Below the pieces are notes generated by a model. That model was not told the origin of the DNA and did no database searches. It saw nothing but the letters and a program-made list of their open reading frames with translations. This document shows, one piece after another, positions 1 to 27,191 of a stretch of 27,191 nt of DNA. This DNA is from Lysobacterales bacterium (lineage in GTDB: Bacteria > Pseudomonadota > Gammaproteobacteria > Xanthomonadales > SZUA-36): assembly GCA_031406105.1 (NCBI GenBank), contig JANOGQ010000603.1, positions 1-27,191 of the forward strand, in the 5' to 3' direction. The position numbers and the translations under genes were made by a program. Numbering within the stretch: position 1 is the stretch's first letter; every line of letters begins with the position of its first letter.

Positions 1-2
1 AA

Positions 3-188
3 ACGGATCCCCAGGGGCGACCTCGAGCCGAAGATGTGTTGCGCGAGGGCGAAACCCGCAGGATTGAAATCGCGCCTTCCGTGACGCCCGGGCGACCATC
101 CCCTCGAACCCGCGACACGCATTGGCCCAGAAGCCCAACGCCAGCCAGGGAGCGAATCCCGGATCGACGCGGGCATTCGCCGCACTAA
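3..188 (+). pseudogene. Fragment of a cold-shock-domain/Excalibur-type gene (copy 0), open at window start
   Basis: Frame 3 reads TDPQGRPRAEDVLREGE, like the end of the CSD in CSD-DUF1294/Excalibur proteins, then SPTPARERIPDRRGH. Nt ~130-178 match 1743-1787 and 12314-12361; stop at 186-188. Confidence 0.6.
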
Positions 189-249
189 TGCATGCCCGCT
201 TACTCAGAAGCATGGAATTTCATAGTGCTTCAGAGTAAACTTCAGAGTA

Positions 250-1608
250 ATGAATTTACTTGATACAATACGCCGCCCCGAGGGAAAGACGCTTGAATTC
301 AAGCGTGACTTGAGTTCGCCGATTGGCATTCTTCGCACTGTCGTGGCTTTCGCTAATACAGCTGGCGGAACCTTGCTTATCGGCGTTGCGGATGGTTCAG
401 GTAATGTTCGAGGGGTCGATGATCCAATGGCCCTTGAAGAGAAAGTCGCCAGCTTGATTAGCGATTCCATCACTCCGCGCCTGCTGCCAGACCTGGAATT
501 GTTGAGCTTCCGCGATACTCACGTCCTCGCAATTCAGGTTTATCCAAGCCCTTCACGCCCACATCATCTCACCAAGTCAGGCCCCCAGGCTGGAACATAT
601 GTTCGTGTTGGCTCCACGAATCGGCGAGCAGATGAAGCACTGATTGCTGAAATGCAGCGCTTTTCCAGAGGAGATGTATTCGACGAACACCCGATGCCTG
701 AACTCGACTCAGAAGCCATTGACTTCCGAGCAGCTTCCGAGTTCTTTGCCAGCGTACGGCGATTGAGAACAAGGGATCTGGAGTCACTGCACTTGCTGGT
801 TCACTTTCAAAACCGGCTGGTGCCAACAGTAGGGGGAGTATTGCTGTTCGGCACAAACCGCCTTGAGCAATTTCCTGATGCCTGGATCCAGGTGGGTAAA
901 TTTGGTGGGGTCGACAAATCAAAAATCGTAGATCAGGCTGAGCTTAAAGGGCCGTTGCTTCAGTCCATTGAAGACGCTATTGCGTTTGTTGAGAAGCATT
1001 CAATTCGGGGCGCAGACATAGGGCGTTTGCGTCGAGTGGATCGTTGGTCCCTGCCGCCGGTAGCAGTGCGTGAGGCGGTAATCAACGCTGTCGCTCACTG
1101 TGATTATGCACAAGCTGGGGCGCCCATACGGCTGGCACTTTTCGATGATAGGCTGGAAGTTGAAAACCCGGGATTGCTTCCTTTCGGGCTCACGATTGCT
1201 GATTTGTCGCTTGGTATTTCCAAATTGCGCAACCGTGTCATCTGCAGAGTGTTCCACGAACTCGGCCTGGTTGAGCAGTGGGGTAGTGGAATTCAACGAA
1301 TGATTTCAGCCTGTCGGGATGCTGGACTTGCGGCACCCGAAATGGAGGAAATTGGAAATCGCTTTCGCCTGACGTTGCGGATCAGGCAAGTAAAACCGAT
1401 TGAACTGGACGATATTGACAGCGCAATCGTTGATCTTCTGCAAAAGCCAGACGGGCTTCCTACTCGTGAGATAGCAGAATCCATCGGGCTCACAACACGC
1501 GCCACCCGTACACGCCTCGTTGGCTTGGTTGGGAAGGGTCTGGTGCGCGAAATCGGGACTGGGCCAAAAGACCCAAGACGCCGCTACTTTGCAACGATAG
1601 TGAGCTGA
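250..1608 (+). CDS. Schlafen/AlbA_2 domain + HATPase_c_4 (RecG C-terminal-like) + winged HTH protein
   Basis: N-term EGKTLEFKR...AFANTAGGTLLIGV (AlbA_2); REAVINAVAHCDY...ENPG...RN...LGLVEQWGSG (HATPase_c_4); C-terminal TREIAESIGLTTRATRTRL HTH; intact 452 aa. Confidence 0.9.
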   Translation: MNLLDTIRRPEGKTLEFKRDLSSPIGILRTVVAFANTAGGTLLIGVADGSGNVRGVDDPMALEEKVASLISDSITPRLLPDLELLSFRDTHVLAIQVYPSPSRPHHLTKSGPQAGTYVRVGSTNRRADEALIAEMQRFSRGDVFDEHPMPELDSEAIDFRAASEFFASVRRLRTRDLESLHLLVHFQNRLVPTVGGVLLFGTNRLEQFPDAWIQVGKFGGVDKSKIVDQAELKGPLLQSIEDAIAFVEKHSIRGADIGRLRRVDRWSLPPVAVREAVINAVAHCDYAQAGAPIRLALFDDRLEVENPGLLPFGLTIADLSLGISKLRNRVICRVFHELGLVEQWGSGIQRMISACRDAGLAAPEMEEIGNRFRLTLRIRQVKPIELDDIDSAIVDLLQKPDGLPTREIAESIGLTTRATRTRLVGLVGKGLVREIGTGPKDPRRRYFATIVS

Positions 1609-1651
1609 GTCAGCAGTACGTGCCAAACAAGATTTAATCCTAAGGTGGAAC

Positions 1652-2002
1652 ATGCGCACTTCCGGCAAAATCACACACTGGAACGCCGAAAAACGCTATG
1701 GCTTCATCACCTCGAACACGGGTGGCGACAATGGCCAAAAAGGCCCAACGCCAGCCAGGGAGCGAAACCCGGATCGACGCGGGCATTGACAACCCAGTGA
1801 TGTGGTACCGGATGCGCTCATACCGCTGGCGCGGCCTCTGCAGGCGCCAGAACCGGAATCTCAATGCGACGGACGCAAGTTCTGCAAGCAGATGACCCGC
1901 TGTGACGAGGCTTATTATTTTCTTCGGAACTGTCCCGGTATTGACATGGATGGCGACGGGGATGGGGTGCCTTGTGAATGGGAAATGTGCGGCCGGCGCT
2001 GA
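1652..2002 (+). pseudogene. Internally deleted cold-shock-domain + Excalibur Ca-binding protein (copy 1)
   Basis: ATG 1652 after AAGGTGG gives MRTSGKITHWNAEKRYGFITS (CSD start), with an in-frame TGA at 1787-1789. The same frame continues to CDGRKFCKQMTRCDEAYYFLRNCPGIDMDGDGDGVPCE (Excalibur DxDxDGxxCE). Confidence 0.85.
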
Positions 2003-2060
2003 GTTGTCCCGATCGTCCAATGTAGGAAACTTTCAAGTAATTCTTCTGAGGGGTCTTCCC

Positions 2061-2092
2061 GCTATTCCCGAATCTACTTCAATGTGCGTTCC
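2061..2092. repeat. R1 repeat copy 1 (truncated before the right hairpin arm)
   Basis: gctattcccgaatctacttcaatgtgcgttcc; part of a 305-bp block 1788-2092 colinear with 6237-6541. Confidence 0.9.
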
Positions 2093-2231
2093 TGATGTTG
2101 CAAGCACCAATTTCCTACAGGAATTACCAAAAATTCCTATAGTGCCAGGTCTTCCCTCGCATTTACTATTCAGCATTCCTGGGTTAGATGGCCCACGCCA
2201 CTTCAACTATCAGTTTGCGCTGGAGTAGATT

Positions 2232-2468
2232 ATGTTTGTGAACACTTTGTCAAAAATGCAGCAGGACCTGCGGTTTTTAACGGCTGCTGAAAGGGAACAG
2301 TTGGCCTTGACGGCTTGGAATAGCCTGGGTGACGGTTCTGATCCCGCGGTCAGTCAGCAGTTGGACCCTGGCGGAATCGAGCTTGCCCTGCAGCGCGATG
2401 GTGAATTGGAGTCGGGCGAAACCAGCGCAATCACCAGTGAGAAATTTCTACAGTGCACTCGTCGCTAA
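2232..2468 (+). CDS. Putative addiction module antitoxin (TIGR02574/Unstab_antitox-like)
   Basis: LTAAEREQLALTAWNSL...IELALQRDGELESGE pattern; lies directly upstream of a ParE-like fragment. Confidence 0.7.
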   Translation: MFVNTLSKMQQDLRFLTAAEREQLALTAWNSLGDGSDPAVSQQLDPGGIELALQRDGELESGETSAITSEKFLQCTRR

Positions 2469-2625
2469 ACCTCTGTTGTATGCGGAGGTAAGAGGGATTC
2501 GACGCGCACTACTGGTTCGCTTTCCTTTTTCGGTGCTCTATCGAGTACGCGAGCCCAACGTGATCAGGGTGTTGGCATTGCGCCACCACAAGCGGAAGAA
2601 TGTTTTAGCTGCCGGTCGCAAGTAG
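2461..2625 (+). pseudogene. C-terminal half of a RelE/ParE-family toxin; N-terminus missing
   Basis: PLLYAEVRGIRRALLVRFPFSVLYRVREPNVIRVLALRHHKRK matches the ParE C-terminal RRxLLxRFPY/xVxAxxHxxR pattern; no N-terminal half or start seen. Confidence 0.75.
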
Positions 2626-2626
2626 G

Positions 2627-2682
2627 TCGAATCGGGTGAATTTCGACTTCGGGTTGATAACGGTTAGGCACAAACTGGGAGC
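2627..2682. repeat. Dispersed repeat D, copy 1
   Basis: gtgaatttcgacttcgggttgataacggttaggcacaaactgggagc aligns without gaps to 7616-7671. Confidence 0.85.
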
Positions 2683-2790
2683 AGTTTCACAACGCCGATT
2701 TTAAACCCGTCGAATTCGACGGGTTTAAAAAGGCAGGCTGGTTTGAACAGCTTCACCCTCACGCCGAAACAGTGGATAGAGACAACCGCG
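2676..2790 (+). pseudogene. KilA-N domain protein internal fragment, frameshifted
   Basis: WEQFHNADFKPVEFDGFK, a +1 shift in the A-run 2727-2731, then QAGLNSFTLTPKQWIETT; typical KilA-N sequence. Confidence 0.8.
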
Positions 2791-2824
2791 TAAGCACGCA
2801 CCTGGAGCAGCAATGAGACCCTTG

Positions 2825-2862
2825 AATATACCCAATATGGGCATTAATATACCCAATATGGG
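2825..2862. promoter_or_regulatory. Tandem 17-bp direct repeat AATATACCCAATATGGG (21-bp period); likely autoregulatory operator
   Basis: Copies at 2825-2841 and 2846-2862, each with a near-palindromic CCCAATATGGG core overlapping the candidate ATGs at 2837 and 2858. Confidence 0.65.
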
Positions 2863-3484
2863 TAGAAAAGCTGTTGGCGATATTCGTAATCAACCGATCA
2901 CTATGGTCGATGCTCTGTTTTCCAGGACACAGCAACGTGTGCTGGCATTGCTATTTGGTCAACCTGAACGAAGTTTCTATGCCACCGAAATCATTATGCT
3001 TTCTGAAGGTGGTTCAGGTGCAATTCAACGCGAGCTATCCAAGCTGTCGAGCAGTGGCTTGATCAACGAAACCCGCATTGGCTCTCAACGGCACTTCCAG
3101 GCGAATGCTGATGCACCGCTTTTTTCCGAGCTGTGTGCGATTGTGCAAAAGACCATTGGATTGGCAGAGCCGCTCAAGACGGCCTTGAAGCCGCTGGTTG
3201 ACCAGATCGAGCTAGCGTTTGTTTTCGGTTCCGTTGCCAAGAAATCGGATTCTGCGACCAGCGATATCGATTTGATGGTGATCAGCGACACATTGGTTTA
3301 TGCGGATGTATTTCTGGCGCTGGAAGAAATGGCTTATAAACTGGGACGGGCCATTCAGCCGACGATCTATTCAAAAGAGGAACTGGCACACCGCCTTGAG
3401 TCCGATAATGCGTTTGTAAGGCGGGTTTTGAAGCAGCCGAAGATCTGGATTATTGGGCAAGAAAGTGACCTCCAAACTGCATAA
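2858..3484 (+). CDS. HTH + minimal nucleotidyltransferase (MNT) antitoxin
   Basis: N-terminal wHTH (SGAIQRELSKLSSSGLI); NTase motif FGSVAKKSDSATSDIDL. Start uncertain (2837 or 2858). Confidence 0.85.
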   Translation: MGRKAVGDIRNQPITMVDALFSRTQQRVLALLFGQPERSFYATEIIMLSEGGSGAIQRELSKLSSSGLINETRIGSQRHFQANADAPLFSELCAIVQKTIGLAEPLKTALKPLVDQIELAFVFGSVAKKSDSATSDIDLMVISDTLVYADVFLALEEMAYKLGRAIQPTIYSKEELAHRLESDNAFVRRVLKQPKIWIIGQESDLQTA

Positions 3485-3884
3485 TCTCACTGGCCCGGGA
3501 AAGTCGCTTGTGGCAGAACCCCCCGATCGGGCTGAATTTGTTGGTTTGGTAAAGTCGGCAACCGCGCGCCTTCGTGACGCCGCCAATACTTCCCTTGCCC
3601 TGGAGAGCCGGTTTGACCTGGCCTACAACTCTGCCCATGCTTTTAGCCTGGCCGCTTTGCGCGCGCAGGGGTTCCGTGCGCATAACCGCTATATCGTCTT
3701 CCAGGTATTACCCGAAACCCTGGGTTTGGGGCCAGAAGTGTGGCGCATATTGGCCAAAGCACATGATCTTAGAAATGTGAGTGAATACGAAGGCGATCTG
3801 AATGTGGATGAACGGTTAGTAACCGATCTGGTAACAGCTACCCAGGCAGTGGCGACAGCCGTTGAGAAATTGACCTTACCCTGA
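3465..3884 (+). CDS. HEPN-like partner (putative toxin) of MNT
   Basis: Overlaps MNT stop by 20 nt with GTG 3465; RFDLAYNSAH...AHDLRNVSEYEG (Rx4Y HEPN-like motif). Confidence 0.75.
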   Translation: MTSKLHNLTGPGKSLVAEPPDRAEFVGLVKSATARLRDAANTSLALESRFDLAYNSAHAFSLAALRAQGFRAHNRYIVFQVLPETLGLGPEVWRILAKAHDLRNVSEYEGDLNVDERLVTDLVTATQAVATAVEKLTLP

Positions 3885-3888
3885 CACA

Positions 3889-3904
3889 CGCTCAGCTGAA
3901 ACGT
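3889..3904. repeat. R2 palindrome copy 1 (degenerate)
   Basis: cgctcagctgaaacgt, starting 5 nt after the HEPN stop. Confidence 0.65.
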
Positions 3905-4040
3905 GAATGCTCTTTTTCTATTCCGCTGCTTTTCTTGATCCAGCGCTCGTTCCAACTGGCAATCCTGCCTTTGCAACGGTCAACAGCCTCTGTGGAAAAC
4001 TGCCCAGGGCACCGTCGCCACCACTGATTGTTCGGCGCGA

Positions 4041-4757
4041 TCAGACAGCTTCGCGGCTCTCAACTGCTCGTCGAACTGTATCCAGATTGATGCTGGAATC
4101 GTAACCGGAACCCAGCTTTGAGAATTCGAAGGTCAAAGACAGTCCTTTGGATTTCCCGAAAGCAGCAATACCGGAATTGAGCGTAGAACTGAAGTCGGTT
4201 AAATCAAACGCTGCGTAGTAGCTTGTCGGCGCAAGCACACAAAGCGTGATATTGGTTGCTTGCAGTACCGGTTGAGTTTCGAGCTTGTATCCAAGTTGCT
4301 CCCGGTGGGTTTTGGACCAGGTAAACAACAAGCCGTACCTCAGAATTTCAATGGCAGCAAAAAGCGGATTGTCGCTGCCGACTTTCAGTTCGATCAATGA
4401 ATAATGAGTTGGGCTTTGTCGATACACCAGGTCAACAGAAGCCCTTTTATCTTTAGCAGCGCTTACCACGCCGGACGCTGTGGGCATCTGATTCGACCAA
4501 CTTTCCCCACAACTGAGCACGATGGCACGTTCAAGCTGAAGCTCGGGGCTTGTGTTGTTTGTTGACAGATCCAGGTGGCGTTTCCATCTCCAGTTTTCCC
4601 TCGAAGGGTTTGAGTAGGCGCTTGCACCTCGGCCCGACCAGTTGTTGGAGATTTGTTGATAGGCCTTGTCGAGAAACTCATGCGTTCCTGTGATGGGGGT
4701 GCTTCTGCGTGTCAGTTCATTCGCGGCCGAGCGATGTTTGGCAATCGCTGGCGGAGC
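4041..4757 (-). pseudogene. 5'-truncated PD-(D/E)xK-like nuclease protein
   Basis: Frame stays open upstream of the listed GTG (4520) to a TAG at 4760-4758 with no ATG/GTG/TTG start: KHRSAANEL...NPSRENWRWK...PELQLERAI...NQMPTASG...VDLVY...LIELK..SDNPLFAAIEILRYG. Confidence 0.6.
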
Positions 4758-4789
4758 CTATCGAACCAGGTCGCAGTCACACATCCGCG

Positions 4790-5045
4790 GTCCGGTTACG
4801 TCGTGGAAAGCCAGGAGGCGGCTTTGTGGGCGTTCACTCGTACGAACAATTTTGCGGATGCGATTCTGCTGGCCGCGAATCTTGGTGAGGACGCCGACAC
4901 GACGGCCGCGGTGTGTGGCCAGGTTGCCGGGGCCTGGTACGGCGAGTCGGGCATCCCGCCCCATTGGCTGGAATGTCTGGCGCTTCGCCCGGACATTGCC
5001 ACCCTGGCCGATCGGCTCGGCATGAGTTCCGAAAAGCGCGCTTGA
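4790..5045 (+). pseudogene. C-terminal fragment of ADP-ribosylglycohydrolase (DraG/ARH family)
   Basis: [15 protein letters not shown]...[28 protein letters not shown]; only ~85 aa of a ~300-aa family. Start coordinate approximate. Confidence 0.85.
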
Positions 5046-5072
5046 TGGATGGCGACAAATGGGCCTGGCAAT

Positions 5073-5212
5073 AAAGGGGCCTAAAAAAGGGGCCTAAAAA
5101 AGGGGCCGGGCACTTTTTCGAATGCGTCAAACTAAATGTATCCGGCCCCTTAAACCAGAAACAGCTCCATTATCCGACAGCAGTCAGCGGTAATTTCCTG
5201 CCCCGGCCCCTT
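5073..5212. repeat. Tandem AAAAAAGGGGCCT (~2.7 copies) plus inverted AAGGGGCCGG/CCGGCCCCTT motifs
   Basis: 13-mer tandem 5073-5107; AAGGGGCCGG 5100-5109 pairs with CCGGCCCCTT 5142-5151; a third CCGGCCCCTT at 5203-5212. Confidence 0.8.
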
Positions 5213-5343
5213 CGGTAATAGGCCAAACTGCTTGTTGTCAGGTTTATCTGGTTCCATCAGGAGTTGAGAAAGCGCTTATCGCCGGCAGCGGGCAACCCGA
5301 ACCGGGTTTGGAACAGCGCATGTTAACCTGACCTTTGAACCAC

Positions 5344-5364
5344 TTGTTCCCATATCGGGAACAA
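5344..5364. promoter_or_regulatory. Palindromic operator upstream of higBA
   Basis: TTGTTCCC-ATATC-GGGAACAA with perfect 8-bp arms, followed by TATCAT (-10-like). Confidence 0.75.
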
Positions 5365-5396
5365 ACTATCATATGAATTATTGCGTGGAGTAAGGG

Positions 5397-5696
5397 GTGA
5401 GAATCATTGCTCTCAAGACCATCCGGGATTTCTGGCAGAAAGCTGCGCATAGAGACAGTGAACAAGCACTTAAATCGTGGTATGCAATTGCACGCAAAGC
5501 CGGCTGGGCAAGTCCGCAAGACGTCAAGGTGCAGTTTGGTCATGCCAGCATCATTGGAGGTGGGCGAGTCGTGTTTAACATAGCAGGCAACAAGTATCGC
5601 CTGGTGGTGAAATTCAACTATGCCTATCGTCTGGGCTACGTCCGGTTTATTGGTACGCACTCCGAATACGATGCAATTGATATGGAGACGATCTAA
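5397..5696 (+). CDS. higB: HigB mRNA interferase toxin (E. coli YgjN type)
   Basis: MRIIALKTIRDFW...WASPQDVK..F..AS...VFNIAGNKYRLVV...FIGTHSEYD. Confidence 0.93.
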   Translation: MRIIALKTIRDFWQKAAHRDSEQALKSWYAIARKAGWASPQDVKVQFGHASIIGGGRVVFNIAGNKYRLVVKFNYAYRLGYVRFIGTHSEYDAIDMETI

Positions 5697-6061
5697 TGAA
5701 AATCAGGCCGATCCGAACCAAAACCGACTATGCTGCCGCCATGAAGCGCATCGATCAGGTTTTCGACGCCAGGCCAGGCACTCCCCAGGGCGATGAACTC
5801 GAGGTGCTAACGCTGTTGGTTGAAAACTATGAACGGCAGCACTATCCGGTCGAGGCGCCTGACCCGGTGGAATTTATAAAGAATGTCATGGAGTTCATGG
5901 GGCTGGGCCAGAACGAACTGGCGGTGGTACTGAATTCACGTTCCCGGGCCTCGGAAATACTCAGCCGCAGGCGCCCGCTGACCTTGTGGCAGATCCGCAA
6001 AATTTCAGCCGCCTGGGGGTTGCCGGCTGATTCTCTTATTTCTGAATATGAAGTTGCCTAA
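5696..6061 (+). CDS. higA: HigA HTH antitoxin
   Basis: IRPIRTKTDYAAAMKRID...DELEVLTLLVENYE...SRSRASEILSRRRPLT; stop/start overlap with higB. Confidence 0.92.
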   Translation: MKIRPIRTKTDYAAAMKRIDQVFDARPGTPQGDELEVLTLLVENYERQHYPVEAPDPVEFIKNVMEFMGLGQNELAVVLNSRSRASEILSRRRPLTLWQIRKISAAWGLPADSLISEYEVA

Positions 6062-6196
6062 AGTATTGGGGTCAGAGTAAAGGGACAAAGTGAAATTGAG
6101 CAGCGGCGCTCAGTTTCGGAGTTGGTTCACCCATTCCCTGAATATTTCAGTCCTTAGTACAAGCCCTCACCTAAATGTCCAGAATCTCGTTGATCA

Positions 6197-6451
6197 GTGG
6201 GTATCGCCATCGAAGCCCATAGCTACCACAAACTACGACAACCCGGTGATGTGGTACCGGATGCGTTCATACCGCTTGCGCGGCCTCTCCAGGCGCCAGA
6301 ACCGGAATTTCAATGCGACGGGCGCAAGTTCTGCGAGCAGATGACCAGCTGTGACGAGGCTTACTACTTTCTTCGCAACTGTCCCGGCAATGACATGGAT
6401 GGTGACGGGGATGGGGTGCCTTGTGAATGGGAAGTGTGTGGCGGGCGATAA
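6197..6451 (+). pseudogene. 3' part of CSD-Excalibur gene (copy 2)
   Basis: GIAIEAHSYHKLRQP (possibly the end of a membrane-proximal segment) then CDGRKFCEQMTSCDEAYYFLRNCPGNDMDGDGDGVPCE; no CSD. Confidence 0.75.
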
Positions 6452-6509
6452 GTTGTCCAGATTGGCCAATGTAGGCAACTTTCAAGTAATTCTTCTGAGG
6501 GGTCTTCCC

Positions 6510-6551
6510 GCTATTCCCGAATCTACTTTAATGTGCGTTCCCGCGGAGCGC
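6510..6551. repeat. R1 repeat copy 2
   Basis: gctattcccgaatctactttaatgtgcgttcccgcggagcgc; right arm degenerate. Confidence 0.9.
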
Positions 6552-6758
6552 GGTTGAGCGCTTGGGTTCCGGGCCCTAAACTGAATACCAAGTTGTCTTT
6601 TCAGTTTCTCCGGCTCGGTGATTTCTTACACGTTTAATAGCAAAGCTGCCAACGACTTCGTATCCAAAAGCTCGCACACTATCGTCAATGCCTTGAATGG
6701 CTTTCAGTGAAGAATCCAGGCCGGGCTGTGTGAAGTTTTCATCAATCGGAAAAACACA

Positions 6759-6779
6759 GTTTAACGCTACGCGTTAAAC
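6759..6779. promoter_or_regulatory. Palindromic operator upstream of second higBA
   Basis: GTTTAACGC-TAC-GCGTTAAAC with perfect 9-bp arms, 24 nt before the GTG start. Confidence 0.75.
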
Positions 6780-6802
6780 GTGATACATTATGGCAGAACG
6801 CG

Positions 6803-7081
6803 GTGATCAAGAGTTTTGCAGATAAAGCAACGGCGCAACTCTTCGGTGGGATTTGCCCGCGCCGGTGGCAATCGGTGCGAAAGTCGGCGGAAAGAAAACT
6901 GGCACTACTGGATGCAGCAACTTCGTTGGAGTTTTTGTACGCACCTCCTGGTAATCGATTGGAACTGTTGCAAGGCGACAGGAAAGGGCAACACAGAACT
7001 CGCATCAATGATCAATGGCGTGTGTGTTTTACGTGGAAGCAGGGCAACGCTTTTGATGTATCCATTGTTGACTACCATTGA
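6803..7081 (+). CDS. higB: HigB plasmid-maintenance-system killer toxin
   Basis: MIKSFADKAT..LF...PPGNRLELLQGDRKGQHRTRINDQWRVCFTW...VSIVDYH. Confidence 0.93.
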   Translation: MIKSFADKATAQLFGGICPRRWQSVRKSAERKLALLDAATSLEFLYAPPGNRLELLQGDRKGQHRTRINDQWRVCFTWKQGNAFDVSIVDYH

Positions 7082-7091
7082 GAACAAACTG

Positions 7092-7391
7092 ATGCCAAAG
7101 AACAAAATGCGTCCCATACACCCCGGTGAAATACTCCGGGAAGAGTATCTGCAACCACTAAACCTGACGCCCAATGCACTGGCCATCGCGCTGCGCGTTC
7201 CGGCGCCCCGGATAAACGATATTGTCCTGGAACGGCGAGCCATTACACCCAATACGGCACTGCGACTGGCGCGTTACTTTGGTGGTGACGCGGGAAGCTG
7301 GATGAATCTGCAGGTAACTTATGATTTGAAGCAGGCCGAGCTTGCGGAAGGTAAAGAGATTCGTACCGAAGTAAATCCCAGAGCGGCGTGA
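7092..7391 (+). CDS. higA: HigA addiction module antidote
   Basis: MRPIHPGEILREEYL...RINDIVLERRAITPNTALRLARYFG...WMNLQ..YDL; start set at ATG 7092. Confidence 0.95.
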   Translation: MPKNKMRPIHPGEILREEYLQPLNLTPNALAIALRVPAPRINDIVLERRAITPNTALRLARYFGGDAGSWMNLQVTYDLKQAELAEGKEIRTEVNPRAA

Positions 7392-7548
7392 TCGTTTGGC
7401 CTTGAATCATGGCCAAACCTCACACCAAAGCGTAAACCATCTCCATCGCCAACCCCTCCTCATTCCTTGTCGGCGATTCTGGCAGAGTTGCGATCCTGGG
7501 AACAAAGCTGGCAGTGACCGCGCCTACCATCGCGTCCAGGGTCTTCAA

Positions 7549-7589
7549 GCTATTCTCGAATCTAATTTAATGTGCGTTCCCACCGGAAC
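7549..7589. repeat. R1 repeat copy 3
   Basis: gctattctcgaatctaatttaatgtgcgttcc-cacc-ggaac. Confidence 0.88.
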
Positions 7590-7615
7590 TCCCATGTCAG
7601 AGCGTTTTTCCTATA

Positions 7616-7671
7616 TCGGATCAAGTGGATTTCGACTGCGGGTTGATAACGGCCTGGCACAAACTGGGAGC
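7616..7671. repeat. Dispersed repeat D, copy 2
   Basis: Colinear with 2627-2682. Confidence 0.85.
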
Positions 7672-7692
7672 GCAATCCAACAAGCCCATTCC

Positions 7693-7720
7693 TTGACAAA
7701 GCACTCCAGTGGAGTATCGT
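7693..7720 (+). promoter_or_regulatory. Sigma70-like promoter with operator palindrome
   Basis: TTGACA (7693-7698)-16 nt-TATCGT; ACTCCA-G-TGGAGT (7703-7715) lies between the boxes. Confidence 0.65.
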
Positions 7721-8058
7721 TGATTTCCGTAGCCGAAACCCAGCCTTTTCAACGGAAAGCTGCACAACTGCTCTCCGAGATCGAAAAATCTGAGCTCATC
7801 ACTCATCTTTCGGCGAACCCCAGTGCTGGAGCCCGCATCAAGGGCACAGGTGGAATCAGGAAGCTGAGGTGGTCATATGGCGGTCGAGGGAAAAGTGGTG
7901 GCGTCAGGGTTGTTTACTATTTCCATGACCTGGATATGCCGCTTTTCTTGCTGACTCTATTTGGTAAAAATGAAAAGTCTAACCTGTCGATGGAGGAGAA
8001 AAACACTCTGTCGAAGCTGGTAAGAGAACTTGTGAAGTGTTGGAGCGGGATGCAATGA
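7720..8058 (+). CDS. RelE/HigB-2-family toxin
   Basis: TTG 7720 after GGAG; NPSAGARIKGTGGIRKLRWS..GRGKSGGVRVVYY...LLTLFGKNEKSNL. Confidence 0.9.
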   Translation: MISVAETQPFQRKAAQLLSEIEKSELITHLSANPSAGARIKGTGGIRKLRWSYGGRGKSGGVRVVYYFHDLDMPLFLLTLFGKNEKSNLSMEEKNTLSKLVRELVKCWSGMQ

Positions 8059-8342
8059 GCAAGGCATTTGAAGAAATCAGCGCCGGTCTGGATGATGCCA
8101 TCGCGCACGCCAAAGGCAGGAAGAGCGCAGTTATTGTCCACGAGCCTGAAACTATTGACGTAAAGGCAATCCGCAAAAAAACCGGCATGAGCCAACAGAA
8201 GTTTTGTACGACGTTTGGAATTTCATTGGGCACTTTGCGTCATTGGGAACAGGGGCTGCGTTCGCCACGGGGCCCGGCGAGAGTGCTGCTGAAGGTAGTG
8301 GATCATATTCCGGGTGCCGTTATCCAGGCGATTGGCAAATAG
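8055..8342 (+). CDS. HigA-2-like XRE HTH antitoxin
   Basis: ATGA overlap with toxin; FEEISAGLDDAI...DVKAIRKKTGMSQQKF...TLRHWEQGLRSPRGPARVLL. Confidence 0.92.
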   Translation: MSKAFEEISAGLDDAIAHAKGRKSAVIVHEPETIDVKAIRKKTGMSQQKFCTTFGISLGTLRHWEQGLRSPRGPARVLLKVVDHIPGAVIQAIGK

Positions 8343-8369
8343 CGGATATCACGACATCTGGCGGTGCAT

Positions 8370-8437
8370 TAGCTGGACCTCTGATCACTTTTCCGGGTTC
8401 CTGCACTGTGGCAAAGCGCGCTTCAGCTGAAACGCGC
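8370..8437. repeat. R2 copy 2 with upstream segment E
   Basis: tagctgg..ctctgatcacttttccgggttcctgcactgtggcaaagcgcgcttcagctgaaacgcgc; aligns to 12593-12658. Confidence 0.88.
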
Positions 8438-8571
8438 ATGGTCAAATCCGAATATATAAAGGCAACGAACAGTTTAATTTCCTACAACAGGCACGGTGAA
8501 TTCCTACATCCCCCCTGCAAAGCGTTGGTTAGGCTTCGTGACACACAAGCCAATCCTTCTATGTATCTATT

Positions 8572-8922
8572 ATGGTACACTCCAGCACACCTCACGACCC
8601 AAAACCGGTCCGTTTCTATCGGCAGGACAATGGTGATGAGCCCGTGCGGGAGTGGCTGAAAAGTTTATCGAAGGAGAACAGGGCAAAGATCGGCAGGGAC
8701 ATCATGACATTGCAAGAAGGTTGGCCTATCGGTATGCCGCTGGCGCGAAAGTTAACCGACCGACTTTGGGAAGTACGCTCAAGGCTGAATCGCGAATCGG
8801 CCAGGACCATTTTCACGGTCAAGGACGAAACCATTATTTTGTTGCACGGATTCATCAAGAAGTCGCGCAAAACACCACGGCAGGATTTAATCATCGCGCG
8901 GGAAAGATTGGCGAAATTGTAA
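8572..8922 (+). CDS. RelE/ParE-superfamily Gp49-like (Tad-like) toxin
   Basis: FY...G.EPVREWLKSL...GWPIGMPL.RKL...LWEVRS...LLHGFIKKSRKTP. Confidence 0.9.
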   Translation: MVHSSTPHDPKPVRFYRQDNGDEPVREWLKSLSKENRAKIGRDIMTLQEGWPIGMPLARKLTDRLWEVRSRLNRESARTIFTVKDETIILLHGFIKKSRKTPRQDLIIARERLAKL

Positions 8923-8947
8923 ATTGGGAGATCAGGAAGAACCGATC

Positions 8948-9232
8948 ATGGGAAAGCAGAATATTGGCAGCCGCTTCGATGAGTTTCTCGACGAGGAAGG
9001 TTTACTACAGGATGCCCAGGCGGTGGCGGCCAAGCGCCTTATCGCCCACCAGCTGGCCAAACTGATGGAAGAGCAGTCCCTGACCAAGATGGAACTGGCA
9101 AGGCGCATGCACACCAGCCGGGCGGCGCTTGACCGTTTGCTTGATCCCGAAAATCCCTCGGTAACCTTACAAACCTTGCAAAGCGCGGCAACGGCTGTTG
9201 GTGGGCGGCTACTCATTACGCTGGAGGTTTGA
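8948..9232 (+). CDS. XRE-family HTH antitoxin (Ata-like)
   Basis: IGSRFDEFLDEEG...KMELARRMHTSRAALDRLLDPENPSVTLQTL. Confidence 0.9.
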   Translation: MGKQNIGSRFDEFLDEEGLLQDAQAVAAKRLIAHQLAKLMEEQSLTKMELARRMHTSRAALDRLLDPENPSVTLQTLQSAATAVGGRLLITLEV

Positions 9233-9280
9233 AAATCCCCGCAGCATGGTCTTCTAATCACGACCAAAAGCGCCAGTGAA

Positions 9281-9306
9281 TGGCAAAAAGCGTTTCAGCT
9301 GTAACG
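9281..9306. repeat. R2 copy 3
   Basis: tggcaaaaagcgtttcagctgtaacg; first 21 nt identical to 13351-13371. Confidence 0.88.
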
Positions 9307-9368
9307 TAATTAGTTGCGCAGTTGGCAAACAAAGCAACATCCGCGAAATTCCTCCGAAGGGTCTTCCC

Positions 9369-9530
9369 GCTATCCTCGAATCTACTTTAATGTGCGTTCC
9401 CGCGGGAACGCGGGTGAGCCGTCACGACACCTGGCGCGCTTGAGCACAAACAACACTCTGGCCTGAGGCGCTGCATTTGCCGGAGATTTCCTACGTAAGA
9501 ACAGCGATTCTCCCATTCAGCCGCGCCTTC
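9369..9530. repeat. R1 copy 4 plus segment C
   Basis: R1 with perfect 18-bp palindrome GCGTTCCCGCGGGAACGC (9394-9411); whole block colinear with 11392-11553. Confidence 0.92.
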
Positions 9531-9592
9531 TGATTCCCCCAGAATTGCCATGTTGACACTTGCTATGTACACAGAACGTGCATACACTCAAA

Positions 9593-9874
9593 ATGAAAAC
9601 CGAATGGGATCCAGCAAAAGCAGCTTCAAATCTGCGAAAGCATGGCATCGACTTTTCTGATGCCGCTGTCGCATTGGAAGACAGAAACGCACTGACGATT
9701 GATGATTCAGGGCATGCAGAGCAGCGGTTCAAGACTCTGGCTCTTGGTCCACAGCTCGCAGTGTTGATGATCGTGCACATCGCGCCGAACGAAGACACCG
9801 TCCGGATTGTTTTAGCGCGACGAGCAGACCGGAAAGAAACCAGCTATTACTTCGATGGAATAAGCCATGAGTGA
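9593..9874 (+). CDS. brnT: BrnT toxin (DUF497)
   Basis: EWDPAKAASNLRKHGIDFSDA...EQRF...VRIVLARRADRKE; start set at ATG 9593; TTGCTA-17-TACACT upstream. Confidence 0.92.
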   Translation: MKTEWDPAKAASNLRKHGIDFSDAAVALEDRNALTIDDSGHAEQRFKTLALGPQLAVLMIVHIAPNEDTVRIVLARRADRKETSYYFDGISHE

Positions 9875-10124
9875 AGACTTCAGTAAAGGAAAACGCGGCA
9901 CCGTTGTTCCCCCCGACCCGAACAAGTTGCGGATCACCATCCGCCTGGATGGCGACATCATCGCGTATTTCAAGCGCAAGGTGCATGAAGCGGGTGGCGG
10001 CAATTACCAGACGCTGATGAATCAGGCCCTGCGCGAATTAATTGATTCGGACTCGAAGCCATTGGAAGAGCGCTTGCGCAAGGTCATCCGCGAAGAGTTG
10101 CGCCAGGTTTCTGAAGCCCGCTAA
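9867..10124 (+). CDS. brnA: BrnA antitoxin (RHH)
   Basis: KLRITIRLDGDIIAYFK...GGNYQTLMNQALRE; overlaps brnT stop. Confidence 0.92.
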   Translation: MSEDFSKGKRGTVVPPDPNKLRITIRLDGDIIAYFKRKVHEAGGGNYQTLMNQALRELIDSDSKPLEERLRKVIREELRQVSEAR

Positions 10125-10126
10125 GA

Positions 10127-10462
10127 TCAGGAAACAGCGCTTCCAAGAAAGTCACCGACGTCGTCAAGTACACTGCCTTGACCGAGCACTTCCACACCGA
10201 CAATCTGCCTGTCAGTAAGGGGTGTTTTCAGAATTACCAGTTAATTCGAAATTTCCTGGCAGCCATTCAACACGGAAAGTCCCATATTCTGTTATGTGAA
10301 GAAAGGCAGGCCGACCTGGTGCGCAGCTACCTGGTAACGGTTTCGTGCATGCGTGATTCTGCACATCGAAAGCGCTGCCGGGTGATTTTTTGGCAGAATA
10401 TCCAGCGAGTATGTGGAGCGGACCTGGTGCTGTTTCTCGAATCCAAGTATGGAATTCGATAG
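10127..10462 (+). pseudogene. C-terminal fragment of a putative restriction-endonuclease-like (PD-(D/E)xK) protein
   Basis: YQLIRNFLAA...HILLCEERQADL...RCRVIFWQ...FLESKYGI resembles C-termini of such proteins as I recall them; no catalytic N-terminal part or RBS seen. Confidence 0.45.
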
Positions 10463-10503
10463 AACCTGGACGGAAAAATAGGGTAACCGGCCAGAAACCA
10501 TCC

Positions 10504-10545
10504 CTATCCTCGAATCTACCTTAATGTGCGTTTCTGCGGAAACGC
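10504..10545. repeat. R1 copy 5
   Basis: ctatcctcgaatctaccttaatgtGCGTTTC-tgcg-GAAACGC; compensatory C-G to T-A change in the stem. Confidence 0.9.
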
Positions 10546-10747
10546 CCAGTTGCGATGGAAATTGCCAAGGTGAATCTCTGATTATTGGAACCCCGCTTTC
10601 CCCGGCGAACTTCTCACCGAATTGAATACCACTGGGGGGCGGTCTCTTTTCCTACGGAACCAGAGGCGTTCTGCCCAGTCAAGCCACGCCCTTTGGCAGG
10701 TAGGCTTGCGAAGGATGATCACCAAAACCTCCAGCATTGAATCCCTA

Positions 10748-10762
10748 TACCCCAATGGGGTA
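10748..10762. promoter_or_regulatory. Palindromic operator
   Basis: TACCCCA-A-TGGGGTA between TTGAAT and TAGTAT, 8 nt before the GTG start. Confidence 0.7.
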
Positions 10763-10770
10763 GTATTGGC

Positions 10771-11094
10771 GTGATATTCATCGAGACGTCTGTTTTTACC
10801 CGCCAGATCAAGAACCTGATTTCTGATGAAACTTACCTGGAGTTACAGGAATGGATCGCGGAGTCTCCAGGCCGGGGGAAGGTAATCCCGGGAAGTGCTG
10901 GTTGTAGGAAACTCCGCTGGAAGATAGCTGGTAAGGGAAAACGGGGTGGCATTCGGGTGATCTACTATTGGCTCAAGGAAAGCAATCAGATTTTTGTGCT
11001 GATCGCTTACGCCAAGGCAGACACGGATGATTTAACCCAGCAGCAGATCAGGCTGTTGCGGGATCTGGTCAAGAACGAGTTCCGGAGTCGGTGA
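10771..11094 (+). CDS. RelE/HigB-2-family toxin
   Basis: MIFIETSVFTRQI...PGRGKVIPGSAGCRKLRW...GKRGGIRVIYYW...YAKADTDDLT. Confidence 0.92.
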   Translation: MIFIETSVFTRQIKNLISDETYLELQEWIAESPGRGKVIPGSAGCRKLRWKIAGKGKRGGIRVIYYWLKESNQIFVLIAYAKADTDDLTQQQIRLLRDLVKNEFRSR

Positions 11095-11095
11095 A

Positions 11096-11389
11096 ATGAA
11101 AGAACAACTCTTTGATGACCTGCTGACTTCAGTCAAGGAGGCAGGTCAGATTCTTCGCGGCAGGTTGCCGCCGACCAGGGTCTTTACGATGAAAGCCCTG
11201 GATGTTCGGCGGCTTCGACACAACCTCAAACTGAGCCAGGGTGAGTTTGCTGCACTGGTGCATGTGAGTGTAAAAACCCTGAGAAACTGGGAGCAAGGTG
11301 CACGCGCGCCAGGTGGCGCTGCTGCTGCACTCCTGACCGCGATCCGGAATGATCCGAAGAATGTAATCTCTGCGCTCAATTCAAGTTAA
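11096..11389 (+). CDS. HigA-2/NadS-like HTH antitoxin
   Basis: LFDDLLTSVKEA...DVRRLRHNLKLSQGEFAAL..VSVKTLRNWEQG.R.P.GAA.ALL.AI.NDP. Confidence 0.92.
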   Translation: MKEQLFDDLLTSVKEAGQILRGRLPPTRVFTMKALDVRRLRHNLKLSQGEFAALVHVSVKTLRNWEQGARAPGGAAAALLTAIRNDPKNVISALNSS

Positions 11390-11391
11390 TC

Positions 11392-11553
11392 GCTATCCTC
11401 GAATCTACTTTAATGTACGTTCCTGCGGGAACTCGGGTTAGCCGACACAACACCGGGCGCGCTTGAGCACAAACAACACTCCAGCCTAAGTCGGGGCATT
11501 TGCCGGAGATTTCCTACGTAAGAACAGCGAATCTCCCATTCCGCGCGCCCTCT
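11392..11553. repeat. R1 copy 6 plus segment C
   Basis: Begins 2 nt after the antitoxin stop; gttcc-tgcg-ggaac at 11419-11432; colinear with 9369-9530. Confidence 0.92.
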
Positions 11554-11563
11554 AATCCTCCGA

Positions 11564-11618
11564 CCATTGGCGGAGAAGATTCGCACGGTAATCCGCGAGG
11601 AATTGCGCCAGGTTTCTG
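11564..11618 (+). pseudogene. Remnant 3' end of a second brnA
   Basis: PLAEKIRTVIREELRQVS vs PLEERLRKVIREELRQVS (10059-10113); 55-nt ungapped alignment. Confidence 0.8.
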
Positions 11619-11677
11619 GACAGCGCACAGGTCAGGCAGCAACTCGGGCTGACCCGAAAAAGCAAGAGAGGGCGCTT

Positions 11678-12190
11678 GTGAAGAATGACGGCCGTTACGA
11701 TATTTCGAAATTGGCGCAAGTCCAATACGAACCAGGTTCAGGCGAGCAGGTGCTCAGGAGTCGGCTTGGTATCAAATCGCCACAGGAAATGGATGACAAC
11801 GAAACCCGCGCCCTGAAAAGGGTGATGGTAGGGCTGGTGAGCAAATAGGATGCGACATATCGCTTCACCTCGGCCGATATCTGCGAGATTCACAGGATTT
11901 GGCTCGGTGAGATTTATGAGTGGGCGGGTGAGTTCCGACAGGTGAATGTGAGTAAGGGTGAGTTTCTTTTTGCAGCCGCTGCTCGTATTCCTGGCCTTGT
12001 GGCGAAATTTGAAAGCGAAGTACTGGCCCGATATACGCCGTGAAATCTGAGAGACCGTGCAGCGGTTGCCCGTGCGCTGGCAGTGGCACATGAGGAGTTG
12101 GTTCTTATCCATCCGTTTCTGGATGGCAACGGTCGGGTAGCTCGTGTAATTTCGATACTTATGGCTTTACAGGCGGGTCTGCCCGCCTTT
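11678..12190 (+). pseudogene. Fic/DOC family protein with two nonsense codons and truncated C-terminus
   Basis: GTG 11678 after GAGAGGG; single frame YEPGSGEQVLRSRLGI...K*(11846)DATYRF...IYEWAGEFRQVNVSK...TP*(12041)...HPFLDGNGRVAR. Confidence 0.9.
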
Positions 12191-12313
12191 CCTAAAAGTA
12201 ATATCGCTATCCCGCAACTTTACCCGCAATTTTGCGGGATTTCGTCTGGTGTGCGATCGCGGTAGATGTATTGTATCGGCCTTCAAAGCATCCGGAACCT
12301 TAAATACCCATGG

Positions 12314-12576
12314 GAAGCCCAACGCAAGCCAGGGAGCGAATCCCGGATCGACGCGGGCATTGACAACCCGCTGATGGGGTAACGGATGCGATCATGCCGC
12401 TTGCGCGGCCTCTCCAGGCGCCAGAACCCGAATTTCAATGCCACGGATGTAAGTTCTGCAAGCAGATGACCAGCTGTGACGAGGCTTGTTACTTTCTTCG
12501 GAACTGCCCCGGCAAAGACATGGATGGTGACCGGGATGGGGTGCCTTGTGAATGGGAAGTGTGTGGCGGGCGCTGA
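12314..12576 (+). pseudogene. Linker + Excalibur remnant of CSD-Excalibur gene (copy 3)
   Basis: Colinear with 1743-2002, with the same GGGCATT|GACAACCC junction; CPGKDMDGDRDGVPCE. Confidence 0.8.
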
Positions 12577-12592
12577 GTTGTGACCATGGGGG

Positions 12593-12658
12593 TAGCTGGG
12601 CTTCTGATCACTTTTCCGGATTCCTGAACTTTGGCAATGGGCGTTACAGCTGAAACGC
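12593..12658. repeat. R2 copy 4 with segment E
   Basis: ...tggcaatgggcgttacagctgaaacgc; aligns to 8370-8437. Confidence 0.88.
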
Positions 12659-12724
12659 TCCAGGTAGCTTTTTACTGACAAAAGTTTGGGCTTTTCCCAT
12701 AGCCGCCTGAACTGACAGATGAGA

Positions 12725-12744
12725 TTGTATCCACATGGGTACAA
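12725..12744. promoter_or_regulatory. Imperfect palindromic operator
   Basis: TTGTATCCA-CA-TGGGTACAA, 7 nt before ATG 12752. Confidence 0.6.
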
Positions 12745-12751
12745 AGTTATC

Positions 12752-13051
12752 ATGATCACAGTTCTTGAGACCGAGGTTTTCGAGACCTGGCTCAGACGGC
12801 TCAAGGATTCGCGCGGTAAGGCCAGGATTATTCATCGCATTCGTGCGCTCGAACGGGGCCATTTTGGTGATTCCCGATCTGTTGGCCCCGGAGTTGTGGA
12901 ATTGAGAATTCACGTTGGGCCTGGTTATCGCGTGTATCTCAAGCGCGAACGGGAGTCGATCTGCACTTTGTTGTGTGGTGGTGGCAAAAGCAGCCAGCAA
13001 AAAGACATCCAGCGTGCAATTGAATTGGCAAAACATCTGGAGCTCTACTGA
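12752..13051 (+). CDS. RelE/ParE-family addiction module killer (TIGR02683-like)
   Basis: FETWLRRLKD...RI..L..GHFGDSRSVG.GV.ELRIHVGPGYRVY...LLCGGGKSSQQKDI. Confidence 0.93.
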   Translation: MITVLETEVFETWLRRLKDSRGKARIIHRIRALERGHFGDSRSVGPGVVELRIHVGPGYRVYLKRERESICTLLCGGGKSSQQKDIQRAIELAKHLELY

Positions 13052-13054
13052 ATC

Positions 13055-13372
13055 ATGTCCAAAACGAAATCGATTTCCGCAAAGCCTTTTGAGGCCAGCG
13101 ATTACCTGGACAACGACGAAGTCATCGCGGAATATCTGGCAGCGGCGCTGGAGGACGATGATCCGGATGCTTTCCTGGTCGCGGTGCGCGATGTGGCGAA
13201 AGCGCGGGGTATGGGCGATGTGGCTGCGAAATCCGGCCTGGGCCGGGAGAGTTTGTACAAGGCGCTGCGGCCCGGCGCACTACCGCGCTTCGTAACGGTT
13301 CGCAGCGTGTTGGCAGCGCTCGGCATTCGGCTCGAGCTGGTTCCGTTTGATGGCAAAAAGCGTTTCAGCTGA
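13055..13372 (+). CDS. Addiction module antidote (TIGR02684/HI1420-like HTH)
   Basis: FEASDYLDNDEVIAEYL...VAKARGM..VA.KSGLGRESLYKAL...PRF.TV..VL.ALG; last codons and stop lie inside R2. Confidence 0.93.
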   Translation: MSKTKSISAKPFEASDYLDNDEVIAEYLAAALEDDDPDAFLVAVRDVAKARGMGDVAAKSGLGRESLYKALRPGALPRFVTVRSVLAALGIRLELVPFDGKKRFS

Positions 13373-13378
13373 AACATT
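13351..13378. repeat. R2 copy 5 (perfect GTTTCAGCTGAAAC at 13362-13375)
   Basis: tggcaaaaagcgtttcagctgaaacatt. Confidence 0.9.
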
Positions 13379-13385
13379 CTTTTAG

Positions 13386-13532
13386 GGAAGCTCTGATTAA
13401 TTCGTCCCTGAAGCATCAGAGCACGCAAAACAAAAAATGTCATTTTTTTTGCTTCATTTTCAATGATTTACAATCATCGAAAATGGCGGCACATCCTTGT
13501 ACCGCGGCAACTCTGAATAAATCAGAGTTGCC
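13386..13532. mobile_element. Putative IS5-family MITE (~147 bp, non-autonomous)
   Basis: Terminal IRs GGAAGCTCTGATTAATTC / (rc) GGCAACTCTGATTTATTC match 15/18; flanks TTAG and CTAA (YTAR); internal hairpins; no ORF. Confidence 0.55.
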
Positions 13533-13569
13533 CTAATTATTTGTAGGAGTTTAGCCCGATATTTGAAGA

Positions 13570-13587
13570 AATGTTTCAGCTGAAACG
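13570..13587. repeat. R2 copy 6 (perfect core at 13573-13586)
   Basis: AATGTTTCAGCTGAAACG is the exact reverse complement of 13361-13378. Confidence 0.88.
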
Positions 13588-13669
13588 TACTTCGAGACGA
13601 ATGGTGGCCAGGTTGAATCTTTCAGAATCCGAGGGAGCTCAGTTCGAAGTGAGAACACACACTCAAGTT

Positions 13670-14689
13670 TCAGATCAGCTGGCTGCTGCGCAACTCATCC
13701 TTCAGATAGGCGTAGTAAATCGGCGCGGCGATAAGGCCGGGGATGCCAAAGGCGGATTCCAGCACCAGCATAGCCAGCAGCATTTCCCAGGCTTTAGCCC
13801 TGATGTGGCTGCCGATGATGCGGGCATTGAGAAAGTATTCCAGTTTGTGAATGATGATGAGGTAAGCCAGGGATGCAACCGCCACCGCCAGTGAGTGGCT
13901 GAGGCTTACGGTAAAAATGATGGTATTTGAAAGCAGGTTACCGAGGATGGGTAGCAGTCCCGCCACGAAGGTCAGTACGATCAGGGTTTTGGTAAAGGGC
14001 AGATGGATGCCGAACATCGGCAGGACAAAAACGAGATAAATGGCGGTCAGCAGGGTATTGATGGCCGAAATCCAGACTTGCGCAAAAACCACGCGCCGAA
14101 AGGCATCGGCAAGACGGTGTCCGCGGGCGGCAATGCCCGCCGTCAACGGCGTGCTGGATTGGCTGACCACGGCTGATTCGAGTGAGAGCAGTGCGCCAAT
14201 CACCATGCCGATCAGGATTTGCGCCAGCACCCGGCCCAGCCCGGTGCCTGCCACCTGGAATACGTCCGCATTGGTGCGCAACCACTCGACCAGGGCAATG
14301 CGCAACTGCTCGGCATTCGCTGGCATGTTGTCCGTCATCCACCCTGGCATGAGTGCGCGCGATTCTTCGATGATCTCCGCCATCCGCGTGATCAGGGCCG
14401 GCAAGGTTTCATTGCTTTCACGCAACAAAGAGCTGGTCGACGCAGCCAGAAGTGTGATGAGTGCAATCACGGCCGCAGCAATAATGGACACTGCCACGAG
14501 CCTCGGTCCTTCGCCCCATAGCATGCGGGTGCGAAGCACGGGTGTGAGCAAGTTGACCAGCGAATAAACCAGCAAGCCGGCAATCAAGGCCGGCAGCAGG
14601 TGCAGATAAAGCAGCAGTAACAGCGCAACCGCGCTCGCTAGCCAGATGATGATGTCTCTGCGGAGATTGTTGTTTGTATCCATGGCCAT
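13670..14689 (-). CDS. AI-2E family (PerM-like) transporter
   Basis: Multi-pass hydrophobic protein; AFRRVVFAQVWISAINT...LLPILGNL...LEYFLNARIIGSHI...FGIPGLIAAPI. Confidence 0.9.
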   Translation of the reverse strand: MAMDTNNNLRRDIIIWLASAVALLLLLYLHLLPALIAGLLVYSLVNLLTPVLRTRMLWGEGPRLVAVSIIAAAVIALITLLAASTSSLLRESNETLPALITRMAEIIEESRALMPGWMTDNMPANAEQLRIALVEWLRTNADVFQVAGTGLGRVLAQILIGMVIGALLSLESAVVSQSSTPLTAGIAARGHRLADAFRRVVFAQVWISAINTLLTAIYLVFVLPMFGIHLPFTKTLIVLTFVAGLLPILGNLLSNTIIFTVSLSHSLAVAVASLAYLIIIHKLEYFLNARIIGSHIRAKAWEMLLAMLVLESAFGIPGLIAAPIYYAYLKDELRSSQLI

Positions 14690-14797
14690 CTCTGGAATGA
14701 GCTACCGGGCAGTCGGCATTTATCGGGAGTGCCGGCCAAGCGCCAGTTCACACAGGGATATTACCTCAACGCCGGGCCGACAGAGTGTGGAATTGCG

Positions 14798-14829
14798 AAA
14801 AACAAAAACCAAACCCGCCGAGGGCGGGT
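14798..14829 (-). terminator. Rho-independent terminator downstream of fasciclin gene
   Basis: ACCCGCC-gag-GGCGGGT stem (14813-14829) next to an A-rich run that reads as a U-tract on the minus strand. Confidence 0.7.
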
Positions 14830-14940
14830 CTGGTGCTTCTTCAATAAAAGAGACTCGTCAACGCGTGAATTACACAGTGCCGCTGAGAGTCAATGGCACG
14901 CGTCTGGGAGACGCGTGCGCAGGGACTGAAGGCAATTGAT

Positions 14941-15438
14941 TTACTCAGGAATCAGGACCGTGTCGATCACATGGATTACGCCGTTGGTGGCGGCAATGTC
15001 GGTTGCTGTTACGGTCGCGCCGTTCACTGAAACCGTGCCGTCTACTACACTGATGGCTACGTCAGCGCCATTTACCGTGGTGGCGGAAGTCAATTTCACT
15101 ACATCAGCAGCCATTACTTTCCCTGCAACTACGTGGTAGGTCAGGATGGCGGTCAGCTGAGCCTTATTTTCAGGCAGCAGCAGTGATTCGACGGTGCCTG
15201 CTGGCAATTTTGCGAAGGCTGCATCGGTTGGTGCAAACACGGTGAACGGTCCTTCGGATTTCAGCGTATCGATCAGGCCTGCTGCGGTCAGCGCTGTGGC
15301 CAGGGTTCCGAAGCTACCTGCTGCTACGGCTGTATCGACGATGTCTTTCTTGTCTCCGTGCATATCGGCAAACAAGTTTGCGGAAACAAGCACGGCCGCG
15401 GAAGCAATCACTGAGAGGGAAATATTTTTGAAGTTCAT
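14941..15438 (-). CDS. Secreted fasciclin (FAS1) domain protein
   Basis: Signal peptide; [13 protein letters not shown] and [15 protein letters not shown]1 motifs. Confidence 0.96.
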
Positions 15439-15508
15439 GACACTGGCTCCTTGGGGTAAGTTTGTTCAGAGGCGCTACTTTAGGTTTCACCCCATGAATT
15501 AGCCGTGA

Positions 15509-15541
15509 ATAATTTGTGTATAACTATACAATTATTGTACT
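15509..15541 (-). promoter_or_regulatory. Putative CarH/LitR operator (11-bp direct repeats) upstream of fasciclin
   Basis: Minus strand AGTACAATAAT-TGTATAGTTAT-ACACAAATTAT; nearly identical to 16868-16900. Confidence 0.7.
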
Positions 15542-15585
15542 TTCGTGCGATTTCGGCTCTGAATTCGATAAAAATCAAGTCCCCC

Positions 15586-15616
15586 AAAAAACAAAACGGG
15601 AGCCAGAGCTCCCGTT
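15586..15616 (-). terminator. Rho-independent terminator downstream of DUF4397 gene
   Basis: AACGGGAGC-caga-GCTCCCGTT (15595-15616) with an A-run on the + strand. Confidence 0.75.
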
Positions 15617-15650
15617 TCGTTCAAAGTTACAAGCAGGTCAGTTCAGCGTC

Positions 15651-16727
15651 TTACTCCAGGGAACAACCCAGGGGAGCAACAAGCCGCGTGGCCGTATACA
15701 TATTGACCGAAGCCTGGCCAATCCGCACTGTAGCCATGGCATCAAAACAGCCCAGGATTTCGAACTCGATGGTACCCACGGCCTCAGTGACAACTTCCAG
15801 TCCTTCCTGGGTTCCGCCACCGGTGTTCAGATACAAGGTGGTTTCTGCAACCAGTCCATCAAAACCGGCTGGGCCGCTGTCAAAGGTGTAGAAGAACGGA
15901 GCACCATGATCGTTGTAGGTGTACCAGGTACCTACCAGGCGATTTTCAGAAGGAACGGGTTGCAGAATAAAGCCCACACCCGAGCCTTCCTGCAAACCCC
16001 ACCAGCCATTGGCGCTGTTGTCTACCGGAGCCCGCAGGGGCAGCATTCCCAGTGGATAAGCCAGGATACCCAGATCCTGGTTGATGCCATCACCCACCGC
16101 AAACAGGGTCAGAATGGCGCCCGCCGGAATGGCTGCAGGCAAGGGATCAATGTAGTTCACCGAGCCATCATTGGAAGCCACTTTCAAATCATAGGTACCG
16201 GCCGGAATTTCCAGATAGCCGCTGTTGGCCTTGTAGGGCACACCCACTAAACCGCCCACCACATCGCCGCCAGCGGTGCGAATGGATACTTCGGTGTCTG
16301 CCAGATCCGCTGCAAAAGGTGCGGCATGCACTACGCGAATTTTTGCATTGCCCGATGCTGGCGCGCTGTTATTGTCAACCAAAGCCGTTAATTCCAGTGG
16401 CTGTGTGCTGCCGTTGCCGATTGCAAACACGCTGTAATCTGTGCCATCGGTCAATACAAACGTCGCAGTCATGGCGGGCGTCGTAGCTCCCACCGGTACG
16501 ATATCAATTTTATAGCTGCCGGCTGGCAACGCTGTATAAGGCACAAAATCAGTGAAACGGACATTCTGAAATGCCGTATTTCCATTGATCAGGATGTTGA
16601 CAGCGGTTCCATTCAGGGTGTCGGCGAAGGGTGCAAGGTGCAACACTGCCACCCGGGCAACAGCAAAGGCTGACTGTGAAGCCATCAGTGCCATCATCGA
16701 AATTGCTACAAATATCAGTTTTTTCAT
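15651..16727 (-). CDS. Secreted DUF4397-domain protein
   Basis: Signal peptide MKKLIFVAI...AFA; two repeats RVAVLHLAP / KIRVVHAAP; start set at ATG 16727 with GGAG RBS. Confidence 0.85.
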   Translation of the reverse strand: MKKLIFVAISMMALMASQSAFAVARVAVLHLAPFADTLNGTAVNILINGNTAFQNVRFTDFVPYTALPAGSYKIDIVPVGATTPAMTATFVLTDGTDYSVFAIGNGSTQPLELTALVDNNSAPASGNAKIRVVHAAPFAADLADTEVSIRTAGGDVVGGLVGVPYKANSGYLEIPAGTYDLKVASNDGSVNYIDPLPAAIPAGAILTLFAVGDGINQDLGILAYPLGMLPLRAPVDNSANGWWGLQEGSGVGFILQPVPSENRLVGTWYTYNDHGAPFFYTFDSGPAGFDGLVAETTLYLNTGGGTQEGLEVVTEAVGTIEFEILGCFDAMATVRIGQASVNMYTATRLVAPLGCSLE

Positions 16728-16867
16728 CACGTACTCCATATCTCTGGTAAAGGGGTCTGGTAAAAATTCAAGGTTCCATGGTGCTTGCTGTTCCGGGCGA
16801 TTCCGCGTCTGCCCTTACTGCTCGAATTGAGCCAGATAAGACTGGAAAGCGCCTGCGTGGATCGAAA

Positions 16868-16965
16868 TGTACAATATTTGTATAGATAATTGCAAGCCTG
16901 ATTGAGCAATTAATTCGCCATATTTGCCAATAAACCAAGTTTGTGTATACTTGTCGTACACTTTT
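16868..16965. promoter_or_regulatory. Putative CarH/LitR operators in the divergent promoter region
   Basis: TGTACAATATT-TGTATAGATAA-TTGCAAGCCTG (16868-16900) and TGTATACTTGT-CGTACACTTTT (16944-16965), both with 11-bp periodicity. Confidence 0.7.
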
Positions 16966-16994
16966 GTTTCCTAAAATCAGGCACATTGATCATC

Positions 16995-17912
16995 ATGCAA
17001 ACGCAACCGGGTGGGGAATATACGGGCGAAAAACTGTACACAATCGGTACTGTTTCCAAATTAACTGGCGTGGGGCCGATTACCCTGCGCGCCTGGGAGC
17101 GGCGTTATGAGCTGATCCAGCCGGTGCGGAAGGAGAGCGGTCACCGGCTCTATACGCGCAAACACATAGACCAGATCATCCGCATCACCGCACTTACTGG
17201 CCAGGGAATCCGCATCAGCCAGATATACCCGGAAATGCTCGAATCGGCCGAGTCTTCTGAGGGCGGCGATCAACAGCCACCAGATCAATGGCGTGATTAT
17301 CTCGACAGTCTGCTTTCTGCCATCGTGAGTTTCGATGAAAACCGCCTGGAAGAGGTATACAACGAGGCGCTGTCCTTATACCCGATTGAATTGGTTACAC
17401 GCAGGCTTTTAAGGCCGCTTTTGATAGAACTCGGATTACGTTGGGTGGCCAATCAAGGCAGTATTGCCGAAGAGCACTTTTTTGCTTTTTACCTGCGCAA
17501 CAAACTGGGTGCACGCTTCCATCATCGCTCGCGTAGCAAAACCGGGCAGCAGCTTCTGCTGGCTGGTCTGCCGGGTGAATTTCATGAAATCGCTTTGCTG
17601 TTGTTTTCACTCGCAGCTAACGAGCGGGGCTACCAGCTCATTTCCCTGGGAGCCAACATGCCACTGAACGAACTGGCCACAGTTGCAAAAGTGACCCGCG
17701 CAGATGCAGTAGTGCTGTCAGGCGCACTCAATCCTGAAAAAAAGAGCTTCGCCTCCGAACTGGCGAACTTAACGGCCAATTGCAAGGTTCCGGTTTTTAT
17801 TGGCGGGCAAGCCTCTGTGCAGGCCTGTGATGTCATCAATAAAGCAGGCGCCATTGCGCTCGGCAACGATCTGGAACTGGGCCTGCAGCGCATCGCTGAG
17901 AAACTGTCTTGA
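16995..17912 (+). CDS. MerR-family regulator with cobalamin-binding domain (CarH/LitR-like photoreceptor)
   Basis: MerR HTH (YTIGTVSKLTGV...LRAWERRY..I.P.R...GHRLY); W-x9-EH (WVANQGSIAEEH); GEFHEI and LGANMP B12 motifs; start set at ATG 16995. Confidence 0.88.
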   Translation: MQTQPGGEYTGEKLYTIGTVSKLTGVGPITLRAWERRYELIQPVRKESGHRLYTRKHIDQIIRITALTGQGIRISQIYPEMLESAESSEGGDQQPPDQWRDYLDSLLSAIVSFDENRLEEVYNEALSLYPIELVTRRLLRPLLIELGLRWVANQGSIAEEHFFAFYLRNKLGARFHHRSRSKTGQQLLLAGLPGEFHEIALLLFSLAANERGYQLISLGANMPLNELATVAKVTRADAVVLSGALNPEKKSFASELANLTANCKVPVFIGGQASVQACDVINKAGAIALGNDLELGLQRIAEKLS

Positions 17913-18036
17913 TGACCGCAGCTTAATAGTCCCAATTCCTACAGCCTCTGCTATGCTGGCTGCACTTCCGCCAGCCGCCCGTCCTGGCCGGTTCGCTGAA
18001 TCCTTGATCTCCAACCCATAAAAAAGGAGGCAGACA

Positions 18037-19566
18037 GTGAGCGCACAATCCAACGTGCCCGCCCATTTACCCGGCGTTCCGGGATTACCCCCAGGTGATT
18101 TCCTGGGGCATCCCAAAGCCCTTTGGAAGTTATCCAACATTGAATTGTGGGAGCGCTTTGCTTTCTATGGCATGCGCGCCTTGCTGGCGGTTTATGTTGC
18201 AACCACCTTCTTCGGCCATCTCGGCGATCAGGCCAATTCGCAGGCCAGCCTGGTGTATGGCGGCTACACCGCGCTGGTTTATGCTACCGGCATCATCGGT
18301 GGCTACATCGCCGATCGCGTTTTGGGCTATCAGCGAGCCATCCTGCTCGGCGCAATAGTGATGGCGGCCGGTCTGTTCGTTCTGTTGATGGAAGACCTGC
18401 ACTGGTTCCTGGTGGGCCTGTCACTGGTGGTGGCGGGTAATGGCCTGTTCAAACCCAATATTTCGGTCATGGTCGGCAAGGTCTATACGCAAGCCGATGT
18501 GCGCAGGGATTCCGGCTTTACCGTGTTCTACATGGGCATCAATATGGGTGCCTTTATTGCCCCGTTCATCACCGCTGCCTGGATTGGTACCGCTTTCGGC
18601 ATGAAATACGGCTTCGCGGCGGCTGGCGTGGGCATGATTCTGAGCATGCTGTTCCTGGAATTTGCCAAAGGCTCGCTGGGCCCCATCGGCCAACCGGGGC
18701 AGGGTAAAGACAGCTGGGGGCGCTTCTTCCTCGTTGGCCTGGGTGTGCTGGTGATGGCCTTCGTGGTGTATTTTCTGTTGTCTGAGAGCACCATCCTGGG
18801 TTATTTGCTGGTGATTACGATGTTCGGGCTGGCCACCTACTTCATCTATTCCGGCGTGCGCAGCGGCGACAAAGTGCAGATGCGTCGGTACATCGCCATG
18901 TTGATCCTGTTCCTGGCCAATTCCTGCTTCTGGGCCCTGTTCGAACAGGCGGGTTCGTCGATGAATTTCTTCGCGCGCGAACACACCACGCCTATGTTCG
19001 GCAGCATGGAACTCTGGCAGGCGGGTGGATTTGGTGTATTCCAGTCAGCCAATCCGCTGTTCATCCTGCTCTTTGCACCGATATTTGCTGCGCTTTGGCC
19101 CAAGCTGGAAACCAAGGGTCTCAATCCTTCCATCCCACGTAAATTTTCTTTCGCCCTGGTCCAGGTGGCGCTGGGCTTCTTCCTGCTGGTGTTTGCCATC
19201 AACAACTTCCAGAACGCAGCTGGCCTGGTGCCCTGGATCTTCCTGGGTCTGTGCTATCTGCTGCACACCACTGGCGAGTTGTGCCTCTCACCGATTGGGC
19301 TTTCCATGGTGACCAAACTGGCGGCTGAGAAGGAAACCGGCCTGGCCATGGGCGGCTGGTTCCTGTCCATCGCCATGGCGCAGTATGTAGCGGGCCTGTT
19401 TGCAGCCGTTGCATCAGGTGGAGGCGGGCACGGCACAGAGGCCGGTGCGGGCATTGCCCAATACGCAGAAACCTATATGTTGTTGACCTGGATAGGGCTC
19501 GGTTTTGGCGTGGCCTACTTTTTGGCTGCACCGCTGATCAACAAGCTGATGCATGGGGTGAAGTAA
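18037..19566 (+). CDS. POT/PTR2 family proton-dependent oligopeptide transporter
   Basis: GHPKAL...ELWERFAFYGMRA (ExxERFxYY-like); GNGLFKPNI; FYMGINMGA; GELCLSPIGLS. Confidence 0.96.
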   Translation: MSAQSNVPAHLPGVPGLPPGDFLGHPKALWKLSNIELWERFAFYGMRALLAVYVATTFFGHLGDQANSQASLVYGGYTALVYATGIIGGYIADRVLGYQRAILLGAIVMAAGLFVLLMEDLHWFLVGLSLVVAGNGLFKPNISVMVGKVYTQADVRRDSGFTVFYMGINMGAFIAPFITAAWIGTAFGMKYGFAAAGVGMILSMLFLEFAKGSLGPIGQPGQGKDSWGRFFLVGLGVLVMAFVVYFLLSESTILGYLLVITMFGLATYFIYSGVRSGDKVQMRRYIAMLILFLANSCFWALFEQAGSSMNFFAREHTTPMFGSMELWQAGGFGVFQSANPLFILLFAPIFAALWPKLETKGLNPSIPRKFSFALVQVALGFFLLVFAINNFQNAAGLVPWIFLGLCYLLHTTGELCLSPIGLSMVTKLAAEKETGLAMGGWFLSIAMAQYVAGLFAAVASGGGGHGTEAGAGIAQYAETYMLLTWIGLGFGVAYFLAAPLINKLMHGVK

Positions 19567-19608
19567 GGCGCCGCTCCGGCCCGGATCAAGCCCGGGGTGA
19601 TGGTTCAG

Positions 19609-19632
19609 AAAACCCGGTTAGCCGGGTTTTTT
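19609..19632. terminator. Bidirectional rho-independent terminator
   Basis: AAAACCCGG-ttag-CCGGGTTTTTT between convergent genes. Confidence 0.85.
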
Positions 19633-19650
19633 GTCGTCGGTTTCAGGATT

Positions 19651-20052
19651 TTATGGGTTTGGAGGGTTAGTGCAGGGTGAGGGGCTGCAGATGGCAACGC
19701 TGTCGGAACTGGCAACGAGCACGATCAGGCCAATGATTGCCAGCCCGCCGAGTATGTAAGCCCAGGTTTCATTGCTGTCCCGACTGCTTGGGTTTTCCAC
19801 TTTCAGGCTGCGCATGTCTTCGTAGCGGAAGAAGCCCATCGAACCACCCAGGCCTTCGGGCGTCATCTCAGTGACGCGAAATTTGGTGCTTTGCCGGTCC
19901 AGAGTAGTCACTTCAACCAGGCTACCGAAATCCACACCGCTGGGCTGCGGTTGTTGCATGGCCCGTTCCACGCTGACCGGTTGCATGGTCGTGCAAGCAG
20001 CAAGGTTGAAAAGCATCAGGCAAAGCAGGTAGCGAACGGTTAATGTTTTCAT
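19651..20052 (-). CDS. Hypothetical lipoprotein
   Basis: Lipobox LAAC after a hydrophobic signal; C-terminal hydrophobic segment. Confidence 0.75.
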   Translation of the reverse strand: MKTLTVRYLLCLMLFNLAACTTMQPVSVERAMQQPQPSGVDFGSLVEVTTLDRQSTKFRVTEMTPEGLGGSMGFFRYEDMRSLKVENPSSRDSNETWAYILGGLAIIGLIVLVASSDSVAICSPSPCTNPPNP

Positions 20053-20121
20053 GCCGGGATTTTAGCGCGAACTTGCCCGGCGCTGATAGAATCATTTTTC
20101 ACTTTGAGCTGGAATAAGCGC

Positions 20122-21882
20122 ATGACCATTTTTCTCAAGGGCTTTCGAGCAGCAGCGCTTGCGCTGATTTGCCTTTTCCTGCTGCTGGCCTGTCAACCTG
20201 CTGACCAGCCGGCCCTGCCCGAGGCCAGCGCTGAAAACGTTCCGGTAAGCGAACCCTCCGCAAGCTGGACAGCCTTTATTGACGGGCAGATCGAAGCGTA
20301 TCTGGCGGCTCATCCCGCCTGGGCTGTGGTACAAGGGCGGCACGAATTTGATGGCCAACTGCCCGATTGGAGTGCAGAAGGTATCGCTACAGAAGTTGCC
20401 CGATTGCGCGCGGCACGTGAATCTGCCAGAGAGTTTTCTGCCGATGAATTGGGCGAACAGGGTGAGATTCAGCGGGATTATTTTATTGCCATCATGGATC
20501 GCGCCTTGTTCTGGCTGGACAAGGCCGAATGGCCATTTGTGAACCCGGCTTTTTACTTCGACTGGATGATGGATACGCTGGACCCCAGCCCCTATATCAC
20601 ACGGAACTACGCAGCCATTGAACAGCGCATGCAGGCTTACACCCGCTATGCCACCAACCTGCCTCGGGCTGCTGCGCAAATCCGCGATAACCTGCGCATG
20701 CCCATGTCGCGCACCCGCCTCGAGTATGGCATCAGTTCCTTTGGTGGAATGGCGGATTACTTCACCAACGATCTGCCCTCGGTATTTGCTGAGGTCCAGG
20801 ATGAAACCCTGCAAGCAGAATTCGCCGCAGCCAATGCCGCCGCGGCCCAGGCTTTAACAGAACTGACAGACTGGCTGAAATCCAACCGCAGCACAGCCAC
20901 TGAAGATTATGCCATCGGGCCGGAATTGTTCAGCCAGATGGTGTTTGACACTGAACGTGTTTCAGCCAGCCTGGCAGAGCTGGAAGCCATGGGGCGTGAA
21001 GACCTGCGGCGCAATCAGCTGGCCTTGGGTGAAGCCTGTGCCGAATTCGCTCCGGGTGAATCGATACGCGCCTGCTTTGCGAAGATGTCGAATCGCAAAC
21101 CACAGGGTGGCCCGGTTGAGGCGGCACGTGAGCAGTTGATCGAACTGAAGGCCTTCATGCTGGAACAAGACCTGGCAACCATACCAGGCACTGAAGAGGC
21201 GCTGGTTGCAGAATCGCCTCCCTACGCTCGTTCTAATGCGGCTTATATCAATATTCCCGGCCCTTACGAGCAAAACCAGCCATCGGTGTATTACATTTCT
21301 CCACCTGATCCCAGATGGACCGAAGAAGTGCAGCAGGACTATGTGCCGGGCGAGTCCGACCTGCTGTTTACTTCGGTACACGAAGTCTGGCCCGGGCACT
21401 TCCTGAATTTCCTGCATGCCAATCGGACCGACTGGGAGTTTGGTCGCTTGTTTGTCAGTTATGCTTTCGCTGAAGGCTGGGCTCACTACACCGAGGAGAT
21501 GATGATGGATGCGGGCTTGCGTGGCGGCTCGGCAGAAACCCGCATTGGCCAGTTATCCAATGCCTTGATGCGTAATGTTCGTTTTATTTGCGCTATAGGC
21601 TTGCACACGGCCGGTATGAGCGTGGCGGAATGCGAGCAGATGTTTATCGAGGAAGCTTACCAGGGCGAGGGCACCGCCAGGCAGCAAGCTGCGCGTGGCA
21701 CCTATGATCCTGGTTATCTCAACTACACACTGGGCAAGCTGTTGATCCGTCAGTTGCGTAACGACTGGACTGCCGATAAAGGCGGCCGTGAAGCCTGGCG
21801 TGATTTTCACGATGAGTTTCTGTCTTACGGCGGGCCGCCCATACCGCTGGTGCGGGCGCAGATGATGCCTGATGGACATTGA
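20122..21882 (+). CDS. DUF885 family lipoprotein
   Basis: Lipobox LLAC; HEVWPGH, AEGWAHYTE and YTLGKL motifs; start set at ATG 20122. Confidence 0.92.
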   Translation: MTIFLKGFRAAALALICLFLLLACQPADQPALPEASAENVPVSEPSASWTAFIDGQIEAYLAAHPAWAVVQGRHEFDGQLPDWSAEGIATEVARLRAARESAREFSADELGEQGEIQRDYFIAIMDRALFWLDKAEWPFVNPAFYFDWMMDTLDPSPYITRNYAAIEQRMQAYTRYATNLPRAAAQIRDNLRMPMSRTRLEYGISSFGGMADYFTNDLPSVFAEVQDETLQAEFAAANAAAAQALTELTDWLKSNRSTATEDYAIGPELFSQMVFDTERVSASLAELEAMGREDLRRNQLALGEACAEFAPGESIRACFAKMSNRKPQGGPVEAAREQLIELKAFMLEQDLATIPGTEEALVAESPPYARSNAAYINIPGPYEQNQPSVYYISPPDPRWTEEVQQDYVPGESDLLFTSVHEVWPGHFLNFLHANRTDWEFGRLFVSYAFAEGWAHYTEEMMMDAGLRGGSAETRIGQLSNALMRNVRFICAIGLHTAGMSVAECEQMFIEEAYQGEGTARQQAARGTYDPGYLNYTLGKLLIRQLRNDWTADKGGREAWRDFHDEFLSYGGPPIPLVRAQMMPDGH

Positions 21883-23290
21883 GTTTTTTGGCGCTGCGGG
21901 TGAGGTAACCGGCTCTTGCCATATTTTGCGGGTGGGCGATCAGACGATACTGCTTGATTGTGGGCTGATCCAGGGCAGCCGCAAGGATGAAGCGCGCAAT
22001 CACGATCCCTTTCCCTTTGCGGCCGACTCCATTGATGCAGTGGTTCTCAGCCACTCTCATCTCGATCATTGTGGTCGCTTGCCTTTGTTGGTCAAGCGTG
22101 GATTTCGCGGGCCCATCTACGTGCATGAAGCTGCCGCAGAACTGACGGCCATCTTGCTGTCAGATGCAGCCCATCTGGCCGAGCGTGATGCCGAGTACCA
22201 GACGCGCAAAACCGGCAAGAATGTAAAGCCCTTATTCACCGTGGAAGATGGTGCCGCGGTCATGCGCCAGCTCAAAGCCAGGAAGTATCGGCAGCGTTTC
22301 CCGGTGGTACCCGGCATCGAAGTGTGCTTTCGGGATGCAGGTCATATCCTGGGCTCCTGTGCCGTTGAGATATTTGCCACTGAGCAGGATCGCGAGGTCA
22401 AGCTGGTGTTTTCCGGTGACCTGGGGCAGTACGACACTCCCATACTGAACGATCCGGAATGCATTGAGTCTGCCGACTACGTGCTGATGGAATCCACTTA
22501 CGGTAATCGACGTCATCGCAACCGGGCTGAAACCGTCAAGGAAATTGGCGAAATATTCAGCACGGTTCGGGCTGAAAAAGGCAATGTGCTGATTCCGGCT
22601 TTTGCCATCGGGCGCACTCAGGAAGTCTTGTACATGCTGGGCAAGCATTACGAGGAATGGGAGCTGGACCGCTTCCAGATTTTTCTCGACAGCCCTATGG
22701 CGATTGAAGCTTCTAAAGTTTACTGGGAACACCCTCATCTGTACGACGAGGAAGCCACGCAACTTTTCAAGGAAAATGGCGGCATGCCGCAGCTACCCAA
22801 TCTCAAGCTTTCGAAAGATACCGAAGATTCCATGGCCATCAACCGCATCCGCTCAGGCGCCATCATTATTGCTGGCAGTGGTATGTGTAACGGCGGTCGA
22901 ATTGTGCATCATCTCAAGCACAATCTGCCTGATACCCGTAACCACGTGATCATCGTTGGCTATCAAGCCTTTGGTTCCACCGGTCGGCGCCTGGTGGATG
23001 GCCAGCCCACGGTGCGAATTCATGGGGAGGATGTGCAGGTACGGGCAAAAATTCACACCGTGGGTGGCTTGTCTGCGCATGGTGACCAGGACGACCTGGC
23101 GCGTTGGTATGAATGTATGTCCGATGTCAGCGGCTCGACCGCTGCGCAGTCTCAACTGCAGAAAAATCGCCCGCCCATCTGGCTGGTGCATGGCGAGCGC
23201 GAATCACAAGTAGCCTTCAGTCAATACCTGAGCCAGCGCAATGGTGCCAAAGTTCACTTGCCCGATCCGGGCGAAAGATTACAGCTCTAG
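21872..23290 (+). CDS. MBL-fold metallo-hydrolase, beta-CASP/RNA specificity domain
   Basis: GAAGEVTGSC, HSHLDHCGRL, AGHILGS, MESTYG, SAHGD and LVHGE motifs. Confidence 0.95.
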   Translation: MDIEFFGAAGEVTGSCHILRVGDQTILLDCGLIQGSRKDEARNHDPFPFAADSIDAVVLSHSHLDHCGRLPLLVKRGFRGPIYVHEAAAELTAILLSDAAHLAERDAEYQTRKTGKNVKPLFTVEDGAAVMRQLKARKYRQRFPVVPGIEVCFRDAGHILGSCAVEIFATEQDREVKLVFSGDLGQYDTPILNDPECIESADYVLMESTYGNRRHRNRAETVKEIGEIFSTVRAEKGNVLIPAFAIGRTQEVLYMLGKHYEEWELDRFQIFLDSPMAIEASKVYWEHPHLYDEEATQLFKENGGMPQLPNLKLSKDTEDSMAINRIRSGAIIIAGSGMCNGGRIVHHLKHNLPDTRNHVIIVGYQAFGSTGRRLVDGQPTVRIHGEDVQVRAKIHTVGGLSAHGDQDDLARWYECMSDVSGSTAAQSQLQKNRPPIWLVHGERESQVAFSQYLSQRNGAKVHLPDPGERLQL

Positions 23291-23327
23291 GAGGCCGCTC
23301 ACGGGCATCCTGTACAAAAGGAGCCTT

Positions 23328-24242
23328 CTACAAGGCCAAAGTCATGAAACGGTTGCAGGCAGTGTGCCCGGTATTGCCCATCGGGCCGTCGCGCACTTCA
23401 AAGCCATGTCGCTGATAAAGCCGCTGCGCGTGGGTCATGGATGCCAGCGTTTCGAGATAACACCGGCGATAACCGGCTTTTCTTGCCGAATCCACAATCT
23501 GGCTCAGCAGCTGTGTGCCCAGGCCTTTTCCCCGAAGTTCGGGCCGGTAGTACATTTTGCGCAATTCACAAATTGAATCATCTGCTCCCGACAGAGCCGC
23601 AAAACCGCCACAACCCAGGAGTTGCCGACCCTTTTCAATCACGTAGAACGCCGCACGCGGAGCCGGATAGGCCTCAAACATGCCATCGACCTCGGCATCC
23701 TTGATGGAGTAGCCACATCCGACCGCGCCGAACTCGGTCATCACATCGCGAATAATGCGGGCAACGGCCGGGTTATCGCTGCGGCGCATGGGCCGGATGC
23801 GGTAACCCTTGCCGATGCGCGCATAGCGCAGCGCCTTGGCATAGCGCGCCAGGCCATCAACCACCGCCTCGCTGTCTGCGGCTGGCATGCAGGCGAGTGC
23901 GGCTTCTACCTGATCATTGGAATGCTGGTGCACGGCTTGCAGGCCTTTACGACCTGCAGCGGTCAGCGTGAGTAATCGCCGACGCCCATCGGCCGGGTCG
24001 GCCAGCGACTGTATCTCACCCCGCTTGACGAGAGACTTGATCTCGCGGCTCAGCTTTGACTTCTCGAGCACCAGTCGTTCACAAAGCTCGGATGCAGTAG
24101 CCTGGCCGAGGATTTCCAGTTCAGTAAGTACATGACATTCAGAAAGGCGATGGCCGCCAAAAGCCGGATGGGCATCCAGCAGATGCAACTCGCGCACCAT
24201 TTCACGGGAAGCCTGGCGAATCAGCGGTACTTGGGGTTTCAT
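23328..24242 (-). CDS. Bifunctional MarR-type HTH / GNAT acetyltransferase
   Basis: N-terminal wHTH (EKSKLSREIKSL...DGRRR); C-terminal ELRKMY..PELRGKGLG...YLET. Confidence 0.92.
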   Translation of the reverse strand: MKPQVPLIRQASREMVRELHLLDAHPAFGGHRLSECHVLTELEILGQATASELCERLVLEKSKLSREIKSLVKRGEIQSLADPADGRRRLLTLTAAGRKGLQAVHQHSNDQVEAALACMPAADSEAVVDGLARYAKALRYARIGKGYRIRPMRRSDNPAVARIIRDVMTEFGAVGCGYSIKDAEVDGMFEAYPAPRAAFYVIEKGRQLLGCGGFAALSGADDSICELRKMYYRPELRGKGLGTQLLSQIVDSARKAGYRRCYLETLASMTHAQRLYQRHGFEVRDGPMGNTGHTACNRFMTLAL

Positions 24243-24429
24243 AGTGAAAATTTACAAGCATATAGTTGCGAATTGCAACTGAAATTATTTTTCTGCTTTG
24301 CAGAATGGCTCCAACTGCACATTCCGGATGCAATTTGTGGACACTCAGGATCGAATATGGGACATTACCAATTACCCCCAACCGCAGGAAACGGATATTA
24401 CGCTTTTTGCTCCTACACAGGACTACACC

Positions 24430-24777
24430 ATGAAAAAGCCCGGTTTTGCACTGATCATTGTTTCTGTTTTCACTTCGTTGTTGCTTACTGCTCAAATAGC
24501 TTGGGCACAGACTACGACACGCGCCACCAAACCCGCCACGGCTGAGGTTCAAGCTGTTGACTCTATGACCTTGAATTTTTCCAAAGTCGTTCCCGCCAAA
24601 AAGCAGTATGTTATTTACAATAGCAGGGGGCAAAAAATCCTGGATTTGAAAGCCGGCTCAAGTACCGCCGGGGTAACCGACTGCGCGCAGATCCCTTGTC
24701 CACCCACTTTTGGAGATGACGTTGTGTGCTGGAAATGCGTGGAGCAAATAACTTCAGGTCAGGGCAGCACAGAATAA
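24430..24777 (+). CDS. Hypothetical exported protein
   Basis: Signal peptide MKKPGFALIIVSVF...AWA; Cys cluster CAQIPCP...CWKC; start set at ATG 24430. Confidence 0.7.
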   Translation: MKKPGFALIIVSVFTSLLLTAQIAWAQTTTRATKPATAEVQAVDSMTLNFSKVVPAKKQYVIYNSRGQKILDLKAGSSTAGVTDCAQIPCPPTFGDDVVCWKCVEQITSGQGSTE

Positions 24778-24831
24778 ATAGGATTTTTCAGTTTCATCAG
24801 GAGAGTACTGGCTTCCTTCAAGGAGACTTTC

Positions 24832-25158
24832 ATGTTCATCATCAGGTTAATCGGTGTTGCCGCTCTGGGTCTGGTTTTGGCTTTATCTGGCCTGAGCGGA
24901 TTATCGGTTGCAGGTCTGGCCGCACAGGAAACTCAAGCGGCGGCTGAGACACCCGTTTCGATTCGTGCGGCGATCGAACAGCAGTTGGGTAAACGCGCAA
25001 AGCTCAAACTCAAATCCGGCCAGGACCTGGAAGGTAAAGTGGTGGAAGTGCGCGCTGAAGTGGTCATTATCAAGGAACTTACCGGCATGGAATTCTTCGG
25101 TGCTACCGTGGCCCTCGACCAGGTTGCGGCGGTGATTGTGAGAACACCCACCCAGTAG
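24832..25158 (+). CDS. Hypothetical exported protein, possible Sm-like beta fold
   Basis: Signal peptide; GKRAKLKLKSGQDLEGKV...ELTGMEFF; AGGAG RBS upstream. Confidence 0.7.
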   Translation: MFIIRLIGVAALGLVLALSGLSGLSVAGLAAQETQAAAETPVSIRAAIEQQLGKRAKLKLKSGQDLEGKVVEVRAEVVIIKELTGMEFFGATVALDQVAAVIVRTPTQ

Positions 25159-25287
25159 GAAGGAGCGGGCAAGCGATCAATTCGGCTCCCAGGAGCCTCC
25201 TGCATCGGGTTTGGCCAAGTTGGCTCGCAGGGGTGGAGCGGTCTCGTCCGCGAAAAAGGTCAACCGAAGATCGGCTCCAAAGAGCCC

Positions 25288-25914
25288 CTACTGATGCCTT
25301 TCTTTCAGAGTTGCCACAATCTGCTGGAAATTAATATTTCGCGCACGCAGCAACACCAGCAGGTGGTAGACCAGGTCGGCGGATTCGTTGCAGACCTCCT
25401 CGTCATCACCGCTACTCGCGGCCAGCGCAGTTTCCACGCCCTCTTCGCCAATCTTCTGCGCGATGCGGCGTATGCCGGATTCGAACAATGAGGTGGTGTA
25501 ACTGCCTTCAGGGCGACTCTGCTCGCGGTGGGCTATCAGTTTCTCTAGCTCGGAAAGAAATGCCAGGCCAGGAAACACCGCAGCCTCCTCATCAAAACAG
25601 CTGGTGGTATTCCGATGGCAGGTGGGGCCGGTTGGCTGTGCCAGAAGCAAAAGACAATCGTTGTCGCAATCGGCATGCACGGATTGCAGCTGCAGTTGGT
25701 TGCCGGAGGTCTCACCCTTGGTCCATAACTGTTGGCGAGAACGGCTGAAGAATGTGACCCAACCGGATTGCAATGTTTGCTGCAGCGCGGCGGGGTTCAT
25801 AAAGGCCTGCATCAGCACCCGACCATCGAAGGCATCCTGCACGATTGCTGGTAACAAGCCATCGCCCTTGTCCCATTCCAGCTGATCGATCTGTACCTGA
25901 TTTTCTATGCGCAT
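25288..25914 (-). CDS. hisIE: Bifunctional phosphoribosyl-AMP cyclohydrolase / phosphoribosyl-ATP diphosphatase
   Basis: FSRSRQQLWTKGETSGN, DCDNDCLL, GPTCH, SYTTSLF...KIGEEGVE and ADLVYHLLV. Confidence 0.98.
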   Translation of the reverse strand: MRIENQVQIDQLEWDKGDGLLPAIVQDAFDGRVLMQAFMNPAALQQTLQSGWVTFFSRSRQQLWTKGETSGNQLQLQSVHADCDNDCLLLLAQPTGPTCHRNTTSCFDEEAAVFPGLAFLSELEKLIAHREQSRPEGSYTTSLFESGIRRIAQKIGEEGVETALAASSGDDEEVCNESADLVYHLLVLLRARNINFQQIVATLKERHQ

Positions 25915-26711
25915 GGTCTGACCTCTATTCCGGCTGCCGCCAGCTCGTTTTTGAGAGTGGAAATAGCAATGTCACCCGAGTGGAATACGGTGGCTGCCAA
26001 TGCAGCATCTACATCCGCTTGCTGGAACACGTCGATAAAATGCTGAATGCTGCCAGCGCCGCCTGAGGCCACCAGCGGTATGGGCAGCACGGCGCGCGCC
26101 TCAGCGAGTTGGCTCGTATCGAAGCCCTTCCGGGTGCCGTCGGCGGACATGCAATTCAATACGATTTCGCCAGCGCCCCGATCTACCGCTTCCCGCAACC
26201 ACGCCAGTGTTTCCCGGCCCGGATTGCGCATGGCATCGGGTGTGCCGGTATGGGAACGCACGCTATAGCTGCTTTTCCCATCGCTGGTGCTGGCCACCGA
26301 ATCCACACCCACCACTACGCACTGGCTGCCAAAAGCCTTGACCAGTTCATCAATCAGAGCGGGACGTTCCAGCGCAGGCGTGTTGATGGAAATCTTGTCA
26401 GCTCCCTGGTTCAGCACGCGCGCCGCATCTGCCACCGAGCGGATACCACCAGCCACACAGAACGGGATATCGATGGTTTCGGAAACCTGCCGCACCCAGT
26501 TCACATCGACGCTGCGGCCTTCCGGGCTGGCAGTGATGTCGTAAAACACCAGCTCATCGGCACCTTCATCGCGGTAGCGTGCCGCCAGTTCCAGGATGCC
26601 GCCCATCACGCGGTGATCGCGAAAGCGAACCCCTTTAACTACCTGGCCATCACGCACGTCCAGGCAGGGAACCAGGCGCCGGGCGACATTGTGGACTGCC
26701 GGTATCATCAT
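25905..26711 (-). CDS. hisF: Imidazole glycerol phosphate synthase subunit HisF
   Basis: RRLVPCLDVRDGQVVKG, GADELVFYDITAS, PFCVAGGI and ASGGAG. Confidence 0.98.
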   Translation of the reverse strand: MMIPAVHNVARRLVPCLDVRDGQVVKGVRFRDHRVMGGILELAARYRDEGADELVFYDITASPEGRSVDVNWVRQVSETIDIPFCVAGGIRSVADAARVLNQGADKISINTPALERPALIDELVKAFGSQCVVVGVDSVASTSDGKSSYSVRSHTGTPDAMRNPGRETLAWLREAVDRGAGEIVLNCMSADGTRKGFDTSQLAEARAVLPIPLVASGGAGSIQHFIDVFQQADVDAALAATVFHSGDIAISTLKNELAAAGIEVRPCA

Positions 26712-27191
26712 TTGAGTACCTTCAGAGCTTCTTCCACAGTGAAGCAGCCTTCCAGCAATGCCTTGCCGGAAATCGCAGATGCAACGCCGGTAGCCTTCAG
26801 GTCCTGCAAATCCTTCAAACCGGAGACACCACCGGATGCCTGGATATGCAGCTGCGGATAGCGCTGTGACAGTTTTCGATACAGGCTCAGGTTGGGTCCG
26901 CGCAAGGCGCCGTCCTTGCTGATGTCGGTACAGAGCAGATGCTTCAGGCCACTTTGTGACAAACGGTCCAGCAGCTGCCAGAGGTTATGCTCACCACCTT
27001 CGGTCCAGCCGTGGGTTTTCGGCCAGGGAACTCCATTCTCGTCTATGGCCACATCCAGCGCGCTCACCACGCGGTCAGCACCAAATTCCTCCAGCCATCG
27101 GATGAAACGCTCCGGTTGCAGCACGCAGATGGTTCCCACCACAACCCGATCGGCACCTTGTTTCAGGCGCTTCCTGATATCCTTGCCACGG
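26708..27191 (-). CDS. hisA: HisA isomerase, 5'-partial (runs off window)
   Basis: Frame open to window end (KDIRKRLKQGADRVVVGT); TDISKDGALRGPN, ASGGV and GKALLEG. Confidence 0.96.
   Translation of the reverse strand, partial: RGKDIRKRLKQGADRVVVGTICVLQPERFIRWLEEFGADRVVSALDVAIDENGVPWPKTHGWTEGGEHNLWQLLDRLSQSGLKHLLCTDISKDGALRGPNLSLYRKLSQRYPQLHIQASGGVSGLKDLQDLKATGVASAISGKALLEGCFTVEEALKVLK

Follow-up and report, generated by a model that had tools for sequence, protein, structure and literature searches.

The window, that is, the whole 27,191-nt stretch of DNA that was analysed, contained a chromosomal stack of toxin–antitoxin (TA) modules of ~12 kb. We read this locus, with about even confidence, as an accretion array of small modules joined through a polar, palindrome-centred recombination site, and not as an integron. 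Related genomes exchange modules at these short perfect palindromes, which points to an as yet undescribed means of gathering small gene modules. Nine TA modules of two genes each, all in one orientation, lay between positions 1650 and 13590, along with gene fragments and 12 copies of two palindromes, R1 and R2 (Table 1). Direct evidence covers the modules, the sites, their spread in the lineage, the absence of attC sites, the enrichment of breakpoints and the switching of neighbours at the palindrome.

TA modules and gene remnants

All nine bicistronic TA modules lay on the + strand and comprised at least six toxin families according to Pfam and NCBIfam profile matches; the matched TA families were HigB, HigB-like, RelE (two modules), Gp49, BrnT/BrnA, upstrm_HI1419/dnstrm_HI1420 and MNT. 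Adjacent small toxin and antitoxin genes of known families, the arrangement that marks type II TA systems, were identified by sequence match; the ParE assignment was a weak match, two partners were named from position alone, and toxicity is predicted. The first-pass annotation had described co-oriented, intact TA operons of at least six families, which now number nine, and had placed their starts and ends near R1 or R2. This held as well: a palindrome was found 70–265 nt upstream of the start in seven of the nine modules, and four of the nine ended within 60 nt of one. Its statement that the remaining genes are fragments was correct for most of those between the modules, the exceptions being the intact SLFN/AlbA_2 gene and the ORF at 4041–4520.

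The CSD-Excalibur gene tail at positions 1–177 was 95% identical to positions 1529–1704 of contig C232 from the same genome, and an intact homologue with CSD and Excalibur domains was present in locus L093 (5827–6459). The REase-ARP fragment also matched C232, with 88% identity as far as the palindrome. The array reached the left contig end. On its other flank, the AI-2E transporter had orthologues in 76 genomes, none with an array alongside. Position 9412 was joined to 1663 in Logan contigs from three runs, and no independent Logan contig bridged the module order across the three 300-nt CSD-Excalibur repeats. The MITE-like repeat at 13382–13538 reached a depth of 225–650 in runs X1–X3.

Table 1. 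Features of the TA array and its flanks, with positions in the window.
Feature	Position	Strand	Basis or remark
CSD-Excalibur gene tail, cut at contig end; repeat D5 at 130–177	1–177	+	D5 repeat family
Intact SLFN/AlbA_2 + HATPase_c_4 + wHTH gene, flanked by two CSD-Excalibur remnants	250–1608	+	Pfam
Broken CSD-Excalibur copy (D5 + D1), closing with R1 left block + left palindrome half (2050–2094)	1649–2094	+	
Second palindromic box ATTTCCTAC...GGAA	2109–2139	+	Repeat D11
TA module 1: small antitoxin-like ORF + ParE-like toxin	2232–2625	+	Pfam ParE_toxin E=0.003 (weak)
TA module 2: MNT nucleotidyltransferase + putative HEPN partner	2813–3884	+	Pfam Polbeta/NTP_transf_2; MntA (NCBIfam)
R2 half site, right arm only	3892–3906		Homology with L095 ends at site
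Uncharacterised ORF, not a fragment	4041–4520	-	
ADP-ribosylglycohydrolase C-terminal fragment	4653–5045	+	Pfam profile positions 217–287 of 287
TA module 3: HigB toxin + downstream partner	5397–6061	+	Pfam HigB_toxin 1.8e-30
Excalibur remnant (D1 copy), closing with R1 left block + partial palindrome (6499–6553)	6197–6553	+	
TA module 4: HigB-like toxin + HTH antitoxin	6803–7391	+	Pfam
R1: left block + degenerate palindrome	7538–7589	+	
TA module 5: RelE toxin + NadS/MqsA-like HTH	~7700–8342, start codon uncertain	+	Pfam; NCBIfam
R2 with TGGCAA left box	8408–8434		
TA module 6: Gp49 toxin + HTH antitoxin	8572–9232	+	Pfam
R2; the 21 nt before it identical to 3' end of 13055–13372 gene	9280–9306		
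R1 (exact palindrome 9395–9410) + conserved right segment D3 with second box	9358–9531	+	
TA module 7: BrnT/BrnA	9560–10124	+	Pfam
REase-ARP C-terminal fragment	10178–10462	+	Pfam
R1, hybrid palindrome (halves from two variants)	10492–10544	+	C232 homology stops at 10545
TA module 8: RelE + HTH	10771–11389	+	Pfam
R1 + second D3 copy	11381–11544	+	
BrnA tail	11564–11641	+	Repeat D7
Fic fragment	12083–12265	+	Pfam Fic
CSD-Excalibur remnant (D5 + D1), closing with R2 copy (12631–12657)	12314–12661	+	
TA module 9: upstrm_HI1419 toxin + dnstrm_HI1420 antidote	12719–13372	+	Pfam; NCBIfam
R2 copy	13350–13376		
Unrelated 155-nt MITE-like repeat between two inverted R2 copies	13382–13538		106 BLAST hits, own genome
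Last R2 copy, right end of array	13561–13587		
AI-2E family transporter, core-genome flank	13670–14689	-	Pfam

Palindromic sites and exchange between relatives

The two 16-bp palindromes, with cores CGTTCCCGCGGGAACG (R1) and CGTTTCAGCTGAAACG (R2), each occurred six times in the window: R1 at 2050, 6499, 7538, 9358, 10492 and 11381, and R2 at 3892 (a half site), 8408, 9280, 12631, 13350 and 13561. Each exact 16-mer core was found ~12–13 times in 3.6 Mb, compared to 0.002 expected. The invariant site core was a perfect palindrome of 14–16 bp, GTTYCNGCNGRAAC, with a conserved block to its left, which measured ~25–36 nt in R1 and consisted of an A-rich TGGCAAAAAG box in R2; the R1 left block kept a single polarity throughout the six window copies. 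Where a copy was complete, a dif-like XerD arm followed 3 nt to the right of the palindrome, and then a second TTCC...GGAA box, which recurred 14–100 nt right of palindromes, including those of the C232, L094, C388 and G017 arrays. Intact TA ORFs made up 49% of the region, and all 12 sites fell outside them save for the last codons of one gene (chance ~3e-4). Palindromes also occurred singly, downstream of tRNA genes and within unrelated genes.

R2 was present in five of six genomes of the same genus and R1 in 11 of 24 of the same family, and both were absent from all 16 genomes of other families searched. Across the family, R1/R2 were additionally found in DUF222-HNH genes, by XerD-arm motifs and in the centres of a few attC sites. 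The same modules, in changed order and orientation, were carried by G005:C8, G004:C454, G006:C326, G002:C105 and C232. Module 1 was present in the G005 and G004 arrays, where it adjoined other modules, and module 2 was 91% identical to a copy in G006:C326 that likewise terminated at R2. Four relatives shared module 4, with common ends at ~6620 and ~7400, while module 7 was common to G004, G002 and G001 with the right end of all at ~10125. The module 8 homologue in L095 was again followed by R1. The stop codon of module 9 fell within R2, and this gene end recurred together with R2 in L095 and L096 beside different neighbours.

Homology end points lay within 3 nt of a palindrome in 15 of 339 cases compared to 2.9 expected, an approximately five-fold enrichment; the maximum near palindromes in 1000 randomisations was 10. 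Several module ends changed neighbour exactly at the palindrome, and one-sided homologies began 1–3 nt from it on either side. One and the same module end adjoined either R1 or R2, depending on the genome, and hybrid palindromes composed of halves of two variants were found. The capture or shuffling at R1/R2 proposed in the first-pass annotation, which had named such breakpoints as the check, was therefore supported in part: modules were shuffled and breakpoints enriched, but more than 90% of the breakpoints were located elsewhere, at ORF ends or deletions. Erosion by deletions, which it had offered as the alternative, therefore operates too. The circular excision junctions that it had suggested looking for were not seen, as joint or circle, in Logan contigs of four runs, which is weak evidence because contigs drop rare forms.

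The predominance of breakpoints away from palindromes, together with the many truncated genes, would also fit an insertion or defence-island hotspot eroded by deletions, with no dedicated system. The palindromes would then be passive small repeats, such as operators of ParB/KorB-like or other dimeric regulators, hairpins or REP-like elements, recombining occasionally via short shared sequence. The R2 arms equal those of parS, the genome has its own parS-like sites (GTTTCACGTGGAAC) on C518, the accompanying second box would suit operators, and the single palindromes near tRNA genes and in unrelated genes point the same way. We nevertheless consider this explanation doubtful, given the breakpoint enrichment at the palindrome edge with exact neighbour change on both sides, a left block that keeps its polarity with respect to the modules, and an XerD arm at fixed spacing in at least three genera. 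Moreover, 16 bp is less than the usual length for RecA-dependent exchange, although the 16–37 nt of shared sequence may recombine without a dedicated enzyme. A REP-like nature is opposed by the copy number, with 12–13 exact copies per core rather than hundreds of imperfect palindromes with a 5' tetranucleotide, by the lack of a GTAG head and by the sole Y1_Tnp gene of the genome (C507), which had no R1/R2 palindromes around it.

Candidate enzymes

The favoured reading, a palindrome-centred accretion array, would make the locus the distal part of a chromosomal array in which small self-contained modules, type II TA operons for the most part, are joined end to end. Its recombination site would be lineage-specific and polar, with the left block belonging to the upstream module, and exchange would occur in or at the palindrome, so that either flank would move together with the module to which it belongs. 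Directly repeated sites would recombine with each other and thereby excise or insert modules. The array would now be old and largely frozen, and also eroding through deletions, to judge from the loss of the XerD arm at most window sites and from the many truncated genes nearby; the TA modules would survive because they are addictive.

The most probable enzyme, we infer, is a tyrosine recombinase of the Xer type, the XerCD of the host, with a dif-derived site as its substrate. XerCD is the most likely candidate and an HNH nuclease its main rival. A canonical dif was located at C13:7362, and contig C523 carried a full composite site whose XerD arm matched this dif at 11/11 positions, 3 nt from the palindrome. 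Near-exact XerD arms at the same fixed distance were found in G009:C7, G017:C4 (three), G002, G004 and G006. Two Xer-like tyrosine recombinases were encoded in the host genome (C178 and C288) and no serine recombinase was found there; in G009, the tyrosine recombinases numbered only two and are presumably XerC and XerD. Several observations weigh against the Xer model. None of the 12 window sites had an intact or good XerD arm (degenerate traces remained at 3899 and 8420), the XerC side of composite sites matched dif at only 4–6/11 positions, and the palindrome occupied the XerC binding place of the 28-bp dif layout, in which a 6-bp centre separates the XerC and XerD arms. Inversely oriented bounding sites, as in C and D modules, were not seen: R1 was co-polar, and R2 plus arm formed direct repeats in L095/L096, unlike the alternating sites of Acinetobacter dif modules. 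Nor does a pure Xer model account for the palindromes within three attC centres and within DUF222-HNH genes.

The DUF222-HNH gene was present in 17 of the 24 family genomes, with as many as 13 copies in a genome, full and partial ones together, and palindromes were found only in genomes that had it. Within each of these genes, a single palindrome variant recurred at three fixed positions. It was translated at two of them as V-S-A-E-T or V-P-A-G-T and at the remaining one, in a different frame, as R-F/S-R-G-N; the use of more than one reading frame points to a constraint on the DNA. The variants differed through symmetric paired changes, truncated gene copies terminated at the palindrome positions, and array and resident gene agreed in variant (R1/R2 in this genus, R3 in G017). 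Co-occurrence, fixed positions, truncation points and matching variants would all be expected if the palindromes were targets of this multicopy nuclease, each variant recognising its own palindrome variant, and if breaks repaired by copying or joining moved or reshuffled whatever lay between two sites, TA modules and parts of the nuclease gene included. We judge this unlikely. No DUF222-HNH gene was present on the window contig or beside the arrays examined, part of the co-occurrence is trivial, as many palindromes sit within the gene, and a literature search gave no biochemical precedent. In addition, [IV]SAET before RRLACD may be an old protein motif, and one palindrome site could therefore be coding by descent. 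A nuclease by itself would also leave the polar left block and the XerD arm unexplained.

The first-pass annotation had further suggested that the recombinase lies elsewhere and reported no attC sites. An integron integrase (472 bits, cut-off 265) was encoded on another contig, C174, and it was accompanied by its own two canonical cassettes/attC sites. Integron cassette arrays are recognised by attC sites, which form a bulged hairpin and carry L boxes as well as R'' RYYYAAC and R' GTTRRRY. A covariance model trained on 15 attC sites of G017 and one of this genome detected no attC in the window, C232, C388, L094–L096 or L141 (E≤10, filters off), and did recover untrained sites on C94 of this genome (E=0.002) as well as eight in the integron of G005, of the same genus; a structural regex scan also gave no match. 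Identity as an integron array or CALIN was rejected on this basis. That the locus is a degenerate array, with attC decayed to apical hairpins and the C174 integrase acting in trans, appears very improbable. It would draw on the resident integrase and cassettes, on the TA cassettes typical of chromosomal integrons, on the R3 palindrome in the variable centre of 3/16 genuine attC sites of G017, and on the XerD-arm motif GTTAAAT, which fits the attC R' consensus GTTRRRY as well. Against it stand, besides the negative scans of window and sister arrays, perfect palindromes without extrahelical bases, window sites without GTTRRRY on the right, neighbours that change at the palindrome and not at the R' box, and G009, which has palindromic sites without IntI.

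Comparison with known systems

Among the closest known parallels to the array are the Xer-dependent dif modules of Acinetobacter plasmids and chromosomes, and IMEX elements. Acinetobacter dif modules are small, often encode TA systems of the higBA, brnTA and relBE types, are bounded by dif-like sites and shuffle between replicons (PMC13141974, PMC6449649, PMC12907356). The present locus shares the small, discrete, TA-rich modules, and its complete sites hold the exact host dif XerD arm with dif-like spacing. It differs in that a 16-bp perfect palindrome, which is tied to the DUF222-HNH gene family, takes the place of the XerC half or contains it, in that most window sites lack an XerD arm, and in its chromosomal setting in an uncultured gammaproteobacterial lineage. 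Whereas Acinetobacter modules alternate C/D and D/C sites, the sites here are polar direct repeats.

Sedentary chromosomal integron arrays and CALINs resemble the locus in their dense, co-oriented, TA-rich small modules, with a repeated site at every junction, mostly on the 3' end of the module that precedes it, and the same genome holds an integron elsewhere. Unlike these arrays, the locus is negative with the covariance model and has no R''/L''/L'/R' boxes or extrahelical bases, each module has two genes and, presumably, a promoter of its own, and exchange maps to the palindrome. With parS/ParB and KorB-type operators it has in common a 16-bp perfect palindrome with arms GTTTC...GAAAC, in several copies per replicon; the central four bases are, however, AGCT or CGCG rather than the ACGT of parS, true parS-like sites exist elsewhere (C518), and R1/R2 mark recombination breakpoints. 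REP/BIME elements with RAYT (REPtrons) are likewise short, dispersed intergenic palindromes associated with a single multicopy gene family of nuclease type, but here there are ~12 copies with no GTAG/GTGG head, the palindromes lie within the associated gene instead of flanking it, and that gene encodes an HNH nuclease rather than a Y1 HUH enzyme.

Content of the array and the integron question

The array-bearing 27.2-kb contig (C243), whose full length forms the window, belongs to a fragmented 654-contig, 3.6-Mb MAG of an uncultured gammaproteobacterium (~90% complete, estimated contamination 4%), whose relatives are deposited under Lysobacterales, Haliea or Halieaceae MAG names. Annotation with Pfam and NCBIfam showed nine co-oriented two-gene modules, although their order across long repeats is uncertain in this MAG assembly. 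Seven of the nine had a clear toxin family match (HigB_toxin, HigB-like, RelE twice, Gp49, BrnT+BrnA, and upstrm_HI1419+dnstrm_HI1420); another comprised an MNT nucleotidyltransferase and a putative HEPN partner, and the last was ParE-like with a weak match. Modules started 70–265 nt past one of the palindromes R1 and R2 in seven cases and ended within 60 nt of one in four. The remaining coding sequence consisted mostly of fragments (ADP-ribosylglycohydrolase, REase-ARP, Fic, and a BrnA tail), and the CSD-Excalibur gene was present in four broken copies, with an intact homologue in one same-genus genome.

No tRNA or tmRNA was detected in the window by ARAGORN; it is therefore not a tRNA-anchored island here. 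Rfam at a permissive threshold gave no relevant match over the entire window, and a plasmid collection returned distant TA gene matches only, with zero palindrome-site matches. The neighbourhood downstream of the AI-2E transporter was not conserved among 76 relatives, so that an empty-site comparison was uninformative. To the right of the array, the fasciclin and DUF4397 genes (Pfam) adjoin a MerR-type regulator and may form a B12-photoreceptor regulon. The 155-nt MITE-like repeat, unrelated to R1/R2 and lying between inverted copies of R2 plus 6 nt, had 106 BLAST hits in the genome and many in same-genus genomes. In the sister array on C232, the neighbouring defence-like cluster comprises a large unnamed protein in addition to a reverse transcriptase and a DUF499 ATPase.

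Coordinates and sequences of the features discussed
Feature	Location	Sequence or remark
Module array	window 1650–13590	
R1 core		CGTTCCCGCGGGAACG; conserved 25–36 nt block on left
R2 core		CGTTTCAGCTGAAACG; short A-rich TGGCAA box on left
REase fragment + R1	window 10528	shared with C232
Hybrid palindrome	window 10530	
Antidote gene end + R2	window 13360	shared with L095, L096
MITE-like repeat	window 13382–13538	
Inverted copies of R2 + 6 nt	window 13361–13381, 13566–13586	
Fasciclin and DUF4397 genes	window 14941–17912	
Logan joints matching paralogous loci	window 9412 to 1663; 9414 to 9475	second = C232
dif of own genome	C13:7362	ATTCGTATAA-TGTATA-TTATGTTAAAA
Complete site	own C523; G009:C7	
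Likely parS copies	own C518 1041, 1644	GTTTCACGTGGAAC
Integron integrase with attI	own C174 (L001 1276–2445 and upstream)	
Sister array beside defence-like cluster	own C232 (L101 3327–9519)	
Reordered array pieces	G005:C8, G004:C454, G006:C326, G002:C105, G001:C118, own C232	
Chromosomal integron of G017	L149 (G017:C1:447300–467200)	
R1-type elements near tRNA genes	G009 (L008 4946; L010 4921)	
DUF222-HNH loci with three palindromes	L012 5920–7341; L013 6055–7167; L125; L135; own C425/C617	

TA-rich module stacks are usually explained by integrons. The same genome carries a complete integron integrase (472 bits vs. a cut-off of 265) with attI. Next to it lie two cassettes, one for a membrane protein and one for an ABM-like monooxygenase, whose attC sites are canonical; C94 has further attC sites. 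A lineage-trained attC covariance model was built from 15 sites of the integron of a related genome, G017, and one own site, with hand-set R/L-box structure. With filters off, it recovered two untrained sites on C94 and eight from the integron of G005, a same-genus genome; the window and five sister arrays yielded no match at E≤10. A strict structural attC scan agreed, finding none in the array. R1 and R2 are too short for attC and perfectly symmetric, with no extrahelical bases or R''/R' boxes. The array is not an integron array, and its being a decayed integron is highly improbable. The first-pass annotation had described a TA array with two repeat families and no attC: the modules, repeats, and palindrome spacing bore out the former, as did the covariance model with its working positive controls and the structural scan the latter. 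The sedentary G017 integron (~16 attC sites) includes BrnTA and ParDE-like pairs among its cassettes; a third palindrome variant, R3, lies inside an enlarged variable centre in 3/16 of its true attC sites.

Palindromes as joints of module shuffling

The cores of R1 and R2 are perfect palindromes of 16 bp that share one frame; R3 has the centre CCGCGG with TTTC arms. Exact 16-mer copies numbered 12–13 each on many contigs of the genome vs. 0.002 expected, and searches with reversed palindrome sequences as controls gave zero matches. R2 was present in 5/6 same-genus genomes, with no other occurrence among 40 relatives, R1 in 11/24 same-family genomes, and R3 in 12 genomes, the present one among them (11 of the same family, one from another family of the order). 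The palindromes are thus a lineage-wide element. Single copies also occur inside unrelated genes, and in the related genome G009 R1-type elements with a rearranged left block lie 70–150 nt downstream of tRNA-Phe and tRNA-Lys; one of these adjoins a ParS/RES-like TA pair. The palindrome arms are those of parS, whose centre differs: the two copies of GTTTCACGTGGAAC, set apart from R2 and R1 chiefly by their central bases, are likely true chromosomal parS sites.

Pieces of the array were found reordered, and some re-oriented, in five related genomes and on C232. When 24 array-type loci were compared all against all, 15 of 339 homology end points fell within 3 nt of a palindrome vs. 2.9 expected (maximum of 10 in 1000 randomisations) and 33 within 30 nt vs. 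10 expected, the BLAST end points being approximate and the genomes related rather than independent. Arm-by-arm comparison placed the onset of one-sided homology 1–3 nt from the palindrome, with the common side on the left or on the right. The window and C232 share the REase fragment with R1 and differ to its right; the antidote gene end with R2 is followed by three different right sides in the window, L095, and L096; and a DUF4143 ATPase module, which in both L095 and L096 has the same left edge at R2, has different neighbours on that side in the two loci. One module end adjoins R2 in G004 (L094) but R1 in G006 (L095), indicating that the variants are interchangeable, and hybrid palindromes with halves from two variants exist. 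The palindromes are preferred joints of module shuffling, and it is probable that they served repeatedly in the lineage as a recombination joint.

More than 90% of the end points lay away from palindromes, many of them ORF ends or internal deletions, indicating that decay was also extensive. Of the two scenarios initially proposed, shuffling with breakpoints on R1/R2 was partly supported by the reordering in relatives and the end-point enrichment, and erosion by deletions proved to be at work as well. A purely passive origin, in which repeats exchange by short homology within an eroding hotspot, is an unlikely account. In Logan contigs from four freshwater-sediment runs of one study, the array was spanned in pieces, breaking at the 300-nt CSD-Excalibur repeats and the 155-nt MITE, and several palindromes were bridged. 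The contigs, which cannot reveal rare forms, contained no clean palindrome-to-palindrome excision; their joints matched paralogous loci, plus a few deletions, and the R1 palindrome was joined to a CSD gene start in three runs.

Candidate enzymes acting at the palindromes

A complete site, at each of its two locations ~45 nt ahead of a CSD-Excalibur gene, consists of the R1 left block, the palindrome, 3 nt, and TTATGTTAAA(A/T), which agrees at 11/11 positions with the XerD arm of dif in the window's own genome. GTGA and TTATGTT(A/C)AAT likewise follow the palindrome at junctions with R2 or R3; these occur in G002, G004, G006, G001, and G015, and a window-type array on G017:C4 has three of them. 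Another palindromic box (ATTTCCTAC..GGAA) is seen repeatedly farther right. The R1 copies of the window kept the left block and palindrome and lack the XerD arm, which at its R2 copies is present at most as degenerate traces. Such left-only and right-only sites would be expected of hybrids formed by palindrome exchange; decay would fit equally. G009, which has palindromic sites, lacks IntI, and its sole tyrosine recombinases are two proteins that are presumably XerC and XerD; no serine recombinase was found in the window's own, 90% complete genome. Xer is the enzyme best supported by sequence, since the XerD arm is exact and its spacing fixed and since G009 has no other tyrosine recombinase; XerCD or a Xer-like recombinase is a possible, still tentative, candidate. 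The dispersed XerD-arm motif ATTATGTTAAAA in G007 was rejected as a junction site, its 11 identical copies (L162–L172) being one insertion sequence end unrelated to the palindromes.

Many palindromes lie inside a multicopy DUF222-HNH nuclease gene. DUF222-HNH genes form a widespread, uncharacterised selfish family whose relatives include the mycobacterial REP13E12 repeats. In most of 20 such genes from 13 genomes, one variant recurs two to four times at fixed places, the two upstream ones ~215–230 nt apart and the third ~370 nt farther; at several loci, three conserved positions share one perfect palindrome of 14–20 bp. The first two places encode V-S-A-E-T or V-P-A-G-T and the third, in another frame, R-F/S-R-G-N; two symmetric pairs of changes separate R1 from R2, altering the protein and leaving the palindrome intact; and L127 has an asymmetric variant, yet repeated at all places of the gene. 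The two frames, symmetric changes, and co-variation within the gene together indicate constraint on the DNA. Truncated copies start or stop at palindrome places, which behave as breakpoints. These co-varying triplets provide a first testable idea of the family's recognition target.

No protein family other than DUF222-HNH tracks the palindrome variants: array junctions carry the variant of the resident gene (R1/R2 in the window's own genus, R3 in G017). Neither the window contig nor the surroundings of the inspected arrays contained such a gene, and tblastn with the HNH protein detected no remnant in the window. That this nuclease acts at the palindromes is improbable. It is similarly doubtful that the multicopy nuclease and the palindrome, present three times in its gene and grafted onto a dif-like half site at junctions, co-evolved as enzyme and site into a new platform for integron-free module excision, insertion, and shuffling; if so, TA systems, defence genes, and even nuclease-gene segments would be movable without an integron. 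Searching full texts for the R2 sequence, and for DUF222 together with HNH, returned nothing relevant, and no account of the palindromes or of their presence in DUF222-HNH genes was found in the literature.

Relation to known module arrays

The enzyme and mobility readings rest on sequence comparison, and the TA-rich stack has a junction demonstrably different from that of an integron. Were this junction a functional recombination site, Xer-type mobility of modules would no longer be confined to Acinetobacter plasmids but would also reach chromosomes of environmental Gammaproteobacteria; alternatively, the junction would point to a nuclease-linked cassette system. The array most resembles integron cassette arrays, from which it differs in having no attC, and the Xer-dependent dif modules of Acinetobacter, among which TA pairs are common (PMC13141974, PMC6449649, PMC12907356), whereas the array has neither a canonical XerC arm nor alternating site orientation. 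It would belong with the site-bounded module arrays, probably as a variant, with a minority chance that it represents a new kind.

Follow-up and report, generated by a model that had tools for sequence, protein, structure and literature searches.

R1, a repeat of about 44 nt, sits at the reshuffled joints of a toxin–antitoxin and defence gene array, and its edges are linked to the flanks on either side. With middling confidence, we read it as the joining site of a cassette array that is not an integron, its terminal palindrome serving as a duplex protein site and not as a folded hairpin. The host is an uncultured freshwater-sediment bacterium of a gammaproteobacterial lineage, and the window (the whole stretch of DNA analysed, 27,191 nt) carries six co-oriented R1 copies, whose cores have 0–3 mismatches to CTATCCTCGAATCTACTTTAATGTGCGTT. 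A core match was seen in 0 of 100 dinucleotide shuffles (expected by chance, 0), bearing out the original prediction of six copies in one orientation. That prediction was also right that the core is followed by GTTCC-N4-GGAAC at 7576, 9396 and 11419 and by GTTTC-TGCG-GAAAC at 10530, that the right arm is broken in the copy with its core at 6511 and that the copy at 2062 ends after the left arm.

2232–13372, + strand: array of co-oriented type II toxin–antitoxin and defence modules (Pfam scans), punctuated by R1 and R2; modules ParE-like, MNT/HEPN-like, HigB with a partner, HigB-like/HTH, RelE/HTH (twice), Gp49/HTH, BrnT/BrnA and Gp49/HI1420 antidote; gene fragments Excalibur, ADP-ribosylglycohydrolase, REase-ARP and Fic
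2062–2092, + strand: R1 copy 1, 29-nt core (2062–2090) and left arm only, the right arm missing; after the end of an Excalibur-domain gene
6511–6552, + strand: R1 copy 2, core intact (6511–6539), right arm degenerate (GCGTTCCCGCGGAGCGCG); CM 62 bits
7550–7591, + strand: R1 copy 3, core (7550–7578) and GTTCC-CACC-GGAAC; a HigB-like/HTH pair on one side, a RelE/HTH pair on the other
9370–9411, + strand: R1 copy 4, consensus core (9370–9398) and perfect 18-nt palindrome GCGTTCCCGCGGGAACGC (9394–9411); CM 79 bits; between a Gp49/HTH pair (with R2 at 9290) and BrnT/BrnA
10504–10545, + strand: R1 copy 5, core (10504–10532) and GCGTTTC-TGCG-GAAACGC (T-A variant); between a REase-ARP gene fragment and a RelE/HTH pair
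11393–11434, + strand: R1 copy 6, core 11393–11421; begins 3 nt past the stop codon of an HTH antitoxin (11096–11389) and is followed by a remnant of the 5′ region of a BrnTA cassette
8418–8434, no strand assigned: R2-type palindrome GCGCTTCAGCTGAAACG, sister of the R1 palindrome
9290–9306, 12641–12657, 13360–13376 and 13571–13587: further R2 copies; half-copy at 3892–3903

R1 at the joints of the array

The best-conserved part of R1 is its 29-nt core, which is pyrimidine-rich (C/T) and G-poor. The length of the whole unit follows from contigs of other samples that are identical to the window over exactly 9368–9411 and diverge beyond; metagenome contigs part from the window exactly at 9368 and 9411–9415. 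After some R1 copies comes TTATGTTAAA, which is the 5′ region of the CSD-Excalibur cassette.

Beyond the six copies originally predicted, a search of the genome and its relatives found 11 in this genome, on five contigs and in the same direction within each, and 57 distinct copies in total, the others coming from five other MAGs and 19 metagenome contigs. Of 401 genomes from the order, 4 carry R1, which is absent from all four congeners and present in three of five genomes of one sister genus; the six copies of the long-contig MAG G001 lie in a single array.

First, a 36-nt near-invariant block of R1 separates upstream flanks of 29 classes from downstream flanks of 28, which combine in 50 different ways among the 57 copies. 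At least two downstream partners are found for 11 of the 13 recurrent upstream classes, and all ten recurrent downstream classes likewise have at least two upstream partners. Even within this genome, the joint between an REase fragment and R1 occurs twice, with differing downstream cassettes. Second, positions up to −2 of the R1 alignment track the upstream flank (p = 0.0005), and positions from +37 onwards, in the right arm, track the downstream flank (p = 0.001–0.009), so the right palindrome arm travels with the downstream cassette. Polymorphisms inside the core are mixed, with positions 5, 8 and 30 leaning upstream and position 14 leaning downstream (p = 0.002). Third, R1 copies are spaced by a median of 1,082 nt, keep one orientation per contig and always lie 3–160 nt past the stop of the preceding operon.

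Because the flanks change class at its edges, R1 is non-coding, which disposes of the concern that it might be part of a protein-coding gene. The recombination substrate originally suggested survives in part: R1 lies exactly where cassettes swap, the same upstream module meeting various downstream modules and vice versa, whereas the HUH, REP and hairpin specifics do not stand. Public assembled contigs aligned to 6600–12300 showed other R1 copies only and no excision or deletion joints, and plasmid and phage collections gave no R1 match. No conserved large gene was found near R1 arrays, where the genes that recur are all cassette genes (Fic, KilA-N, HNH-HIT, NERD and CSD-Excalibur).

R1 might instead be a passive conserved intergenic module (an insulator, a Rho-dependent stop with a GC pause hairpin, or an operator), shuffled by ordinary homologous recombination or gene conversion over about 40 bp of identity, an account that we consider possible but rather unlikely. 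The base composition of the core and its position just past operon stops would suit such a module, as would the weak ties of intra-core polymorphisms to both sides, the occurrence of R1-bearing contigs in a metatranscriptome and the lack of any recombinase seen close by. Yet 29 nt remain near-invariant across cassettes and genomes, which points to sequence-specific recognition and not to composition, and R1 is neither a consensus promoter nor an intrinsic terminator. Moreover, an identity of 40 bp or so lies at the margin of what RecA exchange can use, yet as many as 50 different joints are seen, and the identity of the palindrome with sites in DUF222-HNH genes would be a coincidence.

The terminal palindrome

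The stem was originally described as conserved by compensatory change, but the 57-copy alignment shows no more covariation than shuffles do. Stem cells are paired in 89.6% of cases because both arms are conserved, and for no other reason; GTTCC and GGAAC are retained in more than 90% of copies. The one variable stem pair is C-G in 31 copies, U-A in 4, U-G in 2 and unpaired, mostly as C.A, in 20 (n = 57). Double changes in the stem amount to 4 cells, against 2.3 ± 1.2 in shuffles (76 of 500 shuffles equal or better), and the two variable symmetric pairs of the palindrome show no significant association (Fisher p = 0.19 and 0.16).

These results bear on the reading of R1 as a folded RNA or single-stranded DNA, that is, a processing site with a hairpin, a small RNA or the substrate of an HUH enzyme of the REP/RAYT, IS200 or IS91 type, which we judge to be improbable. 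Such a reading would be consistent with the GC stem of 5–8 bp and 4-nt loop present in every R1 fold, with copies that lie on the coding strand throughout and with the existence of R1-bearing contigs from RNA libraries (metatranscriptome). It is contradicted by the lack of covariation, the 35% of copies mismatched at the sole variable pair and a folding energy of the R1 region no different from that of shuffles in 8 of 10 folds. Rfam gave no R1 match at gathering thresholds and, over 1900–13700, no relevant match at E ≤ 0.5; the RAYT-like gene of the genome has its own, different repeats; the R1 copies number only 11, clustered and all direct, unlike REP/REPIN; and two R1-bearing genomes lack Y2 transposases.

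Judged by sequence and structural models, duplex DNA recognized by a protein in the manner of parS is a better reading of the R1 palindrome than a hairpin. Its consensus, CGTTCCCGCGGGAACG, fits the parS/NBS-like 16-bp inverted repeat xTTyC-N4-GrAAx. As 16-mers, CGTTCCCGCGGGAACG and CGTTTCAGCTGAAACG occur 11 and 6 times in this genome, compared with 0–4 times for composition-matched controls. Of the 46 copies with an intact register, just 9 are perfect palindromes, which would make many R1 copies poor sites. Centres are often hybrid (CGCA 14, TGCG 5), and the symmetric TGCA is not seen (0).

The R1 palindrome is identical to palindromes inside genes for DUF222-HNH nucleases, a multi-copy family whose paralogues carry CGTTCCCGCGGGAACG and CGTTTCAGCTGAAACG in the reading frame at three conserved, homologous sites. 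Palindrome type varies by paralogue (22 genes, 8 genomes), the CGCG-type paralogue of this genome lying on contig C425, and at site A inside these genes, the arms co-vary, with 112 paired cells against 98.4 ± 3.3, a value reached by 0 of 2,000 shuffles. The DUF222 domain has a ParB-like fold: its model (pLDDT 83.5) has as its top 22 PDB matches ParB/Noc/Spo0J DNA-binding domains throughout (probability 0.66–1.00), although the matched domain is small and helical and the E-values are modest (0.07–1), and VIA-align gives Z of 6.6–8.3 across about 100 residues. Pfam scans found no ParB N-terminal (CTPase) domain in the candidate DUF222-HNH protein, and the N terminus of the HNH-HIT protein showed no likeness to the DUF222 domain. 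Upstream of the DUF222-HNH paralogues here is a LexA-box-like sequence. Against the joining-site reading, neither a recombinase nor a DUF222-HNH gene lies beside any R1 array seen, the head of the G001 array included. DUF222-HNH genes are equally present in relatives that lack R1, and the distribution of R1 is therefore not explained by them.

A possible route of cassette exchange

From these sequences and fold predictions, we infer that a protein may bind the R1 palindrome, that DUF222-HNH may be this protein and that cleavage may drive exchange. Each cassette would be a self-contained toxin–antitoxin or defence operon of about 0.5–1.8 kb, starting with the right half of the parS-like palindrome (GG[G/A]AACGC) and ending with the R1 core and the left half-palindrome CTATCCTCGAATCTACTTTAATGTGCGTTCC. 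The palindrome would act as duplex DNA that docks a ParB-type DNA-binding domain, for which the best candidate is the DUF222-HNH nuclease that these genomes encode in multiple copies. A nick or cut at the palindrome would start the exchange, and breakage and rejoining at or near it would let half-sites from different cassettes meet; such joining would be why the R1 arms do not co-vary and hybrid centres are common.

More tentatively, R1 and R2 together could represent a second, integrase-free cassette system, in which SOS-inducible, ParB-like DUF222-HNH nucleases would cut parS-like palindromes and half-site-to-half-site joining would assemble toxin–antitoxin and defence cassettes into chromosomal arrays, the 29-nt core being an accessory or guide. 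If the palindrome is a DUF222-HNH docking site, a large family lacking an assigned function, including 13E12 of Mycobacterium tuberculosis, gains a testable role, and islands of defence and toxin–antitoxin genes gain a second assembly route. Even if read more modestly, R1 offers a clean marker of cassette exchange in uncultured freshwater-sediment Gammaproteobacteria.

Relation to known systems

To our knowledge, the integron is alone among well-understood systems in gathering small gene cassettes at a dedicated site. R1 arrays resemble it in anatomy, yet have a different site and no integrase. As in integron arrays and CALINs, co-oriented, promoter-bearing toxin–antitoxin cassettes of about 1 kb have a conserved site at each joint, whose distal part passes on with the next cassette, and the cassettes are reshuffled from one genome to another. 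R1, however, has neither the R″, L″, L′ and R′ boxes nor a long imperfect palindrome, but a 29-nt asymmetric core and a short parS-like palindrome; an integrase is not linked to it, and where these genomes have true integrons, those rely on ordinary attC. It is very improbable that R1 is itself an unusual attC, in a CALIN or a distal part of the genome's integron served by IntI: although the genome has a full IntI (472 bits) on a different contig, and the size, co-orientation and toxin–antitoxin content of the cassettes are like those of chromosomal integrons, the cassettes beside IntI here (C174) and in G003 and G004 use classic attC (..TAAC ... GTTAGGC), unlike R1; G001 carries its R1 copies without IntI; the core, lacking the R″/R′ boxes, has no partner arm upstream or downstream, shuffled cores pairing at least as well with the 245 nt on either side; and the window contains no YTAAC...GTTARRY pair and, by regex and fold scans, no classic attC (pairing R″ (RYYYAAC) and R′ (GTTRRRY) with L″/L′ inside, in an imperfect palindrome of 55–140 nt).

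ParB–parS, Noc–NBS and KorB–OB each pair a ParB-family HTH protein with a 16-bp palindrome, the parS site being GTTTC-ACGT-GAAAC. The outline of parS and NBS recurs in GTTCC-CGCG-GGAAC of R1 and GTTTC-AGCT-GAAAC of R2, and the candidate partner has a predicted ParB/Noc-like fold. R1 and R2 differ from parS and NBS in the central four bases and in lying at cassette joints and within nuclease genes, not near the origin; unlike ParB and Noc, the candidate protein carries an HNH nuclease. The REP13E12/13E12 members of M. tuberculosis, which are LexA-controlled, have been described as insertion elements with phage attachment sites (PMC3381160). They, too, are a multi-copy family of Pfam DUF222 + HNH genes, whereas the lineage here is gammaproteobacterial. 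The literature searched held no description of the R1 palindrome or such arrays and no link of DUF222-HNH/13E12 to parS-like palindromes or toxin–antitoxin cassette joints.

The pdif modules of Acinetobacter plasmids have XerC/D sites flanking toxin–antitoxin and resistance modules. Like them, R1 arrays have small toxin–antitoxin modules with short recombination sites at their ends, each module moving as a unit, but R1 lacks the 11-6-11 Xer architecture and its sites are direct, not alternating. Xer dif and pdif sites combine two 11-bp arms, one of them the conserved XerD arm TTATGTTAAAT, with a 6-bp centre; the dif candidate of the genome, on contig C13 (AATTCGTATAATGTATATTATGTTAAAA), is unlike R1. 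Like REP/REPIN elements, R1 is short, extragenic and repeated and has a GC-rich stem at its end, but it occurs in few copies, clustered and in direct orientation, none of them flanking the RAYT-like gene. A RAYT or IS200-like neighbour, also looked for, was not found: the sole Y1 gene (RAYT-like, Y1_Tnp), on contig C507, has at its flanks another repeat than R1, GGGGTCAGAGTAAAGGGACAG (21 nt, 55 copies).

Several other identities were rejected. An origin of TCGAATC in a tRNA T-arm fails since the stems are unpaired and the window has no tRNA; neither a sigma-70 promoter nor an intrinsic terminator was called at R1; and for an ECF-type promoter with GGAAC as its −35 element, CGT is absent, by eye, at the right spacing. 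A Tn3 end (38 bp, GGGG...TAAG) does not fit, with DDE_Tnp_Tn3 in 0 of 5 R1-bearing genomes and a GGGGTCT start in only two copies, nor does an IS91 Y2 transposase, IS91-type genes being missing in 2 of the 5 R1-bearing genomes searched. The IS110 copy in the array of G001 lies inside a KilA-N gene and not in R1.

R1 at the joints of a toxin–antitoxin and defence array

R1, a repeat of about 44 nt, is the cassette-junction element of a non-integron array of toxin–antitoxin and defence operons, beyond which ordinary chromosomal genes run from 13670 onward.

Array and R1 copies in the window
2232–13372, all + strand: array of small operons (gene and domain annotation), namely ParE-like; MNT/HEPN-like; HigB with partner; HigB-like/HTH; RelE/HTH (twice); Gp49/HTH; BrnT/BrnA; and Gp49/HI1420-antidote
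Within the array: gene fragments of Excalibur, ADP-ribosylglycohydrolase, REase-ARP and Fic types
2062, 6511, 7550, 9370, 10504 and 11393, all in the same orientation: starts of the R1 core (pattern search)

The six co-oriented copies reported in the original prediction are real and non-random: the 29-nt core, CTAT[C/T]C[C/T]CGAATCTA[C/A][C/T]T[C/T]AATGT[G/A]CGTT, occurs six times in one orientation in the window and in 0 of 100 dinucleotide-preserving shuffles of it. In four of the six copies the 3′ end of the core runs on into the palindrome GTT[C/T]C-N4-G[G/A]AAC; the right arm is damaged in the copy at 6511, and the copy at 2062 ends with the left arm. Across the whole metagenome-assembled genome (MAG; 654 contigs, 90% complete), pattern search and the covariance model (57 copies) both give 11 full copies; the suggested own-genome search adds five beyond the window contig, C243, and these are on C232, C252, C388 (two) and C523.

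Each R1 copy lies 3–160 nt past the stop codon of one operon and 130–230 nt ahead of the next start. The class of flanking sequence switches exactly at the element edges in all 57 copies, which combine 29 upstream with 28 downstream classes in 50 combinations; several partners were found for 11 of 13 recurrent upstream classes and for all 10 recurrent downstream classes. Orientation is uniform within every contig, with a median R1–R1 spacing of 1082 nt. Contigs from other sediment samples match 9368–9411 and carry other cassettes beyond it.

R1 also occurs in three 'Lysobacterales' MAGs, on 19 JGI metagenome contigs and in G001, an uncultured gammaproteobacterial MAG with long contigs, where six copies form a single array at 5–13 kb of a 344-kb contig. 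Within the order, 4 of 401 sampled genomes carry it, and it is present in 0 of 4 congeners versus 3 of 5 genomes of one sister genus; plasmid and phage collections gave 0 matches. A 2.4-kb contig binned as Verrucomicrobiota holds an R1 copy with a RelE-type cassette, reflecting either misbinning or horizontal transfer.

Several further features accompany the arrays. A cold-shock-domain/Excalibur gene is present in three to four partial copies (1788–2087, 6237–6536, 12362–12661 and also 130–177), and in other genomes it often forms an R1-bounded cassette itself (downstream class 9, with nine independent joints). The box (A)TTTCCTAC, at 2109–2139, 8476–8506, 9484–9500 and 10646–10660 and sometimes doubled 22 nt apart, recurs 40–140 nt downstream of R1 or R2, the second joint repeat, in several cassette 5′ regions and may act as a promoter or operator element common to them. 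At 5066–5150, AAAAAGGGGCC motifs stand in tandem and a long inverted repeat is present (GGGGCCGG..CCGGCCCC); in other genomes, several R1 copies are preceded by related AAAGGGCCGGGCAC strings. On C232 (3330–4631), a reverse-transcriptase gene (RVT_1) closely precedes a REase-ARP fragment and an R1 copy; it may be a defence-type RT cassette within a further piece of the array. In the G001 array, an IS110-family element (positions 9440–10700 of the extracted locus L029, from contig C7) interrupts a KilA-N cassette gene, not R1.

A palindrome family shared with DUF222–HNH genes

The covariance model also found about ten solo palindromes, several of them within multi-copy DUF222 + HNH genes (Pfam).

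Palindromes of the family outside R1
Window 8418–8434, 9290–9306, 12641–12657, 13360–13376 and 13571–13587, with a half-copy at 3892–3903: R2 palindrome
C425, C617, C229, C645 and C607 of the same MAG (loci L050–L053), and loci L056–L075 of relatives: palindrome-bearing DUF222–HNH genes
G001 C6:92945, C9:24686, C10:266420 and C11:488159 (loci L077, L079, L080 and L086): R3

The R2 palindrome is GCGTTTCAGCTGAAACG, often preceded by TGGCAAAAA; it is dispersed over at least ten other contigs, partly within DUF222–HNH genes, and the antidote gene at 13055–13372 ends inside a copy. R3, about 85 nt long, is a solo element that opens with the palindrome and continues with CGAGT and the R1-like core TCGAATTTACTTTAA (14/15 identical to R1); two of its four copies closely follow tRNA-Phe and tRNA-Lys, and none was found in the window's own genome. 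There, CGTTCCCGCGGGAACG occurs 11 times and CGTTTCAGCTGAAACG, the core of R2, 6 times, against 0–4 for composition-matched controls. These sites and those within the DUF222–HNH genes all fit xTTyC-N4-GrAAx, the outline also of parS and of the Noc-binding site.

Within DUF222–HNH genes, the 14–18-nt palindromes occupy three homologous positions, two in frame 0 (read V-[S/P]-A-[E/G]-T) and one in frame 1 (R-[F/S]-[S/R]-G-N-V). Their type varies by paralogue (AGCT, CGCG or TGCA centres, TC or CC inner arms, G or A outer base), including synonymous Ser/Ala codon pairs that preserve symmetry (22 paralogues, 8 genomes). Arms at site A co-vary beyond 2000 of 2000 shuffles, a figure inflated by paralogue relatedness, and covariation is weaker at sites B and C.

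The parS/Noc-site outline led us to predict a ParB-like domain, and structure models were used to test this. For the DUF222 region, modelled with 19 paralogues (pLDDT 83.5), ParB/Noc/Spo0J DNA-binding domains take every one of the top 22 places among PDB matches (probability 0.66–1.00; unrelated hits ≤ 0.15), and several of them were solved on their DNA sites. Residues 55–166 of the whole-protein model align to ParB/Noc-type domains (Z 6.6–8.3) and its C-terminal part to the HNH domains of IscB and McrA. The case for a predicted ParB/Noc-type DNA-binding domain at the N terminus is good but not conclusive, because the fold-match E-values are modest (0.07–1) and the domain is small and helical. 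Some paralogues open with LexA-box-like TACTGTATACTATTATAGTA (L068 and L069 of genome G346, at the start of a repeated unit), which fits the LexA control of mycobacterial 13E12 relatives (PMC3381160).

A candidate mechanism of cassette exchange

In the proposed mechanism, cassettes would change places through breaks made and resealed at or near the palindrome, and the palindrome would act as a duplex protein site; the leading candidate for the enzyme opening it is the DUF222–HNH nuclease. Taken whole, this reading has in our judgement about an even chance of being right. The mechanism proposed for R1 is testable and potentially much more novel than R1 itself. In favour of palindrome-based exchange, the joint palindrome types (CGCG centres in R1, AGCT in R2) are the two types found in the genome's own DUF222–HNH paralogues, and halves are symmetric inside genes and mixed at joints. 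Against it, DUF222–HNH genes are equally common in relatives without R1, none was seen linked to any R1 array, no excision product was seen among the assembled contigs, and the reading assigns no role to the 29-nt core.

Association tests divide R1 into three zones. Positions ≤ −2 associate with the upstream flank (P = 0.0005), whereas the right arm GRAACGC (positions ≥ +37) associates with the downstream flank (P = 0.001–0.009). The right arm is therefore inherited with the next cassette, yet it is retained in nearly all 28 downstream classes. The 36 nt between these zones are common to all copies and give weak and mixed signals. That R1 is a passive shared module, with exchange by homologous recombination, is an unlikely but serious alternative; no R1-bearing contig was found to hold a recombinase gene, and what recurs among the genes of these contigs is cassette cargo.

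Folded structures and known elements

A folded RNA or single-stranded DNA, or an HUH substrate, is improbable. The original prediction held that the stem is kept by compensatory change, citing a T-A pair at 10530; the pair is real, but gives no evidence for a conserved fold, and the argument from compensatory change fails. Over seven pairs in 57 distinct aligned copies, 89.6% of stem cells are paired, versus 89.2% after shuffling of the 3′ letters, and double-change cells number 4 versus 2.3 ± 1.2. At the sole pair variable on both sides, 31 copies have C-G, 4 U-A, 2 U-G and 20 are unpaired; covariation did not exceed that in shuffles, and Fisher tests of the two symmetric variable pairs gave P = 0.19 and 0.16. 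DNA folding energies of 131-nt windows resemble those of shuffles in 8 of 10. Perfect palindromes make up only 9 of 46 register-intact copies, and centres are often hybrid (CGCA 14, TGCG 5; symmetric TGCA 0). The apparent stem conservation and frequent C·A mismatches arise because joints combine half-sites of different origin.

An aberrant attC is very improbable: cassettes adjacent to IntI here and in two other genomes (G003, G004) have the classic ..TAAC ... GTTAGGC, R1 lacks these boxes, its core finds no partner arm, and G001 has R1 without IntI. C174:1–2625 holds a genuine integron distinct from the R1 array; it comprises intI (TIGR02249, 472 bits), an attI region and at least two cassettes that carry classic attC sites.

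Other known elements were likewise rejected. The dif candidate on C13 is unlike R1; of the five R1-bearing genomes, two have no IS91-type genes and none has a Tn3 transposase; and no Rfam family, promoter consensus or terminator consensus fits R1. The suggested REP-like end did not survive a search for RAYT neighbours, as the genome's only Y1 transposase gene, RAYT-like (C507:2316–3155), is flanked by its own repeat. This 21-nt sequence, GGGGTCAGAGTAAAGGGACAG, forms inverted repeats around that gene and has 55 copies genome-wide, including a solo copy in the window at 6068–6088.

Follow-up and report, generated by a model that had tools for sequence, protein, structure and literature searches.

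We propose that R2, a 16-bp palindrome clustered among small cassettes in the window (the whole 27,191-nucleotide stretch of Lysobacterales DNA that was analysed), is probably the recognition site of a DUF222-HNH nuclease, and not a chromosome-partition site, because the same palindrome lies within the nuclease genes, whose DNA-binding domain resembles that of ParB in structural models. On balance we lean towards the fuller reading, in which R2 is the cognate site of these multi-copy nucleases and cassettes are gained and lost there. Between 3.9 and 13.6 kb of the window R2 (GTTTCAGCTGAAAC) is present in five good copies, two of them perfect, and one degenerate copy (see the table); the shuffle expectation for GTTTCAGCTGAAAC at ≤2 mismatches is 0.09, and none of 100 shuffles gave six matches. 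The degenerate copy (CGCTCAGCTGAAAC, three mismatches) is, by synteny, a true R2 despite its decay, because the same MNT/HEPN cassette has a perfect R2 at its end in a genus-mate. A match at 10530 (GTTTCTGCGGAAAC, two mismatches to GTTTCAGCTGAAAC) belongs to another repeat, the R1 hairpin. The sequence-only reading had listed six copies, two perfect, and none in 13.6-27.2 kb; the count stands as five good copies plus the degenerate one, with coordinates that were off by 1-4 bases, and a scan of 13.6-27.2 kb at ≤2 mismatches likewise found none. Since the 3.6-Mb genome (assembled in 654 contigs) contains 13 perfect copies and 21 at ≤1 mismatch, against 1 for a reversed control, R2 is rare genome-wide and concentrated in the array of the window. 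It does not fit a REP/RAYT system: the genome's only Y1 transposase (C507) has GGGGTCAGAGTAAAGGGACAG-type repeats at its flanks and no R2 there, and several R2 copies are intragenic.

Features of the cassette array and its repeats (window coordinates)
Feature	Position	Strand	Description
Small-cassette array, co-oriented	2813..13372	+	R1 or R2 behind each cassette; from Pfam scans and repeat positions
Degenerate R2, CGCTCAGCTGAAACGT	3889..3904	.	Left half decayed, right half intact; HEPN gene stop 5 nt before
R2 copy, CGCTTCAGCTGAAACG	8419..8434	.	1 mismatch (GTTTCAGCTGAAAC match at 8420); HTH antitoxin stop 78 nt before; junction of RelE/HTH and Gp49/HTH cassettes
R2 copy, CGTTTCAGCTGTAACG	9291..9306	.	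1 mismatch (GTTTCAGCTGAAAC match at 9292); antitoxin stop 60 nt before; right end of Gp49/HTH cassette
R2 copy, CGTTACAGCTGAAACG	12642..12657	.	1 mismatch (GTTTCAGCTGAAAC match at 12643); behind Excalibur gene remnant
Perfect R2	13361..13376	.	GTTTCAGCTGAAAC match at 13362; overlaps 3' end of HI1420-type antitoxin gene 13055-13372, providing its final codons and TGA stop (..KRFS stop)
Perfect R2	13572..13587	.	GTTTCAGCTGAAAC match at 13573; final site of the array; 84 nt from stop of convergent AI-2E transporter gene
R1 hairpin, GTTCCCGCGGGAAC	9396..9409	.	Sister palindrome of R2
Further R1 hairpins	7576-7589, 10530-10543, 11419-11432		From repeat positions
TGGCAA box	8409..8414	+	3' end of HI1420-type antitoxin gene, remnant or real
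Further TGGCAA boxes	9281-9286, 12632-12637, 13351-13356		As above
MITE-like repeat, about 155 bp, unrelated	13382..13536	.	Inserted between the final two R2 copies

What does R2 separate? The array contains MNT/HEPN, HigB/HigA (twice), RelE/HTH (twice), Gp49/HTH, BrnT/BrnA, Gp49-like/HI1420 and Excalibur cassettes together with Fic and REase fragments. R2 lies directly 3' of the small toxin-antitoxin cassettes of the window and always behind the last gene of a cassette. A TGGCAA box, which had been noted at a fixed distance from several copies, does occur exactly 7 nt 5' of TTCAGCTGAAAC-like sequence at four of them (8409, 9281, 12632 and 13351; 0-1 mismatch, expected 0.03). As an independent element it does not survive: TGGCAA aligns with the final codons (..GKKRFS stop) of HI1420-type antitoxin genes or their decayed remnants and is absent from the R2 copies behind other genes, and by this alignment the box is the leftover end of an antitoxin gene and no separate motif. 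R2 does not fit a MITE end either. The MITE-like repeat between the last two copies does not end in R2; that repeat has more than 100 copies in the genome (blastn), is numerous in genus-mates, and shows a read depth of 250-750x against about 7x nearby.

By comparison with related genomes R2 is a cassette junction, because their cassette content changes exactly at R2. For example, between the same flanks G006 holds 2.4 kb and G002 1.1 kb of content that is not the same, in both cases with R2 at the borders. Similarly, the MNT/HEPN cassettes of the window and G006 are homologous up to 3 nt past R2, and the G006 copy ends in a perfect R2. Likewise, a Gp49/HTH cassette that stands behind R2 in the window does so in G002 too, but among other neighbours. 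R2 can also arise in place: in a multicopper-oxidase-like gene on contig C242 five substitutions within 16 nt turned a look-alike into a perfect R2, which is not an insertion, orthologues reading NNVSADTL there. The suggestion that R2 is a recombination or insertion site marking module boundaries is partly supported, in a different form, by cassette content that differs between genomes exactly at R2.

Breakpoints at R2 between co-oriented cassettes would also suit a dedicated site-specific recombinase (Xer-like or other) that uses R2 as its core site and moves cassettes in the fashion of pdif, the copies in nuclease genes being a separate matter. Eleven copies, from 5 genera, have ATTATGTT(A/C)AAT, the XerD arm of dif, 3 nt behind the palindrome; the dif of this genome (C13) is AATTCGTATAA-TGTATA-TTATGTTAAAA, and on contig C523 of the same genome the palindrome is followed by TTATGTTAAAA. 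We nevertheless consider this account unlikely. The R2 copies of the window lack the XerD arm or carry traces of it only, the position of the XerC arm shares just 4-5 of 11 bases with the arm of the genome's own dif, and R2 does not have the dif/Xer format (XerC arm of 11 nt, 6-nt spacer, XerD arm of 11 nt). Neither the window nor the other R2 contigs that were examined yielded a recombinase gene, and a recombinase would explain neither the three conserved copies per nuclease gene nor the match of palindrome variants to nuclease subfamilies described below.

The layout of the array, in which a repeat stands behind each toxin-antitoxin cassette, is also that of chromosomal integrons, and R2 and R1 could be decayed or derived attC sites of an old CALIN-like array handled now or formerly by IntI. 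The genome does encode an integron integrase (472.6 bits, cut-off 265), which lies next to a canonical attC on another contig, C174. Three true-integron attCs of a related genus (G017) carry the palindrome at their apex, and in genus-mates one class of R2 flanks has a left side that looks, by eye, like the left half of the G017 attC. We find this very unlikely, however. A covariance model trained on 13 canonical attCs of relatives, which recovers 14 untrained attCs including the three with the apex palindrome, gave no match at E≤10 in the window or at 11 further R1/R2 loci; when its filters were switched off, no R1 or R2 site was hit either. A pattern-plus-fold scan for pairing RYYYAAC ... GTTRRRY cores 50-140 nt apart found none at the R1 and R2 sites of the window and did find them in the G017, G005 and C174 integrons. 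R2 lacks both R''/R' cores and extrahelical bases, just 16-18 bp being conserved, and the integron of the genus-mate G005 uses canonical attCs without R2.

The evidence that ties R2 to a nuclease comes from elsewhere in the genome. On contigs C617 and C229 there are genes, DUF222 plus HNH by Pfam, that each contain three R2 copies at fixed spacing (385 and 234 bp) and in two reading frames. Homologues across the order have about three internal palindromes each, with synonymous third positions fixed (GTT, GAA and ACG are kept) and a centre that varies by lineage between CAGCTG, CCGCGG and CTGCAG; R2 (core CGTTTCAGCTGAAACG) is, by this comparison, the genus-specific form of a palindrome family, CGTTYC-NGCN-GRAACG. 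The third internal site, which lies in the other frame, stays CAGCGG where CAGCTG would give a TGA stop. A second nuclease subfamily of this genome (C425, C645) has GTTCCCGCGGGAAC in place of R2, identical to the R1 hairpin of the window, and here two complementary base changes turn the peptide VSAET into VPAGT. Thus the palindrome is conserved beyond the needs of the peptide, through fixed synonymous positions, compensatory change and stop avoidance, and the two nuclease subfamilies match the two palindromes, R2 and the R1 hairpin. Copies of the C425/C645 type are also present in the genus-mate G003, and in G009, of another genus in the same family, the core of HNH copies is a related one, TTCCCGCGGGAA, and R1 arrays are present too. 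It counts against the link that the window contains no nuclease gene and that, as far as the fragmented assembly shows, none adjoins the array.

R2 could instead act as a hairpin in RNA or single-stranded DNA, such as a 3' stabiliser or processing site of cassette transcripts, with breakpoints produced by short-repeat recombination. The stem positions co-vary while the loop NGCN is free, R2 always stands 3' of the final gene of a cassette, and some sites are G-T-type hybrids. We regard such a role as quite unlikely: no T-tract follows any copy, R2 is among none of 15 terminator-like calls, Rfam returns no match, and central bases that are specific to the genus point to recognition by sequence or to copying. 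The copies in nuclease and housekeeping genes, all of which encode VSAET, and the conversion on C242 would hardly be expected from a function at mRNA ends. An intrinsic terminator was rejected separately, R2 lacking the combination of GC-rich stem and T-tract.

The distribution of the palindrome follows that of the nuclease. Among 121 genomes of the order, the palindrome family is present in 18 of the 18 that have the nuclease and in only 6 of the 103 that lack it, with one copy each, although kinship between the genomes means that these counts overstate the support. R2 itself is restricted to the genus: 5 of 6 genus-mates have it, vs 1 of 54 other genomes.

What kind of protein might read R2? 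The N-terminal domain of the nuclease (model pLDDT 89.5) models as a DNA-binding domain of the ParB/Spo0J/Noc/KorB type. In Foldseek the top 25 matches are all ParB, Spo0J or Noc (probability 0.77-1.0), with weak E-values (0.24-2). VIA-align gives Spo0J at Z 9.2 (109 residues aligned, rmsd 3.3), the ParB-parS DNA-binding domain at Z 9.1 (125 residues, rmsd 4.6) and KorB at Z 7.3 and 7.1, the next unrelated match scoring 6.7; these fold matches are moderate, as a Z of about 9 is just slightly above the chance level that helical domains can attain. The nuclease is also predicted to form a homodimer (0.56 vs 0.00 for the best control, a mark reached by 20 of 30 proteins solved as same-chain pairs and by 1 of 23 solved as single chains); contact agreement between runs is 73% or more, with a partner pLDDT of 62 or higher. 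No clear co-variation was found between recognition-helix residues and the central bases of the palindrome. LexA-box-like sequences lie upstream of the nuclease genes, the C617 copy included, and the 13E12 family is LexA-regulated in M. tuberculosis (PMC3381160).

The sequence-only reading had taken R2 as parS-like and as a binding site for a ParB-like or other dimeric protein of altered specificity. The likely reader, a nuclease with a modelled ParB-like domain, a predicted homodimer and R2 in its genes, agrees in part with the idea of such a protein; it is no partition ParB, and it is not encoded in the island. It is highly improbable that R2 is a centromere-like parS for a genuine partition ParB, whether the chromosomal ParB, its specificity altered, or a second ParB_N protein, which is encoded on C511, even though the half-site GTTTCA is common to R2 and parS (TGTTTCAC|GTGAAACA) and a copy number of about 10 per genome would suit parS. 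Canonical sites of the parS type (GTTTCACGTGGAAC) exist on another contig, C518, as a pair separated by 600 bp, and the gene of a canonical ParB is on C322. No R2 copy matches the parS consensus TGTTNCACGTGNAACA at ≤2 mismatches, R2 having GC instead of CG at its centre and C/G at the outer positions. Furthermore, sites of the R2 family are dispersed through the near-complete genomes of the relatives G080 and G007, and they lie at cassette joints and within nuclease genes, tracking the nuclease gene and not ParB.

Beyond what is observed (identical sites that co-occur with the nuclease and are conserved by compensatory change, breakpoints that fall at R2, a similar fold and a predicted dimer), we infer binding, cleavage and a repair route at R2 as follows. 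A nuclease of the '13E12' type would combine a ParB/KorB-like helix-turn-helix, a predicted dimerisation domain and an HNH nuclease domain in one protein, whose homodimer would read the two half-sites of R2, bind the palindrome and then nick or cut. Repair between palindrome-bearing segments could insert or delete the DNA between two sites and might occasionally convert look-alike sequences into new R2 sites. R2 would then mark where cassettes are gained, lost or swapped between genomes, and R1, carrying the palindrome of the second nuclease subfamily, would do the same job. Several points weigh against a nuclease site. Whole palindromes, not half-sites, flank the cassettes, unlike classic homing; a 16-18 bp repeat could be a passive hotspot of illegitimate recombination; asymmetric G-T-type hybrid sites (e.g., GTTTCCGCGGGAAC) fit a single-strand hairpin equally well; and the XerD-arm-like motif behind eleven copies in five genera is left without explanation.

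Finally, we compare R2 and its proposed nuclease with known systems. One is the REP13E12 or '13E12 repeat family' of M. tuberculosis, which is the same gene family by Pfam (PF02720 + PF01844); as there, the nuclease is multi-copy and has SOS-box-like sequences upstream. The mycobacterial family is described as insertion elements with phage attachment sites (PMC3381160). The present genes belong to a gammaproteobacterium, with sites within the ORF and at the joints of toxin-antitoxin cassettes. In the literature on 13E12 (DUF222 + HNH) we found no paper that reports a palindrome cognate to the family, gives its proteins a ParB-like DNA-binding domain or connects them with cassette junctions. 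Like integron attC and CALIN arrays, the array consists of small, co-oriented, mostly toxin-antitoxin cassettes with a structured repeat where content changes, in a genome with an integrase; unlike attCs, including the canonical ones in true integrons of the same genus, R2 fails the covariance model and is conserved as a perfect palindrome. Like the pdif (Xer) modules of Acinetobacter plasmids, small toxin-antitoxin modules lie between short sites, and an XerD-arm-like motif abuts a subset of the palindromes; unlike pdif, R2 has no 11-6-11 site or XerC arm, its orientation does not alternate, and the window copies are mostly without the arm. With REP/REPIN sequences and RAYTs it shares the pairing of one enzyme-gene family with scattered cognate short palindromes, but R2 has about 10-20 copies, not hundreds, many of them intragenic and in frame, and an HNH nuclease takes the place of the Y1 transposase. 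Finally, R2 resembles the 13-16 bp palindromes of parS/ParB, NBS/Noc and OB/KorB in its length and, as for parS, its half-site, and its predicted reader resembles their proteins in its ParB/KorB-type DNA-binding domain and predicted dimer. Unlike those proteins, the reader has by Pfam no ParB_N (CTPase, CTP-binding) domain and an HNH nuclease domain instead, and the role we propose for R2 is DNA rearrangement, not segregation.

What does the palindrome R2 mark in the window (contig C243 of an assembly of 654 contigs)? The explanation that we favour is that two subfamilies of DUF222-HNH nucleases have R2 and the hairpin of its sister repeat R1 as their respective cognate sites, and that these sites mark points of cassette exchange. 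Shuffles gave an expectation of 0.09 matches to GTTTCAGCTGAAAC in the window; five were found with at most one mismatch (see the table). A sequence-only reading of this DNA had counted six clustered copies, two of them perfect; the two perfect copies stand, and its copy at 3889 keeps the right half alone, although the copy has a perfect homologue in a genus-mate. A palindrome-like match at 10530 is part of R1, and the scan from 13.6 to 27.2 kb returned no R2, as had been claimed. The genome as a whole contains 13 perfect copies and 21 with at most one mismatch (reversed control, 1). The conserved unit is 16–18 bp, (A)CGTTTCAGCTGAAACG(T), and R2 proper is genus-specific.

Coordinates of R2 and of associated features; positions without a contig name refer to the window
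Feature	Position	Remarks
R2, at most one mismatch	8420, 9292, 12643, 13362, 13573	perfect at 13362 and 13573
Co-oriented small cassettes	2.8–13.4 kb	each followed by R2 or R1
MITE-like repeat	13382–13536	about 155 bp, AT-rich, terminal stem-loop, between the last two R2
parS-type pair, GTTTCACGTGGAAC	C518:1041 and 1644	600 bp apart
Palindrome, 3 nt, then ATTATGTT(A/C)AAT (XerD arm of dif)	L019, L024, L025, L058, L069; own C523:499	subset of palindromes
Own dif, AATTCGTATAA-TGTATA-TTATGTTAAAA	C13:7363	

The array is built of small, mostly toxin-antitoxin cassettes (MNT/HEPN, two HigB/HigA, two RelE/HTH, Gp49/HTH, BrnT/BrnA, Gp49-like/HI1420 and Excalibur), together with Fic and REase fragments. 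R2 lies 5–78 nt downstream of the last stop codon, and one copy itself provides the stop (KRFS-TGA). The spacing TGGCAA-N7 that had been claimed at four copies was found at all four. When R2 copies of genus-mates are aligned, this box coincides with the final codons of HI1420-type antitoxin genes (..GKKRFS stop) or of their decayed remnants, and R2 copies that follow HEPN genes do without it. The box is a mark of common descent of the left flank and not a separate signal.

Comparison of all flanks against all shows that left and right R2 flanks reassort. The same two flanks enclose 2.4 kb in a genus-mate (G006) and 1.1 kb in a related genome (G002), the content being different and bounded by R2 in each, and homology between the window and the G006 MNT/HEPN cassette ends 3 nt past R2. 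A Gp49/HTH cassette of G002 related to 8420–9292 sits between two R2 among other neighbours; its spacing and right end are not the same. On contig C232 of the own genome, the window's REase fragment is joined through an R1 hairpin to another neighbour. From these comparisons R2 is a cassette junction, which agrees with the suggestion in the sequence-only reading that it marks module boundaries. Synteny could not be followed across the right flank of the array, where the contigs of relatives break off or show rearrangement. Four freshwater-sediment runs from one study yielded no clean R2 joint across the array, the joints seen having short sides or being derived from repeats and the uncovered stretches being uninformative. 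On C232 (L075, 3327–9519), a reverse transcriptase gene and genes for DUF499 and DUF488 proteins adjoin a further R1/R2 cassette stretch, and these neighbours suggest that R1/R2 arrays are located in defence islands.

Some R2 copies fall within genes. Two paralogous ORFs (C617 and C229), whose products are DUF222-HNH proteins, contain three R2 each, spaced 385 and 234 bp apart and read in two frames. Homologues across the order have about three internal copies of CGTTTC-NGCN-GAAACG apiece, two encoding VSAET and one RF(R/S)GNV. In these palindromes GTT, GAA and ACG do not vary at their synonymous positions. The centre varies by lineage: this genus has CAGCTG, most lineages have CCGCGG and one has CTGCAG; the third-frame site keeps CAGCGG where CAGCTG would create a stop. 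The second own subfamily (C425 and C645) has GTTCCCGCGGGAAC, which is exactly the R1 hairpin, and has turned VSAET into VPAGT through two complementary substitutions. Nuclease copies of this second type are likewise found in the genus-mate G003, and a genome of another genus in the family (G009) has R1 arrays as well as HNH copies whose core, TTCCCGCGGGAA, is related. Among 121 genomes of the order, the palindrome family is present in all 18 that bear the nuclease and in 6 of the 103 that do not, there as a single copy each. Several nuclease-bearing genomes have additional palindromes outside the nuclease genes (7/10 in G080, where seven in-gene palindromes read VSAET). An origin of the window's R2 flanks from decayed nuclease genes was considered and excluded, since blastn and tblastn found no similarity to the nuclease gene outside the palindrome.

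One ordinary gene has acquired a site. A multicopper-oxidase-like gene (C242:6435, L083) gained a perfect R2 from a look-alike by five substitutions clustered in 16 nt, two of which alter amino acids relative to genus-mates; orthologues rule out insertion. Such clustering resembles the outcome of short-patch conversion, or of selection favouring a new site.

What kind of protein would recognize these sites? The full-length nuclease model is confident for residues 25–165 and the HNH core only; the domain-only model has a pLDDT of 89.5. The best 25 Foldseek matches of the latter are all ParB, Spo0J or Noc (probability 0.77–1.0, with E-values of only 0.24–2). Against Spo0J, VIA-align gave Z 9.2 (rmsd 3.3 over 109 aligned residues); against the parS-bound DNA-binding domain of ParB, 9.1 (rmsd 4.6 over 125 residues); and against KorB, 7.3 and 7.1. 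The top unrelated match reached 6.7. A search of the PDB by sequence with the DUF222 domain gave no meaningful match. The models give moderate support to a ParB-like fold for the N-terminal domain. Prediction with two copies scored 0.56 (best control, 0.00). Among 30 proteins whose structures are pairs of one chain, 20 attained this mark, and among 23 single-chain proteins, 1 did; contacts agreed by at least 73% between runs, with a partner pLDDT of at least 62. This supports a predicted homodimer with its interface in the middle domain, residues 152–303. Between the recognition helix and the central bases of the palindrome we found no clear co-variation.

The likeness to parS had been noted from the sequence. 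R2 is not the chromosomal partition site: C518 carries two canonical parS-type sites, and C322 encodes a canonical ParB; what survives is the ParB-like character of the protein, now in the DUF222-HNH models. A second protein, with a ParB_N domain only, is encoded on C511 (>504 aa, cut by the contig end). An IS or MITE terminus had been raised beforehand as a refuting case. R2 is not the end of the adjacent MITE-like repeat, which is bounded by 13382 and 13536 and is present in this genome in over 100 further copies that lack R2 (dozens occur per genus-mate; read depth over the repeat is 250–750x, against about 7x nearby). A REP linked to a RAYT is rejected because the only Y1 transposase has a different repeat on either side; that repeat, GGGGTCAGAGTAAAGGGACA, is inverted around the transposase (C507:2316–2345 and 3128–3155), recurs in the window's array at about 6068–6090 and forms a separate REP-like family. 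A terminator is excluded, no copy being followed by a T-tract, and Rfam at gathering thresholds has no match in the window.

The genome has its own integron integrase and canonical attC on C174, and the canonical attCs of a genus-mate's integron lack R2. A covariance model trained on 13 canonical attCs from relatives, which retrieves 14 attCs absent from training, scored no R1/R2 site in the window and eleven other loci, nor any with filters off; it and a locus-restricted scan supersede two crude genome-wide scans that were too noisy or too strict. R2 is therefore not an attC. Descent from attC is a separate reading, kept at low odds because in a related genus (G017) three true attCs have the palindrome at their apex. 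These are near-identical, carry CGTTTC(C/G)GCGGAAACG and belong to a classic integron with intI and about 25 attC matches (L057, G017:C1:445000–462000). A Xer-type site is similarly improbable: an XerD-arm-like motif, identical or nearly so to the own dif arm, follows 11 palindromes in five genera, but a matching XerC arm is missing. Because hybrid sites would suit a hairpin of one strand no less than a duplex, we also keep, with little weight, the reading of R2 as an RNA or single-stranded DNA hairpin.

Genes of the DUF222-HNH ('13E12') type occur widely, in multiple copies and under SOS control, and to our knowledge no function has been assigned to them. Returning to R2 and R1 as nuclease sites, we infer nuclease binding, cutting at the palindromes and a repair route. 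Our broader proposal is tentative: the nucleases and palindromes might form a cassette-collecting system apart from integrons. In it, a site-specific nuclease, ParB-like and induced by damage, would open its own palindromes; repair would then build arrays by joining toxin-antitoxin and defence cassettes that have palindromes at their flanks, and would also plant new palindromes in ordinary genes. If so, the long-unexplained 13E12 family would gain a function, a ParB DNA-binding fold would have been recruited for nuclease targeting, and small defence and addiction cassettes would have a second route of assembly and reshuffling under DNA damage. The window ties the internal palindrome of DUF222-HNH genes to the joints of a toxin-antitoxin array, and two nuclease subfamilies alongside two repeat families in one genome make the protein-site pairing testable. 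For annotation, parS-like palindromes in islands are not necessarily centromeres. Literature on DUF222, 13E12, palindromes and non-attC cassette arrays yielded no description of a nuclease-palindrome-cassette link.

Finally, in comparison to integrons, the proposed nuclease-palindrome system would not depend on an integron integrase. The motif CTGT-N8-ACAG is absent from the window. The 13E12 family of mycobacteria is under LexA regulation (PMC3381160), and the nuclease genes described here have LexA-box-like sequences upstream, TACTGTACGTTTGAACAGCT and TACTGTACATTAAAACAGTA, at C617 (37 nt 5' of the HNH start) and at L015 in a genus-mate (G003:C53).

Follow-up and report, generated by a model that had tools for sequence, protein, structure and literature searches.

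Organization of the locus

The locus lies in the metagenome-assembled genome of an uncultured gammaproteobacterium (Lysobacterales) from freshwater sediment, and all DNA sequencing runs in which it was detected were likewise from freshwater sediment. The assembly to which it belongs comprises 3.6 Mb, is 90% complete, and is fragmented. Within the window, i.e., the whole stretch of 27,191 nucleotides that was analyzed, Pfam searches identified carH (16995-17912, +), a DUF4397 gene (15651-16739, -), and a fasciclin gene (14941-15438, -), which is where an earlier note on this DNA had placed a CarH-like MerR gene, DUF4397, and fasciclin. For the DUF4397 gene, a start at 16727 is more likely than one at 16739, as judged from a GGAG ribosome-binding site and agreement with the start of the homologs. 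For carH, use of an alternative TTG start at 16941, upstream of the predicted promoter, is unlikely. The following features were assigned:

16995-17912, plus strand: carH, encoding a protein of 305 amino acids with a MerR-type HTH, a four-helix bundle, and a Rossmann B12-binding domain
16940-16974, plus strand: proximal operator over the predicted carH promoter, direct repeats GTATAC (16945) and GTACAC (16956), 11 bp apart
16864-16898, plus strand: distal operator over the predicted divergent DUF4397 promoter, three 11-bp repeats
15651-16727, minus strand: DUF4397 protein, predicted to be exported, signal peptide ending with AFA, two DUF4397 domains and a C-terminal barrel
15578-15621, minus strand: intrinsic terminator after the DUF4397 gene, GC-rich stem of 15 bp and loop of 4 nt followed by UUUUGUUUUUU; inverted repeat I19
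15504-15546, minus strand: fasciclin operator, four 11-bp repeats, core score 23.2
14941-15438, minus strand: fasciclin (FAS1) protein of 165 amino acids, single domain, predicted to be exported, signal peptide ending with LFA
14808-14834, minus strand: hairpin resembling a terminator, downstream of the fasciclin gene, with 12 base pairs (8 GC) and a subsequent T-run

The CarH regulator

CarH-type B12 photoreceptors are known mostly as switches of carotenoid genes. The carH product gave Pfam matches to MerR_1 (2e-14), B12-binding_2 (3e-11), and B12-binding (2e-5), the last with a score of 24.7 bits, which is below the curated cut-off of 32.1. It could be aligned over its full length with CarH of Thermus thermophilus (5C8D/3WHP, E 1.6e-23), including both B12 subdomains. 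The RxWERRY motif of the DNA-recognition helix is present as RAWERRY at residues 32-38 and is kept across the clade. The Wx9EH motif (WVANQGSIAEEH at residue 150) aligns to W131/E141/H142 of the Thermus protein, and the ExH motif reads EFHEIA, with Ala replacing the usual Gly and the His aligned to H177, so that both motifs and the exchange recognized in the earlier note were recovered. The residue following the Trp is Val, whereas Thermus CarH has His at this position. The classic B12 Rossmann motif is D/ExHx2G/P-x41-SxT/V-x22-27-GG, its His being the lower axial ligand. In the protein encoded here, E-x-H, the x41 and x25 spacings, and GG are present, Gly/Pro is exchanged for Ala, and SxT/V reads SGA. 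Among 31 clade members, RxWERRY, Wx9EH, [DE]xH, and GG were invariant; about nine of them have Ala at the motif Gly position, the remainder Gly. The genome also encodes a PduO-type cobalamin adenosyltransferase (1.9e-61). Wx9EH caps the adenosyl group, and an intact Wx9EH motif together with the axial His has been used as the criterion that separates CarH from CarA (PMC9304148). The full-length alignment and the retained motifs support the assignment of the gene product as a full-length CarH/class I LitR homolog and, as had been proposed, as a putative B12 photoreceptor.

The regulator might nevertheless bind its operators without sensing light, either as a B12-independent repressor resembling CarA or as a sensor that responds to the supply of cobalamin or to a different ligand. 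Such a function would fit the Gly to Ala and Thr/Val to Ala deviations in the Rossmann motif, the B12-binding score below the cut-off, and the absence of the bis-His partner residue after the Trp, and class II-V LitR proteins are known to detect light otherwise or via partner proteins (PMC9758184). We consider it unlikely, because Wx9EH and the axial His, the published features distinguishing CarH from CarA (PMC9304148), are intact here and invariant in the clade, the alignment with Thermus CarH covers both B12 subdomains, the motif Gly is kept in most clade members, an adenosyltransferase gene is present, and the regulon described below, with folE, a ufaM-like methylase gene, gpx, and fasciclin, parallels light and singlet-oxygen regulons.

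Operators, promoters, and terminators

The sequence GTACAATAwTTGTATAGwTA, a 20-mer noted previously at 16869 and upstream of fasciclin, occurs exactly twice, at 16869-16888 (+) and at 15540-15521 (-), and 100 shuffles yielded no match to it, even when three mismatches were allowed. A second repeat pair had been described at 16944 and corresponds to GTATA (16945) and GTACA (16956) with a spacing of 11 bp. The predicted carH promoter, which obtained 10/12 in a promoter scan, consists of a -35 region (TTGCCA, 16924-16929) and a -10 region (TATACT, 16946-16951), the latter falling within the first repeat of the proximal operator. The distal operator is composed of TGTACA (16868-16873), TGTATA (16879-16884), and TTGCAA (16890-16895), only one of these three repeats containing a perfect TnnACA. 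On the minus strand, the predicted DUF4397 promoter has a -35 region (TTGCAA, 16895-16890) and a -10 region (TACATT, 16871-16866) separated by an 18-nt spacer that is occupied by the repeats. For the fasciclin operator, the four repeats are AGTACA (15542-15537), TGTATA (15531-15526), ACACAA (15520-15515), and TCACGG (15509-15504), and a candidate -10 region of the fasciclin promoter (TACAAT) is located within the first of them.

Operators were scored with a matrix built solely from the conserved distal and proximal sites next to carH, the fasciclin sites being excluded. The proximal operator had a score of 31.9, the highest genome-wide, the distal operator one of 30.9, and the three window sites were the best-scoring operator matches across the 3.6 Mb assembly. 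Known CarH operators consist of three or four tandem 11-bp repeats (nnnnTnnACAn) that overlap the -35 and -10 regions, and the three window sites fit this consensus, with degenerate repeats (TGTATA, TTGCAA) resembling the published pseudo-repeats (PMC9304148). This agreement and the conservation of the sites in relatives suggest that the repeats are indeed CarH-type 11-bp direct-repeat operators.

The terminator after the DUF4397 gene, a hairpin (15590-15621, -) followed by a U-run, had a folding energy of -26.5 kcal/mol (z = -5.5), and none of 200 shuffles folded as well. An equivalent hairpin is present in a related locus (L003). The strong fold and the separate sites bear out the view that the two target genes are divided by a terminator and have an operator each.

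The 18-nt spacer of the DUF4397 promoter, with repeats between and over its -35 and -10 regions, and the MerR-family DNA-binding domain of the regulator might also be taken to indicate a MerR-style activator, which sits between the -35 and -10 regions of an over-long spacer and remodels the promoter upon a signal. However, canonical MerR activators use palindromes and spacers of 19-20 bp, whereas the sites found here are direct repeats as in CarH repressors, and the carH and fasciclin promoters differ in geometry, their repeats overlapping the -10 region or lying downstream of it. Activation of this type therefore seems quite unlikely.

The fasciclin protein

The fasciclin protein matched the Pfam family Fasciclin (PF02469) with 2.9e-41 over profile positions 2-123 of 123, i.e., the full domain. 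Its closest solved bacterial homolog is Fdp (RSP_1409) of Rhodobacter sphaeroides (1W7D, E 2e-44). This fasciclin is induced by singlet oxygen together with cfa-like genes and folE2 (PMC7074977, PMC7561615), and a citation within PMC10949492 places an Azospirillum fasciclin under control of RpoE-ChrR. The membership of fasciclin in singlet-oxygen/RpoE-ChrR regulons of other bacteria had been overlooked in the earlier note. No report of a link between CarH and fasciclin was found in the literature searched.

The earlier note had instead suggested carotenoid binding comparable to that of AstaP, which would make the fasciclin protein a water-soluble carotenoid carrier and the locus a pigment-based sunscreen module. 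Algal AstaP proteins are described as carotenoid-binding proteins with a fasciclin domain whose induction follows photo-oxidative stress, and the AstaP structure (PDB 8C18) matched the window fasciclin with E 6e-11. The window fasciclin is much nearer, however, to the adhesion-associated Rhodobacter Fdp, and AstaP is presented in bioRxiv 10.1101/2022.12.26.521925 as a neofunctionalized exception among fasciclins. Because the 90%-complete genome yielded no phytoene synthase above the cut-off (best match, 22.7 bits), the carotenoid link was dropped as leading idea. We regard an AstaP-like role as very unlikely.

Conservation of the operators in related genomes

For comparison, 61 genomes of the same bacterial family were used. 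In 25 related loci, carH is preceded at a distance of 47-96 bp by a repeat pair of the proximal type, and the layout of the distal type, AATGTACA-N5-TGTAyAG-N-TA-N-T[GT]CAAGC, was found 122-161 bp upstream of carH in at least 16 related loci. The four-repeat fasciclin operator also precedes the orthologous fasciclin gene in L001, L003, and L072/L061 (same genus).

In the 61 genomes, 28 fasciclin loci were scored, one of which was truncated, leaving 27 with enough upstream sequence to be assessed. A matrix score of ≥ 17.9 was obtained upstream of 15 of these 27 loci; 11 of the remaining 12 scored below 0 and one scored 13.8. All 15 site-positive loci belong to CarH-positive genomes, while half of the site-negative ones (6/12) belong to CarH-negative genomes. 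Six CarH-positive genomes have a fasciclin gene without the site. The majority of site-positive fasciclin genes are located on contigs other than that of carH. The genome under study holds two fasciclin genes in all, and its best additional site was found at the second one (contig C5). An unbiased pattern scan of one relative also pointed to the region upstream of a fasciclin gene (L050), and in L033 a fasciclin-folE operon with an operator adjoins carH. As far as can be judged from sequence comparison, these results support fasciclin as a predicted member of the CarH regulon.

The DUF4397 protein and the putative wider regulon

Pfam DUF4397 (PF14344) matched the product of the divergent gene with 1.8e-33, spread over two stretches. 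In an AlphaFold2 model (pLDDT 90.8), two beta-sandwich domains are followed by an eight-stranded beta-barrel of about 115 amino acids with a conserved Cys. Fold searches related residues 20-226 to the extracellular domain of PepT2 (Z 15.6) and residues 233-350 to avidin-like or de novo beta-barrels (Z 9-10.7), and AlphaFold DB clusters named DUF4397 matched the model with E 1e-13. These folds, a tandem sandwich like the PepT ectodomain and a barrel like avidin, gave no indication of a function, and the literature searched contained no report on a function of DUF4397 or a link to light.

In 18 of the 24 other family genomes having DUF4397, its gene is divergent from carH; four genomes have the protein without CarH. 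In relatives, the DUF4397 gene is the first gene of an operon for CMAS, DUF1295, DUF2878, amine oxidase, and lipocalin proteins, and in CarH-negative genomes the DUF4397 cluster adjoins a two-component system. The position of DUF4397 at the head of a classic CMAS/DUF1295/amine-oxidase photo-oxidative-stress operon in relatives had also been overlooked before. Two distant homologs (P0097 and P0113, 33-35% identity) have no adjacent B12 regulator, and the link to CarH is therefore not universal for the DUF4397 family. Within this bacterial family, the genomic context supports the DUF4397 gene as a putative CarH regulon member.

Across the family, the CarH regulon is predicted to include genes for a CMAS/UfaM-like methylase, DUF1295, DUF2878, an FAD amine oxidase, lipocalin, folX-folE, and glutathione peroxidase, and carries the classic photo-oxidative-stress gene set. 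LitR regulons elsewhere contain ufaM, folE, and phrB (PMC9758184). The motif had been expected at crt, phr, and folE. For folE this held in relatives, where folX-folE has operator sites in L047, L048, and L053 in addition to the operon in L033, but no site at crt or phr was found in the fragmented genome under study. Here, matches beyond the window and the second fasciclin gene were weak or inside coding sequence, with about 1.7 strict-pattern matches expected by chance according to our estimate; one of them (C380, 7069) lies inside a signal-peptide coding region and is probably due to chance. Genes for CMAS, amine oxidase, folE, DUF1295, and lipocalin were present only as fragments at contig ends (C502, C359, C626), whose upstream regions were not assessable for sites, and CMAS, amine oxidase, and photolyase were not found or not site-linked in this fragmented genome. 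A search for a ChrR-type cupin gave one small, uninformative Cupin_7 match.

Binding of the TGTAyA repeats by another factor, or mere sharing of promoter sequence with carH nearby by coincidence, could explain part of the conservation, as the repeats contain the -10 and -35 hexamers, but is highly improbable in view of the 11-bp periodicity and TnnACA core typical of CarH, the co-occurrence of fasciclin sites with CarH (CarH-positive genomes for 15/15 site-positive loci against 6/12 site-negative ones), the two-component system beside the DUF4397 cluster where CarH is missing, and a reversed-pattern control that gave 0-2 matches per genome compared to 1-8 real ones.

Proposed mechanism

Gene content, protein motifs, operator conservation, promoter overlap, and the co-occurrence of sites with carH were all seen directly and are consistent with a CarH/class I LitR-type adenosylcobalamin repressor that acts on three promoters and is lifted by light, which we consider the probable mode of regulation. 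In the dark, a cobalamin-bound CarH oligomer would occupy the tandem 11-bp TGTAyA repeats overlapping the -35 and -10 elements and repress carH itself, the divergent DUF4397 gene, and the separately transcribed fasciclin gene. Light would photolyze the chromophore adenosylcobalamin, CarH would be released, and all three promoters would be turned on. The two exported targets would then probably form the envelope arm of a light/singlet-oxygen protection response; we read the module in this way because both targets are predicted to be exported and the wider regulon holds photo-oxidative-stress genes. Homology suggests that the regulator binds cobalamin, is released upon illumination, and represses its targets rather than activating them, and that both exported proteins are protective. 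The evidence supports a light switch of a known kind at this locus, with regulon members that appear to be new and to take the place of pigment genes.

Comparison with known systems

The CarH proteins of T. thermophilus (5C8D, 5C8E, 3WHP), Bacillus megaterium, and Myxococcales have the same three-part architecture as the window CarH. Characterized CarH/class I LitR proteins share with it RxWERRY, Wx9EH, and the axial His, and have tandem TnnACA-type operators over the -35 and -10 regions in common with the window locus. They control their own gene and a divergent target, as is predicted here. The window locus differs from them in its targets, which instead of carotenoid genes are those for exported fasciclin and DUF4397 proteins, with lipid-modification and folate genes added in relatives, in the Ala for the motif Gly and the lack of His after the Trp, and in its host, a freshwater-sediment gammaproteobacterium of the Lysobacterales.

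The class II/III LitR proteins of Pseudomonas and Burkholderia (PplR/PmlR) have similar outputs, namely ufaM/CMAS-like genes, an FAD oxidoreductase, folE/folX, and hypothetical envelope proteins (PMC9758184). PplR and PmlR lack the Rossmann B12 domain and rely on LOV partners or other chemistry, whereas the window CarH keeps both B12 subdomains. The RpoE-ChrR regulon of R. sphaeroides and Azospirillum brasilense shares a fasciclin of the Fdp/RSP_1409 type, cfa-like genes, and folE2, but is controlled by an ECF sigma/anti-sigma pair responding to singlet oxygen instead of a direct B12 photoreceptor as predicted for the window locus. To our knowledge, no DUF4397 member has been reported in the RpoE-ChrR regulon. 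Green-algal AstaP (8C18) has the fasciclin fold in common with the window protein and is induced by photo-oxidative stress, but is distant in sequence, and no carotenoid pathway was detected in the genome that encodes the window protein.

Implications

A CarH switch with textbook operator architecture appears here to be assigned to little-understood exported envelope proteins. In many genera, operators precede fasciclin genes that are unlinked to carH, and they do so exclusively in carH-containing genomes, which would place fasciclin and the DUF4397-barrel protein in a light regulon, by which DUF4397 gains a concrete handle. The finding also bears on the observation, long noted but unexplained, that singlet oxygen induces bacterial fasciclins, and points to a swapping of regulators, with CarH, a two-component system, or RpoE-ChrR governing the same conserved set of effectors. 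As a compact unit of three promoters, the locus would lend itself well to use as an expression module for gammaproteobacteria that responds to green light.

More tentatively, and as a possibility that we put forward with reserve, the fasciclin and DUF4397-barrel proteins might be dedicated periplasmic/outer-envelope photoprotection parts that handle a hydrophobic ligand and have been rewired by lineage to the available light or singlet-oxygen sensor. Lipids produced by the co-regulated CMAS, DUF1295, and amine-oxidase enzymes, oxidized or furan/cyclopropane ones, could for instance serve as the ligand. The sensor would be CarH in the organism studied here, while alphaproteobacteria would use RpoE-ChrR and relatives devoid of CarH a two-component system. 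If true, this would provide the first function for DUF4397 and account for the recurrence of fasciclins in photo-oxidative-stress regulons.

Gene Layout and the Regulator Protein

The window corresponds to contig C243 of a freshwater-sediment assembly (3.6 Mb, 654 contigs, ~90% complete, 4% contamination), whose closest relatives are metagenome-assembled genomes of the Lysobacterales/Xanthomonadales type. Three genes lie within 14941-17912:

14941-15438, minus strand: fasciclin protein, 165 aa (Pfam 2.9e-41)
15651-16727, minus strand: DUF4397 protein, start better placed at 16727 (Pfam 1.8e-33)
16995-17912, plus strand: MerR_1 + B12-binding_2 protein (Pfam), start ATG 16995, divergent from the DUF4397 gene

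The DUF4397 start at 16727 was preferred because a GGAG site lies 6 nt upstream and the start agrees with that of homologues; the regulator start is the same as in its closest relative, locus L001. Sec signal peptides were seen in the sequence of both minus-strand proteins. An AI-2E-family transporter gene (13670-14689) adjoins the fasciclin and DUF4397 genes here and in L001, and another is found beside tandem DUF4397 genes at distant loci lacking CarH (L094/L095).

The regulator, described in the earlier note as a CarH-like MerR protein, aligned to Thermus thermophilus CarH (5C8D) over 268 residues (E 1.6e-23), with the Trp, the Glu-His and the lower axial His all lining up. Among 31 full-length clade members, RxWERRY, Wx9EH, [D/E]xH and GG were invariant and the residue following Trp was never His; the Gly after Hxx was replaced by Ala in about nine, including the window protein, for which this exchange had been noticed before. 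CarH is told from the B12-independent CarA by having both the B12 motif and an intact Wx9EH (PMC9304148), and by this published criterion the regulator is CarH-like, with the caveats of a sub-threshold Pfam B12-binding score and Ala and SGA deviations in the B12 motif. A cobalamin adenosyltransferase of the PduO type is encoded in the genome, so that cobalamin can be converted into the chromophore. The assignment of the regulator as a new member of the CarH/class I LitR homologues, with a clear operator architecture, is well supported; by homology, it would bind cobalamin, respond to light and act as a repressor.

Predicted Operators and Promoters

Published CarH operators consist of three or four tandem 11-bp repeats (nnnnTnnACAn) placed over the -35 or -10 region (PMC9304148). 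The 20-mer pointed out in the earlier note was matched exactly at 16869-16888(+) and 15540-15521(-), with 0/100 matches in shuffled sequences even when three mismatches were allowed, and the second repeat pair that it had placed near 16944 is real (16945/16956). Upstream of carH, two sites recurred among 38 related loci. The proximal site, located 47-96 bp from the carH start in 25 loci, includes a TATAnT -10 in its first repeat, and the window's proximal promoter (TTGCCA-16-TATACT) scored 10 of 12. The distal site was found 122-161 bp from the carH start in at least 16 loci, with the consensus AATGTACA-N5-TGTAyAG-N-TA-N-T[GT]CAAGC; on the opposite strand, its ends form the -35 (TTGCAA/TTGAC) and -10 (TACATT) regions for the divergent gene, and the 18-nt spacer between them is occupied by the repeats. 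The window fasciclin site, made up of four repeats, is kept upstream of the orthologous fasciclin genes in loci L001 and L003. When the window's own genome was searched with a position matrix derived from the relatives' carH-upstream sites, the three window sites came out on top. Judged by these sequence features, the window repeats are predicted CarH-type operators on promoters:

16940-16974: proximal operator
16864-16898: distal operator
15504-15546, minus strand: fasciclin operator

The terminator noted earlier between the two target genes was recovered as a hairpin with a 15-bp stem and a U-run 3' of the DUF4397 gene (-26.5 kcal/mol, z -5.5), which implies that the fasciclin gene requires a separate promoter.

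Most relatives (L002, L003, L007-L010, L012-L015, L025, L037, L038) carry one conserved TTTGTACAGG just upstream of the DUF4397 ribosome-binding site, ~10-25 nt before the start codon; it corresponds to a half-unit of the operator in antisense orientation to the gene and was not present in the window at 16728-16770. This element may give CarH an additional contact, for instance as a looping or roadblock site, or may act in the leader RNA.

Fasciclin Genes as Probable Regulon Members

The window's genome is too fragmented for delimiting the full CarH regulon. In a survey of 28 fasciclin loci, drawn from 61 genomes of this family (19 genera), the 300 bp upstream of each gene were scored with the matrix, which contained no fasciclin site. 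One locus was truncated and offered no upstream sequence to score. The other 27 gave bimodal scores (15 at least 17.9, 11 below 0, one 13.8), and values of at least 17.9 occurred at only about seven positions in 7.2 million in the window's genome. All 15 site-positive loci were in CarH-positive genomes, and six of the 12 others were in CarH-negative ones; these counts overstate independence because the genomes are related, and the co-occurrence of operator and CarH is clear despite this. In most site-positive genomes the fasciclin gene and carH are on separate contigs. Six CarH-positive genomes have fasciclin genes lacking the site.

The window's genome contains exactly two fasciclin genes, and the best site outside the window is at the start of the second (201 aa; locus L039, contig C5, in the region 1756-2587), where TGTACA-N5-TATACA spans the start codon, as it does in the L033 orthologue; a weaker repeat pair lies 110 bp upstream. 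L033 also has an operator-bearing fasciclin-folE operon adjoining carH. A phosphatidylserine decarboxylase gene lies divergently beside the second fasciclin gene, and a gene for a patatin-like phospholipase is close by.

An unbiased scan of five relatives for TGTAYA-N5-TGTAYA gave 1-8 matches per genome versus 0-2 with the reversed control; matches lay upstream of folX-folE in three genomes, and also upstream of one fasciclin gene, one glutathione peroxidase gene and one MiaE-like gene. Operator-like repeat pairs in L043 (G001:C7) and L046 (G003:C16) precede genes for glutathione peroxidase and a MiaE-like diiron hydroxylase, which are possible further regulon members.

DUF4397 and the Associated Effector Genes

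The DUF4397 gene is divergent from carH in 18 of the 24 other family genomes having it, and distant homologues showed no linked B12 regulators. In relatives it opens an operon whose further genes encode a CMAS/UfaM-like methylase, DUF1295/DUF6134, DUF2878, a lipocalin and an FAD amine oxidase, joined in some cases by DUF1365 and a fatty-acid desaturase; in other members of the clade, CMAS-DUF1295 lies directly 3' of carH. Locus L021 (CAXQNK010000105.1), assigned to a Nitrosopumilus (archaeal) genome bin, has a CarH that shares 53% identity with the gammaproteobacterial one of the window, and genes for CMAS, DUF2878, DUF1295 and a lipocalin come after it; this contig was thus probably binned wrongly.

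In two CarH-negative genomes of another genus (G046 and G020), an OmpR-type response regulator and a histidine kinase are encoded in carH's position, divergent from DUF4397 (L090, G046:C1; L092, G020:C1), with DUF2878, DUF6134 and CMAS adjoining. The regulator thus appears to have been exchanged while the effector cluster stayed the same, which indicates that the effector set is more stable than its regulator and supports a common role of the effectors in envelope and lipid stress.

The predicted structure of the DUF4397 protein was confident (pLDDT 90.8). In this model, two beta-sandwiches resemble the mammalian PepT1/PepT2 ectodomain (PepT2, Z 15.6). The 8-stranded barrel at the C-terminus is similar to avidins and to barrels designed for ligand binding (Z 9-10.7), which suggests that it may bind a small hydrophobic ligand. 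A bacterial POT/PTR2 peptide transporter gene (18037-19566) lies 125 bp 3' of carH, also in L001; its proximity to a protein with PepT1/PepT2-like domains is possibly a coincidence.

Fasciclin Function and Known Systems

The closest solved bacterial homologue of the window fasciclin is Rhodobacter sphaeroides Fdp (1W7D, E 2e-44), a periplasmic, adherence-associated protein encoded by RSP_1409 (PMC7561615) and induced by singlet oxygen alongside cfa-like genes and folE2 (PMC7074977). Synechocystis sll1483 is likewise singlet-oxygen-induced, and in Azospirillum a fasciclin controlled by RpoE-ChrR has effects on flocculation and photo-oxidative stress (cited in PMC10949492). A part for fasciclin in photo-oxidative stress is thus already known; the new element is the predicted control of fasciclin by a B12 photoreceptor. 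The earlier suggestion of an AstaP-like carotenoid carrier is weak and not supported, as the similarity to AstaP is distant (E 6e-11) and no phytoene synthase was found above cut-off in the ~90% complete genome. In the literature searched, no link between DUF4397 and light was found.

The regulatory reading of the earlier note was right. With the predicted CarH regulon, the known set of light and singlet-oxygen genes is extended by exported proteins of the fasciclin and DUF4397-barrel types.
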